Source: Legionellales bacterium (GTDB lineage Bacteria; Pseudomonadota; Gammaproteobacteria; DSM-16500). Taken from it: DNA of 64,000 nt. Under the pieces are notes generated by a model. That model worked only from the letters and a program-made list of their open reading frames with translations. It did not search any database and had not been told where the DNA came from. Where the stretch lies: assembly GCA_947478495.1 (NCBI GenBank), contig CANJVW010000001.1, positions 62,658 to 126,657 on the forward strand, given 5' to 3'. This document shows, in pieces, positions 1 to 64,000 of this stretch. Position 1 is the first letter of the stretch, and each line of letters begins with the position of its first letter. The translations under genes and the position numbers were made by a program.

Positions 1-509
1 CCTTCATCCTCTCGTTTGTGCTGCTCTTTGCAACCACCGCTCTCCGCAATAGCAGCTGGGGCATTTTAGCTGTATTCGGCTTTACCGGCTGTATGGGTTA
101 TTCGTTAGGGCCAATGCTTAATTCCTTTATCCATGGATATACCAACGGCGGGCAATTAATTGCAACCGCGCTCGGCGGAACGGGTCTCACCTTTTTGCTT
201 TCTTCGGCGTATGTCCTCACCACCAAAAAAGATCTGAGCGGTCTGAGTCGCCTATTAATGACAGGCCTCATCGTGTGCATCATCGCAAGCATAGCGAATA
301 TTTTCTTAAACATGCCTTCGATGCAACTCGCGATTTCAAGCGCGCTCGTATTCATTTCAACCTTGCTGATTATGTTCGATACCAGCCGCATCATCAACAA
401 CGGTGAACGTAACTACATCATGGCTACCATGGCGCTTTACATCGATATTCAAATGTTGTTTCAAAATTTATTGATGTTACTAGGTTCCTTGAACGGTAAT
501 CGCAACTAA
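1..509 (+). CDS. BAX inhibitor-1/YccA-YbhL family membrane protein (5' partial, open to window edge)
   Basis: Hydrophobic multi-TM ORF open from the window start. The C-terminal FDTSRIINNGERNYIMATMALYIDIQMLFQNLL matches the BI-1/YccA family signature region. Confidence 0.7.
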   Translation, partial: FILSFVLLFATTALRNSSWGILAVFGFTGCMGYSLGPMLNSFIHGYTNGGQLIATALGGTGLTFLLSSAYVLTTKKDLSGLSRLLMTGLIVCIIASIANIFLNMPSMQLAISSALVFISTLLIMFDTSRIINNGERNYIMATMALYIDIQMLFQNLLMLLGSLNGNRN

Positions 510-991
510 TGAGATGGCGGAGAGCCACGATGCAGAGACACAGGGAGCGAAACAGATCTTCCTCTCACTGCAGATCGAACAGCAAATAGCGACAAATGTG
601 ACGCACCGACTAACGGGCTTTCTCTTCGCAAATCGCGTTGAGATTGCTCTTTGCATTCCTCAAAAAATCGTGATGCAGATCGCTGCACCTCGTCGGAATA
701 GGCTTTAAAATCACGCCAATATTTCTGAAGCGCTTTTTTACGCCTGTATTCATAACGTTGCTCTTCCCAAAAAGCATCTTCTCGCTTTTTCAAAAGGACC
801 CCTATCAATACAATCCATGCTGTTTTCTTAAAAAATAAAAACCATCGCTGGCATTCCAGGATGTATTGTTCATCATTGACTTTTTGTGCTGCAGTGTGCG
901 TCTCTGAAGCGAGGTTGGCTAATAAATATTGGGTCGATTGTCGACATTCCATGTCTTCCTCCAGTATGTCGGTGACCTTAAAAAAGGCCAT
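506..991 (-). CDS. hypothetical protein with one predicted TM segment
   Basis: 161-aa ORF with no recognisable motif. It has one hydrophobic stretch (TAWIVLIGVLL). The Arg/Ser-rich C-terminal third looks like low-quality coding. Confidence 0.3.
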   Translation of the reverse strand: MAFFKVTDILEEDMECRQSTQYLLANLASETHTAAQKVNDEQYILECQRWFLFFKKTAWIVLIGVLLKKREDAFWEEQRYEYRRKKALQKYWRDFKAYSDEVQRSASRFFEECKEQSQRDLRRESPLVGASHLSLFAVRSAVRGRSVSLPVSLHRGSPPSH

Positions 992-1064
992 CGATCAAAT
1001 AACCACTTTTCTGGAGTATAGACGGTGAAAATGAATTGGCTTGTTAATGGGGTGAGGGAAAACC

Positions 1065-1466
1065 CTAAAACAGCTCAGTGTATTGAGAGGACAGCAAGGC
1101 AGATGCATCCATAGCAAGCACCTTAAAAAAATCATAGCTCATATAGTAATCGCCATGATCGCCTGCATAGGGTCCCCATGAGTTACGAATAATAAAAGCA
1201 CCGTGATTTGATTTACCGCGCCGGTCAGGATCCGCTATGGTAATGCCATCATCATACCCAGCAATCAAGACTTCATGGCCCCCAAGACAGTCTGATGCCT
1301 CATTGACTGCGCTCACATCAGAGCATAACTGAATGCCTCTTCTTAAACGAGGGGTCACAATCCAGCTATCAGGCCCTGAGCTCTCTGAATGATCCGCATT
1401 TGGAGCGACAGCGAGATAGCCATAAGCACCCGCTATTGAAAAAAATAGTAAGTGATGGGAATAAAA
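1065..1466 (-). pseudogene. papain-like (C1 family) cysteine peptidase remnant lacking the catalytic-Cys half
   Basis: SDCLGGHEVLIAGYDD and FIIRNSWGPYAGDHGDYYMSYDF match the His and Asn/Trp regions of C1 peptidases. The frame stays open upstream to a TGA at 1467-1469 and encodes a signal-peptide-like LLFFSIAGAYGYLAVAPNA, with no ATG/GTG/TTG start there. Only about 37 aa lie between the leader and the GGH motif, so the N-terminal catalytic lobe is missing. Confidence 0.45.
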
Positions 1467-1764
1467 TCAGAGAGGCATCAAAGAATGTGCTGAGTGATAA
1501 GACAAGATAAAAATTCGATGCCAGGGGGATAACAAAAAAGAAGGGGTTTAAAAAATATAATCTTATATTTTTACGTCACTTATCGAAAGTCAAATCATTT
1601 GAGTGAAAGTCATCGCCCTGCTATAAAAGCCTGTTCAAAATCAATGGAACGTTAAATAATGATGAGAGCTGCGGAATATTCATCCCTTTTTCTACAGTGA
1701 GCGCAGTGAGTCATGGGATTTGCTTTTTTATCGCGAGGACTAGCGCGTGTCGTCAATTATTCGC

Positions 1765-2439
1765 CTAAAACCATACTCCGTGCGCGGCTAATTCTTCTTC
1801 TGTGGCTTTTAATATAAAACCATTCCGTTGACGTTTCACCATTGGCGCTTGTTGTTCAGTTGTCGCACCATTGCCTTCTTGGGTGACGGGCTCGTCTAAT
1901 AAATCAAACAAACTCCCCTGCCCGCCTGTCATGGCTAAATAGACTAGCCCGAGCAAATGCGCATCCAATAAGGCGCCGTGTAATTCACGATGCGTATTAT
2001 CAATGTGATACCGTCGGCAGAGCGCATCCAAACTGTTGCGCTGACCCACATGCAGCTGTCTCGCCATCACGAGCGTATCTGTTACGCGACAATGGTCTGT
2101 TAGCGCCCGCCATTTTTGTTTTACGACGCTGAGTTCATGATTGATAAATTTAACGTCAAAGGGCGCATTGTGAATAATCACTTCAGCGCCATCCACAAAC
2201 GCCATAAAATCCTGAACAACGGATGCAAAAACGGGTTTATCTTCTAAAAATGTATTCGATAATCCGTGCACCGCAAACGCGCCCTCGTCCACTGCGCGCT
2301 CCGGATTAATATATTGATGATATTGCTGGCCTGTCATTTTTCGATTGATGAGTTCCACGCAACCGATTTCGATAATGCGATGACCTGTCTCAACTGACAA
2401 ACCGGTGGTTTCAGTATCAAGGATAATTTGTCGTGTCAT
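1765..2439 (-). CDS. dnaQ: DNA polymerase III epsilon subunit (3'-5' exonuclease)
   Basis: Exo motifs ILDTETTGL (DxE), HNAPFDVKFI and HGALLDAHLL (HxxxD). Sits adjacent to rnhA. Confidence 0.9.
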   Translation of the reverse strand: MTRQIILDTETTGLSVETGHRIIEIGCVELINRKMTGQQYHQYINPERAVDEGAFAVHGLSNTFLEDKPVFASVVQDFMAFVDGAEVIIHNAPFDVKFINHELSVVKQKWRALTDHCRVTDTLVMARQLHVGQRNSLDALCRRYHIDNTHRELHGALLDAHLLGLVYLAMTGGQGSLFDLLDEPVTQEGNGATTEQQAPMVKRQRNGFILKATEEELAAHGVWF

Positions 2440-2442
2440 GTG

Positions 2443-2874
2443 CTAACCCCTATCAATGGCTTCTCGAGCCAACGCATCCGCTCTATCATTTTCAATATGT
2501 CCATTATGGCCTTTTAACCAATGCCAAGTGACATGATGACGTTTCGTTTGTTCATCCAACAGTTTCCATAAATCGACATTTTTCACGGGCTGATTGGTGC
2601 TGGTTTTCCAACCGCGTCGCTTCCAACCGGATAGCCACTCGGACATGCCTTTTTGGACATATTGCGAATCGGTGTATAAATCAATGTGGGTTGTCACATC
2701 GATTGACTCCAATCCTTTAATGGCTGCCATGAGCTCCATCCGATTATTGGTGGTATTTGCATCGGCGCCTGACAGCATTTTTTCACCTTCGGAAAAACGC
2801 AACAAAACACCCCACCCGCCCGGACCCGGATTGCCGCGACAGGCGCCGTCTGTATAAATGGCTACTTTATTCAT
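2443..2874 (-). CDS. rnhA: ribonuclease HI
   Basis: IYTDGACRGNPGPGGWG, NNRMELMA, DSQYV and WLKGHNGHIENDRAD are collinear with the RNase HI catalytic DEDD residues. Confidence 0.92.
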   Translation of the reverse strand: MNKVAIYTDGACRGNPGPGGWGVLLRFSEGEKMLSGADANTTNNRMELMAAIKGLESIDVTTHIDLYTDSQYVQKGMSEWLSGWKRRGWKTSTNQPVKNVDLWKLLDEQTKRHHVTWHWLKGHNGHIENDRADALAREAIDRG

Positions 2875-3595
2875 GATGCACTCTACTCATTGAAGGTGCT
2901 CGAGACAAAGAGATGGACTCCTCAGGCCACTTAAGTGAAATAGGGGTCAATGGAATCACTTTCGCTTTTGCTCTCACACAATACACGCCGCCCAACGGTC
3001 GGCAACAATATCGTCCTATCCACTCCAACCATTTATTTTTTTTCATGAAGGGCGGAGAAAACAATAATAACTCTTTTTTCACAAGATCAAAATCGGCTTC
3101 TTCTAACCATTGCCGAATCACTGTCGGGGAAATGAGCACATTGGATCTCGGTTTATTTTTTTTCAGCCCCCATGTGCTTAATGGATTAAAACCTAAGATA
3201 ATGAGCTCACCTTCTGGCTTTAATAATGTACACACAGCAGAAAAAAACACTTGGGGATCTTCTAGCCATTCCAGTGTATGCGGCAAAATCACCGCATCTA
3301 AGCTGCCTGACAAGATAGGCAGCGGACACGAAAAGTCGCTTTCTATCCAATCAATGCGGGTGCTATGCTGAACACCCTGGCGACCCCATGGCGCCATCAA
3401 CGCGCTACTTCTCAGGGCGGGACATAGTAAACCGCTTTGTGCCGGAACACCCATCAATAACACGTGCTGCCAATGGCTTTCTTGAAACACCCGACTAATC
3501 ACATCGGATTCAGCCTCCAATACTCGCGCACCCAGAGAGGTTTTTAGCCAACGATGCCATTGTTGCGAGATATGGTATATTTTACTCAATTGCAA
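2867..3595 (-). CDS. class I SAM-dependent methyltransferase (YafS-like by position)
   Basis: Methyltransferase-fold segments (LDAVILPHTLEWLEDP, LKPEGELIILGFNP). Overlaps the rnhA start by 8 nt. Same neighbourhood as the E. coli yafS/rnhA/dnaQ/mltD region. Confidence 0.65.
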   Translation of the reverse strand: MQLSKIYHISQQWHRWLKTSLGARVLEAESDVISRVFQESHWQHVLLMGVPAQSGLLCPALRSSALMAPWGRQGVQHSTRIDWIESDFSCPLPILSGSLDAVILPHTLEWLEDPQVFFSAVCTLLKPEGELIILGFNPLSTWGLKKNKPRSNVLISPTVIRQWLEEADFDLVKKELLLFSPPFMKKNKWLEWIGRYCCRPLGGVYCVRAKAKVIPLTPISLKWPEESISLSRAPSMSRVHHE

Positions 3596-3685
3596 TCCCT
3601 TTTGTCGATTACTTACTATAGCACAGACAAAAGCCTTTTTATCATGCTAGAATCCATAGATTCCTCACTCTTAACTACTATTATC

Positions 3686-5110
3686 ATGATGCCATTCTGG
3701 AACAGACAAATAAAATATTTTTATCTTTTCGCACTCTTGATGCTCTGCTATAACCCAATAGCATTTGCATCACTATTAAGCGATATCGAAGGCATTCAAA
3801 TTTACAAAAAAAATACCTCTCTCACGCCAGAACGTAAACAACATCTCGCCGATGACATTGATCGTTATCATCGCGCAGACAACATGTGGGATATATTGCA
3901 AGAGAACTTTACACTGTCTCATGAAGAACGTAATCCAGCCGTGCGTGAACAGATTCGTTTTTTTATGAATAACCCCGATTTTTTAGTCCGCGCCACCACG
4001 CGTGCTGCGCCTTATTTATATTACATTACACAACAAGTGAAAAAACGTCACTTGCCTGCTGAGCTCGTATTATTGCCTATCATGGAAAGCGCTTACAATC
4101 CCTTTGCGTATTCAGCCGCCGGTGCGGGTGGCATTTGGCAAATGATGCCAGGCACCGCATCCGATTTTGGCATTAAACAAAACTGGTGGTATGACGGCAG
4201 GCGTGATGTCATTGCCTCAACCAAAGCAGCGCTGGATTATCTCGTTTATCTCGGTGGATTTTTTGATAATAACTGGTTGCTTGCATTCGCAGCATATGAT
4301 ACAGGCGAAGGACGTGTGCTCGCCGCCATTCGAAAAAATGTGCGTGAAGGACGCGATACCGATTTTTGGTCACTCTCTTTACCGCAGGAAACGCGTGACT
4401 ACGTACCGCGATTGCTCGCACTCGCCACCATTATTTCACACCCGGAAGAATATCCGATTAATTTCCCAACGGTACAAAACGCTCCCTTTCTCGCGGAAGT
4501 GGATGTCGGCGGACAAATCGATCTCAATCATGCTGCTGTCTTGGCAGGACTCAGTGCCGCTTTTTTAAAGCAACTCAACCCGGGATATACGCATCGCGCA
4601 ACGGATCCAACCGGTCCTTATAAACTTATCTTACCCATCGAGCATGTTGAACAATTCACGGATAACTTTATACGCTCGCCTTTTTACGAACAAATCCATG
4701 CTAAACGCTATGTGGTTAAATCCGGTGACACACTCGCCCTCATCGCGCAGCGTTTTAAAACGAATACCCCTGCGATTCGTCAGTTCAATACTATTAAAAT
4801 AGGTCGACTAAAACCTGGCACTAATTTACTGATCCCGCAAAGCCAACCCGAATTATCCAAAGCGATTTTAACTGCAGCGAAAAAAACACCTATTCGACGA
4901 TCAGCCTACCCTGAGATGAGATCATCCTACACCATCAAACCCGGTGATACGCTTTATATGATTCGCCACGGAGACAGCGTCGCGAAAATTGCAGCACACT
5001 TTCGCATACCCGTTCAGGCATTGCTCGCGGCTAACCCGCTTCGTTCAACGCAATCGATCGCGATGGGTGACAAGCTTATTATTCCAACGCATCTGAATAA
5101 AACCGCCTAA
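3686..5110 (+). CDS. mltD: membrane-bound lytic murein transglycosylase D-like (SLT domain plus 2 LysM)
   Basis: SLT active-site region ESAYNPFAYSAAGAGGIWQMMPGTA. Two C-terminal LysM repeats (YVVKSGDTLALIAQRF..., YTIKPGDTLYMI...). Start moved to the ATGATG at 3686, which precedes a signal peptide (FYLFALLMLCYNPIAFA). Confidence 0.85.
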   Translation: MMPFWNRQIKYFYLFALLMLCYNPIAFASLLSDIEGIQIYKKNTSLTPERKQHLADDIDRYHRADNMWDILQENFTLSHEERNPAVREQIRFFMNNPDFLVRATTRAAPYLYYITQQVKKRHLPAELVLLPIMESAYNPFAYSAAGAGGIWQMMPGTASDFGIKQNWWYDGRRDVIASTKAALDYLVYLGGFFDNNWLLAFAAYDTGEGRVLAAIRKNVREGRDTDFWSLSLPQETRDYVPRLLALATIISHPEEYPINFPTVQNAPFLAEVDVGGQIDLNHAAVLAGLSAAFLKQLNPGYTHRATDPTGPYKLILPIEHVEQFTDNFIRSPFYEQIHAKRYVVKSGDTLALIAQRFKTNTPAIRQFNTIKIGRLKPGTNLLIPQSQPELSKAILTAAKKTPIRRSAYPEMRSSYTIKPGDTLYMIRHGDSVAKIAAHFRIPVQALLAANPLRSTQSIAMGDKLIIPTHLNKTA

Positions 5111-5139
5111 GACGCAAATGAAATGGGCACAGCTTTTTT

Positions 5140-6537
5140 CTACACCATTTTTTCAGGGCGCACGATATCTTTAAATTCGCTTTCTGATAAATAACCCAAT
5201 GCCAAACACGCAGACAATAACGTTGTGCCATCGTGCCAAGCTTTATGCGCAATGGCAGCCGCCTTGTCATAGCCTATCTTTGAGTTTAAAGCAGTCACCA
5301 GCATCAATGAATTCTGAACGGATTCTGCAATGTGTTTTTCATCCGCTTGAAGATCTGTGATACAAAATTCAGTGAACATTCTCATTGAATCACTTAAAAT
5401 ACGAATGGAGTGCGATAAATTGTGAATGAGCAATGGTTTAAATACATTGAGCTCAAAATTACCTTGCGAACCCGCCATCCCAATCGCTGCATCATTCCCC
5501 ATCACTTGCACGCATACCATCGTCAGCGCTTCACACTGTGTAGGATTCACTTTGCCGGGCATAATGGATGAACCCGGTTCATTCACAGGGAGAATCAATT
5601 CACCCAATCCACAGCGCGGGCCAGACCCCAACCAACGAACATCATTAGCCATCTTCATCAACGCACAAGCCAATGTTTTCAGTGCGCCGCTCGCAAACAC
5701 TATTGGCTCATGCGAAGCAAGTGCTGCAAATTTATTCGGAGCAGACACAAATGGCAATCGAGTCAATTCCGCAATCACAGCCGCTGCGCGCACCGCAAAT
5801 TGGGGATGCGTATTAATCCCGGTGCCCACTGCTGTGCCGCCCAATGCCAATTCATATAATCCAGGCAATGTACTTTCAATATTTTTTAAGGCCGCATCGA
5901 GTTGCGCGACATAGCCTGAAAATTCTTGGCCCAAGGTTAAAGGCACGGCATCTTGCAAATGCGTACGGCCTATTTTAACGATATGCTTAAACGCTTCTTG
6001 TTTTTTAAATAATGCTTCGCGCAATACTTTAATAGCAGGAATTAGCTGCTGTGTCATTTGAGATACAACTGCCATATGCATCGCTGTTGGAAACGTATCA
6101 TTGGAGGATTGCGATCGATTGACATCATCGTTCGGATGAATAAAGTCTTTGCTCCCCCGCTCGCGACCGGAGAGCTCCAACGCACGATTTGCAATCACTT
6201 CATTCACATTCATGTTCGTTTGCGTGCCTGAACCGGTTTGCCAAATGGAGAGTGGGAACTGATCCGCCCACTTACCCGCAATCACTTCATCGGCTGCTGC
6301 TACAATAAAATTTTTCTTGTCCTCAGCCAACAATCCCAATTCATGATTAACGATCGCAGCGGCTTTTTTCAGTGTGCCAAACGCATGGATTAATTCTTTT
6401 GGCATCTTGTCTTGCCCAATGGCAAAATGGTGCAGCGACCGCTCGGTTTGCGCGCCCCAATACACGTCAGCTGAGACCTCAACATCTCCCAAGCTATCTG
6501 ACTCAGTCCGCGTTTTTTTATTTTCGCTCATTTTCAT
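5140..6537 (-). CDS. fumC: class II fumarate hydratase
   Basis: [16 protein letters not shown] signature, [11 protein letters not shown], full-length 465 aa. Confidence 0.93.
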
Positions 6538-6563
6538 ATTTCCTTTAAAAAAAATACGACACC

Positions 6564-9173
6564 CTACCCCAAACTCTTGCTCACCAACTCTTTCACATCG
6601 CTCGACAACGGATGCTTTAGCAAAGCCTCTAAATGATTGCGCATCAAATGCTGGCGTGTTTCGTTATAGCGACGCCACTCACTGAAGGGTTTCACTAAAT
6701 GCGCGGCGACTTGGGGGTTCAGTTTATCCAACTGCAAAATACAATCCGCAACAAACTGATAGCCTTCGCCATTCATCTTGTGAAAATGAATCGCGTTGCG
6801 GCTAAACACCCCCAGCAAGGCATAGACTTTATTGGGGTTTTTAATATCGAACGCGGCATGTGTCATAATGGATTTAACACGTGATAAGGTATCAGGCAGC
6901 TTGGACGCTGCTTGCAAAATAAGCCACTTATCAACGACTAACGCGTCTTTCTGCCAATGCTGATAAAACTGCTCTAATGTCGAATCTCTTTCAGCGTTTT
7001 CGCTATTCGAGATAGCACGCATACTGCCCATCGTGTCCGTCATATTGGAGGCTAAGCTCGCATTAAATTGGGTAAGCGCGAGGGCTTGATATTGTTTTTT
7101 CTCTAATGTCATTAAATAACTTAAACAGGTATTTTTGAGTTGTCGCTTGCCCACTGTTTCCATGTTCCATGGATCTGCTGCCGCCACTGCATTGTCTTGA
7201 TAGTATTTTACAAAAATATCTTGAAGCGCATCAGCGATTGATCTCGACACAAATTCTTTAACCTGATAAATGGCATCCACATCAATCACCGGCATTTGCT
7301 CTGCAATATATTTTTCAGATGGCAGCGACAACATTCGCACTAATAACATTTTATCATTTTGCATTGTTAATAATAAATGCTTGATCATCTGAAGGTAGGC
7401 ATCAGGGAGTGCCAATACTTTTTTGGTTTGATAATCGTTAATCAAGTTCAATATGAGCTTCATGACATATCGCTGCCCTGCTTCATAGCGATTAAACCCA
7501 TCGGTATCGTGCTTCGCTAAACATTGTAATGCGGAATCGGAATAATCGTAATGCAATTTAACGGGTGCCGAAAAAGATCGCAAGAGTGACGGGATCGGTT
7601 GGGTTATTACATCCTTAAATACAAAGGATTGCGCTTGCTCTTCTAAAACAAAAAGATCGTTTTCCAATTCTTTTCCTGTCTCATCTAACAATCCCATTTT
7701 AATGGGAATAAAAAACGGTTTTTTCTCAGGCTGCCCTGGCGTCGGCGCCGTGCGCTGCGTTAGGGTTAAAGTATACTGTTTTTTAACCGCGTCATACTCG
7801 TCTGTCACATCAACATTGGGTGTACCCGCCTGCGAATACCACAATCGAAATTGCTCTAGATTAATCCCCGAACTATCTTCCATGCATCTAACAAAATCTT
7901 CGATCGTGACGGCTTGTCCATCATGTCGCTCAAAATATAAATCCATCGCCTTTCGAAAGCCCGCCTCCCCTAATAGAGTGCGTTGCATGCGAATGACTTC
8001 AGCACCTTTATTGTAAATGGTCGACGTATAGAAATTATTAATTTCTTGGTAGGAATCCGGACGCACGGGATGCGCCAATGGTCCTGCATCTTCGACAAAT
8101 TGGCTATTACGCAAATCAATCACATCATCGATGCGCGCAACAGTCGCCGATGTCGTATCCGCCGTAAAAGACTGATCACGAAAAACCGTGAGACCTTCCT
8201 TTAAGCTGAGCTGAAACCAATCGCGGCACGTGACGCGATTACCTGTCCAATTATGAAAATATTCATGCGCGATCACTGACTCTATAGCAATACAATCCGA
8301 ATCGGTGGCCGTTTTAGGGCATGACAAAACATACTGTGTGTTAAACACATTAAGGCCTTTGTTTTCCATCGCACCCATATTAAAGTCGCTGACGGCAACA
8401 ATCATATAAATATCGAGATCGTATTCACGACCAAACTTTTCTTCGTCCCACTTCATCGCTTTTTTAAGCCCGCCCATCGCCACAGCACATTTATCGGCAT
8501 TGCCTTTTTCAACATAAATCGCGAGCGTTATACGACGACCTGACTGCGTGACAAAGAAGTCTTCTACCAGATCAAAGTATCCTGCGACCAACGCAAATAA
8601 ATAACAGGGTTTTTTAAACGGATCAACCCACACCACTTTTTGTTTACCGTCAGGCAGCATTTCGCTATGGGTTTTGTTTCCATTAGATAATAAAATAGGA
8701 TAGCGCGTGCTATCTGCAATAATCGTTGTCGTGAAGCGCGACAATACATCCGGTCGATCCAAGAAATACGTGATACGACGAAAGCCTTCCGCTTCACATT
8801 GCGTACAAACATTTTTAGCTGATTGATAGAGACCAGAAAGCGCCGTGTTTTCATGTGGCTTAATGCGAGTCTTGATGATCAGCTCACACGCTTTAGGTAT
8901 ATTGAAAAGAGTCAGAGCGCTTTCGTCTTTTTGATACTGCGACGCATCCAATACATCGCCATCGAGCGTGACGGAGAGCAGCTCAAGCATTTCACCATGG
9001 AGGACAAGATCAGCAACAGCAGATGTCATGTCTGGATTAACGCGCATCGATAATTGAGACGTGACGATGGTATGTGTCTCTTCCAATTCAAAGGTTAAAT
9101 CTGTTCGATCGATTAAATAAGATGAAGGGCTGTAATGATTACGATAAGTAGTGTGTGACAGAGTATCGCCCAC
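6564..9173 (-). CDS. pepN: aminopeptidase N (M1 family)
   Basis: GAMENKGLN exopeptidase motif plus [13 protein letters not shown]...WFQLSLKEG (HExxH-x18-E). 869 aa. GTG start. Confidence 0.93.
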
Positions 9174-9185
9174 CGTATAGATTTA

Positions 9186-9211
9186 AAAGCGGGCGATCGA
9201 TCGATCGCCCG
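9186..9211 (-). terminator. intrinsic terminator candidate downstream of the small secreted-protein gene
   Basis: Perfect 22-nt palindrome cgggcgatcgatcgatcgcccg (9190-9211). On the minus strand it is followed by CTTTTAAAT. It lies 9 nt after the stop of the 9220-9483 ORF. Confidence 0.5.
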
Positions 9212-9219
9212 TCATTGCA

Positions 9220-9483
9220 TTACTTAGATGTATCAGCTGCAGGTGCTGTTGTTGCTTGCATATCTGCAGGGGCTACTGCTGGAGCAGCAGGGGCTACTGC
9301 TGGAGCAGCGGCTGTTGCGTCCGTTGATGCATTTTCGTCAGCAGGTGTTGTTGATGGAGTGGTCGCTGTTGTTGCTGGTGCCATCGCAGATCCATCTGTT
9401 CCAGTCACAGCATCTGCTGCAAATGATGTAGCGGATGCTAATGCTGCAACCAATACGCCGATTGTCAAAATATTTGTCTTCAT
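9220..9483 (-). CDS. small secreted Ala/Thr/Pro-rich low-complexity protein
   Basis: Signal peptide MKTNILTIGVLVAALASATSFA. GAAGGGA Shine-Dalgarno-like sequence upstream of the ATG. Terminator downstream. Confidence 0.6.
   Translation of the reverse strand: MKTNILTIGVLVAALASATSFAADAVTGTDGSAMAPATTATTPSTTPADENASTDATAAAPAVAPAAPAVAPADMQATTAPAADTSK
9266..9307. repeat. perfect 2 x 21-nt tandem repeat inside the small secreted-protein gene
   Basis: gcaggggctactgctggagca occurs twice back to back (9266-9286, 9287-9307). On the minus strand it encodes AAPAVAP twice. Confidence 0.9.
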
Positions 9484-9562
9484 GCTAAATTCCCTTCAAA
9501 ATAAATGATAAGGTGATATCATAAACAGAACCACCCTTTTCTTGCAAGCGAACTTTTACGTG

Positions 9563-10264
9563 ATGAATAGCAAACAATCCGACATTGATCACTTCGAAGC
9601 CTTAGCGGCAGATTGGTGGAATCCTCATGGACCACTGAAAACGCTGCACGATATCAATCCACTTCGCTTATCTTATATTGAGCAGAACTGCTCATTAAAA
9701 AATCAATCCGTCCTCGATATTGGCTGTGGCGGCGGATTATTAACAGAAGCGCTCGCGAAACTTGGCGCCGATGTCACTGGGATCGATATGTCACAGGCTG
9801 CACTCAACGCGGCACGCGCACATCAAAAGACGGGGAATCTCACCATCCACTACCTGTTATCGACGGCTGAAGCCCTCGCTGATGCAGCCCCCCACACATT
9901 TGATGTTATTACCTGTCTCGAGTTACTCGAACACGTCCCGGAACCCATGAGCGTCATCAACGCCATCCAGCGACTCATTAAACCCAATGGTCATGTGTTT
10001 TTTTCAACCATAAATCGGAATACGCGCTCCTATCTTTCTACCATCGTCGGTGCAGAATATCTTTTAAAGCTTATCCCTAAAAACACACACGACTTTGCTC
10101 AATTTATTCGTCCTAGCGAACTGAGCAGCTGGTCCGAAAAAGCAGGATTGTCGGTGCAGGATATCCGCGGCTTAACCTATCACCCTTTCACGCGTCAGTG
10201 CTCTTTAAGCCAAGATGTGAGGGTTAACTACCTCATGCATTGCAGAGCAAAAATGGTGCCCTAA
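9563..10264 (+). CDS. ubiG: ubiquinone biosynthesis O-methyltransferase
   Basis: HFEALAADWWNPHGPLKTLHDINPLRLSYI plus SAM motif VLDIGCGGGLLTEALAKLGADVTGIDMS. ATG at 9563 preferred over the TTG at 9542. Confidence 0.85.
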   Translation: MNSKQSDIDHFEALAADWWNPHGPLKTLHDINPLRLSYIEQNCSLKNQSVLDIGCGGGLLTEALAKLGADVTGIDMSQAALNAARAHQKTGNLTIHYLLSTAEALADAAPHTFDVITCLELLEHVPEPMSVINAIQRLIKPNGHVFFSTINRNTRSYLSTIVGAEYLLKLIPKNTHDFAQFIRPSELSSWSEKAGLSVQDIRGLTYHPFTRQCSLSQDVRVNYLMHCRAKMVP

Positions 10265-10327
10265 ACAGCTGTGGCATGCAGCTCACATGCGGGACCGCGG
10301 GGGATACACGTTCAGCGATAACGATCA

Positions 10328-11149
10328 TTAGAATGGTGCGAGAACCTGCCAAAAATGATCTACTGGCCCATGGCCCTTGCCAATCGAAAAACGACTGCCT
10401 GAGCGAATCGCCTTCGTTAAATATTGTTTTGCCAGCTCAATGGCTGGGACTAGTTCATTGCCTTGCGCCAAGAAAGACGCAATCGCTGACGCCAATGTAC
10501 ATCCTGTTCCATGTGTATTCGGTGTACCCACCCTATCTGCATGAAACCAATGACTAAGGCCCGCTTTAGGATCATATAGCACATCAGACGACCGAAGGGT
10601 GTTGAGATGCCCGCCCTTGACCAATACAGCCATTCCAAAGGACCCCCCCAGGGTTATCGCGGCTGCCTCCATCGCGACAGCAGTCTTGATAGGTTGACCC
10701 AATAGCTGCTCCGCTTCTTGTATGTTAGGGGTGATGAGAGTCGCCGATGGAAATAACCGTTCTTTCAAGTAACTGACTTGATCTGCCTGCAATAAAGCGG
10801 CACCACCTTTAGCCACCATCACAGGATCCAGCACCACATGCTGAATCGCTTCTTTTTTAAGGCCCGTCGCTACCACATCGATAATATCGCGATCACTTAA
10901 CATGCCTATTTTAACAGCAGAAATGGTCAAATCACTGAACACGGAATCCATTTGAGCCGCGACGAATGCGGCTGGAACGGCGAATATCCCCTGCACACCT
11001 TGGGTGTTTTGAGCTGTTAGCGCTGTAATGACAGATGCAGCATAACAACCGATCGCTGAAATGGCTTTGATATCCGCCTGAATCCCCGCACCGCCCGATG
11101 AATCGGAACCTGCAATAGTGAGAACGCAATGGGGATGCCTTTCTTTCAT
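10328..11149 (-). CDS. thiD: hydroxymethylpyrimidine/phosphomethylpyrimidine kinase
   Basis: LTIAGSDSSGGAGIQADIKA, VLDPVMVAKGG and HGTGCTLASAIA motifs. Confidence 0.88.
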   Translation of the reverse strand: MKERHPHCVLTIAGSDSSGGAGIQADIKAISAIGCYAASVITALTAQNTQGVQGIFAVPAAFVAAQMDSVFSDLTISAVKIGMLSDRDIIDVVATGLKKEAIQHVVLDPVMVAKGGAALLQADQVSYLKERLFPSATLITPNIQEAEQLLGQPIKTAVAMEAAAITLGGSFGMAVLVKGGHLNTLRSSDVLYDPKAGLSHWFHADRVGTPNTHGTGCTLASAIASFLAQGNELVPAIELAKQYLTKAIRSGSRFSIGKGHGPVDHFWQVLAPF

Positions 11150-11169
11150 AATATAGGTACACTCTTCAG

Positions 11170-13020
11170 ATGCTAAAACGTACCATCATCAAAAATCATT
11201 TGCAAGAAATTCGGCTCATACGAGATCGATGCTTAGTCGTGCTCGTTATCATGTCAACATTGATCGTATTATTAATCGGTCGTCTTGGCTTTTTACAAGT
11301 CATGAGACATCACTTCTATTCCACTTTGTCACAAAAAAACTGGCTCGATCTCATTCCCATCGAGCCCGCACGTGGGCTTATCTATGATCGCCATGGCTAT
11401 GTGCTCGCGGATAATGTGGCGGTGTTCAGTCTCGATATGATTCGCGAGCAAGCCAATAATATTCCTCAAACCATACGGGCGCTTCAATCGATCATTCCAT
11501 TGAGTGAAATAGAATTACTGCAGTTTCAAAGAAAACTGAAAATGTCTCATCGCTTTGATGATATCCCTCTAAAAATCCGTCTCTCTGAAACAGAAGTCGC
11601 GCGCTTTTATGAAAATCAATATCGATTTCCGGGATTCCGCATCACGCCACGACTCATGCGACATTATCCATTCAATCAAACATTCAGCCATGTGTTAGGT
11701 TATGAAGGACGCATTACCCTTGACGAATTAAAAACGACTGATCCAGCCAATTACAGTGCAAGCAATTACATGGGAAAAACAGGTATAGAACAATTTTATG
11801 AAACTGACTTGCATGGCACAGTCGGATATCTCCAAGCTGAAAGCAATGCAAACGGCCAAGTTGTCAGAGTGCTAAAAGAAATAAAACCGCATCCCGGCAA
11901 AAACATCACGCTCACATTGGATAGTCAGTTACAGCAAGTGGCTGAAAAAGCCTTCGCAGGATTGCAAGGTGCCGCTGTCGCCATCCAACCCAATACAGGA
12001 CAAATTCTCGCGATGGTCAGTGAACCAACCTATGACCCCAATGCGTTTGTCCTCGGAATCAGTAACAGGGATTATCATGCTCTGCAAAGCGCCACAGAAC
12101 ATCCTCTCTACGATCGCGCATTACATGGATTATACCCTATGGCTTCCACCGTGAAGCCCTACATTGCATTAGAATGGCTAGACAATAAAGATGTCGATCC
12201 CAATTTTTCGATTGCGGATCACGGATGGTTTCAGTTACCAAACAGTGAGCACCGTTTCCATGATTGGAAACCAGGCGGACATGGGACTGTTCATTTGCAT
12301 GAAGCCATTATGAGCTCTTGTGATACGTATTTCTTTACTATCGCGCACAGAACAGGAATGGAGCCTATTAATCATGTCTTAAATGAATTTGGATACAGCC
12401 AACCGACAGGCATTGATCTAAAAAACGAGCCTAAAGGCATTGTTGCTTCACCTGAATGGAAGAGGCGCGTTAAAAAGTTAAAATGGTATGAAGGCGACAC
12501 ACTGATTTCAACGATTGGACAAGGTTACATGCAAGCGACACCCCTACAGTTAGCGCAAGCCGTCGCAACACTCGCCATGAGAGGCACACAATTCACGCCA
12601 CATTTATTATTAAAAGAGGAAGAAAAAGATAAGCCACCGATTTTTTATTCCACCACCCCTAAAAAAATCATTCAATTGAATCACAATGAATCATGGCAAT
12701 TCGTCATTAACGCCATGCAAGATGTCATTGCATCGCCTCATGGTACAGGATATCTCCATTTTGGGCACGATGCACCTTACTCGATTGCAGCTAAAACCGG
12801 TACCGCACAAATACATACCATCACTCATCGCGATAAAAATGGCAAAAGCCAAGAAGAGGGTGCGCCCCAATATTTACGAGACCACACTTTGTTTGTTGCA
12901 TTCGCACCCGTCGATCATCCTCAAATTGCCATTGCTGTTATTGCTGAAAACAGCAAACAAGCCGGCCACATCGCGCGGTTAATTCTCGATTACTATTTAA
13001 CGCCAAAGGCCTCCGCATGA
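11170..13020 (+). CDS. mrdA: penicillin-binding protein 2 (elongasome transpeptidase)
   Basis: N-terminal TM anchor. Transpeptidase motifs STVK (ASTVKP) and KTGTA. 4-nt overlap with rodA. Confidence 0.9.
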   Translation: MLKRTIIKNHLQEIRLIRDRCLVVLVIMSTLIVLLIGRLGFLQVMRHHFYSTLSQKNWLDLIPIEPARGLIYDRHGYVLADNVAVFSLDMIREQANNIPQTIRALQSIIPLSEIELLQFQRKLKMSHRFDDIPLKIRLSETEVARFYENQYRFPGFRITPRLMRHYPFNQTFSHVLGYEGRITLDELKTTDPANYSASNYMGKTGIEQFYETDLHGTVGYLQAESNANGQVVRVLKEIKPHPGKNITLTLDSQLQQVAEKAFAGLQGAAVAIQPNTGQILAMVSEPTYDPNAFVLGISNRDYHALQSATEHPLYDRALHGLYPMASTVKPYIALEWLDNKDVDPNFSIADHGWFQLPNSEHRFHDWKPGGHGTVHLHEAIMSSCDTYFFTIAHRTGMEPINHVLNEFGYSQPTGIDLKNEPKGIVASPEWKRRVKKLKWYEGDTLISTIGQGYMQATPLQLAQAVATLAMRGTQFTPHLLLKEEEKDKPPIFYSTTPKKIIQLNHNESWQFVINAMQDVIASPHGTGYLHFGHDAPYSIAAKTGTAQIHTITHRDKNGKSQEEGAPQYLRDHTLFVAFAPVDHPQIAIAVIAENSKQAGHIARLILDYYLTPKASA

Positions 13021-14111
13021 TAAAAAAACGCCTGCTAGCCTTATCTCTTCATATCGATATCTATTTAACGCTCAGTCTATTGTCGCTCATGCTCTTTGGA
13101 CTCTATATTCTCTACAGCGCAAGCAACCAAAACAGCATTATCCTGCAACAACAACTCATGCATTTTGCAGTGGGATTCATGATGTTTTTTCTTTTTGCAT
13201 GCCCGACGCCGATTCTCTATCGACGTTGGGCAATGGGTATTTACAGTATCAGTTTATTATTGTTGGTCGCGGTTTTACTCGTGGGGCACACGGGAAAGGG
13301 CGCTGAGCGTTGGCTGAATCTCGGGCTCTTTCGTGTTCAACCCTCCGAATTCATGAAGCTCGCCTTACCGATTTTTCTCAGCGCGTATTGCCATGCCAAG
13401 CCCTTACCGCTTCACATACGATCTCTCTTGCTCTGTAGCGTCATCACCCTCGTACCGGTCTTCCTGATCGTCAAACAACCTGATTTAAGCACGGGCATTT
13501 TACTCATCATTGCAGCCGGTAGCGTATTATTATTGGCAGGCATCAGTATGCGATTGCTGAGCATCGGCGCAGGATTTTTAATCATCAGCGTGCCACTCAT
13601 TTGGCATTTTTTACACGACTACCAAAAACAGCGTGTTCTCACCTTTTTTAATCCCGAGCGCGATCCCTTGGGTGCGGGTTACCATATCATTCAATCAAAA
13701 ATTGCGATTGGATCCGGTGGATTATTCGGGAAAGGCTGGCTGAACGGGACGCAATCGCATCTCCACTTTCTACCCGAACATGCCACTGATTTTATCTTTG
13801 GTGTGTGCGGCGAAGAATTTGGGTTTGTGGGCAGCCTGTTTTTAATAGCACTTTTTATGTCAATTATTTTTCGCGGCCTCTATATTACCGCCTTCGCACA
13901 AGATACCTTTTCGCGATTGCTCGCAGGGAGTATCACCATCACATTCTTTATGTCATTTTTTATTAATGTCGGCATGGTCACTGGATTATTGCCCGTGATG
14001 GGGGTCCCGCTGCCCCTTATCAGCTATGGCGGATCATCTATTGTGACATGGATGGCAAGTTTTGGTATACTGATGTCCATCCAAACTCACAGAACCTTAA
14101 TAACAGCGTAG
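13017..14111 (+). CDS. mrdB: SEDS peptidoglycan glycosyltransferase RodA
   Basis: Polytopic SEDS protein with PEHATDFIF and PLISYGGSS regions. Coupled to mrdA. Confidence 0.9.
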   Translation: MIKKRLLALSLHIDIYLTLSLLSLMLFGLYILYSASNQNSIILQQQLMHFAVGFMMFFLFACPTPILYRRWAMGIYSISLLLLVAVLLVGHTGKGAERWLNLGLFRVQPSEFMKLALPIFLSAYCHAKPLPLHIRSLLLCSVITLVPVFLIVKQPDLSTGILLIIAAGSVLLLAGISMRLLSIGAGFLIISVPLIWHFLHDYQKQRVLTFFNPERDPLGAGYHIIQSKIAIGSGGLFGKGWLNGTQSHLHFLPEHATDFIFGVCGEEFGFVGSLFLIALFMSIIFRGLYITAFAQDTFSRLLAGSITITFFMSFFINVGMVTGLLPVMGVPLPLISYGGSSIVTWMASFGILMSIQTHRTLITA

Positions 14112-14119
14112 ATTTCCCT

Positions 14120-15037
14120 ATGATACGATTTTATTTGACCGTGCTCAGCCTCTTATGCTGGGCTAGCATGGCGCTCGCTGATGTCGACGTTGCCGCGCGC
14201 CAAAAAAATATAGATACCTTCATTAATCGTTTAGTGACACGAGATCATTTTCAGCGTGCAGAGCTCATACCCATTTTTCAAAGCATTACCTTTAGGCAGT
14301 CTGTCATTCGGCATGACCGGGCGCCGCTCGAGCAAGAAACATGGGGTCTCTATCAACGACTCTATGTCACCGAGTGGCGTATCCGAAAAGGGGTTGAATT
14401 TTGGAATCGCTACAAGTCAGAGCTCAACGAAGTCGAGAGACGCTATGGTGTGCCCGCTAATATCATTGTATCGACCATTGGGATTGAAACGCGTTACGGG
14501 CAACACAGCGAACAAGTGCCCGTTATTGATGCGCTCGCAACCCTCGCATTCAATGACAATCGACGTGCAGCGTATTTTCAAAGTGAGCTCGAACAATTAT
14601 TTTTGTTATGCCGAGAGCAACATCTTAACCTTCGAAAATTGAGAGGTTCTTTTACGGGCGCCATCGGACAGCCCCAATTTATGCCGAGTAGTTATCGACA
14701 TTATGCAGTGAGTTTCGATGGACGCTCCAATCAAATTGATCTCACCTCGAACGTGCCCGATATTATTGCCAGTGTCGGCAATTTTTATCATCAGCATGGC
14801 TGGAAAAACGGTGAACCTGTCGCGATGCCTGCCACACTCACCAATCAAGAAGAATTCAAAGATACGGCATACGAACCCATCGCACTCAAAAATAAGAACG
14901 GCTCAGAATATTGGATGGGATTCCATAATTTCAAAGTCATTAAACGATATAACCCAAGCAATCTCTATGCGATGGCGGTGTTTCAATTAAGCCATTATCT
15001 TGTCGTGTTACATGATCATGAGAAACAGCATGCGTAG
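14120..15037 (+). CDS. mltB: lytic murein transglycosylase B
   Basis: IGIETRYG and GAIGQPQFMPSSY motifs. ATG at 14120 gives the signal peptide MIRFYLTVLSLLCWASMALA. Confidence 0.85.
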   Translation: MIRFYLTVLSLLCWASMALADVDVAARQKNIDTFINRLVTRDHFQRAELIPIFQSITFRQSVIRHDRAPLEQETWGLYQRLYVTEWRIRKGVEFWNRYKSELNEVERRYGVPANIIVSTIGIETRYGQHSEQVPVIDALATLAFNDNRRAAYFQSELEQLFLLCREQHLNLRKLRGSFTGAIGQPQFMPSSYRHYAVSFDGRSNQIDLTSNVPDIIASVGNFYHQHGWKNGEPVAMPATLTNQEEFKDTAYEPIALKNKNGSEYWMGFHNFKVIKRYNPSNLYAMAVFQLSHYLVVLHDHEKQHA

Positions 15038-15050
15038 ACTAAACTGTAAG

Positions 15051-15845
15051 ATGGGTGGTGGGCACGCAAAAAACGCTTTACCCACCCTACTTCTAGCGCT
15101 GCTTTTTTTACTCAACGGTTGCGCGACGAGACGCGATGGCCCCCCGCCTTTCAATGTGGATGTGTCACGCATCCCTGATGCCGTCCCCAAGGTCGAGCCA
15201 CTCAGTAAAGTCGGCAATAAACCCTATCATGTCAAAGGCAAAACATATTACGTCATGCACTCCAGCAAAAATTACGTCGCACGCGGCACAGCATCATGGT
15301 ATGGCACGGCATTTCATGGGCACAAAGCCTCCGACGGCGAACGATATGATATGCTATCCATGACGGCGGCTCACAAAACCTTGCCGCTTCCGAGTTATGT
15401 GCGTGTCACCAACTTAAAAAATGGAGAGCAAGTTGTTGTGAAAGTCACCGACCGCGGACCCTTCAGTGGTAATCGACTCATTGATTTATCGTATGTTGCA
15501 GCCAAAAAATTGGGGATGCTAGGGCGCGGTACCGCCCCCGTTGAAGTCAGAGCCATCACACCGTCTAGTACACCACTTTTTCCTACCTTTATCGCAAAAA
15601 AAGAACCTGTAAAAACGTTGTCTGCTTTAGCGGATAAAAAAACCTATGTGCAAGTCGCGGCTTTTCGCAATCGATTAAGTGCCGAGAAATTAGAAAAACG
15701 ACTCGCTCATTTGAGGGTCGATGCTCCTGTCTCTATTGCGCATTCCAGCACACTGTATCACGTACAAATCGGCCCCATTCAAAATAAAGTGACGCTCGCT
15801 AAAATCCATCGACAGCTGCGTGCGATAGGAATCATGGTCGCTTAG
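15051..15845 (+). CDS. rlpA: septal ring lytic transglycosylase RlpA family lipoprotein (DPBB plus SPOR)
   Basis: Lipobox LLNGC. DPBB region GTASWYGTAFHGHKASDGERYD...VKVTDRGPF. C-terminal SPOR-like YVQVAAFRNRLSAEKL. The start is at 15051 or 15030; both place the REP-1 copy inside the signal peptide. Confidence 0.85.
   Translation: MGGGHAKNALPTLLLALLFLLNGCATRRDGPPPFNVDVSRIPDAVPKVEPLSKVGNKPYHVKGKTYYVMHSSKNYVARGTASWYGTAFHGHKASDGERYDMLSMTAAHKTLPLPSYVRVTNLKNGEQVVVKVTDRGPFSGNRLIDLSYVAAKKLGMLGRGTAPVEVRAITPSSTPLFPTFIAKKEPVKTLSALADKKTYVQVAAFRNRLSAEKLEKRLAHLRVDAPVSIAHSSTLYHVQIGPIQNKVTLAKIHRQLRAIGIMVA
15054..15090 (+). repeat. REP-1 palindromic element, single copy
   Basis: ggtggtgggcacgcaaaaaacgctttacccaccctac. 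8-bp stem GGTGGGCA/TACCCACC-type. Same consensus as the copies at 18773, 19375, 22199 and 36137. Confidence 0.9.
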
Positions 15846-15874
15846 CCCCCCATGCAGGGGGAGAGGCGACAGCT

Positions 15875-17245
15875 TCAGTTGTGTGCGGTCAGGTCCAGCA
15901 CCCGTGATGGATGTGTAGGAGGAGGCGGAGTGCGAGGCGGATGAGGATGGAAAATTGACACAGTTTCAAGAGGTAATGTCAGACGATGAGATCCCGATGC
16001 ATCATGTCGCTGAGGTGAGGGTTCTCGAGAGCTTGGTCGCGATGGACCATGAAGGATTGGCTTGCCATCGGGTCCACGGCCTACTGGAACTGCCACAGGA
16101 ACAGGGCTAAGATTCTTCGCATGAAATGTTTCCTGAAAAAAATCAGCAGCACTTTCAGCAGCAGCTGCGATCTTTCCTGCGGCGGTCTCTACCGCCTCCT
16201 CGATTGTTTCTAACCCTTCCCGAACCTCAACTAATACCGAGAACGGCCTTTCTTCATGCTGCAGCGAGGGTGGTGGCGACGCATTAGGAAAAGATTGCTC
16301 CGTTGTGACTGCTAGGGTATTGTTGGTTTGAGTAAGATTATTGCCGTGTTTACTATCTGCGTGGAAATCAGTCTGAAGAAATACCCCAAGATCCATAGTT
16401 GTTACACGATCTTCTGCCCGAGACTGCTCGATGCGCAACGACTCCTGTTTTTTTTGAACAACTTTTGTATGATAAGTTAGCCATTTCGCCGTTTTTTCTT
16501 TCATAGCATCATTGCGATGATAATCCGTGCTTCTCTTTCTTATCTCCCAACACGCAAGACCTACAGCAATAAAAGCGCCCAGCAGACTCCCTGCCAACCC
16601 CCAACATGAAAACAGTATAAGCCCGCCCAGCAATGGAGAGAAAACCGATGCAGCTATCAAAACTGATCCGATGAGCAAGAGGCCCGATAGGGCAAACAAG
16701 AGTACAGAAACCCACTCGGATCTTTTTCTTTTGGGTTGCTGTGCTCCCAGTTGCTGCATCTTATCTATTTGTTGCTTCAATTGATTTTCGATTTTTATCA
16801 GGCCAGATAGATCGTGAACATCCATTGCCAGAGCAGCCAATTCCAAAAAAGCATGTACACGCTGTGCATCTAACAGATCTGATGGACTGACTATTTTCAG
16901 TAAATCATCACCAGTCTCAGAAAGCAGTTGAAGTCTCTCTCTTCTATCCGCATCAATGGGGGTTTTCTCAAGGGAAGCGTGAGTCTCGTTGATATGTTGT
17001 AATAGCCGCTGAAAAAATGCATAAAAATGTGGGGCTGGAATAGAAGAGAAAAAAGAAACTTTGCCAGAAGAATCAGCATTGAAATAGAGATCAAACTTTC
17101 TTCCTTGATACAAATAAGAATAGAAAGAAGAATGGTTTGAGCTATTTTCCGCTTTGTTCAGCGTAAAAAAACGTATACGAGATAATTGATCCACCAAAGG
17201 TGAGCCAAGCACAGTAGTCGTTGAGGTATTTCGAGTATTTGGCAT
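15875..17245 (-). CDS. hypothetical membrane protein with central hydrophobic block and Pro-rich C-terminus
   Basis: 456-aa ORF. About 55 aa of hydrophobic sequence in the middle (WVSVLLFALSGLLLIGSVLIAASVFSPLLGGLILFSCWGLAGSLLGAFIAVGLACW). Pro-rich tail (PHPPRTPPPPTHP). No known motif recognised. Confidence 0.6.
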   Translation of the reverse strand: MPNTRNTSTTTVLGSPLVDQLSRIRFFTLNKAENSSNHSSFYSYLYQGRKFDLYFNADSSGKVSFFSSIPAPHFYAFFQRLLQHINETHASLEKTPIDADRRERLQLLSETGDDLLKIVSPSDLLDAQRVHAFLELAALAMDVHDLSGLIKIENQLKQQIDKMQQLGAQQPKRKRSEWVSVLLFALSGLLLIGSVLIAASVFSPLLGGLILFSCWGLAGSLLGAFIAVGLACWEIRKRSTDYHRNDAMKEKTAKWLTYHTKVVQKKQESLRIEQSRAEDRVTTMDLGVFLQTDFHADSKHGNNLTQTNNTLAVTTEQSFPNASPPPSLQHEERPFSVLVEVREGLETIEEAVETAAGKIAAAAESAADFFQETFHAKNLSPVPVAVPVGRGPDGKPILHGPSRPSSREPSPQRHDASGSHRLTLPLETVSIFHPHPPRTPPPPTHPSRVLDLTAHN

Positions 17246-17327
17246 GCATCATCCTTGGCGCATAAAAAACGCATCGTAGCACATCGACCCTGAAATGCGC
17301 AACTGCTCCCCAGGGCCGGCCCAGCCG

Positions 17328-18617
17328 CTAAGGAATCGTTCCCAACGTCATCACCGACCAATCTCCGGCGGATGATCGCATATCACGAAAATTATCTGAG
17401 GTTTTATTTGCTGTAAAGCCTGTCGCATGACAATCATCTAATGTTTGGGTCTCTTGGTTGTTGTTGACAGCACACTGATAGATGTCATTCGATGCAGAAA
17501 AAAAAGATAGCGCACCAGAAAAAACGAGGTCATGCGGATAGGTAAAATCATTTGGATGAAAGACAAAAGGACGACACGTGGATAATTTTCCATCCGTTGT
17601 CATATCGCATTGCGTTGTGTTGTTGGTCAAATCGTTTGTCGTGAGATAGGCTTTGCGAACAGCACCTTCTGAAAAGCGCAGCTGCATCGAATCGGTAAAG
17701 TGAGGCAATTCTGATGCGCCAGATGAAACGCTTTCACACGCCTCCCAGAATCCCGTCGAATCATTCATCTTGCAACGCCACACGTTGCGATCTATTTGAT
17801 TCACAAAATAAAGGTAGGTTTGCGAATCTGTCCATTTGACTAATTGAGGATCGTTTGGAACATACTCTTGATTGGCAATCGTTGGAATGTCATTTCCATT
17901 GTATATCGGAGTTCGCATGGGAACGTGATCGTTATTGCTATCTGTCGTAATCCCCCACCGAAAAATGGACGTACCGTCTAACTGAGCCAATTCTCCTGGG
18001 TGCTTCTCGTCTAACATAAAAACATAGGTCGGACAGGGCGCTTTAGGATCCGTATTCGCCTGGCAGCCAAGAGCCGCTGTTGTGACATACGCATAGGTAA
18101 GGGTTTGTTTAGGTACCCACATATAAAAAGGCGTGTAAGAAATGCGATACCAATAAGCCGGTTTTATAGTGTCAAATAACGTCATTTGTTGCGGAATCCA
18201 CTGCCATGCCTTGGGTGTCATAGAATCTTTTATGACCAACTGTCGATCGCAGTCGCTTAGTGTCTCGGCAGCGACATCCACCATGCATCGATATATATTT
18301 TTAGTTGTTTTATCAGAAAGATAAGCATAATTTATATTATTTATTTGGTGCAAACGAATACCATCAATAGACTGCCAAGGAAAGACAAGGCGTTCCTGAT
18401 AAGCTGTTTTAGGTTGAGTCGATGCAGGGTTAAAGAAACCGCAATGAATAATATTGCCCTTCACATCCAACTGACATACTTTGATCTCTGACTGTTGTAT
18501 CGGTTGCGCTTTTGTCGCAGCCATCACATAAGAAACGGGTTTAGGATCATCGGAAAAGACACAAACGGGCAATAATAGAACAAATAATGATAAAACGGCT
18601 ATTTTTTTCATACCCAC
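17328..18617 (-). CDS. secreted protein with six Cys-pair repeats
   Basis: Signal peptide MKKIAVLSLFVLLLPVCVFS. Six spaced C-x(9-13)-C units. Confidence 0.65.
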   Translation of the reverse strand: MGMKKIAVLSLFVLLLPVCVFSDDPKPVSYVMAATKAQPIQQSEIKVCQLDVKGNIIHCGFFNPASTQPKTAYQERLVFPWQSIDGIRLHQINNINYAYLSDKTTKNIYRCMVDVAAETLSDCDRQLVIKDSMTPKAWQWIPQQMTLFDTIKPAYWYRISYTPFYMWVPKQTLTYAYVTTAALGCQANTDPKAPCPTYVFMLDEKHPGELAQLDGTSIFRWGITTDSNNDHVPMRTPIYNGNDIPTIANQEYVPNDPQLVKWTDSQTYLYFVNQIDRNVWRCKMNDSTGFWEACESVSSGASELPHFTDSMQLRFSEGAVRKAYLTTNDLTNNTTQCDMTTDGKLSTCRPFVFHPNDFTYPHDLVFSGALSFFSASNDIYQCAVNNNQETQTLDDCHATGFTANKTSDNFRDMRSSAGDWSVMTLGTIP

Positions 18618-18772
18618 CTCTCAATAAAATAATTGAATGGATTATAGTCGTTTTTCTTGAGATTGCTTATTTAATTCATAAAAAATGATAAAGGTTAAAA
18701 CCTGCAAAACGAGTCGTACCACATGGCCGTGCTCAAAAGCATAATTCACAAAAACTTCATCTAATGTTTTAA

Positions 18773-18870
18773 GGTGGGGTGGGCAGCGTTTTGTGCGTAG
18801 CGCTGTTTGCGTGCCCACCACCAAGCGTGTGGCACAGTGGTGGGCACGCAAAAAGCGCTGCCCACCCTGC
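18773..18870. repeat. REP-1 inverted pair (diverged copy)
   Basis: Reverse-orientation unit at 18773-18821 carrying an internal duplication, a short spacer, then a forward unit gtggtgggcacgcaaaaagcgctgcccaccctgc at 18837-18870. Confidence 0.85.
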
Positions 18871-18902
18871 AACACTGCGCTCCTTTGTCATCGATTATCT
18901 TG

Positions 18903-18965
18903 TCATCCTGAGCGAAGCGAAGGATCTTGTCCTAATGAAGCGATCCTTCGCTTCGCTCAGGATGA
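18903..18965. repeat. REP-2 element: perfect 24-bp stem hairpin
   Basis: tcatcctgagcgaagcgaaggatc (18903-18926), 15-nt loop, gatccttcgcttcgctcaggatga (18942-18965). The arms are exact reverse complements. Confidence 0.95.
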
Positions 18966-19351
18966 TAAAATTTAGCATTTTTTAATTGCCAAATGATTTC
19001 TTTATTTCCTTCAGGAAAAGCAAACTGATCTAATTCATGAAGAGAAGCCCAGCGAATCACCTGCCCTTCGGCGCCTCTCGGCTCACCCAAAAAAGAAGTG
19101 ACGCGCCACACATTCAGAAACACTTTTTTTTCATGGTAGTCATATTCTATTTCAAGAAAATGATTAGCTGCAACCACCTCTATTCCGACCTCTTCCGCCA
19201 ATTCTCTTTTCAATGCATCAAAAGCGGTTTCATCTTGCTCGATTTTCCCACCGGGAAATTCCCACAGGCCGCCTTGTGATTGATGAGATTGGCGTTCTGC
19301 AATCAAGATTTGGTTTCTTTCGTTCAGAACAATGCCCACTGCCACTCTCAT
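18932..19351 (-). CDS. mutT: Nudix hydrolase, MutT-like (8-oxo-dGTP diphosphatase)
   Basis: Nudix box GGLWEFPGGKIEQDETAFDALKRELAEEVGIEV. Immediately downstream of secA as in E. coli. Start set at MRVAVGIV (19351). The last residues (HPERSEGSLH) and the stop lie inside REP-2. Confidence 0.8.
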   Translation of the reverse strand: MRVAVGIVLNERNQILIAERQSHQSQGGLWEFPGGKIEQDETAFDALKRELAEEVGIEVVAANHFLEIEYDYHEKKVFLNVWRVTSFLGEPRGAEGQVIRWASLHELDQFAFPEGNKEIIWQLKNAKFYHPERSEGSLH

Positions 19352-19374
19352 GAAATAACCGTCCCTGAAAATCA

Positions 19375-19413
19375 GTGGTGGTGGGCGCGCAAAAAACGCT
19401 TTACCCACCCTAC
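19375..19413 (+). repeat. REP-1 single copy in the secA-mutT spacer
   Basis: gtggtggtgggcgcgcaaaaaacgctttacccaccctac. Confidence 0.9.
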
Positions 19414-19432
19414 CTAATCGCTAGAACAAAAA

Positions 19433-22114
19433 TCAAATTTTCCCATGACAATGCTTGTACTTCTTGCCAGACCCGCACGAACACAACTCGTTTCGCCCTA
19501 TTTTAGGTGTCGTCATCAGCTGAACGGATTCAAGCGATGATGGCGGTTCAGCGTCCTCACGGAATGAAGGATGTTGAAATGTCATATCAAAAGAAGGCAT
19601 AGGTACGTCTGGATGCATTTTTTCTTCTTTTTGAATTTGAAATTGAGTTAAGCATGAAATGGTTTCGTAGTTAACACGATCAAGCAACGCCACAAACAAT
19701 TCAAATGCTTCTCGCTTATATTCCTGCTTCGGATTTTTTTGAGCGAATCCACGCAAATGAATACCTTGTCGGAGATAATCCATAGCAGAAAGATGCTCTC
19801 GCCAAAACTGGTCTAGCGTGCGTAACATCATCGCTTTTTCAAATTGGCGAATAACAGTGGGGCTCGCTTCCTTTTCCTTTTGTTGATAGGTATCTTTAAT
19901 CACCGAATGAATGCGTCGACGCAATGTCTCTTCATGCAATGACTCATCTGCATCAAGCCATTCTTGAATGGTCAACGACGCTCCAAAATCAGCCGCTAGC
20001 TTCTGTTCCAGGCCCGCAATATTCCATTGCTCTTCCAGGCTCTCTGGTGGGACAAAAGGATCTATCGCGGCATCTAACACCTGCTCACGAATCACATCAA
20101 TCGTCTCACTAATATCATCTGCTATTAATAGCTCATCCCGTTGATGATAAATGATTTTTCGCTGTTCGTTGGCAACATCGTCATATTCGAGCAATTGTTT
20201 TCGAATATCAAAATGATGTGCTTCGACTTTACGTTGGGCGTTTTCAATGCTATTGCTTAGTAATCGCGACTCGAGCGCAACACCCTTTTCCATACCAATT
20301 CGTTTCATAATACCCATCAAACGATTGCCGCCAAAAATACGCAATAAATTATCTTCGAGCGATAAATAGAAACGTGTTTTACCAGGGTCGCCTTGTCGAC
20401 CCGATCGTCCCCGCAATTGATTATCAATACGACGTGACTCATGACGCTCGGTACCTAGCACATAGAGTCCGCCCGCTGCAATGACATCATCATGGCGCTT
20501 TTGCCAGCCTTGCGTATGTTCTGCAATCGTTTCTTCGCTCGGATTATCTAATTGCTTTAATTCAGAAGCGAGACTACCTCCCAACACAATATCCGTTCCG
20601 CGACCCGCCATATTGGTCGCGATCGTCACCGCGCCTGGTCTCCCGGCTTCTGCGATAATATGCGCTTCTTGTTCATGAAATTTTGCATTCAAGACATTAT
20701 GTGGAATATTTTCTTTTTTAAGACAGCCAGACAAATACTCAGATGTTTCAATCGATGTGGTACCTACCAATACCGGCTGATGGCTATCACGCGTTTTTTT
20801 AATGTCGTCAACAATGGCCGTCCATTTTTCCGCCTGCGACATGAACACAAAATCCGGTTGATCGTCTCTAACCATTGGTTTATTGGTCGGCAAGACAACC
20901 ACTTCCAAGTTATAAATTTGCTGAAATTCATACGCTTCCGTATCAGCCGTACCCGTCATGCCAGATAATTTTTCATAGAGACGGAAATAATTTTGAAAGG
21001 TGATTGACGCGAGAGTTTGATTTTCTGCCGCAATCGGAACATTCTCTTTCGCTTCAATCGCTTGATGCAACCCATCAGACCATCGGCGGCCCGTCATCGC
21101 GCGACCCGTGTGCTCATCCACAATAATGATTTCATTATTTTTCACAATGTAATCGACATCGCGGTGAAATAAAGCGTGTCCACGCAACGCCGCATTTAAA
21201 TGATGCATTAACATAATATTATTAGCATCATACAAGCTCGCGCCGCCCTTCAATAAATCCGCACTTAAAAAAAGCTCCTCGACGTGTTGATGCCCCTCTT
21301 CGGTGAGATACGCTTGTTTCGCTTTTTCATCCACACTGTAGTCACCAGGGCCTTCTGGGTCTGTCTGACGCGTTAATTGTGGGATAAGCGTATTGATCAC
21401 GGTATAGAGCGCTGCGCTATCTTCTGCGGCGCCTGAAATAATGAGCGGTGTACGCGCTTCATCAATTAAAATGGAATCGACTTCATCAACGATCGCATAA
21501 TGTAGTGGACGCTGCACTTTATCCGCCAAACTAAATGCCATGTTGTCGCGCAAATAATCAAATCCAAATTCATTATTTGTGCCATGCGTAATATCGGCTG
21601 CATAGGCTATCTGCTTTTCTACGGATGTCATATCGGAAACCACTACGCCGACTGTCATCCCTAGAAAGTGATACAACGGTCCCATCCATGCCGCATCGCG
21701 CTTAGCCAGATAATCATTGGTGGTAATGAGATGCACGCCCTTCCCGCTCAATGCATTGAGATAGGCGCCGGGTGTGCCAGCGAGCGTCTTGCCCTCACCT
21801 GTCCGCATTTCCGCAATGCTACCTTCGTGCAATACTAAGGCGCCTAACAACTGAACATCAAAATGTCGCATACCCAGCACACGCTTGCCGGCTTCTCGAA
21901 CCACAGCAAACGCCTCGGGCAATAATTGATCTACTGTTTCGCCCGCCGAGAGACGTCCGCGAAATTCGGCTGTTTTGGCTTTTAATAAATCATCACTAAG
22001 AGCCACCATTGAAGGCTCCAGCGCATTAATTTTAGCAACCACACCCCAATAGCGCTTTATAACACGTTGATTGCGATTACCGAATAGCCGAGAGAATAGT
22101 TGAGTCAGTATCAT
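19433..22114 (-). CDS. secA: preprotein translocase ATPase SecA
   Basis: [28 protein letters not shown], 893 aa, C-terminal zinc finger [14 protein letters not shown]. Confidence 0.96.
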
Positions 22115-22198
22115 TTTTTTTGCATCTTAGTATGATAAAAATAGTTCAAAACTATCGCTTAAATTGCCCTAAAAGTCAAACGATTACAAGATATACCC

Positions 22199-22293
22199 GT
22201 AGGGTGGGCAAAGCGTTTTTTGCGTGCCCACCACGTAGAAAGCGCTGTTATGGCCCAGTGGTGGGCACGCAAAAAACGCTTTGCCCACCCTAC
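22199..22293. repeat. REP-1 perfect inverted pair (36-bp arms, 23-bp spacer)
   Basis: gtagggtgggcaaagcgttttttgcgtgcccaccac (22199-22234) and its exact reverse complement (22258-22293). Confidence 0.95.
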
Positions 22294-22331
22294 AGCTCGC
22301 CCCTACAGAAAAAACCCTTTATACTAACCTC

Positions 22332-22784
22332 ATGACCCCATCATCCATCATGCGCTATTTACAACCCGCCAATAAAACACTTGTCTCGGTTTTATCCCAT
22401 GTCCGTCAAATTCAACAATGGAACCAATGGCTCCGCGAATGCCTCCCCGATGAGGACAAGCTCGCTGAGCACTGCCAATTGGTGAGTCGCTCTAATCGGT
22501 CCTTGATTGCAATCGCCGACAGCGCGCACTGGGTCACGCTATTTCGTTTTCGGATTCCGACCTTGCTCGAGAAATTGCGCGCCTACCCTGGAATGCAAGA
22601 TCTTCAAGCGATTTGCTGCAAAGTACGGCCCTCCCATTCTCATTCTTCTGTGAAAAAAAAATGCGGGTCTCAGAAAAAATTATCACCTAAAAATGCGGCG
22701 CTGATGCTAGAAGCGGCGCAAAAAATTAAAGATGAGAAGTTGCGGGCAGCACTGGAGAAAATCGCGAGGAATGCGTCTTTTTAA
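22332..22784 (+). CDS. DUF721/DciA-like protein (possible replicative helicase operator)
   Basis: Small basic protein divergent from secA. The segment CQLVSRSNRSLIAIADSAHWVTLFRFRIPTLLEKLR resembles the DUF721 core by eye. Start moved to the ATG at 22332, downstream of the REP pair. Confidence 0.5.
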   Translation: MTPSSIMRYLQPANKTLVSVLSHVRQIQQWNQWLRECLPDEDKLAEHCQLVSRSNRSLIAIADSAHWVTLFRFRIPTLLEKLRAYPGMQDLQAICCKVRPSHSHSSVKKKCGSQKKLSPKNAALMLEAAQKIKDEKLRAALEKIARNASF

Positions 22785-22797
22785 CTATCCTGTAAAG

Positions 22798-22811
22798 GTA
22801 GGGTGGGCAAA
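22798..22811. repeat. truncated REP-1 fragment
   Basis: gtagggtgggcaaa matches the first 14 nt of the REP-1 reverse unit. Lies in the dciA-like/lpxC convergent spacer. Confidence 0.4.
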
Positions 22812-22867
22812 ATAAGCAGACGCTTAGTCTTTTCGCAGTGTTCACTACAACGCGGCAGGAACACAAG

Positions 22868-23788
22868 TTATTGGAAAACCAGAATCGGGCGAATATAAAC
22901 AATCGGCACACCCACACCCTCTCCTTCTTCGAAGGTCACGTACTCCCACGCATCTTTTTGTGCGATCAATTCTCGCAATAACGTATTATTCAATCCATGG
23001 CCTGACTTATACCCATTGAACGCACCAATTAAGCTCGAGCCTAACAAATACAAATCACCCACTGTATCGAGGATTTTATGCTTAACGAACTCATCTTCGT
23101 AACGCAATCCATCTTCATTTAAAATACTGCTATCCCCAATCGCAACAGCATTATCCAGTGTCGCGCCACGAGCAAGATTCATCGTGCGTAATTGCTCAAA
23201 ATCCGCCATGAAACCAAATGTACGAGCACGGCTCACTTCTTTGACATACGATGTGCTGGAAAAATTCAGTGTCGCGGTTTTCGTGTGTTTATGAAAAACA
23301 GGATGATCGAACTCAATGGTGAAGGTCACTTTAAATCCTTCAAACGGCTCAAGAGAAGCCCACTTATCACCGTCTCTCACCGTCACTTTTTTCTTAATGC
23401 GAATAAAACGTTTCGCTACACCCTGCTCTTGAATGCCCGCCGATTCCAATAAAAAAACAAAGGGAGCAGCGCTACCATCCATAATGGGAATCTCAGCGGC
23501 TGTCACATCAATGCAGGCATTATCAATCCCAAGCCCCGCAAGAGCGGATAATAAATGTTCAACCGTTGCGACACGAACACCCTGCTTCACCAAGGTCGTG
23601 GATAACGTGGTGTCGCCCACATTTTCTGCGCGCGCCGGTATATCAATCACAGGGGATAAATCAATTCGTCGAAAAACAATGCCCGTATCAGGCAAACCAG
23701 GCGACAAAGTCAGTTCAGCCCGTTCTCCTGCATGTAATGTGATGCCCGTCGCTTTAATAATATTTTTTAGTGTTCTTTGTTTAACCAT
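22868..23788 (-). CDS. lpxC: UDP-3-O-acyl-N-acetylglucosamine deacetylase
   Basis: Collinear with E. coli LpxC from [10 protein letters not shown] through [23 protein letters not shown] and YKSGHGLNN. Confidence 0.96.
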
Positions 23789-23833
23789 TTTTGTATCACT
23801 TTCCCAAAGTCAGAATATTGCATGCTAGCACAA

Positions 23834-25168
23834 CTATCGGCCTATCCCATAGTATTCAAATCCAGCGGCACGCACTCGCGTTGGATCATACTGATTTCGT
23901 CCGTCCAACACAATGCATCGTCCTCTCATTCGCTCCTTCATTTTCTGGAAATCGGGATAGCAGAACGACTGCCACTCCGTGACCATGATCATCGCATCCG
24001 CCTGATCAAGCGCCTCATACTGATCGTCAACAAATACCAGTTGGTTGGACGTAACCCATTTTTCAGGAAACAATGCTTTTGCCGCTGGCATTGCAACGGG
24101 ATCATAAACACGAAGATGCGCTTGATGTTGTATCAACTCTTCCAGCAACACCAAAGAGGATGCGTCACGCATATCATCGGTCCCTGGCTTAAAAGAGAGT
24201 CCCCACACAGCAATGGTTGATCGACTTAAATCATTACCCAACAATTCAATTATTTTTTCAGACAGTACGCGCTTTTGACGACGATTGCGCTCCTCAACCG
24301 CTAGCAGCACAAGAGGCTCTACTCCATTATCCATCGCTATGTTAATGAGTGCTTTGACATCCTTTGGAAAACAAGAGCCTCCATAGCCGCACCCCGGTTG
24401 AATAAAGGCATCGCCAATACGCGAATCCGAACCAATACCTAACCGAACATTCTCGACATCCACTTTTAATTGCCCGCAGAGGACAGCAACCTCATTCATA
24501 AAGGAAATGCGCGTCGCAAGCATCGCATTCGCCACATATTTTGTCATTTCAGCGTCTTTCACGCTCATAAAATAAATTCTTTCAGGTGAGCGCATAATAG
24601 GCATATATAAATCTAACATAATGTCTTTAGCGCGCGCCGTCGCACAACCAATCACAACGCGATCAGGTTTCATAAAATCGCCAATGGCCGCCCCTTCACG
24701 CAAAAACTCAGGATTGCTCACAACATCAAATAGAATACTTAATCCTCTTTTTTGAAGCGTTTGATGAATCACTTGCTCCACTTGATTCGCAACGCCCACC
24801 GGCACCGTCGATTTGTCGACAATGATGCAATACTCCGTCATATGCTCGGCAATACTTCGTGCTGCTGCCAAGACATACTGCATATCAGCAGAACCATCTT
24901 CATCTGAAGGCGTGCCTACCGCAATAAAAACAAGTTGCGGAGAATCGGTTAAAGCGGAAAACGATGTTTCAAAATGCAGTCGATCTTTTCCTTGGTTCAA
25001 CACCACCATCGATTGCAATCCAGGCTCATAAATCGGTAAAATGCCTTTTCGAAGGCCCGCAATCTTCTTTTCATCGATATCAATGCATGTCACATGATTG
25101 CCTAAATCCGAAAAACACGCGCTCGTCACCAAACCCACATAACCCGCCCCAATGACTGCAATATTCAA
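23834..25168 (-). CDS. ugd: UDP-glucose 6-dehydrogenase
   Basis: Rossmann MNIAVIGAGYVGL. Catalytic-Cys region GYGGSCFPKD. 444 aa. ATGA overlap with the upstream GT-C gene. Confidence 0.9.
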   Translation of the reverse strand: MNIAVIGAGYVGLVTSACFSDLGNHVTCIDIDEKKIAGLRKGILPIYEPGLQSMVVLNQGKDRLHFETSFSALTDSPQLVFIAVGTPSDEDGSADMQYVLAAARSIAEHMTEYCIIVDKSTVPVGVANQVEQVIHQTLQKRGLSILFDVVSNPEFLREGAAIGDFMKPDRVVIGCATARAKDIMLDLYMPIMRSPERIYFMSVKDAEMTKYVANAMLATRISFMNEVAVLCGQLKVDVENVRLGIGSDSRIGDAFIQPGCGYGGSCFPKDVKALINIAMDNGVEPLVLLAVEERNRRQKRVLSEKIIELLGNDLSRSTIAVWGLSFKPGTDDMRDASSLVLLEELIQHQAHLRVYDPVAMPAAKALFPEKWVTSNQLVFVDDQYEALDQADAMIMVTEWQSFCYPDFQKMKERMRGRCIVLDGRNQYDPTRVRAAGFEYYGIGR

Positions 25169-26673
25169 GCGCCTCTCCTATCGTAGATCAATACTTCATC
25201 GCCCCGTTTATTTTGAAAAACCTGAATAGGTTGAAGACCAATCGCTTGCAACACAGATTCATTCTCGATACGTGATTTTTTATCAATATGCAACACAATA
25301 TATTGATATTGCTTCCATTGATCTTTTGTCACGCTCAACGCAGATGGCGTCTCTTCTACCGCTTTAAAAATACCGCTGCCAAAACGATGTGAATAATACA
25401 TCACTTCAATATCCTTTATATAAAGTGCTGAAGAGGCTGGCACATGATCCGCCACCCAGGCGCCTGCCGAATCAATGTATTTTTTCGAATAACCGCAATC
25501 GACGATACCGCCAATAGAAGTAAGCCCGATTAAAAATAACGCCATCACGAATAATCGTTTACTCCGCCGCTCCATCAACGACTCCAATGCGAAGGGGATC
25601 CAACACATCGCAACCAACGAAATGGCCATTAAGTATCGATTCGTTAAAAATAAATTTTCGCCAAAAAAAACAATTGTCACAGCCATCCCAACAATAAGGT
25701 AACTCCACAAAACAACTCGGTACTTAGCGGATGCCGTCAATGATTGTCGATACCAGGCGTACACCAATAACACAACATAAATGAGAGAAAGACTCGACAC
25801 AATATTAGAGAAATAACACAGCGTTACGCTCACAAACAATAATAGCGTTGCATTGTACGCGCCATAGACACCCAGCACCGTCTCAAGCTGAGAAACCGTC
25901 ACATGCATTTTTTGCTTGGCCAACAACAACCCTTGCGATAACTGATCAACTAATTCTGGCAAACGTCCTGATAAAACAGATATATGAGATGGGTGCATCA
26001 GCTTCCATGTAAAAAAAGTAACGGCAACGATTCCTGTCACCACATAAAGAGAGAAAAACGATTTAGCGCGCTGTGAAAAAGAATCATTTGTCTGGCACCA
26101 AACACAAAGAGGTACTAATAACAAATAAACACCCCCCTCAATACGAAACAGCGTTGCAAGCAGCAAACAGACATTCCAAGCCAGCGCATAACCTATTTGA
26201 CGCGTTTTAGCATAATACAATAAACACACGATAGAGCTGACGTAAAAAGCCCAGAAACCATGATCGCGCACAATATAGGTTTTTACAGCATTAAAATCAT
26301 GGTGAAGCAAAATAACGACTGCCGCCCACATGAGAATTCTTTTTTTATTGGAAAGCAAAGCGGTAATCTTCAGAAAACCCATTACCGTGATCAGTGAAAA
26401 TAAAGCATCTATCACATACGCCGATGCAACCTCGCTCATACGGAATAATGTCGAGAAACCCGCAACGCACATTGAATAAAAGGGCCACTTTGCCTGACCG
26501 CATAATTGCACGCCAGCATAAAAATCTTGCTTCATGAGCGCTGCACTTTCAAGATAGCAGATCGCATCCGGATTGATAACATCTGTGCGTCCAGCCACAA
26601 TCGCTGATAAGAGAAGACTGAAGAGACCCGCGAAAAAATACACATTAAAATAACGCGCGTTCAGTTGGAACAT
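25165..26673 (-). CDS. ArnT/PMT-like GT-C fold membrane glycosyltransferase
   Basis: 502-aa polytopic protein. The first-loop acidic motif GRTDVINPDAICYLESAALM resembles the D/E-containing loop of GT39/GT83 enzymes. Translationally coupled between galU and ugd. Confidence 0.65.
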   Translation of the reverse strand: MFQLNARYFNVYFFAGLFSLLLSAIVAGRTDVINPDAICYLESAALMKQDFYAGVQLCGQAKWPFYSMCVAGFSTLFRMSEVASAYVIDALFSLITVMGFLKITALLSNKKRILMWAAVVILLHHDFNAVKTYIVRDHGFWAFYVSSIVCLLYYAKTRQIGYALAWNVCLLLATLFRIEGGVYLLLVPLCVWCQTNDSFSQRAKSFFSLYVVTGIVAVTFFTWKLMHPSHISVLSGRLPELVDQLSQGLLLAKQKMHVTVSQLETVLGVYGAYNATLLLFVSVTLCYFSNIVSSLSLIYVVLLVYAWYRQSLTASAKYRVVLWSYLIVGMAVTIVFFGENLFLTNRYLMAISLVAMCWIPFALESLMERRSKRLFVMALFLIGLTSIGGIVDCGYSKKYIDSAGAWVADHVPASSALYIKDIEVMYYSHRFGSGIFKAVEETPSALSVTKDQWKQYQYIVLHIDKKSRIENESVLQAIGLQPIQVFQNKRGDEVLIYDRRGA

Positions 26674-27539
26674 TGCGCAAAGCTCTTTAGTAATGCAGCA
26701 ACCGAATCAGCCAGCTCAGGATGTTTTAATGCATATGCAATAGTCGCTTCTACAAACCCCAACTTGCTCCCACAATCATATCGTTTACCGACAAACTGAA
26801 ATGCCGAAACAGGTTCTATCTTTAACAATTTTGCAATTGCATCCGTTAATTGAATTTCTCCGCTGGCGCCCGCACCGGTCAGTTCTAGCATATCAAAAAT
26901 CTGGGGGGTCAAAATATAGCGACCAACGACACCTAAATTTGATGGCGCATCTTGTCTTTTGGGCTTTTCAACAATACCGCTAAGCCGGGATAATGGCTCG
27001 CCAGAATCGATCGATGCCACCACACCGTATTTTTCGGTGTCGTCCATCGAAATGCGCTGAACGGCGACAATGCTTGACTGTGTTTCTTCAAAGACAGAGA
27101 CCATTTGCTGTAAGCACGTATCCGCACCCCCATCAATTAAATCATCGGCTAACAGAACCGCAAAAGGCTCGTTCAATAAAAATTGCTTAGCACATAATAG
27201 AGCGTGCCCCAACCCTCGCGGTGATCGTTGCCTAACATAAGCGCAAGACACGCCTTCTGGCAAAATATTCTGTACCATCTCGAGCAAGTCTTGCTTTCCA
27301 CACGCGATGAGATTCGCCTCTAGTTCAAAATTGGAATCAAAATGGTCTTCAATCGCCCGCTTGCTGCTGCTGGTCACAAAAATCAGTTCGGTGATGCCTG
27401 CCGCAACCGCATCTTCTACTGCATATTGAATCAATGGCTTATCGACAATGGGCATCATTTCTTTAGGATTCGCCTTGGTCGCCGGCAAAAACCGCGTGCC
27501 TAGGCCCGCGACTGGGAAAACGGCTTTGGTGATTTTCAT
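26661..27539 (-). CDS. galU: UTP-glucose-1-phosphate uridylyltransferase
   Basis: AVFPVAGLGTRFLPATKANPKEMMPIVDKPLIQY and VEKP motifs. Confidence 0.92.
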   Translation of the reverse strand: MKITKAVFPVAGLGTRFLPATKANPKEMMPIVDKPLIQYAVEDAVAAGITELIFVTSSSKRAIEDHFDSNFELEANLIACGKQDLLEMVQNILPEGVSCAYVRQRSPRGLGHALLCAKQFLLNEPFAVLLADDLIDGGADTCLQQMVSVFEETQSSIVAVQRISMDDTEKYGVVASIDSGEPLSRLSGIVEKPKRQDAPSNLGVVGRYILTPQIFDMLELTGAGASGEIQLTDAIAKLLKIEPVSAFQFVGKRYDCGSKLGFVEATIAYALKHPELADSVAALLKSFAQCSN

Positions 27540-27786
27540 GCTGAACGATCCTAAATAATACAGTGTCGAATGGTATCATATTATTTGCTGAGACTATAGC
27601 TTACCCCCCTCCACCCATTTGACCAAGCGTTGCATACTAAGGGGATCACTCATCAAAAAGACACGTCCTATCAATCGATAATTAAACTATTGTTAGGCTA
27701 TGGGGTGCATAATTTTAGAGAAGGGCTTTGATTGCTCATTTTGAGCCAATTAGAAAAAATGCATTTTCATATACAGAGCGGGCAAA

Positions 27787-27805
27787 GCACGCGATTAACG
27801 CGTGC
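27787..27805 (-). terminator. weak hairpin downstream of rpoC
   Basis: gcacgcg-attaa-cgcgtgc (7-bp stem), 22 nt after the rpoC stop. Only a TTT follows on the minus strand. Confidence 0.25.
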
Positions 27806-27826
27806 CTACCCCACCCCCTAAAGGCG

Positions 27827-30800
27827 CTAGAGATGCTTCTTCGCTAAACGATCCGCATGGTACGTCAAACCGGTACCGGCTGGCACCAATCGTCCGACAA
27901 TCACGTTTTCTTTCAAGCCGCGCAACTCATCTTTCTTACCGCTCACGGCCGCTTCTGTCAGCACACGCGTAGTTTCTTGGAAGGATGCCGCCGAAATAAA
28001 GGATTCGGTCGCTAACGATGCCTTCGTGATACCTAATAATACTTGTTCAATGCGAGCAGGCATTTTACCCGCTTGTTGAACCAAGATATTTTCATCACGT
28101 ACTTGGGCATGCTCCACCTGCTCGCCCTTCAAGAAGCTGGTATCGCCTGGATGCGCGACAACCACTTTACGCAACATTTGTCGAATGATCACTTCAATAT
28201 GCTTGTCATTGATCTTGACGCCTTGTAAGCGATACACATCTTGCACTTCATTCACAACAAAATTGGTCAATGCATTCGGGCCTAACAATCGTAAAATATC
28301 ATGCGGATTCAAGGAACCTTCGGCAATGACTTCACCCTTCTGAACATGTTCGCCTTCAAACACGCTGACATGGCGCCATTTTGGAATAAGATCTTCATGG
28401 ACCGCGCCATCAGAACCCGTAATCATTAAGCGACGCTTACCTTTTGTTTCTTTACCGAAGCCCACAATACCTGAGGTCTCTGCCAAAATAGCAGGATCTT
28501 TAGGACGTCGCGCTTCAAACAAATCAGCAACCCGTGGCAGACCACCGGTAATATCACGTGTTTTTGAGGTTTCTTGCGGAATACGTGCAATCACGTCACC
28601 CACTTTAGCGCGCGCACCGTCTTCCATGTTAATCACCGCATCAGGCGGTAAGAAATATTGCGCTGGAATCTCAGTACCGCTTAAATAAATATCTTTTCCT
28701 TTGTCATCAACAAAGCGAATCAACGGCTTTAATTCTTTACCTGTCGCACCACGTTGTTTCGGATCGGTTACCACAATGCTGCTCAATCCTGTCATTTCAT
28801 CTGTCTGACGATTCATGGTCACACCTTCCATGAGATCGACAAACTTCACATAACCACCCACTTCGGTGATCACGGGATGACTATGCGGATCCCAGGTCGC
28901 GACCATCTGGCCTGATTCTGTTCTCGCGCCATCCGACACGGTTAATTCAGCACCGTAAGGAATCTTATAGCGTTCACGTTCACGACCATGCTCATCGACG
29001 ACTGCCAATTCACCGGATCGCGATACAGCGATATAGGTACCACTATGATGCTGGATCAACTTAATATTATGTAATTTAATTTTGCCAGCCAATTTCACCT
29101 GAACGCTATTAACTGCTGTGGATCGAGATGCCGCACCACCGATATGGAAGGTTCTCATGGTTAGCTGAGTACCTGGTTCACCAATCGACTGCGCCGCAAT
29201 CACACCAATCGCTTCGCCAATGTTAACACGATGTCCGCGCGCTAAATCACGTCCGTAACACGCTGCACAAATACCATATCGTGATTCACACGTAATAGGC
29301 GATCGAACAAAGACTTGGTCAACCGAAAATTCTTCTAGCTGACTGACGCCGCGCTCATCCAAGAGAGTTCCTGCAGGAACGACCACGCGACCCGTTTCAG
29401 GATCACACACATCTTGCACGGTGACGCGACCCAATACACGTTCATGTAACGGCTCAACCACGTCACCGCCTTCAATCAACGGAATCATGGTAATGCCTTG
29501 GCTCGTGCCGCAATCTTTTTCAGTGACCACTAAATCTTGTGCCACATCGACTAATCGACGAGTGAGGTAACCCGAATTTGCTGTTTTTAATGCGGTATCA
29601 GCCAATCCCTTACGAGCACCGTGTGTCGAGTTAAAGTATTGCAACACGTTTAACCCTTCACGGAAGTTAGCTGTAATAGGTGTTTCAATAATGGAACCGT
29701 CTGGTTTCGCCATCAAGCCTCGCATACCGGCTAACTGACGAATCTGCGCAGCGGAACCTCGAGCGCCAGAATCGGCCATCATGTAAATGGAGTTAAAGGA
29801 TTCTTGCTTAACGGTTTTACCCTTCGCATCCTTCACCATTTCATGAGACAGCTCGGTCATCATGGCTTTAGCGACTTGATCGTTAGTGCGCGACCAAATA
29901 TCAATAACTTTGTTAAATCGCTCGCCTTGCGTCACCAAACCGGATGAATATTGAGCCTGAATTTTACCAACCTCTTCTTCTGCCTGAGTAATGATGCTGG
30001 CTTTTTCTTTTGGAATAACCAAATCATTCACGCCAATGGACATACCCGATTGCGTTGCATAATGGAAACCCATATACATGAGCTGATCTGCAAAAATAAC
30101 CGTTGGCTTCAATCCTATTTCGCGATAACACGTATTAATCAGCGCTGAAATAGAATGCTTATTCATCACTTGATTAACCGTATCATAGGACATGCCTTTA
30201 GGAAGCAACTCAGAGAGCAATGCGCGTCCTGCTGTCGTTTCAACCAGTCGAATATTTTCTTTAAATTCACCGGGCGTTGCAGCATCCAACAGATATTCTT
30301 TAATACGTACTTTTACATTCGCTTGTAACTCAACGGCATCATTTTCATAAGCACGATGCACTTCACTCACACTTGAAAATACCATGCCTTCGCCACGCGC
30401 ATTGATGCGCGCACGTGTCATGTAATACAAACCTAATACTACGTCTTTGGTTGGCACAATAATTGGCTCGCCGTTGGCGGGCGACAGCACATTATTAGTG
30501 GACATCATCAGCGTACGTGCTTCTAATTGCGCTTCGAGCGACAAAGGCACATGCACTGCCATTTGATCTCCGTCAAAGTCGGCGTTATAGGCGGTACACA
30601 CTAACGGATGAAGTTGAATGGCCTTACCTTCAATCAAAACAGGCTCGAACGCTTGAATACCTAATCGATGCAATGTTGGCGCGCGATTCAGCAATACAGG
30701 ATGTTCGCGAATAACACCTTCTAAAATATCCCACACAGCCGGATCTTCGCGATCTACCATTTTTTTAGCTGCTTTGATGGTTGATGCTAATCCTTGAATT

Positions 30801-31954
30801 TGTAGCTTGCTAAAAATAAACGGCTTAAATAATTCAAGCGCCATCTTTTTGGGTAACCCACATTGATGTAATTTCAATGTTGGGCCCACCACAATCACTG
30901 AACGACCGGAGTAATCGACGCGCTTACCCAACAAATTCTGTCTGAAACGTCCCGCTTTACCCTTGATCATGTCTGCTAACGATTTCAGCGGACGCTTGTT
31001 AGCGCCCGTAATGGCGCGTCCTCGACGACCGTTATCTAATAACGCATCAACCGATTCCTGCAGCATGCGCTTTTCATTGCGTACAATAATGTCTGGTGCG
31101 TTCAAATCCACTAACCGCTTCAAACGGTTATTACGGTTGATCACTCGACGATATAAATCATTTAAATCCGATGTCGCAAAACGGCCGCCATCCAATGGAA
31201 CTAATGGACGCAAATCAGGTGGCAACACAGGAAGAACCGTTAACACCATCCATTCTGGCTTATTGCCGGATGAAATAAATGCTTCAACTAACTTCAAGCG
31301 CTTGGATAATTTTTTCAAACGCGCTTCAGACGCTGTAGTCGTCATGTCTTCGCGAATTTTAATGACTTCTTCTTCTAAATTAATGGCGCGCAATAATTCT
31401 TGAACGGCCTCAGCACCCATGCGCGCATCAAATTCATCGCCATACTCTTCAATCGCATCGTAATAGGCTTCTTCTGATAACAACTGACCGCGCTCAAGCT
31501 GGGTCATACCTGGATCAATGACAACAAACGCTTCAAAATAAAGAACGCGCTCAATATCGCGCAAGGTCATATCCAGCAACAAACCAATGCGAGATGGCAA
31601 AGAACGCAAAAACCAAATATGCGCGATAGGGCTCGCCAATTCAATATGTCCCATGCGATCCCGTCGAACTTTCGAGAAAGTGACTTCTACGCCGCACTTT
31701 TCACAGATAACACCTCGATGCTTTAATCGCTTGTACTTACCGCACAAACATTCATAGTCTTTGATTGGACCAAATATCTTGGCGCAGAACAACCCTTCTC
31801 GCTCCGGTTTAAAGGTGCGATAGTTGATGGTTTCAGGCTTCTTCACTTCACCATACGACCATGAACGAATGCGAGCAGGCGACGCCAACGAAATGGCAAT
31901 AGCACCGAAGTCATCGGTCTGTGTTTGCGTGACTAAATTTAATAAATCTTTCAA
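27827..31954 (-). CDS. rpoC: DNA-directed RNA polymerase beta' subunit
   Basis: MKDLLNL... N-terminus, NADFDGDQM catalytic motif, 1375 aa. Confidence 0.98.
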
Positions 31955-31980
31955 GGTCGGCTCCCCTATCGTGCGTGTGT

Positions 31981-34900
31981 TTATTCCAGTTCCATATTAA
32001 TAGCGAGTGATCGAATTTCTTTGATCAACACATTGAAGGCTTCCGGCATATTGGATTCCATACAATGATCACCATCAACAATATTTTTATACATCTTCGT
32101 TCGACCGCTCACATCGTCTGATTTGACGGTTAACATTTCTTGCAATGTATAAGCTGCGCCGTATGCTTCAAGTGCCCACACTTCCATTTCACCAAAACGT
32201 TGGCCACCGAACTGCGCTTTGCCGCCGAGTGGTTGCTGCGTCACTAAGCTATAGGAACCGGTTGAACGAGCATGCATTTTGTCGTCGACCAAGTGGTTCA
32301 ACTTCATCATGTACATGTAACCCACGGTGATGGGTCGATCGAATGCACGGCCCGAACGACCATCGTAAAGAGTCGTCTGTCCACTGACCGGCAATCCCGC
32401 GAGTGTTAACATTCGTTTAATTTCGTCTTCGCTTGCACCATCAAATACAGGTGTTGCCATTGGCACGCCGGCACAGAGATTTTGGCTAAGATTCACTATG
32501 TCTTCATCAGACAAACCTGCGATATCTTCTTTTTTCTTTGCATTGGCATCATTGTAGATCGCGTTCAAGAAAGCACGCAGTTCTTTGGGCGATTGTTTTT
32601 GTCTTAGCATGGCTTCTATCTTAAAGCCCAAGCCTTTTGCCGCCCATCCAAGATGGGTTTCCAAGACTTGCCCCACGTTCATACGAGACGGAACGCCTAA
32701 TGGATTTAATACGATATCAACCGGCGTGCCATCTGCCATGTAAGGCATATCTTCAACTGCCACGATCGTCGATACCACGCCCTTGTTTCCGTGACGCCCT
32801 GCCATTTTGTCGCCGGGTTGAACGCGTCGCTTCACGGCCAAATAAACCTTCACAATTTTCAACACACCCGGTGCTAAATCATCACCCTGCGTGATCTTAT
32901 TGCGTTTGATATCAAAGGCCTTCTCGAATTGGATACGCTCTTGTTTGAACTGCTCTGTCGCCATCTCTAGTTGTTGCATTAAGGCGGCATCTTTCAATTC
33001 AATCTCAAACCACTTTTCCCTGTCAACGGTCGACAAATACTCTGCTGTGATTTTGCTGCCTTTCTTTAGTCTCTCAGGACCCTTATCTGCCACTTGTCCT
33101 AGCAATAATTTTTCGACGCGCTGCAGAATATCTTCTTCTCGGATACGCAACTCATCGCTCAAGTCTTGTTTCACGGTGCTAAGTTCGTTTTCTTCGATTT
33201 CCAGCACGCGCTTATCTTTTTCAACACCTTCCCGTGTAAAGACTTGAACGTCAATAACTGTTCCTTCCATGCCCGTTGGAACGCGAAGTGAAGAATCTTT
33301 TACGTCAGAGGCTTTTTCACCGAAAATAGCACGTAATAATTTTTCTTCCGGTGTTAATTGCGTTTCGCCTTTAGGCGTCACTTTACCGACCAAAATATCG
33401 CCTGACTGCACTTCTGCTCCAATGTAGACAATACCGCATTCATCTAATTTGGATAGAGCGCCTTCGCTCACATTCGGAATATCACCTGTCACTTCTTCGA
33501 TACCTAATTTGGTATCTCGGGCAATACAGGTCAACTCTTCGATATGAATACTAGTGAAGCGATCTTCTTTCACAACGCGCTCCGAGATCAAAATAGAATC
33601 TTCGAAGTTGTAGCCATTCCACGGCATGAAAGCGACCAATAAGTTTTGACCTAACGCCAATTCACCCCAATCGGTTGATTGACCATCTGCCAATATATCA
33701 CCGCGCTCAACGCGATTGCCTTTTTCAATTAAAGGACGTTGATTGATACAGGTGTCTTGGTTGGTACGTATATATTTCGTTAAATTATAGATATCAACAC
33801 CGGTTTTGCCGACTTCCGCTTCTGCATCATCCACACGAACCACAATGCGTGATCCATCCACGTAATCAACAATACCCGCGCGTTTTGCAACGGCCGTCAC
33901 ACCCGAATCTCTTGCAACTAAATGCTCTATACCTGTCCCAACCAACGGTTTCTCGGTTTTCAGGGTGGGCACTGCTTGGCGTTGCATGTTCGATCCCATC
34001 AATGCACGGTTTGCGTCATCATGTTCCAAGAAAGGAATCAAGGCAGCGGCAATCGACACAATTTGCTTGGGCGATACATCCATGAATTGCACTTTATCAG
34101 CGGTTGCAAGCGTTGATTCATTGCGATGCCGCACAGCAATCAGCGCATCTGTCAATTTACCCTTCGCATCTTGTGCTGCGCTCGCCTGCGCAATAACGTA
34201 GTCACCTTCTTCAATGGCAGAAAGGTAGATCACTGTATCAGTCACTTTTCCATCAACCACTTTGCGATAAGGGCTTTCCAAGAAACCGTATTCATTAGTG
34301 CGAGCGTATACCGCCAGTGAATTGATCAAGCCAATGTTGGGTCCTTCTGGCGTTTCAATCGGACAAACACGGCCATAATGTGTTGGATGCACGTCACGCA
34401 CTTCAAAGCTCGCGCGTTCGCGTGTTAAACCACCTGGCCCTAAGGCTGATACACGGCGCTTATGAGTGATTTCTGATAGCGGATTGTTTTGATCCATAAA
34501 TTGCGACAATTGGCTTGAACCAAAAAATTCTTTGATAGCCGCTGCAACCGGTTTCGCATTAATTAAATCCTGTGGCATGAGATTTTCTGATTCAGAGAGA
34601 TTGAGTCGCTCCTTCACAGCACGCTCAACCCGGACCAAGCCGACGCGGAATTGATTTTCCGTCATTTCGCCTACGCTTCGAACGCGACGATTGCCTAAAT
34701 GATCGATATCATCGACCGTACCCTCACCATTGCGAATAGCAATTAAGGTGGTCAGCACACTGAGAATATCCGCCTTATTCAATACACCTGGCCCTGTGAT
34801 TTCGGTGCGACCGACGCGACGATTAAACTTCATGCGTCCCACATCCGATAAATCATAACGCTCTGGCGTAAAGAACAGATTTTTAAATAATGTCTCTGCA

Positions 34901-36084
34901 GCATCCTTGGTCGGTGGCTCACCAGGGCGCATCATACGATAAATTTCAACTAACGCTTCCAAGGGACTGGTCGTCGAATCAACTCGCAGTGTATCGGAAA
35001 TATAAGCACCACGGTCGATGTCATTGGTATAAAGCGTTTCAAACTTTTTAACCTTAGCAGACATCAACAATTTAATAATATCGGGCGTAATCGCATCATT
35101 TGCATTCGCAATAATCTCGCCTGTTTGCGGATGAACGATCACTTTTGCCAACACTTTCCCTAATAAATACTCAGCAGGTACTTCTAATTTTTTAACGCCC
35201 GCTTTTTCAAGCTGTTGAATGTGACGCACCGTAATACGGCGCCCTTTTTCAACAATCACTTTGCCTGCTTTTTTAATTTCAAACGGCGCTATATCACCAC
35301 GCAACCGCTCCGGGATAAGATCCAAGCTAACTTCTTCATTTTGGATATGAAATACGTTATTTTCAAAAAACGTTTTCAAGATTTCTTCAATCGAGCAACC
35401 AAGCGCGCGCAATAAAACGGTGACCGGCAATTTACGTCGACGGTCAATACGAGCATAAACGCAATCTTTTGGATCAAATTCAAAATCAAGCCACGAACCA
35501 CGGTAAGGAATAACACGCGCAGAAAATAGTAATTTACCGGAGGAATGCGTTTTTCCGCGATCATGCTCAAAAAACACGCCAGGAGAACGATGTAACTGCG
35601 ACACAATAACACGCTCTGTGCCATTGATCACGAACGTACCATGATCCGTCATCAAGGGCAAATCGCCCATATAAACTTCTTGCTCTTTCACTTCTTTAAC
35701 AACTTTTGCGGCGGCCGAGGCTTCTTTATCAAAGTGCACTAAGCGCACTTTCACTCGCAGCGAAGAGGCGTAGGTCAGCCCACGCATTTTACATTCTTTC
35801 ACATCAAAAATAGGATCGCCTAAGCGATAGTTCACATAATGCAATTCGGAATAACTGGAAAAACTAATGATAGGGAAAACGGAGCTAAACGCCGCCTGTA
35901 ACCCAGAATTCAAACGCTTCTCAGGGTCTGTATCAGCCTGTAAAAATTTATAGTATGACTCTAATTGCAACCCCAGCAACTGAGGCGTCTCAATCGTACT
36001 TTGATGATTTCCGAAGGTTTTACGAATTCGTTGTTTTTTGGGACGTGTGCCTACTAAACCTCGCGCTAAACCCATACTTATCAC
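31981..36084 (-). CDS. rpoB: DNA-directed RNA polymerase beta subunit
   Basis: Rif-cluster region [49 protein letters not shown]. The start could be a few codons downstream (MGLARG...). Confidence 0.97.
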
Positions 36085-36136
36085 CTCTGATAATCATCTA
36101 TAAAAGCTTTCTACTTCGTGTTGCAGCAATAAAAGG

Positions 36137-36175
36137 GTATGGTGGGCACCGCAAAAAGGGCTTTACCCACCCTAC
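36137..36175 (+). repeat. REP-1 single copy in the rplL-rpoB spacer
   Basis: gtatggtgggcaccgcaaaaagggctttacccaccctac, 10 nt beyond the rplL stop. Confidence 0.85.
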
Positions 36176-36185
36176 ATTTTTACTC

Positions 36186-36557
36186 TTACTTTATTTCAAC
36201 GCTTGCGCCTGCTTCTTCTAGCTGCTTCTTGATTTCAGCTGCTTGCACCTTGTTCACGCCTTCTTTTACAACAGTTGGGGCTGCTTCAACGAGATCTTTT
36301 GCTTCTTTCAAGCCAAGACCTGTGATCGTACGAATTGCCTTAATCACATTGATCTTGTTTTCGCCCGTCTTTGTCATCATGACGTTAAATTCAGTCTTCT
36401 CTTCAACTGCTTCAGCAGCAGCGGCAGGAGCGGCAACGGCAACGGCAGATGCAGCTGACACACCGAATTCTTCTTCCATCATTTTAATGAGCTCAACAAT
36501 TTCCATGACTGGCTTTTTTGCGATCGCTGACAAAATATCTTGGTTACTAATACTCAT
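36186..36557 (-). CDS. rplL: 50S ribosomal protein L7/L12
   Basis: Ala-rich hinge plus KIAVIKAVR-like [22 protein letters not shown]. Confidence 0.97.
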
Positions 36558-36608
36558 GACTTTATATGCTCCACTTAATAGTTAAATAATTTAAATTGTT
36601 TATATTGT

Positions 36609-37136
36609 TTATCCTGCTAACTTCTGATCGCGCAATGCGGCGAATGTGCGCACTAACTTGGCATGAGGCGCAGCCAATGTACGAACAAACTTCTCAACAG
36701 GCGCTTTCATCACACCCATTAATTGTGCAATCGCTTCATCACGGGTCGGCAAGCTTGCTAGACGATCCAAATCGTTGGCCAAATAAAACTTTCCATCGAT
36801 AGATAAGGCTTTGACAGACAATTTTTCAAATTTCTTTGAAAACTCCTTCATCAAGCGCGCTGCGGCACCTGGATCCGACACCGAAAAAGCCAATACAAGC
36901 GGTCCCACCAACGCTTCATTCATGCAAGCAAATGAAGTGCCTTCAAAAGCACGACGCGCTAACGTATTGCGAACCACCTGAACGCGCACACCTGATCGTC
37001 TAGCTGATTGTCGTAAGTCCGTCATTTGAGCAACGGTCAGTCCGGCATAATTAGCTGCTACCACAGATATGGCTTTTTCAGCAATGCGGCTCACTTCAGC
37101 CACAATATTTTTTTTACCATCCAATCTTAAGGCCAC
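36609..37136 (-). CDS. rplJ: 50S ribosomal protein L10
   Basis: MALRLDGKKNIVAEV... N-terminus. Position between rplA and rplL. Confidence 0.95.
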   Translation of the reverse strand: MALRLDGKKNIVAEVSRIAEKAISVVAANYAGLTVAQMTDLRQSARRSGVRVQVVRNTLARRAFEGTSFACMNEALVGPLVLAFSVSDPGAAARLMKEFSKKFEKLSVKALSIDGKFYLANDLDRLASLPTRDEAIAQLMGVMKAPVEKFVRTLAAPHAKLVRTFAALRDQKLAG

Positions 37137-37327
37137 GCCTTTCTCCCTCGTTAATTAACAAACAGCAACGCCCGAAAGCATTACCACCATCTGCGTAGGT
37201 CAATTATCTTTTTTAAAGATAATAGATTAAGCGTTTCCGCACCGACGATCTTTGACAGGAATTGCTGTAGGGCCTGTCAAAACAGGCCCTTCCCTCAAAA
37301 CCTTACACAAAGTCTTTTTTAAAACAA
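37137..37327 (-). promoter_or_regulatory. rplJ 5' leader region (candidate L10 autoregulatory leader/promoter) with two hairpins
   Basis: 191-nt untranslated spacer in the position of the E. coli L10 leader. 9-bp hairpin agggcctgt/acaggccct (37269-37290) just after the rplA stop. AT-rich 9-bp hairpin attatcttt/aaagataat (37203-37223). No covariance check is possible here. Confidence 0.3.
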
Positions 37328-38011
37328 TTAAGCAACGGTTGACACATCAATCTGTAAGCCAGGGCCCATGGTGCTAGACACAGTTAACTTCTTTAAATAC
37401 ACACCTTTTGCGGAAGGAGGCTTTGCTTTTCGCAAGGCACCCATTAACGCTGTAATATTTTCAACTAATGCTTCCACGGAAAAACTTGCCTTTCCAACCA
37501 TGCACTGCACGATGCCTGCTTTATCCGTGCGGTAACGCGCTTGACCCGATTTAACATTTTTGACAGCCGACGCTACATCCATCGAAACCGTTCCGTCTTT
37601 TGGATTAGGCATCAACCCTCGGGGACCTAACACTTGGCCCAACTGACCCACAACGCGCATTGCATCAGGTGTTGCAATCACCACATCAAAATTCATTTCA
37701 CCTGCTTTCACTTTTTCAGCGAGATCCTCAAGCCCAACAATATCAGCGCCGGCTTTTAAAGCAGCATCCGCATTAGCGGCAGACGTAAACACAGCGACTC
37801 GAATCACTCGACCCGTTCCCGCTGGTAATACAACAGAACCACGGATCGCTTGATCCGACTTTCGTGAGTCCACACCTAAATTCACACTAATTTCAACACT
37901 TTCATCAAACTTGGCATTGGCCACGCTTTTCATGAATACCAATCCTTCGGTCAAAGGATACACTTTACCGGCTACCATTTTTTCTTTAATCGCGCGCAAT
38001 CGCTTAGACAT
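37328..38011 (-). CDS. rplA: 50S ribosomal protein L1
   Basis: Typical L1 sequence ([21 protein letters not shown]). Confidence 0.96.
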
Positions 38012-38013
38012 GA

Positions 38014-38460
38014 TTACAATCCTCCTTCAACATCAACACCCATGCTGCGAGCACTGCCCGCCAACATGCTGACTGCAGCCTCGAGACTCGCGGCGTTTAA
38101 ATCAGGCATTTTAATTTTTGCAATCGCTTCAAGCTGTTTGCGTGTAATTTTTCCCACTTTATTCGAGTGGGGCGTGCTGCTTCCTTTCTCTAATTTGATC
38201 GCTTCTTTGATCAAGTAAGAGGCGGGAGGTGTTTTAATAATAAATGTAAAGCTACGATCTTCGTAGACTGTAATTTGAACAGGCAATGGTTTGCCTTGGC
38301 ATTCAGGTGTTTGTGTTTTTGCATTAAACGCTTTGCAAAAATCCATGATGTTAACGCCTTGCTGACCCAATGCAGGACCAACCGGCGGACTGGGATTGGC
38401 GGAACCTCCCGTCACTTGCAACTTCACTAGGGCTTTTACTTTCTTTCTTGATGCTGACAT
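38014..38460 (-). CDS. rplK: 50S ribosomal protein L11
   Basis: [36 protein letters not shown]. Confidence 0.97.
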
Positions 38461-38523
38461 TTTACTCTCCTATGGGTACAAACGCTTTTTAGAGCTCCCC
38501 TGTTAATACTCTTCTCTCATTTT

Positions 38524-38586
38524 CCCCCCTCCCCTTGTGGGAGAGAGGGTGACGCGCGTTTTATACGCGACGGGTGAGGGGAAGAG
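38524..38586. repeat. GC-rich imperfect inverted-repeat element in the nusG-rplK spacer
   Basis: cccccctccccttgtgggagagagggtgacgcgcgttttatacgcgacgggtgaggggaagag. CCCCTC and GAGGGG-type arms. Single copy in this window. Confidence 0.35.
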
Positions 38587-38604
38587 CTATCACCTATTAA
38601 TACA

Positions 38605-39156
38605 CTAACCCTTTTCCACCTGGTCAAACTGCAAATCAACCGGTGTTGAACGACCAAAAATCAATACAGCGACACGCAATCGATTTTTCTCGTAGTTCAC
38701 TTCTTCTACAACACCGTTAAAGTCAGCAAACGGTCCGTCAATAACGCGCACCACTTCGCCCATCTCAAAGAGAATTTTTGGCTTAGGCTTATCCGTGCTA
38801 TCTTGAACGCGTTGTAAAATAATATTCGCTTCTTTTTCTGTAATCGGAGCAGGTTTATCGCTGGTACCGCCAATAAAGCCAAGCACCTTGGGTGTTGAGC
38901 GAATCAAATGCCACGTTTGATCATTCATTTCCATCTCAATGAGCACATAACCAGGGAAAAATTTTCGTTCACTTTTTCTTTTTTGCCCTGCACGTAATTC
39001 AATCACTTCTTCTGTTGGAACTAAAATTTCGCCAAAAAAATGTTCGATACCTGCTTCGCGAATACGTTCAGACAAAGCTCGCTTCACATGATTTTCATAT
39101 CCAGAATACGCATGAACGACATACCAACGCTTTTTTTGTTCTACCTGATCCACCAT
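38605..39156 (-). CDS. nusG: transcription termination/antitermination factor NusG
   Basis: [19 protein letters not shown] start. KOW region [21 protein letters not shown]. Confidence 0.96.
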
Positions 39157-39163
39157 TATCTAT

Positions 39164-39559
39164 TTATCCTCTTTGCCCGGTCAGAGAACCAATGAGCCAA
39201 ACGGAAGCACCGTCAATGCCCCATAAAATCAATGCCAACACAATAACCATAGCGACGACAAATAATGTCGTCTGCAGAGTTTCGCGATGTGTTGGCCACA
39301 CCACTTTCCGCAGCTCCATGCGCGATTCTACGGCAAAATGGTACGCTTTTTTCCCTTGAGACGTCTGCAGCAGGATCGCAGTCAGCACGCCCAATAGAAA
39401 AAGCCAAGCCAATAGACGCAAAGGCCAGGGCTGCCCATTATAATGATAATTCGCCAAGATACCAGAAAAAATTAAAAAAATGACTAATAGCCATTTCGCT
39501 TTATTGTATTTTACTTCTGAGACAACACCTTGCCGTCCTTCTATGGCCCCTTTCAACAC
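39164..39559 (-). CDS. secE: preprotein translocase subunit SecE
   Basis: Three-TM protein with conserved ELRKVVWPTHRETLQTT. Sits upstream of nusG. Confidence 0.9.
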   Translation of the reverse strand: MLKGAIEGRQGVVSEVKYNKAKWLLVIFLIFSGILANYHYNGQPWPLRLLAWLFLLGVLTAILLQTSQGKKAYHFAVESRMELRKVVWPTHRETLQTTLFVVAMVIVLALILWGIDGASVWLIGSLTGQRG

Positions 39560-39643
39560 ACTTCTATCCCCTTTCGAAAAGACTCACTGCCCAGGAGTTC
39601 CCGCTCTCATGAGCGCAAACTCCTTCCTTGATTTAGATGCTTC

Positions 39644-39700
39644 GCAAAAGTGCGACTTTTGCTTGCAGCCAAGGGGGAGGATCACGATTCTCCCCCTTGG
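39644..39700 (-). promoter_or_regulatory. two adjacent hairpins between tRNA-Trp and secE
   Basis: Perfect 11-bp stem ccaagggggag/ctcccccttgg (39669-39700, 10-nt loop) and 8-bp stem gcaaaagt/acttttgc (39644-39662). No U-tract follows either on the minus strand. Confidence 0.35.
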
Positions 39701-39748
39701 CAAACCCCCGTCGCGCATTGTCAGCAAAAATCGCTAACCGCATTTACA

Positions 39749-39824
<76 letters not shown>

Positions 39825-39873
39825 ATACTACTCTTTTCTCTGATTTACCCCATTTTCAAAGGGGGCGAATCAT

Positions 39874-41064
39874 TTATTCTATTACTTTCGCTACAACTCC
39901 AGCACCCACTGTACGTCCGCCTTCTCGAATAGCGAAGCGCAATCCTTCTTCCATTGCGATAGGGGCGATCAATGTGATGATCATGTTAATATTATCACCC
40001 GGCATTACCATCTCTACACCATCCGGTAACTGGCATTCACCCGTTACGTCTGTGGTTCGGAAGTAGAACTGAGGACGGTATCCTTTGAAGAATGGAGTAT
40101 GTCGTCCGCCTTCTTCTTTAGAGAGAATATACACTTCTGCTTCAAACTTCGTATGGGGCGAGATAGAGCCTGGGGCTGCTAATACTTGGCCTCTTTCCAC
40201 TTCTTCACGCTTTGTACCACGAAGCAATACGCCGACGTTATCGCCTGCGCGTCCTTCGTCTAGCAATTTACGAAACATTTCAACGCCGGTACAGGTTGTT
40301 TTGATCGTGGGCTTTAATCCGATGATTTCAAGATCGCCACCGACTTTAACAATACCACGCTCAACACGGCCTGTGACCACGGTTCCGCGACCTGAGATAG
40401 AGAACACATCTTCGATCGGTAATAGAAAGGGCTTGTCGATTTGTCTTTCAGGTTGTGGGAAATAATCATCCATTGCTTCGGCGAGCTTTAATACAGAAGG
40501 GACGCCGATGGGGCTAGTATCACCCTCTAGTGCTTTTAAGGCAGAACCAATCACGATCGGTGTCTTTTCGCCTGGGAAGTTATAGCTGGTGAGCAAGTCA
40601 CGAACTTCCATTTCCACTAAATCTAACAATTCTTGGTCATCGACCATATCGGCTTTGTTTAAATAAACAACGATATAAGGAACACCGACTTGGCGAGCCA
40701 ATAAGATATGTTCGCGTGTTTGTGGCATAGGGCCATCAGCAGCGGAGCAGACTAGAATAGCACCGTCCATTTGAGCGGCACCCGTAATCATGTTCTTGAC
40801 GTAATCAGCGTGTCCTGGGCAATCCACGTGAGCGTAGTGTCTTTTAGCTGAATCGTATTCAACGTGGGCTGTGGCGATCGTAATACCACGAGCGCGCTCT
40901 TCAGGGGCTTTATCAATTTGGTCATAGGCGAGCACTTCTCCGCCGTAGATGGCAGCAAGACACTTAGTGAGTGCGGCTGTTAACGTTGTTTTACCATGGT
41001 CAACGTGTCCTATCGTCCCCACATTGAGATGTGGCTTGTTTCGTTCAAATCGTGCTTTTCCCAT
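39874..41064 (-). CDS. tuf: elongation factor Tu
   Basis: [25 protein letters not shown]. 396 aa. Confidence 0.98.
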
Positions 41065-41108
41065 GCTGTGCTCCTAAAATATTATAAAAAAACTTGTTAT
41101 TTACCAGC

Positions 41109-43229
41109 TTACTTCTTTTTTATGACTTGCTCCGCGATACTCATCGGTGCTTCGTTGTATTTCGCAAACTCCATGGTATATGTCGCACGACCCTGCGTCA
41201 TTGAGCGCAGATCCGTTGCATAACCAAACATTTCACCTAATGGCACTTCTGCATGAATAATTTTGCCAGAAGGACCATCATCCATTCCCTGCAACACACC
41301 GCGACGTCGGCTTAAATCGCCCATGATATCGCCCATGTATTCTTCCGCTGCAATCACTTCTACTTTCATAACAGGCTCTAACAAAACAGGACGAGCCTTC
41401 TTAGCCCCTTCTTTGAAAGCCATAGACCCTGCGATCTTAAATGCCATTTCATTCGAATCGACATCATGGTACGAACCATCAAATAAAGTGACTTTTACGT
41501 CAACGACTGGAAATCCTGCAATCACACCATTCTTTAATTGCTCTTGAATACCTTTATCTACAGCAGGAATGTACTCTCTAGGAATTGAACCGCCCACCAC
41601 CGCATTTTCAAACTCATAGCCTGTGCCGGCTTCTTTTGGTTCAAGACGAATCCAGACATGGCCGTACTGACCGCGACCACCGGACTGCTTAACATACTTT
41701 CCTTCTTGCTCAACCGTCCCTCTGATCGTTTCTCGATAAGCCACTTGTGGCTTGCCGACGTTAGCATCAACGCTGAATTCGCGCTTCATGCGATCAACAA
41801 TAATTTCAAGATGTAGCTCGCCCATCCCTTCAATAATGGTTTGGCCGGATTCTTCATCGGTGTGCACACGGAAAGAAGGATCTTCTTGAGCCAACTTACC
41901 TAACGCAAGACCCATTTTTTCTTGGTCTGCTTTTGTTTTTGGTTCAACTGCTACTGCAATCACAGGCTCAGGGAAAATCATTTTTTCCAATTGAATGACG
42001 TGATCTGTCGCACAAAGCGTATCGCCTGTTGACACCTTCTTCAACCCTACTGCTGCAGCAATATCACCTGCACAGACTTCTTTAATTTCCTGACGGGTGT
42101 TCGCATGCATCTGCAATAAACGGCCGATACGCTCTTCTTTGTCTTTCACTGGATTGTAAACCGTGTCACCAGACTTCAAGACGCCTGAGTAAACACGAAA
42201 ATACGTCAGCGTACCTACGTAAGGATCTGTTGCAATTTTAAAAGCTAATGCGGAAAACGGTTCGTTGTCGGCAGGATGCCTTTCTGCAAGCGTTTCTGCT
42301 GCATCGTTCAGGTGGCCTTTGATGGCGGGAACGTCTTTCGGGGAAGGGAGGTATTCAACGACAGCATCTAACATCGCTTGCACGCCTTTGTTTTTAAAGG
42401 CAGAGCCACATAACATCAAAATAATTTCATTTTTAATCGTACGAGCTCGCAATCCTTGCTTGATTTCCGCTTCCGTTAAATCACCTTCTTCCAAATACTT
42501 ATTCATTAATTCTTCAGACGCTTCAGCAGCCGCTTCAACCATCGTTTCGCGCCACTTTTTGCATTCTTCTAGCATAGAGGGGCTAATCTCACGCGCATCA
42601 TATGTCATGCCGAGATTCGCTTCATTCCAATAAATCGCTTTCATTCGAACTAAATCAATAACGCCTTCAAAATGTTCTTCTGCCCCAATCGGTAACTGAA
42701 TGGGAATAGGGTTAGCGGCCAATCGAGCACGCACTTGACCCACTACGCGCAAGAAATTAGCGCCAGCTCTATCCATTTTATTGACAAAGCCAATACGAGG
42801 AACGCCATAGCGATTCGCTTGACGCCAAACGGTTTCACTTTGAGGTTCAACGCCACCCACTGCACAAAACACAGCGCAGGCACCATCGAGCACGCGCAAT
42901 GAGCGCTCCACTTCAATGGTAAAATCAACGTGACCTGGAGTATCAATGATATTAATGCGATGCTGAGGAAATTGCTTGTCCATACCGTACCAAAAACAGG
43001 TGGTCGCAGCAGAAGTGATGGTAATGCCTCTTTCTTGCTCTTGCTCCATCCAGTCCATGACAGCGGCACCTTCGTGCACTTCGCCGATCTTGTGGGAAAC
43101 ACCCGTATAATAAAGGACTCGCTCTGTTGTTGTTGTTTTGCCTGCGTCAATATGTGCCATAATGCCAATATTTCGGTAGCGGTCGATTGGTGTTGTTCGT
43201 GCATTGCCCACAGTTTTTTCCTCTACCAA
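41109..43229 (-). CDS. fusA: elongation factor G
   Basis: [26 protein letters not shown]. 706 aa. Confidence 0.98.
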
Positions 43230-43795
43230 CGATAATGTGCAAATGCTTGGTTAGCTTTTGCCATTCTATGAATATCATCACGCTGCTTCACTGCAGCACC
43301 CCGTCCTTCGATGGCATCGAGTATTTCAGCTGCTAAGCGCAATACCATGGTTTTTTCACCACGAGCATTAGCGGATCGCGCCAACATACGCATTGCAAGC
43401 GCCAAACCACGCTCTGGATTGACTTCAATAGGCACTTGATACGTTGCACCACCGACTCGTCGGGATTTCACTTCAACCGTCGGACGAATGTTATGCAATG
43501 CTTTTTCTAATAATTCTAAATTCTCTTTGCTTGCAGCAACTTTCACTTTGCCGTGGCTACCGGTACCGGTTGTGCCCGCATCGCCTTCATCATCTTGCTT
43601 TTTGCTGGAAACCACTGCGCCTTTGTTTTTATGAAGTCGCTTGGTCACTTCAGACAATGCGTCGTAAACGATTTTTTCAGCGATGGATTTCTTCCCCGCA
43701 CGCATCACGACATTGATGAACTTCGCTAATCGCTCACTTCCGTATAACGGATCTGGCAGAATCTCTCTTTTGACCGCAGCTTTTCTTCTTGGCAT
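43223..43795 (-). CDS. rpsG: 30S ribosomal protein S7 (with internal insertion)
   Basis: N- and C-terminal thirds are collinear with E. coli S7 ([37 protein letters not shown]). About 34 extra residues lie after the IVYDAL helix. Confidence 0.95.
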
Positions 43796-43837
43796 AACTC
43801 TATTCTTCCCATTTAAAAAACGATAACGTTATATGGA

Positions 43838-44212
43838 CTACTTCTTCGGTTTTTTAGCACCGTACTTCGATCGGCCTCGACGACGGCTTGCAACACCTAC
43901 CGTATCCAAGCTACCGCGCACGATATGGTAACGCACACCAGGTAAATCTTTTACTCGACCACCGCGAATTAACACAACCGAATGCTCTTGAAGGTTGTGT
44001 CCTTCACCACCAATATAAGCGGTTACTTCATGACCACTTGTTAAGCGAACACGGGCCACTTTACGCAACGCTGAGTTCGGCTTTTTAGGTGTCGTGGTAT
44101 ATACACGTGTGCATACCCCTCGCTTTTGAGGCGATTGGTTCAACGCAGGTACGTTCGATTTTACTATTCTTGGAGCCCGTGGCTTACGCACAAGCTGATT
44201 AATCGTTGGCAT
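43838..44212 (-). CDS. rpsL: 30S ribosomal protein S12
   Basis: [12 protein letters not shown]..., [16 protein letters not shown], 124 aa. Confidence 0.98.
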
Positions 44213-44287
44213 TCTTAAAACTCCAGCCTAATAATTGTACAGTTACAAAAAGTTACCGCTCATCGATTTCGACAGAGGAGGCGGGAT

Positions 44288-44315
44288 TCTATATAGGGAG
44301 CGCATACCTTGTCAA
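44288..44315 (-). promoter_or_regulatory. sigma70-like promoter candidate for rpsL
   Basis: On the minus strand: TTGACA (44310-44315), 16-nt spacer, TATAGA (44288-44293, overlapping TATATA), then a GC-rich discriminator CCCGCCTCC. Confidence 0.4.
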
Positions 44316-44391
44316 GCAAGACTGTGAAATTATTGAAGCAATTACGCAAGAAACATAGAGACTGCCTGAAATGGCTCAATAGACTCTCTGT

Positions 44392-45822
44392 TTAATACGC
44401 ATTCCGATGAATAAATCCTTTGAAGAGCGTCAACCATATGATCTTCAAATCGAGTGCTAACGACCAATGATCGATGTAATAAAAATCATACTCGATACGT
44501 TTTTGCATTTTTTCAAGCGTATCCGTTTCGCCGCGCCAGCCATTCACTTGCGCCCAACCCGTAATACCCGGCTTTACCTTGTGTCGCTGCATATAGGCGT
44601 TGATCGAATCCTTATAGTATTCATTATGAGACACGGCATGGGGGCGAGGCCCCACGATCGACATACGGCCCTGCAACACATTAATAAACTGCGGCAGCTC
44701 ATCTAAGCTCGTTTTACGTAGCCATCGGCCGAGAGGTGTCACGCGCGCATCAAACGCTCTTGCCTGGCTCACTAACCCTGACTCCGCGTGCTCAAACATC
44801 GTCCGAAATTTATAAACTTTAATGATGCGTCCGTCCCACCCATGACGCAACTGCTTAAAAAGCACAGGACCTTTCGATGTCCATTTAATCAAAATGGCAA
44901 TCATTGCAAATAAGGGGCTGATACCAATCAAAATAAGAGCGGCCAATACCCTATCTTCAATTGCTTTCACGTAACGATTAATGCCCATCATTGGTGTGAC
45001 ATTGATATTTAATGCGGGAAAACCGAGCACATCCGTCATGGCCCGACTCGTCAAATCGAGCCCCAATAAATCCATCACAAATCGAACGCTAATCGTTTGA
45101 TGGCGCAATGCATGTATTAACTCTTTAGCCCGCTCTTCTTCTTTTAACGGTAATGCTAGCCAAATTTCATCGACCGTCTCTTTCATCGTGATGAAATACG
45201 CCTCTAAATCGACAGGGGTCTTTAAAATGGGAACACCATTTACATCTCTTTCAAGGGCAGCATCATCAAATAAGTGAATAATGCGGAATCCTGTCCACGG
45301 TGCCTGTTGAATCATGGCGATCAATGCTTGACCCATCTTCCCTGCGCCAATGATGATGACACGACGCTCGTTCCAGCCGCGGGATCGACAGAGACGCAGA
45401 AACAATAAAAGAGCACAACGCAATAACAGCAGAGACACCACTGAAACTATGCCCCATAGCAAAAACCAACTACGCGAAAAATGCTCGCCCGTTTTAGTCA
45501 AGAACGCAAAACCAGCCAAGAGAATGAGCACAACGCTCATCGCTTGAATGAGAGTTCTAATATAGTGCATCCACGAATGAGTGCGGACAGAGCGATACAA
45601 GCCAAACCAAGGAAAAACAACCGCCATCAATAATGCAGCAAAACTCAACGCCTCTACATAATCACGCGTCATGTAAAAAGACTCGAATTTATAGCAATAA
45701 ACACTAATCCCCGAGAGAGAAACGACGACAATATCCAAGGCACGCAAGGTGATAGATAGAATTTCAGCGTGCTCTTTAACGAGCCCGCGAGGAAAAAGCG
45801 TCTGCTGATCAAGCGTCTTCAT
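44392..45822 (-). CDS. polyprenyl-phosphate hexose-1-phosphate transferase (WcaJ/WbaP-type initiating PGT)
   Basis: N-terminal TM bundle plus C-terminal bacterial sugar-transferase domain (LDELPQFINVLQGRMSIVGPRP, KPGITGWAQVNG). Confidence 0.85.
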   Translation of the reverse strand: MKTLDQQTLFPRGLVKEHAEILSITLRALDIVVVSLSGISVYCYKFESFYMTRDYVEALSFAALLMAVVFPWFGLYRSVRTHSWMHYIRTLIQAMSVVLILLAGFAFLTKTGEHFSRSWFLLWGIVSVVSLLLLRCALLLFLRLCRSRGWNERRVIIIGAGKMGQALIAMIQQAPWTGFRIIHLFDDAALERDVNGVPILKTPVDLEAYFITMKETVDEIWLALPLKEEERAKELIHALRHQTISVRFVMDLLGLDLTSRAMTDVLGFPALNINVTPMMGINRYVKAIEDRVLAALILIGISPLFAMIAILIKWTSKGPVLFKQLRHGWDGRIIKVYKFRTMFEHAESGLVSQARAFDARVTPLGRWLRKTSLDELPQFINVLQGRMSIVGPRPHAVSHNEYYKDSINAYMQRHKVKPGITGWAQVNGWRGETDTLEKMQKRIEYDFYYIDHWSLALDLKIIWLTLFKGFIHRNAY

Positions 45823-45899
45823 GCCAATACTCTAGATCTGATAATCGGTAAACGCAAGTCTATTGACCCCCAACCGACATTAATCGAAATTCAGGGGTG

Positions 45900-47462
45900 C
45901 TATGGTTTCGGCTGCTTCGAATCATGAGGCCTGGTCTGCGCGAAACCAAAACCCGCTCCTATCGATTGCCCAATTGGCGCCACGACTGCCGTTGAAACAG
46001 GAATCGAAAAATCAACAACCGTCTGCACAGCAGCATGCTCAAGAAAGATACTTCTTGCGCCGCCTGTCACCAAGCTACTCAATACACTGAACGTACTGCT
46101 TGTTACATTAGCTGCTTTATCGCTCCATTGAACATCTCGAAGCAGCTGACCCGCCCGTGAATTAGGCTGGCGATAACAAAAAACAGATGCTATTCCATCA
46201 GTAATACTATCTAACACTTTCTTGAATGCGCTCGGCGCAAAAAAGAGTTTGATTCCCACATTTGCTCCACTTGCAATGAATCCACCCGCCATCGCAAAAC
46301 CTGACGAGAGATGATACGACACTAGAAAATCAAACACTTTGTGATAAAATAAATCCCCGACAAAAGGAATCAAAAAACACATCACCACTCCGATAATAGC
46401 CCATTTCGCTACATCTCCCGCAGAGAATGATTCTTTTTTATCGTGTGGTTGAGAAGGATGGCCATATAAAATCTTGTCGACATACAAAATCATGGTACCA
46501 ATCTCAAACGCGCCGCCGAATGCATAGGCCAATGGCATACCGCCCGCTGCTAGAACGGAACCCGATAACGCTACATAGGCCAATGCACTTAACAGAGCAA
46601 GCGCAACAACAAACGCAACCCACAGAATACGATTCCAAGATAATGAAGCCTCTTCTTGCCCCTCACTTTGCAAGCGCTGTCGATTAAATGTCTTGTATAA
46701 ACTCGGCTGATATACCGCATAAAAGGCAGAAAATACACAAATCGATAACGGCACAACCCAGAGCAAATTACCCCATGAGAAAAGCGCTACTACCGTCATG
46801 CCCGCACCACCAAAAACAAGCGCCGTCACAAACACGCCGCCTACCGCAGAAACGATGCCCACCACGCGCGCCAAGCTAAAATTCGTATTCTTTATCGCAC
46901 GCTTTTCCTCTTTCCTGGAAAAGGTACCACCCTCACCATAATAGGTAGAATCCGACAGAGAAAAATCCTCTTCGATGTAATGATCGCCTTCTTCTTTTAT
47001 TCGTTTTAAAATTTTATGCTTTTGAGCAAAACGATTCACCGCTATTTTTAGCAATCGCAATGTCTCGGGCTTGACTTCTGTTTTATGCTTTTGAATCTCG
47101 AATAAGTAATCTTTAAATAAACCCCAAAATTCGTCGGGAGACTTCTTCGCATCACATGATTCGATTTCTTCCCATATATTGCAATGAACCGGCGTTCCTA
47201 TTTTATAAACCAAATCAATCAGGTCGATAAAATCAGCATGATCGGAATTTTCCCGACGGCCATCCCATACTGTTTTTATCCAAGCCCGTGCATGCTTCCC
47301 GCGATAATAACGACCGCCAAATAAATTGCGGAGCCAACCCAATACCGAGGTCTGATCCTTTTTGATTTTGTCTTCGTATCGTTTGGCTATTTCTTGATAT
47401 TCTGTAAGATAGGACGCAAAATCGCGTTTTTGTTCTTTACTTTCTGCTGCTGCGCTCGACAT
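45900..47462 (-). CDS. hypothetical polytopic membrane protein with about 190-aa soluble N-terminal domain
   Basis: 520-aa ORF. Charged N-terminal region followed by multiple Gly/Ala-rich TM segments. No motif recognised. Confidence 0.6.
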   Translation of the reverse strand: MSSAAAESKEQKRDFASYLTEYQEIAKRYEDKIKKDQTSVLGWLRNLFGGRYYRGKHARAWIKTVWDGRRENSDHADFIDLIDLVYKIGTPVHCNIWEEIESCDAKKSPDEFWGLFKDYLFEIQKHKTEVKPETLRLLKIAVNRFAQKHKILKRIKEEGDHYIEEDFSLSDSTYYGEGGTFSRKEEKRAIKNTNFSLARVVGIVSAVGGVFVTALVFGGAGMTVVALFSWGNLLWVVPLSICVFSAFYAVYQPSLYKTFNRQRLQSEGQEEASLSWNRILWVAFVVALALLSALAYVALSGSVLAAGGMPLAYAFGGAFEIGTMILYVDKILYGHPSQPHDKKESFSAGDVAKWAIIGVVMCFLIPFVGDLFYHKVFDFLVSYHLSSGFAMAGGFIASGANVGIKLFFAPSAFKKVLDSITDGIASVFCYRQPNSRAGQLLRDVQWSDKAANVTSSTFSVLSSLVTGGARSIFLEHAAVQTVVDFSIPVSTAVVAPIGQSIGAGFGFAQTRPHDSKQPKP

Positions 47463-47566
47463 AAAAGAAAAACTCCTCTTAATTTATGTACTATTTGTGC
47501 TGTTATTATACATATACTACGTAGAAACAGGTAATGTTTTTGTTATCCGCCTAAAAATAAGTTAAC

Positions 47567-48802
47567 ATGATGAATAATAAGGACTTTAATACCAACATGC
47601 TAAAAACCATTAAACGCTTCATCACACTCGAATCTAGCACCGGCATCTTGCTCGGATTCGCTGCACTGTTTGCTATTATCATTAAGAACTCCTCTTTAAC
47701 CGCTTTTTATGATTCAATTATCAATCTACCCTTATCAATCAACATCGGTGAATTTTTAATAAAAAAACCGGCGATCATTTGGGTGAATGATTTTTTAATG
47801 GCATTCTTTTTTCTACTCGTTGGATTAGAGCTCAAACGAGAATGGCTTGAAGGACAGCTCTCCAAAAAAGTGAATTGCGCGCTACCTCTCATTGCCGCGC
47901 TCGGCGGGATTATTTTTCCTGCATTGATTTATGTCTATTTTAATAGAGAAAACGCCGTCGCCCTTCAAGGCTGGGCTATTCCTGCTGCGACTGATATTGC
48001 ATTTGCGTTAGGCGTGCTATCGTTGTTGGGTAATCGCATTCCGAGCTCACTAAAACTGTGCTTGCTTTCTCTTGCCATTTTTGATGATTTAGCCGCGATT
48101 CTGATTATCGCACTCTTCTACACGGATAATCTCTCCCTCATCTGGTTGCTGATCAGCGCCCTTCCCTTGTTTATGTTAAGTATTCTCAATAAATATGCTA
48201 TTCGATTCTTAACACCTTATTTATTGATTGGATTATTACTTTGGATTTGCATTTTAAAATCCGGCATTCACCCCACCATTGCGGGGATATTGCTCGCGCT
48301 CTTTATCCCGCTGCAAGCCGGTTCATGCTCCCCCCTTAAAACCATCGAGCATCGCCTCCACCCTTTAGTATCCTTTTGTATCCTACCCCTGTTTGCTTTT
48401 TTCAATGCGGGCGTTTCATTGCAAGGATTATCAATACATGCATTCACACAGCCGATTGCACTAGGCATCATGGCAGGATTATTTTTTGGAAAACAAATCG
48501 GTGTCATGTTTTTTTCGTTTGTGGGAGCACGGTGTGGGTGGTGCGCCCTACCGATTGATGTCACCTGGCGACAATATTATGGGATGGCTATTTTAACAGG
48601 CATTGGTTTTACGATGAGTTTATTTATCGGCATGCTCGCGTTTTCAGATCCCGCGCTCCACACAAGTGTACGCTTAAGCGTCATTGCAGGGTCGCTCGCA
48701 TCAGGCATCATAGGATATAGCATACTATTTTTCGCCCGCTCACCTCGCCACTATTCCCACACCCTATATTGTCATCCCCACGAAGGTGGGGATCCATCCT
48801 GA
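47567..48802 (+). CDS. nhaA: Na+/H+ antiporter NhaA
   Basis: WAIPAATDIAFALGVL and AIFDDLAAILIIALFY motifs. The start may be the internal MLKTIKRF. The last residues (CHPHEGGDPS) and the stop lie in a REP-3 arm. Confidence 0.9.
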   Translation: MMNNKDFNTNMLKTIKRFITLESSTGILLGFAALFAIIIKNSSLTAFYDSIINLPLSINIGEFLIKKPAIIWVNDFLMAFFFLLVGLELKREWLEGQLSKKVNCALPLIAALGGIIFPALIYVYFNRENAVALQGWAIPAATDIAFALGVLSLLGNRIPSSLKLCLLSLAIFDDLAAILIIALFYTDNLSLIWLLISALPLFMLSILNKYAIRFLTPYLLIGLLLWICILKSGIHPTIAGILLALFIPLQAGSCSPLKTIEHRLHPLVSFCILPLFAFFNAGVSLQGLSIHAFTQPIALGIMAGLFFGKQIGVMFFSFVGARCGWCALPIDVTWRQYYGMAILTGIGFTMSLFIGMLAFSDPALHTSVRLSVIAGSLASGIIGYSILFFARSPRHYSHTLYCHPHEGGDPS

Positions 48803-48868
48803 AAATATGCTCGACTATACAATTCTGCATTAATCTATAGATGGGTCCCCGCCTTCGCGGGGATGACA
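48769..48868. repeat. REP-3 inverted pair between convergent nhaA and gtrA-like genes
   Basis: gtcatccccacgaaggtggggatccatc (48771-48798) versus the reverse complement of 48841-48868, gtcatccccgcgaaggcggggacccat. Each arm contains its own CCCCRC-GAAG-GYGGGG mini-hairpin. Confidence 0.85.
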
Positions 48869-49293
48869 GCGCGCGAGACAGGAAACACCCAGTAACGCGC
48901 TAAAAAATAATTGAGATTGACTGTCACACCAAGCGATATAAGCATCCCCCAATATGGCGAAAGATGCAGATGTTCCACGACAAAACAGGTGATTGCAAAC
49001 GTCACCAAAAAACTTATTCCGATCATCGTTAGATAGCGTGGAAGCTGCCCAAAAGGACAGTGATGATGACTATCAAAGGCAAATCGTCTGTTCGATGTAA
49101 AATGCACCATGACAGACATCACGTAGGCTATCACAACAGACACCTTATAGTTGCAGTGCAAGCCTTTAAAAAAAACAGTAAATGACCCGAAATACACCAT
49201 GGCGGATAATAGCCCCACCATAATAAAAATAGACATCGACTTTTTGTGTGCCATCATATAGCTATATGTAAAACGGATTATTCGTTTAGGCAA
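48835..49293 (-). CDS. GtrA family membrane protein (lipid-linked sugar translocation family)
   Basis: 152-aa four-TM protein with GtrA-like spacing (FTSNRRFAF, YFLARYWVF). The C-terminal VIPAKAGTHL is encoded by REP-3. Confidence 0.7.
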   Translation of the reverse strand: MPKRIIRFTYSYMMAHKKSMSIFIMVGLLSAMVYFGSFTVFFKGLHCNYKVSVVIAYVMSVMVHFTSNRRFAFDSHHHCPFGQLPRYLTMIGISFLVTFAITCFVVEHLHLSPYWGMLISLGVTVNLNYFLARYWVFPVSRAVIPAKAGTHL

Positions 49294-49305
49294 TGTAAAG
49301 CATCC

Positions 49306-51051
49306 TTATTGTTGATAGGCTTTCCACAAATCGTAAACGGGGCCTGGGTGATTCAATAAGTCGGCCGTTGACCCTGAAATCAACTCACCCCCCTCGCTCA
49401 GCATGATAATGGAATCAAATAGCGGCAGCAAATGCAATCGATGTAAGGACACGATCATCGCAGCATCCGGAAAAGCGTGGATCACGCCCGACAGAATCTC
49501 TTTTTCGGTGAATAAATCCACGCTCGATGTGGGTTCATCCATTAAAATTAACGAACTGAACCGCGCCGCAAACAAGCCTCGGGCCAAGGCTAAGCGTTGC
49601 TTTTGGCCAACTGATAAATTCAATCCCTTTTCGCGAATATCCGTTTCAAACCCCAAGGGCAATGTTTCCAAAACGGCTAAAAATCCTGCGAGTTTCGCGG
49701 CATCAAGCATCGCGCTATCTGTCGTCTCTAAATCCATCGTAATATTAAACGCAATCGTATTTTCAAAGATCTCGGGGTCCTGTGGAATCAGTGTCGTAAT
49801 CGCTCTCAAGGGTTCAAGTGAATCGAATGATATACCATCAATAGCAAGATGCACGCTCGCTGGCACATACAACCCAGATATAATATTTAACAACGTACTT
49901 TTACCACCCCCACTCAAACCAATTAATGCTATTTTCTCACCACGCTTCACCGAAAAAGCCGTTTTATTAAAGATATGCCTCGATGCGCTGCCTGCATGAT
50001 AAAAAACAAGCTCTGAAATATGGAGGGTATGCCACTGTCTCGCAACTTGTTCCCCCGCAGGAATGTGGGCCAACTGTTTGATATCTTCCAATATAGGCTC
50101 TATCCCTCGGATGTCGGTATCCATACGCACCAATTCACTGTATTTGCTGCTAAGCTCTTTGAACACATTACCCAAATCGAGTTGGTAACGAAACATCATC
50201 ACGACTGTTCCGATCATGAGTGCGCCCGTTGCATGTAGCGCGTGAACAATATAACCGATCAAAAGAATCGCTTGTACAATCGACAGAAATACCATCATGG
50301 AAAACCATTTTACTTCGTTGAGCGCAACGTCTTTACGAAAAGCAGGCCAAACGGCCATCATGCGCTGAATAAAGTGATTGTGCGTTAACTTACCCAATCG
50401 CAACGTCAACACGGTTGTCATGTTGGTAATGTAATCAAATAAAATAGCGCCGACGCCATTATCGATTTCATTTTGCTTATCATAGAGCGGGATCAATCGA
50501 CGATCAAAGACAATCACAATCCACATCACAATCACTGAAGTGGCTAAGCTGAACAAACCAATTGGTAGCGATATCCAGAGCAAAAAGCCAACAGACATCA
50601 AAAACATCACAATAGTCTGGGCATAGGTAAATTGATTCTCTCCAAATTGACGCAAGGCTGTTGCTGCTCTAAAAAAACGAGTAAACACATTGCCGGAATG
50701 ATGATTTTGATGCCACTGAAGAGGAAGATGCGTCAGTTTCTCATACACACTTTGGCGAAAGTCTTGTTGAACCCTCAAGGCAACCTTACGCTCCACAATG
50801 CGGGCCGGGCCATGAAATGCCCAAAACAACAATAACACCCCCACATCCATCAACAGCCACATGATCAATTCCATCAAACGAGCCGGTGAAAAATGCTGCA
50901 ACACATCCACTGCACGGCCAAATATATAAGGACTCAACCCCAACGCGATTTGCGCAACGATTAATGCAATATAATAGCCAACAATCGAAAAACGCCATCG
51001 GGCGCCGTAGTGCCATACTGTGCTAATTAAGTTAAAATAAGGATTTTTCAT
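49306..51051 (-). CDS. ABC exporter, fused permease/ATPase (MsbA-type architecture)
   Basis: Six-TM N-domain. Walker A GLSGGGKST, signature LSVGQKQRLALAR, Walker B LILMDEPTS. Confidence 0.85.
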   Translation of the reverse strand: MKNPYFNLISTVWHYGARWRFSIVGYYIALIVAQIALGLSPYIFGRAVDVLQHFSPARLMELIMWLLMDVGVLLLFWAFHGPARIVERKVALRVQQDFRQSVYEKLTHLPLQWHQNHHSGNVFTRFFRAATALRQFGENQFTYAQTIVMFLMSVGFLLWISLPIGLFSLATSVIVMWIVIVFDRRLIPLYDKQNEIDNGVGAILFDYITNMTTVLTLRLGKLTHNHFIQRMMAVWPAFRKDVALNEVKWFSMMVFLSIVQAILLIGYIVHALHATGALMIGTVVMMFRYQLDLGNVFKELSSKYSELVRMDTDIRGIEPILEDIKQLAHIPAGEQVARQWHTLHISELVFYHAGSASRHIFNKTAFSVKRGEKIALIGLSGGGKSTLLNIISGLYVPASVHLAIDGISFDSLEPLRAITTLIPQDPEIFENTIAFNITMDLETTDSAMLDAAKLAGFLAVLETLPLGFETDIREKGLNLSVGQKQRLALARGLFAARFSSLILMDEPTSSVDLFTEKEILSGVIHAFPDAAMIVSLHRLHLLPLFDSIIMLSEGGELISGSTADLLNHPGPVYDLWKAYQQ

Positions 51052-51149
51052 AGAAATCTCAGTACATGTTCATCTATTTTACATATTTAATGTTATTTTA
51101 TCAATCAGCAACCTTTTAAAAATGCACATAATATGGCACACTGCCCGCT

Positions 51150-52568
51150 ATGACAGCAGACAATCATCGAGCTATCTATTGGGCAGAGTCAGCAGTGGTG
51201 TTATATCTTGTTGCGCCTTTGTTCTTGTTTTTCTGTTTTTATATTCGCCCCGAAGTCGGTATCCCGGGATGTGGCTTAATCGCGTGGTGCATTTACTCTA
51301 TTTGGAAAAAAACACAGTGGTCAGCCATTCGGACTGACATCAAATCATTGCTGATCATTCTTCCTATTTCAATCGCCTGGCTCGCACTCGGTGGAAATTT
51401 TGGCGGTTTGCCACAAAACGCAGATTGGTTAAAACATTATGCTGTCATCAATTTTATTGCTCAGCATAGCAATCAACTCAGCGATACCTATCATGGTCAC
51501 TTTGAAGTACTTCGAGAATATTTAGGGTGGTACCTTATTCCCGGGCTTATTGTGAAAGCCCTCAACGGACACGATCAAGTATTGGCTGCGGGGATTTGGA
51601 CATTAATAGGTATTGTGCTTTTCTTTGCATTAATCACTCATCACTTAAAAAGGAAAATGAAGCACGCAAGGCTGATTGTACCACTTGTATTTATCTTGTT
51701 TAGCGGCTTGGATATCATCGGATTTTTTCTAACACACCATAGGCTAGAATTTAATGTGGCATTTTGGGCAGGTTGGATACACTACAGTTCAAACACCTCC
51801 TCTCTTTTCTGGGCGCCCGAACATGCATTGCCGAGCTGGCTCGGTATCGCCATTTTAATGAGACAAATAGATCGCGCGACCTTGACACCCTATGTTGTGT
51901 TGATCGGTTCAGCTATTCTGTTTTGGTCCCCTTTTGCAATGATAGGACTCTTGCCCTTTGGTCTAGCTGTCATCCTAAAAAATGATGCTAAGAAAATCCT
52001 ATTAAATAAACAGACTGTTGCCACCTTGCTCTTGATCACACTACCTTTAATTCTTTACCTAACAGCCAATACTCAAGATATTTTGCGCGGATGGATTTGG
52101 GAAAACAGATGTGTGTATACTCAGACCCCCTGTTTTACAGGATTAGGGTATGCCCAATTTTTACTAATTGAAATTGGTGCCATTGTCATTCTCTTGTTTG
52201 CCAACAAAGAGACTCGATCCCTTTTTCTAGTGCTTGCAACAGGCAGTTTAATGCTTATCCCTCTCTATCGAATAGGTTTCTGGACCGATTTGGCAAAATC
52301 TGGCTCCATTCCTGCGCTAGCATTTTTGAGTATTGGCATGGCTCGTCTCATGGGATCAAAGACCACCCCCTCTATCAAAATAATTGCGGTTGTACTATTA
52401 GCGATCGGAATTATTTCTCCTATATGTGAAGTAGGGCGCCTCTCTGGTTGGCTGCGGACTGCTAAGGCTAATCCTTCTATTACATTTACTATGCCGTTTA
52501 TTTGGAACACGCCGTCATTTCTCCCACAGTATTTCTCCGATCAACCTATTTGGGTGTTGCGATCATGA
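51150..52568 (+). CDS. polytopic membrane protein, paralogue 1 (candidate GT-C-type transferase or polymerase)
   Basis: 472 aa, 10 or more hydrophobic segments. Conserved loops GNFGGLPQNADWLKHY and FWAPEHALPSWLG are shared with the downstream paralogue. Confidence 0.7.
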   Translation: MTADNHRAIYWAESAVVLYLVAPLFLFFCFYIRPEVGIPGCGLIAWCIYSIWKKTQWSAIRTDIKSLLIILPISIAWLALGGNFGGLPQNADWLKHYAVINFIAQHSNQLSDTYHGHFEVLREYLGWYLIPGLIVKALNGHDQVLAAGIWTLIGIVLFFALITHHLKRKMKHARLIVPLVFILFSGLDIIGFFLTHHRLEFNVAFWAGWIHYSSNTSSLFWAPEHALPSWLGIAILMRQIDRATLTPYVVLIGSAILFWSPFAMIGLLPFGLAVILKNDAKKILLNKQTVATLLLITLPLILYLTANTQDILRGWIWENRCVYTQTPCFTGLGYAQFLLIEIGAIVILLFANKETRSLFLVLATGSLMLIPLYRIGFWTDLAKSGSIPALAFLSIGMARLMGSKTTPSIKIIAVVLLAIGIISPICEVGRLSGWLRTAKANPSITFTMPFIWNTPSFLPQYFSDQPIWVLRS

Positions 52569-53998
52569 CAAATGATAAGCGAACTCTATATTGGGCAGAG
52601 TCAGCCGCTGTTTTATATCTCGTCGCACCTTTATTCTTATTTTTCTGTTTCTATATTCGCCCTGAAGTGGGCTTGCCGGGCTGCGGTTTCATCACGTGGT
52701 GTATTTACTCTATTTGGAAAAAAACACATTGGTCTATTACTCGAACCGACATCAAATCATTATGGATTATCCTCCCCATTTCAATCATCTGGCTAATGCT
52801 CGCTGGCAATTTTGGTGGTTTGTCGCAAAATTCCGATTGGCTAAAACATTATGCCGTCATCAACTTTATTGCGGACCACAGCCCCGCTCTCTCTGATGCG
52901 CACAACGGCCTTTTCGAGATATTGCGTTACTATCTGGGTTGGTACCTTATTCCTGGACTCGCTGTCAAGATAGCAGGCGGGCACGGCCAAATACTCTTTT
53001 CCAGTCTTTGGATACTGATTGGGATTATTCTTTTCTTTATATTGATCACCCGTCTATTAGGGGAAAAAATCAAGCATGCCTATCTTATCGGCCCCATCGT
53101 CTTTATCCTATTCAGCGGGGCGGATATCATCGGATATAGTATCACGCATTTCAAGATCCCTCTTCGATTTCATATTGAATGCTGGGCAGGCTGGGCTCAA
53201 TATAATGCCAATACAACCACCTTGTTTTGGGCGCCACCTCATGCTATTTCAGCATGGCTTGGCCTATCGATTTTGATGCAACAACTAAAAAAACCTGTCT
53301 TGTTGCCATACCTCACGCTGATCTGCTCAGCCATTCTATTCTGGTCCCCTTTTGTTGCAGTAGGGCTGATACCCTTTTGTCTCGCTGTCATGGTAAAATC
53401 GGGACTTAAAAATAGCATCATGAATTGGCATCTACCCACAACCGTTATTTTTATTTCATTGCCTATCGTGGCTTATTTAATGGCATATACCACAAATATC
53501 CCACACGGACCCATTTGGCTAGATCCATGGGTATGGGATCATGCACCGCATTTTACCTGGCCAGGATATATCTTATTTCTATTATTAGAAATCGGCGCCC
53601 CTTTAATTATTTTGTTTGCACAAAAAGATACTCGCAATCGCTTTCTCATCATCGCCACCATCAGTCTCATCTTGATCCCGCTCTATCGAGTTGGAGTATT
53701 AAATGACTTTGCAATGCGTGCATCACTTCCAGCTTTGGCTTTTTTGGCAATAGGCATGGCGTATATTATCGGATCGAGTGCATCACCCTATTATTTAAAA
53801 ATCTCGGTTATCCTCTTACTCACGATAGGCAGCATAACACCGATCGGAGAAGTCGCGAGAGGATTCTTCCCCCCCATTCTTCCTGCAAATCCTGCCACAA
53901 CATTTGATATGTCTTTTATCGGAAGTGATCCACCCTTTCGTTTGCAATATTTCTCCAGCCAACCTATTCCTATTCTACGACAAGGAACGCCACCATGA
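52565..53998 (+). CDS. polytopic membrane protein, paralogue 2
   Basis: The ATG at 52565 overlaps the paralogue-1 TGA (ATGA). It aligns from residue 1 (MTNDKRTLYWAESAAVLYLVAPLFLFFCFYIRPEVG) with paralogue 1. Confidence 0.7.
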   Translation: MTNDKRTLYWAESAAVLYLVAPLFLFFCFYIRPEVGLPGCGFITWCIYSIWKKTHWSITRTDIKSLWIILPISIIWLMLAGNFGGLSQNSDWLKHYAVINFIADHSPALSDAHNGLFEILRYYLGWYLIPGLAVKIAGGHGQILFSSLWILIGIILFFILITRLLGEKIKHAYLIGPIVFILFSGADIIGYSITHFKIPLRFHIECWAGWAQYNANTTTLFWAPPHAISAWLGLSILMQQLKKPVLLPYLTLICSAILFWSPFVAVGLIPFCLAVMVKSGLKNSIMNWHLPTTVIFISLPIVAYLMAYTTNIPHGPIWLDPWVWDHAPHFTWPGYILFLLLEIGAPLIILFAQKDTRNRFLIIATISLILIPLYRVGVLNDFAMRASLPALAFLAIGMAYIIGSSASPYYLKISVILLLTIGSITPIGEVARGFFPPILPANPATTFDMSFIGSDPPFRLQYFSSQPIPILRQGTPP

Positions 53999-54678
53999 TC
54001 ATTGGAAATGGATTGATCGCATCATCCTTTCATCCTCATTTTGAGAATAACGCTGATGTTATTATTTTTGCATCGGGTGTTTCAAACTCGCGTGAAACAA
54101 ATCCCGCTGCTTTTCAACGCGAAGAACGTTTATTGATGAATGCACTGGCATCTAAAAAATACTTAGTTTATTTCAGCACCTGTAGCCTATCCGATCCTGA
54201 GCTACAACAATCACCCTATGTAATGCATAAAATAAAAATAGAAGAGTTGGTGCGCTCATCTAAAGGCTACGCTATTTTTCGATTAACCCAAGTAGTTGGA
54301 AAAACATCCAATCCTCACACGCTCACCAACTATTTATACCAACACATTACATCCGATACGCCTTTCCAAATATGGCGCCACGCGAAACGAAATTTAATCG
54401 ATGTGGATGATGTAGTCTCTATAGCCACTTACTTGATTCAATCACCTCGTATGAGTAGAATAACCGAGAACATTGCATGTCCATTCTCTATCGGAATAGA
54501 TGAGCTCGTACGAATATTTGAGCATGTTCTACGCAAAAAAGCTGTTTACACGTTGAAAGATGCGGGCGGCGCCTACGCTATCGATACTCGATTAGCAACT
54601 GCCGCGGCAAAGAATATTTCCATTGATTTTAATGAAAATTATACTGAAAAACTCCTAAGAAAATATTATGTCTCATAA
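53995..54678 (+). CDS. short atypical SDR/NAD-dependent epimerase-reductase family protein
   Basis: N-terminal IIGNGLIASS (GxGxxA) and a YxxxK motif (YVMHK). 227 aa. ATGA overlap with paralogue 2. Confidence 0.55.
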   Translation: MIIGNGLIASSFHPHFENNADVIIFASGVSNSRETNPAAFQREERLLMNALASKKYLVYFSTCSLSDPELQQSPYVMHKIKIEELVRSSKGYAIFRLTQVVGKTSNPHTLTNYLYQHITSDTPFQIWRHAKRNLIDVDDVVSIATYLIQSPRMSRITENIACPFSIGIDELVRIFEHVLRKKAVYTLKDAGGAYAIDTRLATAAAKNISIDFNENYTEKLLRKYYVS

Positions 54679-55654
54679 AAATGCCTGTCAACTCTCTATC
54701 GTGATTCCTGTTTATCAAAGTGAGAAAATATTATCTCAGCTTGTCACAGAGATGCAGCGCGTCATGGACACCCTCCAGACAATAAGAAATAGTTACGAGA
54801 TTATCTTTGTATGTGACCAATCGCCCGACAACAGCTGGCAAGTCATTCAATCGTTATCAACCCATTTTCCAGAAGTGAAGGGTATCTTACTTCGCATTAA
54901 CGCGGGGCAACACAATGCGCTCATGGCAGGATTTTCTGAAGCAACAGGAAAAATCATTGTCACAATGGATGATGATCTACAGCATTCGCCATCTGATATC
55001 CCTGCATTGCTCGACGCAATCCATGCTGGAAAAGATGTCGTCTATGCGCAATTTAAAAAACGCAAACACGCCCTGTGGAAGCGAATGGGTAGCGGGTTGA
55101 ATGATATCGTCGCAGGCTATTTACTACAAAAACCCAAGGGACTCTACCTCTCTCCTTTTCGAGCTATGAAAGCGGCTATCCGAGATGATATCCTGCGTTA
55201 TCGTGGCCCTTATGTCTATGTAGACGGTTTAATTTTATCTGTCACACAAAACATTGCGATGATAGATGTGGATCATTACGATCGAGCGATTGGGAACAGC
55301 GGATACAGCTTTCGAAAATCGGTTTCGCTTTGGCTCAAGATGGCAACGAATTTTTCGATTGTACCCCTTCGCATTACATCCTTTCTCGGATTGCTTTTTG
55401 CGAGCATAGGATTTGTATTAGCGCTTCTTTTCATTATACAAAAATTGACGCTCGACCGCATGCCAACCGGTTGGTCTTCCCTGATTGTAACGATTCTCAT
55501 CATTGGTGGCGTTCAGTTGCTCGCGCTAGGTATGCTCGGTGAATACCTTGGGCGCGTATTGCTAACGCTCAATGTCCGACCGCAATATGTCATTGGTGAG
55601 ACCATTAACTGTTGGATTACATCTAGAGAGACTGCCCATGTCGAAACAATATGA
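54668..55654 (+). CDS. GT2 polyprenyl-phosphate glycosyltransferase (GtrB/ArnC/DPM1-like)
   Basis: LSIVIPVYQSE, VCDQSPDNS, TMDDDLQHSP (DxD region) and two C-terminal TM helices. Confidence 0.85.
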   Translation: MSHKNACQLSIVIPVYQSEKILSQLVTEMQRVMDTLQTIRNSYEIIFVCDQSPDNSWQVIQSLSTHFPEVKGILLRINAGQHNALMAGFSEATGKIIVTMDDDLQHSPSDIPALLDAIHAGKDVVYAQFKKRKHALWKRMGSGLNDIVAGYLLQKPKGLYLSPFRAMKAAIRDDILRYRGPYVYVDGLILSVTQNIAMIDVDHYDRAIGNSGYSFRKSVSLWLKMATNFSIVPLRITSFLGLLFASIGFVLALLFIIQKLTLDRMPTGWSSLIVTILIIGGVQLLALGMLGEYLGRVLLTLNVRPQYVIGETINCWITSRETAHVETI

Positions 55655-56957
55655 TGTCGCGATCGTTGGCGCAGGATTTACGGGTTTAACAGCTGCATTC
55701 GCATTATCCAAACAAGGTCTTAGCGTCATTGTACTGGAATCGGATTCATCCGTCGGTGGGCTTGCTGGTACATTTACCTTTTCTGATGGTGTTGCACTTG
55801 AAAAATTTTATCACCATTGGTTTAACAATGATGTGTATGTGCCTGCATTAGTCAAAGAACTTAGGTTGGAAGGAGATGTCGTGATGCTTCCCAGTCGAAC
55901 CGGGATGTATTTTAATGGCCGACTTTGGAAGCTCTCGACTCCATTAGACTTGCTTCGCTTTAAAGCGTTATCGCTCATCAACCGCATTCGACTCGGTTTG
56001 TTTGTGCTGCAAGTGCGGCGCATCAAAGATTGGAAAACGATCGAGCATCTCTCCGCCAAAGAATGGCTTGAATCGCTTTGCGGAAAAACGGTGTATCGTG
56101 TCGTGTGGGAACCGCTCATCACCTCCAAATTTTCAATCTATGCGGATGCAGTGAATGCAGTATGGATGTGGAAAAAACTGGTTCTTCGAGGCAGCACACG
56201 AAACAAAAAAGGCAATGAAGAGCTGGCGTATTTTAAAGGCGGTTTTGGTCGACTCGCACAAGCCCTGGTTACAGCCATTGAAAAAAACGGCGGCACAGTG
56301 CGTCTCAATACACCTATCACCGGCGTCAGCGTCTCCGACAATAAAGTGACTGCACTGCATTCTACTGCGGGCGATATTGATGCTCGCCAATTTCTTTTCA
56401 CGCCCGCTTTCCCCATCATCGCTGATATGTTCAAAGACGTGGTCAATCCAACTTGGATTGCTGCTTTGCGCCGCGTGAAATATTTAGGCAATATGTGCTT
56501 GGTATTGCGGCTCAAACAGAGTCTCTCCGATATGTATTGGTTAAACATCAATGACCCTGGCTTTCCTTTTGTTGGCGTGATTGAGCACACCAATTTTGAT
56601 GCGCCTGAACACTACAACGGATCACGTATCGCTTTTCTATCGCGTTATCTCGCGACTGAAGATCTTGTTTGGGGCTACAGCGATAAACAATATCTCGACT
56701 TTGCATTAACTCACTTAAAGCGCATGTTTCCCGATTTAGATCGATCCTGGATTATCGATTATCGTGTTTGGCGAGCGGAGTATGCGCAACCCATCACCGA
56801 AAGAGACTATTCAAAATACCTGCCTGGATCGGAGACACCGTTTGATAATGCCTTTATTTCAACAATGGCTCACATCTATCCGGAAGATCGCGGAACAAAT
56901 TACGCGATACGCGAAGGGTATCGCATCGCAGAAATATTACAACAAAGGATACTATAA
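55638..56957 (+). CDS. FAD/NAD(P)-binding oxidoreductase (amine-oxidase/phytoene-desaturase-like fold)
   Basis: YDVAIVGAGFTGLTAAFALSKQGLSVIVLESDSSVGGL dinucleotide-binding motif. Start set at the ATG at 55638, which overlaps the GT2 end by 17 nt. Confidence 0.8.
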   Translation: MSKQYDVAIVGAGFTGLTAAFALSKQGLSVIVLESDSSVGGLAGTFTFSDGVALEKFYHHWFNNDVYVPALVKELRLEGDVVMLPSRTGMYFNGRLWKLSTPLDLLRFKALSLINRIRLGLFVLQVRRIKDWKTIEHLSAKEWLESLCGKTVYRVVWEPLITSKFSIYADAVNAVWMWKKLVLRGSTRNKKGNEELAYFKGGFGRLAQALVTAIEKNGGTVRLNTPITGVSVSDNKVTALHSTAGDIDARQFLFTPAFPIIADMFKDVVNPTWIAALRRVKYLGNMCLVLRLKQSLSDMYWLNINDPGFPFVGVIEHTNFDAPEHYNGSRIAFLSRYLATEDLVWGYSDKQYLDFALTHLKRMFPDLDRSWIIDYRVWRAEYAQPITERDYSKYLPGSETPFDNAFISTMAHIYPEDRGTNYAIREGYRIAEILQQRIL

Positions 56958-56959
56958 TC

Positions 56960-57961
56960 ATGTCTTATCAGCCTTCTACTATATTGGTCACGGGTGGCGC
57001 AGGATTCATTGGCAGTAACTTTATTCGCTGCCTACTCAAAGAAAATTCTTCTGTTAAAGTAGTGAATCTCGATGCGCTGACCTACGCGGGCTCCCTTGAT
57101 AATTTACATGACTTGTCCGATCCCACCCGATATGTTTTTATTCATGGCGATATCAACGATGCCGCATTAGTCAGCCACATACTCCATCAGCATGTCATTG
57201 ATACCATTGTCCACTTTGCTGCTGAAAGCCATGTCGATCGATCCATCGAAAAACCAGCGACATTTATTCAAACCAATATCATCGGTACATTCACCTTATT
57301 AGAAGCAGCCCGAGAACAGTGGCTCATCAAAAACAAATGGGATGAAAATCATTGTCGGTTTCATCATATTTCAACCGATGAAGTGTATGGGTCGTTAACA
57401 GCGGATGCGCCGGCTTTCGCAGAGACAACGGCTTACACGCCTCGCTCGCCCTATTCTGCATCGAAAGCAGGATCAGACCATTTAGTCAATGCCTATTGTC
57501 ATACGTATGGCCTGCCAATCACGATGAGCAATTGCTCCAATAATTATGGGCCTTACCAACATACTGAAAAACTGATCCCCACTATCATTCGCGCGTGTCT
57601 CGAAGGCAAGCCCATTCCCATTTATGGCGATGGAAGTAATATTCGTGATTGGCTGTATGTAGAAGATCATTGTCGTGGGATTATGCGCATTTTAGAAAAT
57701 GGCAAAATTGGTGAAACCTATAATATTGGCGGGAATAATGAAATGAATAATCTCGCTATTGCACATGCTATTTGTGACATTTTCGATGAGCTGCGTCCCG
57801 CATCAGCTCCACATCGATCACTTATTCAACTTGTTAAAGATCGTCCGGGGCACGATTGGCGATATGCAGTGAACATCGAGAAGATACGCGAAAAATTGGG
57901 CTGGCAACCGCGCGAAACCTTTGAAAAGGGTATCCGAAAAACAATTGCATTTTATCTATGA
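56960..57961 (+). CDS. rfbB: dTDP-glucose 4,6-dehydratase
   Basis: ILVTGGAGFIGSNF, AAESHVDRS and YSASKAGSDHLV (YxxxK) motifs. Confidence 0.93.
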   Translation: MSYQPSTILVTGGAGFIGSNFIRCLLKENSSVKVVNLDALTYAGSLDNLHDLSDPTRYVFIHGDINDAALVSHILHQHVIDTIVHFAAESHVDRSIEKPATFIQTNIIGTFTLLEAAREQWLIKNKWDENHCRFHHISTDEVYGSLTADAPAFAETTAYTPRSPYSASKAGSDHLVNAYCHTYGLPITMSNCSNNYGPYQHTEKLIPTIIRACLEGKPIPIYGDGSNIRDWLYVEDHCRGIMRILENGKIGETYNIGGNNEMNNLAIAHAICDIFDELRPASAPHRSLIQLVKDRPGHDWRYAVNIEKIREKLGWQPRETFEKGIRKTIAFYL

Positions 57962-58019
57962 ATAGGAACGGCCACGACTACATAATTTTTATGTTTATAC
58001 ACCGCCTTTTTTTCATAAA

Positions 58020-58048
58020 GGAGAATATCAGATTTCTTCATATTCTCC
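58020..58048. terminator. hairpin at the rfbB / rfbA-operon convergence point
   Basis: ggagaatat (58020-58028) / atattctcc (58040-58048), 9-bp stem. On the minus strand it is followed by TTTATGAAAAAAA. Overlaps the stop of the small ORF. Confidence 0.3.
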
Positions 58049-58291
58049 TCGTAGCGATCCGTTAAAACAATATAATCCAAAAGCAGACAACTGAACCAAA
58101 CATATCAAAAGAATAATGCTATTCCGACAGCGATAATACTGAAACCCATATACTGAAAAAATAAACCAAAATGGAAGAAGCGAGATAAAGTAATAGCCTG
58201 CTTTATTCGGTTGAGCGATCATCAAAAACAAGGCATTAATCAATACAATAAAAAAAATAACGCGCATTATTTTATTATGGTTTCTTTTCAT
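58028..58291 (-). CDS. small hydrophobic ORF (possible membrane-protein remnant)
   Basis: 87-aa ORF with three hydrophobic segments, 14 nt downstream of rfbA. No motif. Confidence 0.3.
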   Translation of the reverse strand: MKRNHNKIMRVIFFIVLINALFLMIAQPNKAGYYFISLLPFWFIFSVYGFQYYRCRNSIILLICLVQLSAFGLYCFNGSLRGEYEEI

Positions 58292-58305
58292 TAACTGAAA
58301 AGCAC

Positions 58306-59229
58306 CTAGAATAAGGCCGAATACCCCTCTCTGACAACGTTAGACTCCAGTAATTTTTGAAGGTACTGGCCATAACCACTTTTTAATAATGGCTCTGCCA
58401 GCGATAAAAGTTGAGAACTCGTAATGTAGCCCATTCGCCACGCCACCTCTTCAGGACAGCCGACCTTCAACCCTTGGCGATGCTCTAATATCTGAATAAA
58501 ATTAGCAGCCTCTAACCACGATGATGGCGTCCCCATATCTAGCCAAGCTACTCCCCGCCCTATTTGAATCACCTCTAACGCCTGCTCTGATAAATACATT
58601 CGAGCAATATCGGTGACCTCTAGCTCGCCTCGTCTCGAGGGTTTCAACTGCTTAGCCCACTCCACCACGCGGTTATCAAAAAAATATAATCCGATTGCTG
58701 CATAGCTTGATAAGTACTTCGTGGGTTTTTCTACAATCTCGACAGGACGATTATTCTCATCAAATCGAACGACACCATAGCGCTCAGGATCTTGCACGTA
58801 ATAGGCAAAAATAGTCCCGCCATTCGTTTTTTGAGCCGCGAACTGCAATTGAGCGGGAATGCGATCACCATATAAAATGTTATCGCCCAGCATCAAACAC
58901 ACAGGATCATTTCCAATAAACTCTTCTCCTACAACAAATGCATCTGCGATGCCGCGTGGTTTATCCTGGGACGCATACTGCAAACGAATACCCCACTGAT
59001 GACCATCGCCCAATAATTTTTGAAAAAGCGCGCGCTCATGCTCCCAAGTAATAATCAAGATATCGCGTATCCCCGCCAGCATCAACGCGGTCAAAGGGTA
59101 ATACAGCATCGGTTTGTCATAGACGGGTAGCAATTGCTTGGAAATGATGCGTGTTGCCGGATAAAATCGCGTTCCATTGCCACCAGCGAGAAGAATGCCC
59201 TTACAAGCGGGTAATGGTGTGTTTAGCAT
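58306..59229 (-). CDS. rfbA: glucose-1-phosphate thymidylyltransferase
   Basis: GILLAGGNGTRFYPATRIISKQLLPVYDKPMLYYPL and YGVVRFD motifs. Confidence 0.93.
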   Translation of the reverse strand: MLNTPLPACKGILLAGGNGTRFYPATRIISKQLLPVYDKPMLYYPLTALMLAGIRDILIITWEHERALFQKLLGDGHQWGIRLQYASQDKPRGIADAFVVGEEFIGNDPVCLMLGDNILYGDRIPAQLQFAAQKTNGGTIFAYYVQDPERYGVVRFDENNRPVEIVEKPTKYLSSYAAIGLYFFDNRVVEWAKQLKPSRRGELEVTDIARMYLSEQALEVIQIGRGVAWLDMGTPSSWLEAANFIQILEHRQGLKVGCPEEVAWRMGYITSSQLLSLAEPLLKSGYGQYLQKLLESNVVREGYSALF

Positions 59230-59268
59230 AAATATCTTTCTCTCATTAATTTCGTCTGCAACAGGATC

Positions 59269-60015
59269 TCAACTACTTTTCTCATAGGCCGCTAACACTT
59301 CCTCGACGCTACCCAGCATCATAATTTTTCCCTTATTTAGCCACAACGCTTTATTGCAAAATTGTCGAATCACTGCCGCTGCATGTGACGCAATCACCAA
59401 GATTTCTGCTTTATCATAAAGCGCTTTTGCACGCACCGCTGCTTTTTCAAGAAAATGTTTATCGCCTGCGCCAATTGCTTCATCCAGCAGCAAAATTTCG
59501 GGCTCAATACACGTACAAATCGCAAAACCTAAACGCATTTTCATGCCAGCAGAATATCCTCTCACTGGCAAATTGAGCGAGTCTTTTAATTCAGAAAATT
59601 CTTCTATTCCAGGAATGAGTGATTTAATTTTTTTCTGAGAAAACCCCAACAACATTCCCATGTAATAAATGTTGTGGTACCCGGTTCTCTCCATATCCAT
59701 TCCCATACAGACATCAAATAAAGCAGAAACCCTACCCTCAATTAATAACCGACCTTTAACAGGCACATACAATTGGCCAAGTGTTTTGAGCAACGTACTT
59801 TTCCCTGAGCCATTCGTCCCAATTAACCCCAACCGATCGCCTTGTCTCAGAGAAAATGACACACCATTCAGCGCTTTAACGACCGTCATTGCATTTTCTT
59901 CGGCGTATACCCTGCCGCGCGTCGTCAAACTGATTAATGCTCGACGAAAGGAATAATCATGATTTCCATAAATGGGGTAATGTACTTCAATATTTTCCAA
60001 TTCTATTTTTGCCAT
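59269..60015 (-). CDS. polysaccharide-export ABC transporter ATP-binding protein (KpsT/Wzt/TagH-like)
   Basis: Walker A GTNGSGKST. Family-typical YSAGMKMRLGFA signature. Walker B ILLLDEA. 248 aa, so no C-terminal carbohydrate-binding extension. Confidence 0.85.
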   Translation of the reverse strand: MAKIELENIEVHYPIYGNHDYSFRRALISLTTRGRVYAEENAMTVVKALNGVSFSLRQGDRLGLIGTNGSGKSTLLKTLGQLYVPVKGRLLIEGRVSALFDVCMGMDMERTGYHNIYYMGMLLGFSQKKIKSLIPGIEEFSELKDSLNLPVRGYSAGMKMRLGFAICTCIEPEILLLDEAIGAGDKHFLEKAAVRAKALYDKAEILVIASHAAAVIRQFCNKALWLNKGKIMMLGSVEEVLAAYEKSS

Positions 60016-60028
60016 TATCTACTCGCTA

Positions 60029-64000: not shown

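Follow-up and report, generated by a model that had tools for sequence, protein, structure and literature searches.

The locus analyzed here lies at positions 48835-57961 of a 64,000-nucleotide stretch of metagenomic DNA from a Legionellales bacterium (hereafter the window) and consists of two divergent operons. All eight open reading frames (ORFs) listed in an earlier, sequence-only reading were found at the positions given there when the ORFs were checked on the sequence, and genes predicted separately on the source metagenome contig form the identical set. The leftward operon (minus strand) encodes a fused ABC exporter of 581 aa with a TMD and an NBD (49306-51051), followed by a small membrane protein of the GtrA family (48835-49257); the domain searches agree with both of these prior assignments (ABC_membrane, 4.3e-18, and ABC_tran, 3e-22, in Pfam; PF04138, GtrA_DPMS_TM, 4.4e-20, 72.5 bits, above the cut-off of 26.1). 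The start of gtrA is ambiguous between an ATG at 49257, which gives the 140-aa protein of the source-contig gene call, and a TTG at 49293; the exporter gene, on the same strand, lies 48 nt upstream of the former and 12 nt upstream of the latter.

The rightward operon (plus strand) comprises genes for two polytopic paralogues (51150-52568, 472 aa, and 52565-53998, 477 aa, the latter length also in the source-contig gene call), a short extended-type SDR of 227 aa (53995-54678), a GT2 of 328 aa (54668-55654), a flavoprotein of 439 aa (55638-56957) and RfbB, the dTDP-glucose 4,6-dehydratase (56960-57961). The junctions are those described before: a common ATGA joins the two paralogues (52565-52568) and, again, paralogue 2 and the SDR gene (53995-53998), the SDR and GT2 genes overlap by 11 nt (54668-54678), the GT2 and flavoprotein genes by 17 nt (55638-55654), and a 2-nt gap separates the end of the flavoprotein gene at 56957 from the start of rfbB at 56960. 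The longest ORFs of paralogue 2 and of the flavoprotein begin at 52502 and 55572, upstream of the likely starts at 52565 (an ATG) and 55638, respectively. Beyond this interval, an RfbA-type glucose-1-phosphate thymidylyltransferase of 307 aa (58306-59229, minus strand; NTP_transferase, 1e-65) is encoded convergently with the rightward operon.

The intergenic region between the two operons (51052-51149) is indeed 98 bp long and AT-rich (GC 0.31, compared with 0.45 across the window). The promoter role that had been assigned to it gains no support from the counts of promoter-like hexamers, which show no excess over the interval 48600-58400 (28 observed, 23.7 +/- 6.2 in shuffled sequences); a single promoter-like site, on the minus strand at 51104-51076, falls inside the region, and a promoter common to both operons is plausible. 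The exporter was compared with models of MsbA-related, HepA and glucan exporters, all of which score far under their cut-offs. Within 9 kb on either side of the flavoenzyme gene, no homologue of the exporter is encoded at any of the 84 related loci that were read, so that the proposed flippase role finds no support; the exporter is probably a lineage-specific neighbor.

The GT2 protein (PF00535, 8.7e-27) aligns end to end with the solved structures of ArnC (9hwj, 1.4e-44, residues 8-313) and GtrB (5ekp, 2.6e-36) and carries two C-terminal hydrophobic segments (229-247 and 267-285), that is, the GtrB/ArnC/DPM1 architecture that had been recognized in it. Sequence homology thus identifies it as a polyprenyl-phosphate glycosyltransferase of the ArnC/GtrB type; its score against the ArnC model NF007986 (3.6e-53, 180.6 bits), for which the cut-off is 529, is too low for ArnC itself. 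The rfbB assignment is secured by TIGR01181 at a score above the equivalog cut-off (6.5e-144, 478.9 bits compared with 365.1), and the RfbA of the window is 54-59% identical to the RfbA-type ORFs of five related loci (L007, L019, L030, L031 and L047). By family assignment, these two enzymes would supply dTDP-4-keto-6-deoxyglucose; neither rfbC nor rfbD was found anywhere in the 64-kb window.

The two polytopic paralogues, a tandem duplication, are 60% identical over 475 residues. Paralogue 1 has no match in Pfam or NCBIfam and belongs to a family of 4334 representative clusters, in which D92, located after the third predicted helix, is near-invariant. In a Foldseek comparison of its AF2 model (pLDDT 91.2, pTM 0.93) with the PDB, the best matches are GT-C enzymes, namely AftA (8if8, E 4e-3, prob 1.0), AglB, EmbA/B, ALG12 and PglB, although by absolute standards the similarity is weak (E 4e-3, TM 0.34-0.42), and no sequence-level link of the paralogues to any solved GT-C structure was found. 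There is also a weak profile match (prob 66%, E 5.5e-5) between paralogue 1 and the MEMa proteins encoded downstream of the flavoenzyme elsewhere, in which the column equivalent to D92 is aligned. Both paralogues are therefore described here as candidate GT-C-fold transferases for a lipid-linked sugar, on the strength of the predicted structure; as anticipated in the sequence-only reading, the model matches GT-C structures and not Wzy or O-antigen ligases.

The flavoprotein belongs to the NF005560 family (5.5e-151, 503 bits compared with a cut-off of 252), the model of which is named "hypothetical protein". It matches Amino_oxidase (2.2e-31, residues 36-454 of the long ORF) and NAD_binding_8, and in Foldseek its best match is PDS (5mog, 2e-19), followed by PPO, CrtI, MAO and RabGDI. 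Among NCBIfam models, NF005560 and the PRK07208 "hypothetical protein" models are followed by HpnE (3.4e-20), protoporphyrinogen oxidase and phytoene desaturase. Without a transmembrane segment or a signal-like N-terminus, the protein appears to be cytoplasmic. Across the three clades of these flavoenzymes, 68 positions are conserved, many of them polar or aromatic, including E55, Y58, H59, R118, E136, K164, R188, E316, N319, D417 and R418, a pattern that would suit a polar sugar-phosphate no less than a lipid as the ligand. A DprE1-like identity is ruled out by the fold class (amine oxidase/PDS, not VAO/DprE1-type).

An identity with UDP-galactopyranose mutase (UGM) is likewise ruled out: Pfam searches find no GLF domain, and the 50 closest structures include no UGM. 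The flavoenzyme does not match any characterized nucleotide-sugar enzyme, in agreement with what had been assumed. A redox-neutral, UGM-like isomerization of the carrier-linked sugar, from pyranose to furanose (for instance, Und-P-D-Fucp to Und-P-D-Fucf, or Galp to Galf) or with an anomeric change, is a separate matter. The N-terminal part of the flavoenzyme (residues 5-75, some 70 residues), and no other part, matches UGM 1i8t at E 1e-4; some NCBI records label members of the family "UDP-galactopyranose mutase"; one related locus (L043) combines a GalE-like SDR with a GT2-FLP-FAD-GT-C arrangement; and in the 6-deoxyhexose cassettes every enzyme already has a place in a complete pathway. The D-rhamnan O-antigens of pseudomonads bear D-Fucf side chains, and in E. 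coli O52 dTDP-D-Fucf is made by a reductase and a Glf-like mutase. Nevertheless, the same two absences, of the GLF domain and of UGM structures, also weigh against an isomerase of this kind, as does the presence of the family in the UbiA/DprE1/DprE2 operons, whose sugar is a furanose from the outset, and we consider such a reaction rather improbable.

The genomic neighborhoods are more informative on the substrate. A species-level genome scan confirmed at least 592 related genome stretches, and the bacterial species in which an NF005560 member adjoins a lipid-carrier sugar synthase number several hundred or more. Neighbors that stay constant are GT-C candidates and a polyprenyl-P-sugar synthase, of either the GT2 or the UbiA type, usually along with a flippase-type protein; common ones are a flippase-like protein (TIGR00374/PF03706) or GtrA and large polytopic proteins, some of which match PMT_2, DUF2079 or PTPS_related. 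An ArnC/GtrB-like GT2 gene adjoins that of the flavoenzyme in 72 of the 83 loci of the flavoenzyme cluster, and further GT2 neighbors were recovered by tblastn (5 loci) and by Pfam (2 loci, with divergent GT2s). By contrast, the nucleotide pathway (CDP or dTDP), the SDR type, the GT2 lineage and the flippase type all vary. The flavoenzyme of the window shares 74% identity with its counterparts in Pseudomonas, Cupriavidus and Methylomonas, where the cassettes encode CDP-glucose enzymes (TIGR02623, TIGR02622), a different SDR and flippase, and a GT2 just 26% identical to that of the window. The window-type cassette, SDRa-GT2-[GtrA]-FAD (SDRa being the family of the 227-aa SDR), recurs in Beta-, Alpha- and Gammaproteobacteria, with gtrA located between the GT2 and flavoenzyme genes in most of the other cases; the combination, which the earlier reading had not recognized as a described system in Gammaproteobacteria, is not rare, and a literature search found no paper on it.

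Because the polyprenyl-P-sugar synthase is constant whereas the nucleotide pathway, SDR, GT2 lineage and flippase vary, the most likely substrate of the flavoenzyme, judging from gene context, is a lipid-linked sugar, as had been proposed. The cytoplasmic location of the enzyme and the translational coupling of its gene to those of GT2 and RfbB would also suit an action on the nucleotide sugar, before the GT2 step, in an otherwise ordinary GtrABC-like system. This alternative is, however, very unlikely: flavoenzyme identity remains at 62-77% across cassettes that differ in pathway (CDP or dTDP), GT2 lineage and type of flippase; the neighbor-joining tree shows window-type cassettes as polyphyletic, with their branches nested within those of the CDP type, so that the tree does not track the nucleotide; and members well above the NF005560 cut-off (510 bits) are encoded in PRPP-based UbiA(PPPRS)-DprE1-DprE2-SDR-FAD-GtrA operons of Rhizobiales, Rhodobacteraceae and Burkholderia that involve no nucleotide sugar.

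SDRa matches the Pfam Epimerase domain only in its C-terminal part (1e-7), contains the motifs GNGLIA, S/T and YVMHK, and has neither a hydrophobic segment nor a signal-like N-terminus. Truncation is ruled out: all 14 family members found start with MI[IL]G.G and are of about equal length, and the protein that had been called atypical is a member of a genuine full-length family. The 13 homologues (47-56% identity) are each encoded directly upstream of a window-type GT2, and the family is limited to window-type cassettes, with a GT2 of the window lineage and GtrA where one is present. RfbA/RfbB genes adjoin the SDRa cassette in the window and at two other loci (L030 and L047), where RfbB and RfbA are encoded directly upstream of SDRa. 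In the PDB, the family profile matches nucleotide-sugar SDRs only (8v4g, 7.6e-6), which favors a nucleotide-sugar reductase over the proposed action on the carrier. Which SDR family is present depends on the cassette as a whole: SDRb co-occurs with CDP genes, and SDRa, SDRb and a 310-aa type are not orthologous and are each bound to one cassette type. On this combined evidence SDRa is most likely a dTDP-4-keto-6-deoxyhexose 4-reductase, although at 227 aa it is unusually short for a nucleotide-sugar extended SDR.

The original proposal was that the flavoenzyme turns a hydroxyl group of the sugar, while on the carrier, into a ketone that the SDR then reduces from the other face, a non-homologous analogue of DprE1/DprE2 epimerizing the sugar on undecaprenyl phosphate. 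The link of the flavoenzyme to polyprenyl-P-sugar synthases regardless of nucleotide would suit this scheme, as would the short length of SDRa, the presence of an SDR in all cassettes of the clade with at least 62% identity, including the window, and the extended SDR encoded immediately upstream of the flavoenzyme in the UbiA-type operons. In pentofuranose systems, the choice between Xylf and Ribf has been shown genetically to depend on a GalE-like SDR, and the authors place this epimerization on undP-Ribf (Kelly et al., 2024; PMC11127046). The analogy nevertheless fares poorly: the flavoenzyme is not of the VAO/DprE1 type, nor does the SDR belong to the classical SDRs typified by DprE2; neither SDRa nor SDRb has a member at the 36 loci of the more distant flavoenzyme clade (~50% identity); the cassette-bound SDR types are not orthologous; and genuine DprE1 and DprE2 are present alongside the flavoenzyme in Rhizobiales and Burkholderia. 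Furthermore, a 4-ketoreductase is needed after RfbB, and SDRa, the sole SDR available, is more simply read as this enzyme than as a DprE2 analogue. We know of no sugar-alcohol oxidase in the amine-oxidase/PDS superfamily either, and an epimerization of this kind seems unlikely to us.

Oxidation of the carrier-linked sugar with no reductase dedicated to the product, the SDR acting earlier, on the nucleotide sugar, and the resulting ulose transferred as such or tailored further (by C-methylation or by reduction through other enzymes), appears equally unlikely. It would account for the polar residues conserved in all flavoenzyme clades and for four cyanobacterial loci with a TylC3-type sugar C-methyltransferase (PF08421, PF08484) near GT2-FAD, a membrane protein and GT-C-type proteins, but with no dehydratase or SDR nearby; this arrangement hints at sugar oxidation because TylC3-type enzymes need a keto-sugar. 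However, keto-sugars are rare in known bacterial glycans, whereas this family is present in at least 592 genome stretches; the 4,6-dehydratase already makes a keto-sugar in the 6-deoxyhexose cassettes; and we are aware of no member of this flavoprotein superfamily that oxidizes a hydroxyl group.

Our single best guess, a tentative one, is that the flavin step is independent of the sugar and directed at the donor's isoprenoid or the portion close to its phosphate; an isoprene unit could be saturated, desaturated or isomerized, reactions of the kind catalyzed by the related phytoene desaturase, CrtI and HpnE and by CRTISO and RetSat, members of the same superfamily. The best fold matches (PDS, PPO, CrtI and the prenyl-binding RabGDI) and the next NCBIfam matches point in this direction, as does the complete sugar pathway that the other enzymes provide in every cassette type, whereas, to our knowledge, no modified (for example, alpha-saturated) undecaprenyl phosphate has been described in these bacteria. 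Oxidation of a sugar hydroxyl, taken as a general possibility, is almost as likely.

Taken together, the gene content makes it somewhat probable that the locus encodes a Gtr-type, three-component system for extracytoplasmic glycosylation with a D-6-deoxyhexose, to which a conserved flavoenzyme has been added; the Gtr-like character perceived earlier is upheld by the GtrB/ArnC-type GT2, GtrA and the polytopic GT-C-like proteins, whereas the DprE1/DprE2 analogy is not. RfbA and RfbB would produce dTDP-4-keto-6-deoxy-D-glucose, the 4-keto group of which SDRa would reduce, yielding dTDP-D-quinovose or dTDP-D-fucose; GT2, by homology, would move the sugar onto undecaprenyl phosphate at the cytoplasmic face. 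The cytoplasmic flavoenzyme would then work on the lipid-linked intermediate, as its gene neighborhoods suggest, GtrA, a candidate translocase or hub, would aid translocation, and the two GT-C-fold paralogues would pass the sugar to one or two acceptor sites, in the periplasm, of a surface glycan.

Among known systems, GtrA/GtrB/GtrC of Shigella and Salmonella phages resembles the locus in the GT2 with two C-terminal transmembrane segments, GtrA and the polytopic GT-C-type transferase. It differs in drawing on UDP-glucose rather than on the dTDP-6-deoxyhexose branch (RfbA, RfbB, SDR), and the window adds two tandem GT-C paralogues, of a family without a Pfam model, and a fourth conserved enzyme, the NF005560 flavoprotein, which is absent from the Gtr paradigm as we know it. 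The ArnC/ArnT/ArnEF pathway, which attaches L-Ara4N to lipid A, follows the same course from a tailored sugar nucleotide through Und-P-sugar and flipping to GT-C transfer and includes the closest solved GT2 homologue, ArnC; the window GT2, however, falls far short of the ArnC equivalog cut-off, homologues of ArnA, ArnB, ArnD and ArnT are missing from the window, and GtrA stands in place of ArnE/F. The PDS, CrtI, HpnE and PPO flavoenzymes are the nearest relatives by fold and by the next NCBIfam matches, but the window enzyme scores far under the cut-offs of those families, and its context is glycan assembly rather than carotenoid, hopanoid or haem synthesis.

The pentofuranose three-component systems (PMC11127046) likewise build extracytoplasmic side chains with a polyprenyl-P-sugar synthase, an exporter, a GT-C protein and auxiliary epimerases that diversify the sugar, whereas in the window the entry is a nucleotide sugar and GT2 instead of PRPP and PPPRS, and the candidate exporter is GtrA instead of a MATE protein. 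The main text of that paper does not discuss the flavoenzyme, since the terms "FAD" and "oxidoreductase" are absent from it. Finally, the mycobacterial decaprenyl-phospho-arabinose pathway (UbiA/Rv3806c, DprE1, DprE2, Rv3789, AftA/Emb) also tailors a sugar on polyprenyl phosphate before GT-C transfer, and it includes AftA, the best structural match of paralogue 1; NF005560 members share operons with homologues of UbiA, DprE1, DprE2 and GtrA in Rhizobiales, Rhodobacteraceae and Burkholderia. The window, in contrast, lacks UbiA, DprE1 and DprE2, its flavoenzyme has the amine oxidase/PDS fold rather than the VAO fold, its SDR is of the extended rather than the classical type, and where both sets of enzymes occur together, the flavoenzyme is an addition to DprE1/DprE2, not a replacement.

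The locus (window 48835-57961) is of value because it exposes a widespread, uncharacterised flavoenzyme tied to polyprenyl-phosphate-sugar pathways. Its genes form two divergent sets that are parted by a 98-bp region of low GC content (51052-51149, GC 0.31). In the leftward set, the gene of a fused ABC exporter (49306-51051) lies upstream of a GtrA-family gene (48835-49257 or 49293), on the same strand and 48 nt before its ATG start. The rightward set comprises six genes, including two polytopic paralogues (51150-52568 and 52565-53998), a 227-aa short-chain dehydrogenase/reductase (SDR; 53995-54678), a family 2 glycosyltransferase (GT2; 54668-55654), the flavoenzyme (55638-56957) and rfbB; the first two junctions are ATGA overlaps, the next two are overlaps of 11 and 17 nt, and the last is a gap of 2 nt. 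These genes and junctions, as described in the sequence-only reading, are borne out by the sequence and by the gene calls on the source contig (ENA ERZ27277814). A promoter region common to both operons within 51052-51149 is a reasonable candidate; promoter-like hexamers occur over the locus at chance level, and a terminator scan of the locus returned nothing beyond that level. The GC content of the locus is 0.435, compared with 0.448 for the window.

At the left edge, between nhaA and gtrA, a 26-nt element, GTCATCCCCRCGAAGGYGGGGAYCCA, is present twice in inverted orientation (48771-48796, plus strand, and 48842-48867, minus strand) with a spacing of 45 bp, each copy enclosing a small palindrome; no such pair is expected by chance. 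The nhaA and gtrA open reading frames run into the element and consequently end in odd C-termini (..HPHEGGDPS and ..PAKAGTHL). The arrangement is suggestive of either a bidirectional terminator or a REP-like element.

In searches against the PDB, the GT2 aligns over ~306 residues each with ArnC (1.4e-44) and GtrB (2.6e-36), and it contains two C-terminal hydrophobic segments (229-247 and 267-285). On these alignments, the protein is predicted to be a polyprenyl-phosphate glycosyltransferase of the ArnC/GtrB class; it is homologous to ArnC, but identity with ArnC is rejected since it scores 180.6 bits on NF007986, far short of the equivalog cut-off of 529. GtrA matches PF04138 at 72.5 bits (cut-off 26.1), and RfbB exceeds the equivalog cut-off of TIGR01181 (478.9 bits against 365.1). 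An RfbA-type gene (58306-59229), convergent with the operon, is located just beyond the interval. No homologues of rfbC or rfbD were found across the whole 64 kb window, and the dTDP-4-keto-6-deoxyglucose made at the locus is therefore not meant for L-rhamnose. A second gene of the NTP_transferase family (26661-27539, minus strand; 292 aa), some 30 kb upstream, encodes a protein with 25% identity to the RfbA-type protein.

The flavoenzyme matches NF005560 (PRK07233), a model that carries the name "hypothetical protein", with 503.3 bits (cut-off 252) over model positions 2-430 of 435, and belongs to the Amino_oxidase/NAD_binding_8 family. This family is large and strongly conserved: over 5600 homologues reach E <= 1e-20, and identity is 72-77% for the 120 listed. 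The AF2 model of the flavoenzyme is of moderate quality (pLDDT 75.8); its best fold match is phytoene desaturase (2e-19), followed by protoporphyrinogen oxidases, CrtI, amine oxidases and RabGDI. The protein has no hydrophobic segment and no signal-like N-terminus and is therefore placed on the cytoplasmic side. Identification as UDP-galactopyranose mutase (UGM; Glf or Fcf2) is rejected: PF03275 (GLF) gives no match at E <= 0.01, the UGM structure 1i8t aligns with residues 5-75 only (E 1e-4), and no UGM is found among the 50 best Foldseek matches. The sequence-only reading, which depended on this distinction, holds in this respect.

The genomic context of the family was surveyed by scanning one genome per species, and at least 592 related stretches were confirmed; the 84 loci read here are the best 80 of these, three complete genomes and the window (individual loci are denoted by L-numbers). 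ORF clustering places an ArnC/GtrB-like GT2 beside the flavoenzyme in 72 of the 83 loci of the flavoenzyme cluster. By tblastn, five apparently GT2-less loci have a homologous GT2, four of them beside the flavoenzyme and the fifth, in L066, at the edge of the locus, and two further loci (L086 and L089) contain a divergent GT2 together with a GT-C-type protein, as detected by Pfam. A flippase-like protein (PF03706/TIGR00374) is encoded in 42 loci and GtrA in ~15 others, and the usual gene after that of the flavoenzyme encodes a large polytopic protein; some of these polytopic neighbours carry a PMT_2, DUF2079 or PTPS_related domain, or DUF7024 at the C-terminus. Thus, a flavoenzyme that is currently annotated as "hypothetical protein" or as "NAD(P)/FAD-dependent oxidoreductase" regularly accompanies the three-component machinery. 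Among its hosts are Pseudomonas, Yersinia, Legionella, Cupriavidus, rhizobia, methanotrophs, cyanobacteria and Bacteroidia, and the association holds for GT2-type and PRPP/UbiA-type synthases alike. In complete genomes of E. coli, a blastn search with the Yersinia copy detected no homologue.

Four cassette types can be distinguished around the flavoenzyme. Type I, found in Pseudomonas, Yersinia rohdei, Y. frederiksenii, Legionella anisa, Cupriavidus and Methylomonas, and often within O-antigen clusters of the ABC-transporter type, consists of CDP-glucose 4,6-dehydratase, a 270-aa SDR, GT2, glucose-1-P cytidylyltransferase, a flippase-like protein, the flavoenzyme and a membrane protein. Type II, that of the window, combines the 227-aa SDR, a GT2 (57-73% identical to that of the window), GtrA in most loci, the flavoenzyme and a membrane protein. 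The gene combination, not recognised in the sequence-only reading as a described system in Gammaproteobacteria, is not rare: such cassettes recur in Massilia, Duganella, Undibacterium, Rhodoferax, Methylobacter and Rhizobium, with RfbB and RfbA encoded directly upstream in two Rhizobium loci. The minimal type, from cyanobacteria, Bacteroidia, Acidobacteria and Gemmatimonadota, includes a GT2, sometimes a flippase-like protein, and a flavoenzyme ~50% identical to that of the window; neither the SDR family of the window (SDRa) nor the one that accompanies the CDP genes (SDRb) is represented in these loci. A fourth type, the UbiA type, came to light in tblastn searches; on plasmids and contigs from Agrobacterium, Rhizobium, Rhodobacteraceae and Burkholderia it encodes, in this order, UbiA (PPPRS), DprE1-like and DprE2-like proteins, a 310-aa extended SDR, an NF005560 protein and GtrA. 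The flavoenzyme of this type is only 28-32% identical to that of the window, yet scores 510 bits on NF005560 (510.2 bits in L090). The operon is conserved in L090 (2455-8637), L091, L092, L093 and L094, and its gene content is that of a Gram-negative pathway of the D-Araf type to which two further enzymes have been added.

The polytopic paralogues, which share 60% identity, match no Pfam or NCBIfam model. A word-indexed search recovered only 59 relatives, but a full profile search yielded 4334 representative clusters (2626 at E <= 1e-30); these proteins hence constitute a sizeable family that lacks a family model. An AF2 model built from 51 sequences (pLDDT 91.2, pTM 0.93) retrieves AftA, AglB, EmbA/B, ALG12 and PglB as the leading PDB structures in Foldseek, with PimE, ALG3 and ALG9 lower; seven of the eight best matches are GT-C enzymes (prob 0.97-1.0), all these similarities being weak in absolute terms (E 4e-3 to 4e-2, TM 0.34-0.42). 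Neither the paralogues nor the MEMa proteins, a membrane-protein group encoded after the flavoenzyme in other genomes, match any solved structure at the sequence level. Identity with Wzy or O-antigen ligases is rejected: there is no Pfam match to Wzy_C, O-antigen ligase or EpsG, and Wzy, WaaL and RodA/SEDS structures are absent among the 50 best Foldseek matches. On the basis of fold similarity, we accept the proposal that the paralogues are transferases of the GT-C type and not of the Wzy/ligase type. A near-invariant aspartate, D92, follows the third predicted helix, behind a Lys/Arg-rich loop that we read as cytoplasmic, and aligns with an aspartate that is invariant among the MEMa proteins (hhalign prob 66%, E 5.5e-5); by profile comparison, the proteins of another such group, MEMc, are unrelated to the paralogue family. 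For long, fused members of the family, Pfam shows no informative partner domain.

Homologues of the paralogues are encoded near the flavoenzyme in four other loci (L034, with 40-44% identity, L027, L047 and L018). Pairs of GT-C-candidate genes (two MEMa genes, or one of the MEMb group and one MEMa) often accompany the flavoenzyme, as in L036 (6570-10547), L037 (4717-8623), L050 (11320-15213), L023, L027 and L040; they usually follow it immediately, those of L023 and L040 preceding the cassette. Two transferases per cassette, like the tandem paralogues of the window, are accordingly a recurrent theme. A distant family member, P0018 (25 contigs), is found within a Wzx-type polysaccharide cluster (L005/L006, 9001-10455), along with an NDP-hexose 2,3-dehydratase, an aminotransferase, GT2, GT87 and LuxC/LuxE-like genes. 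In L005/L006 there is no NF005560 gene near P0018, and the paralogue family is therefore not confined to flavoenzyme systems.

The stage at which the flavoenzyme acts can be addressed by comparing the cassettes. The flavoenzyme of the window is 74% identical to type I copies whereas the GT2 is only 26% identical to type I GT2s, and the SDR, the flippase candidate and the transferases are unrelated to their type I counterparts; in a neighbor-joining tree, type II cassettes are polyphyletic, with the window, L021, L030 and L047 falling among type I copies. It follows that recombination has brought the flavoenzyme gene together with different nucleotide-sugar branches, which argues against a nucleotide sugar as the substrate and makes action at that stage very improbable. 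The recurrent companions of the flavoenzyme are a synthase of polyprenyl-P-sugars, GT-C candidates and, in most cases, a candidate translocase. Such neighbourhoods suggest that the flavoenzyme probably acts on the lipid-linked sugar, at the cytoplasmic face and before export.

Tailoring on the carrier, as first proposed, thus probably stands, but the attendant partnership with an SDR of the DprE1/DprE2 kind probably does not. The SDR of the window, with its Gly-rich N-terminus, S/T and YVMHK as read from the sequence, belongs to a tight family of ~227 aa; PF01370 (Epimerase) is its sole Pfam match, and in the PDB the SDRa profile matches nucleotide-sugar SDRs exclusively (8v4g, 7.6e-6). The SDR family type tracks the remainder of the cassette, and no SDRa or SDRb gene lies within 8 kb in any locus of the flavoenzyme clade of ~50% identity (36 loci). 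The SDRa profile has no specific relation to SDRb or to the 310-aa SDRs, so that the SDRs do not form a single family of co-evolving partners; NCBIfam searches with the alternative SDRs gave generic nucleotide-sugar SDR matches only. We read the 227-aa protein as a putative dTDP-4-keto-6-deoxyhexose reductase because such an activity is needed after the 4,6-dehydratase, and this protein is the sole candidate, has a nucleotide-sugar profile and is cassette-bound. A reductase acting before the GT2 step, which the sequence-only reading had itself named as an outcome that would count against its model, is favoured, and the SDR is probably not an on-carrier partner of the flavoenzyme.

Several reactions can be envisaged for the flavin step. 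Our first choice, tentative and by a narrow margin, is a sugar-independent step in the isoprenoid or close to the phosphate. In every cassette type, the sugar pathway is already complete from the remaining enzymes, enzymes with isoprenoid or hydrophobic substrates make up the nearest named families and share the fold, and the flavoenzyme gene moves freely among cassettes. In the same superfamily, RetSat and CRTISO saturate or isomerise isoprenoid double bonds. One possibility is that an isoprene unit of undecaprenyl phosphate would be saturated or isomerised, yielding a dolichol-like donor pool dedicated to periplasmic GT-C enzymes.

Oxidation of the sugar itself is given nearly equal weight. 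Across all clades of the flavoenzyme, 68 positions are conserved, many of them polar, and in four cyanobacterial loci a TylC3-type C-methyltransferase is encoded near the GT2 and flavoenzyme genes, with no dehydratase or SDR nearby; enzymes of this type require a keto-sugar. These loci (L055, L056, L057 and L061, including Rhopalodia endosymbionts) also encode a membrane protein of 520-640 aa, and the methyltransferase contains the domains PF08421 and PF08484; in L061, which was examined in detail, PMT_2 and PTPS_related membrane proteins are encoded nearby and a dehydratase or SDR is not. The cluster is retained even in the ~3-Mb genomes of diatom endosymbionts. About half of the weight we give to sugar oxidation goes to a version in which the SDR serves as the reductase, itself doubtful; in its favour, an extended SDR adjoins the flavoenzyme in UbiA-type operons, which have no nucleotide sugar, and in another system genetics shows that an SDR decides between Xylf and Ribf, a step that the authors place on undP-Ribf (Kelly et al., PMC11127046). 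A UGM-like isomerase of the ring or anomer would suit side chains with D-Fucf or Galf but is at odds with the structural matches and the UbiA-type context, and we consider it unlikely.

Several flanking genes are of note. The ABC exporter, an MsbA/HepA/glucan-exporter-like half-transporter that scores below all equivalog cut-offs, had been counted as part of the system, probably wrongly: no homologue is encoded near the flavoenzyme in the related loci read. We treat it as a neighbour, which could be a flippase or an exporter of another polymer. A stand-alone ABC ATPase (59269-60015, minus strand; 248 aa), with no adjacent permease gene, lies between rfbA and a sulfation module (60029-63833) that adjoins the locus and encodes a fused ATP sulfurylase/APS kinase (579 aa), a CysQ-like protein of the inositol-monophosphatase family (267 aa) and a 419-aa protein that combines a Sulfotransfer_1 domain with a DUF2061 membrane domain at its N-terminus. 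The module suggests that the source organism may produce a sulfated surface glycan or lipid. On the other side (44392-47462, minus strand), a 476-aa Bac_transf phosphoglycosyl transferase with CoA_binding_3, possibly the priming enzyme for the acceptor glycan, is encoded directly after rpsL; the next gene encodes a 520-aa protein that matches no Pfam family and contains several hydrophobic segments.

In the accepted scheme, three-component systems have three parts, a synthase, a flippase and a GT-C transferase. It is a possibility, if a somewhat speculative one, that NF005560 flavoproteins are the missing fourth component of such systems in many phyla, remodelling the lipid-linked donor whatever its sugar. 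If the flavoenzyme does tailor the lipid-linked donor, an unrecognised step would be added to a central pathway of bacterial glycobiology; if its role is confined to oxidising or isomerising one given sugar, what has been found is an O-antigen variant of the ordinary kind. Periplasmic side-chain glycosylation is a driver of the antigenic diversity of O-antigens and cell walls, of phage resistance and of vaccine design.

Compared with known systems, the locus bears out the proposed Gtr-like logic: it encodes a GtrB-type GT2 with a GT-A domain and two C-terminal TM helices, a GtrA-family small membrane protein with a score above the cut-off and, as candidates by predicted fold, polytopic GT-C transferases. 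The analogy with DprE1/DprE2 probably does not hold. DprE1 belongs to the VAO/FAD_binding_4 family, whereas the flavoenzyme is of the Amino_oxidase/NAD_binding_8 family with a phytoene desaturase/protoporphyrinogen oxidase fold; DprE2 is a classical adh_short SDR, whereas the SDR of the window is of the Epimerase type; and an oxidase and reductase of this kind would be expected always to be co-encoded, whereas the flavoenzyme occurs without SDRa or SDRb in the ~50% clade. Furthermore, NF005560 proteins coexist with real DprE1 and DprE2 homologues, a genuine DprE1-like protein (NF053785, 3.4e-111) being encoded in L090 by a separate gene. In the open-access literature, we found no description of the flavoenzyme family or of the gene set. 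In P. paraeruginosa PA7 (10.1101/2020.04.19.049825), the D-Araf cluster PsPA7_6245-6251 has two "hypothetical" genes behind DprE2, the loss of which left pilin glycosylation unaltered; by synteny with L090-L094, PsPA7_6250 and 6251 might be the SDR and NF005560 pair, which would then be dispensable for synthesis and transfer of the donor. The nearest published systems are the pentofuranose three-component systems (Kelly et al., 2024, PMC11127046), and a commentary on that work mentions unexplored FAD-dependent oxidoreductases and epimerases in the Bacillus versions.
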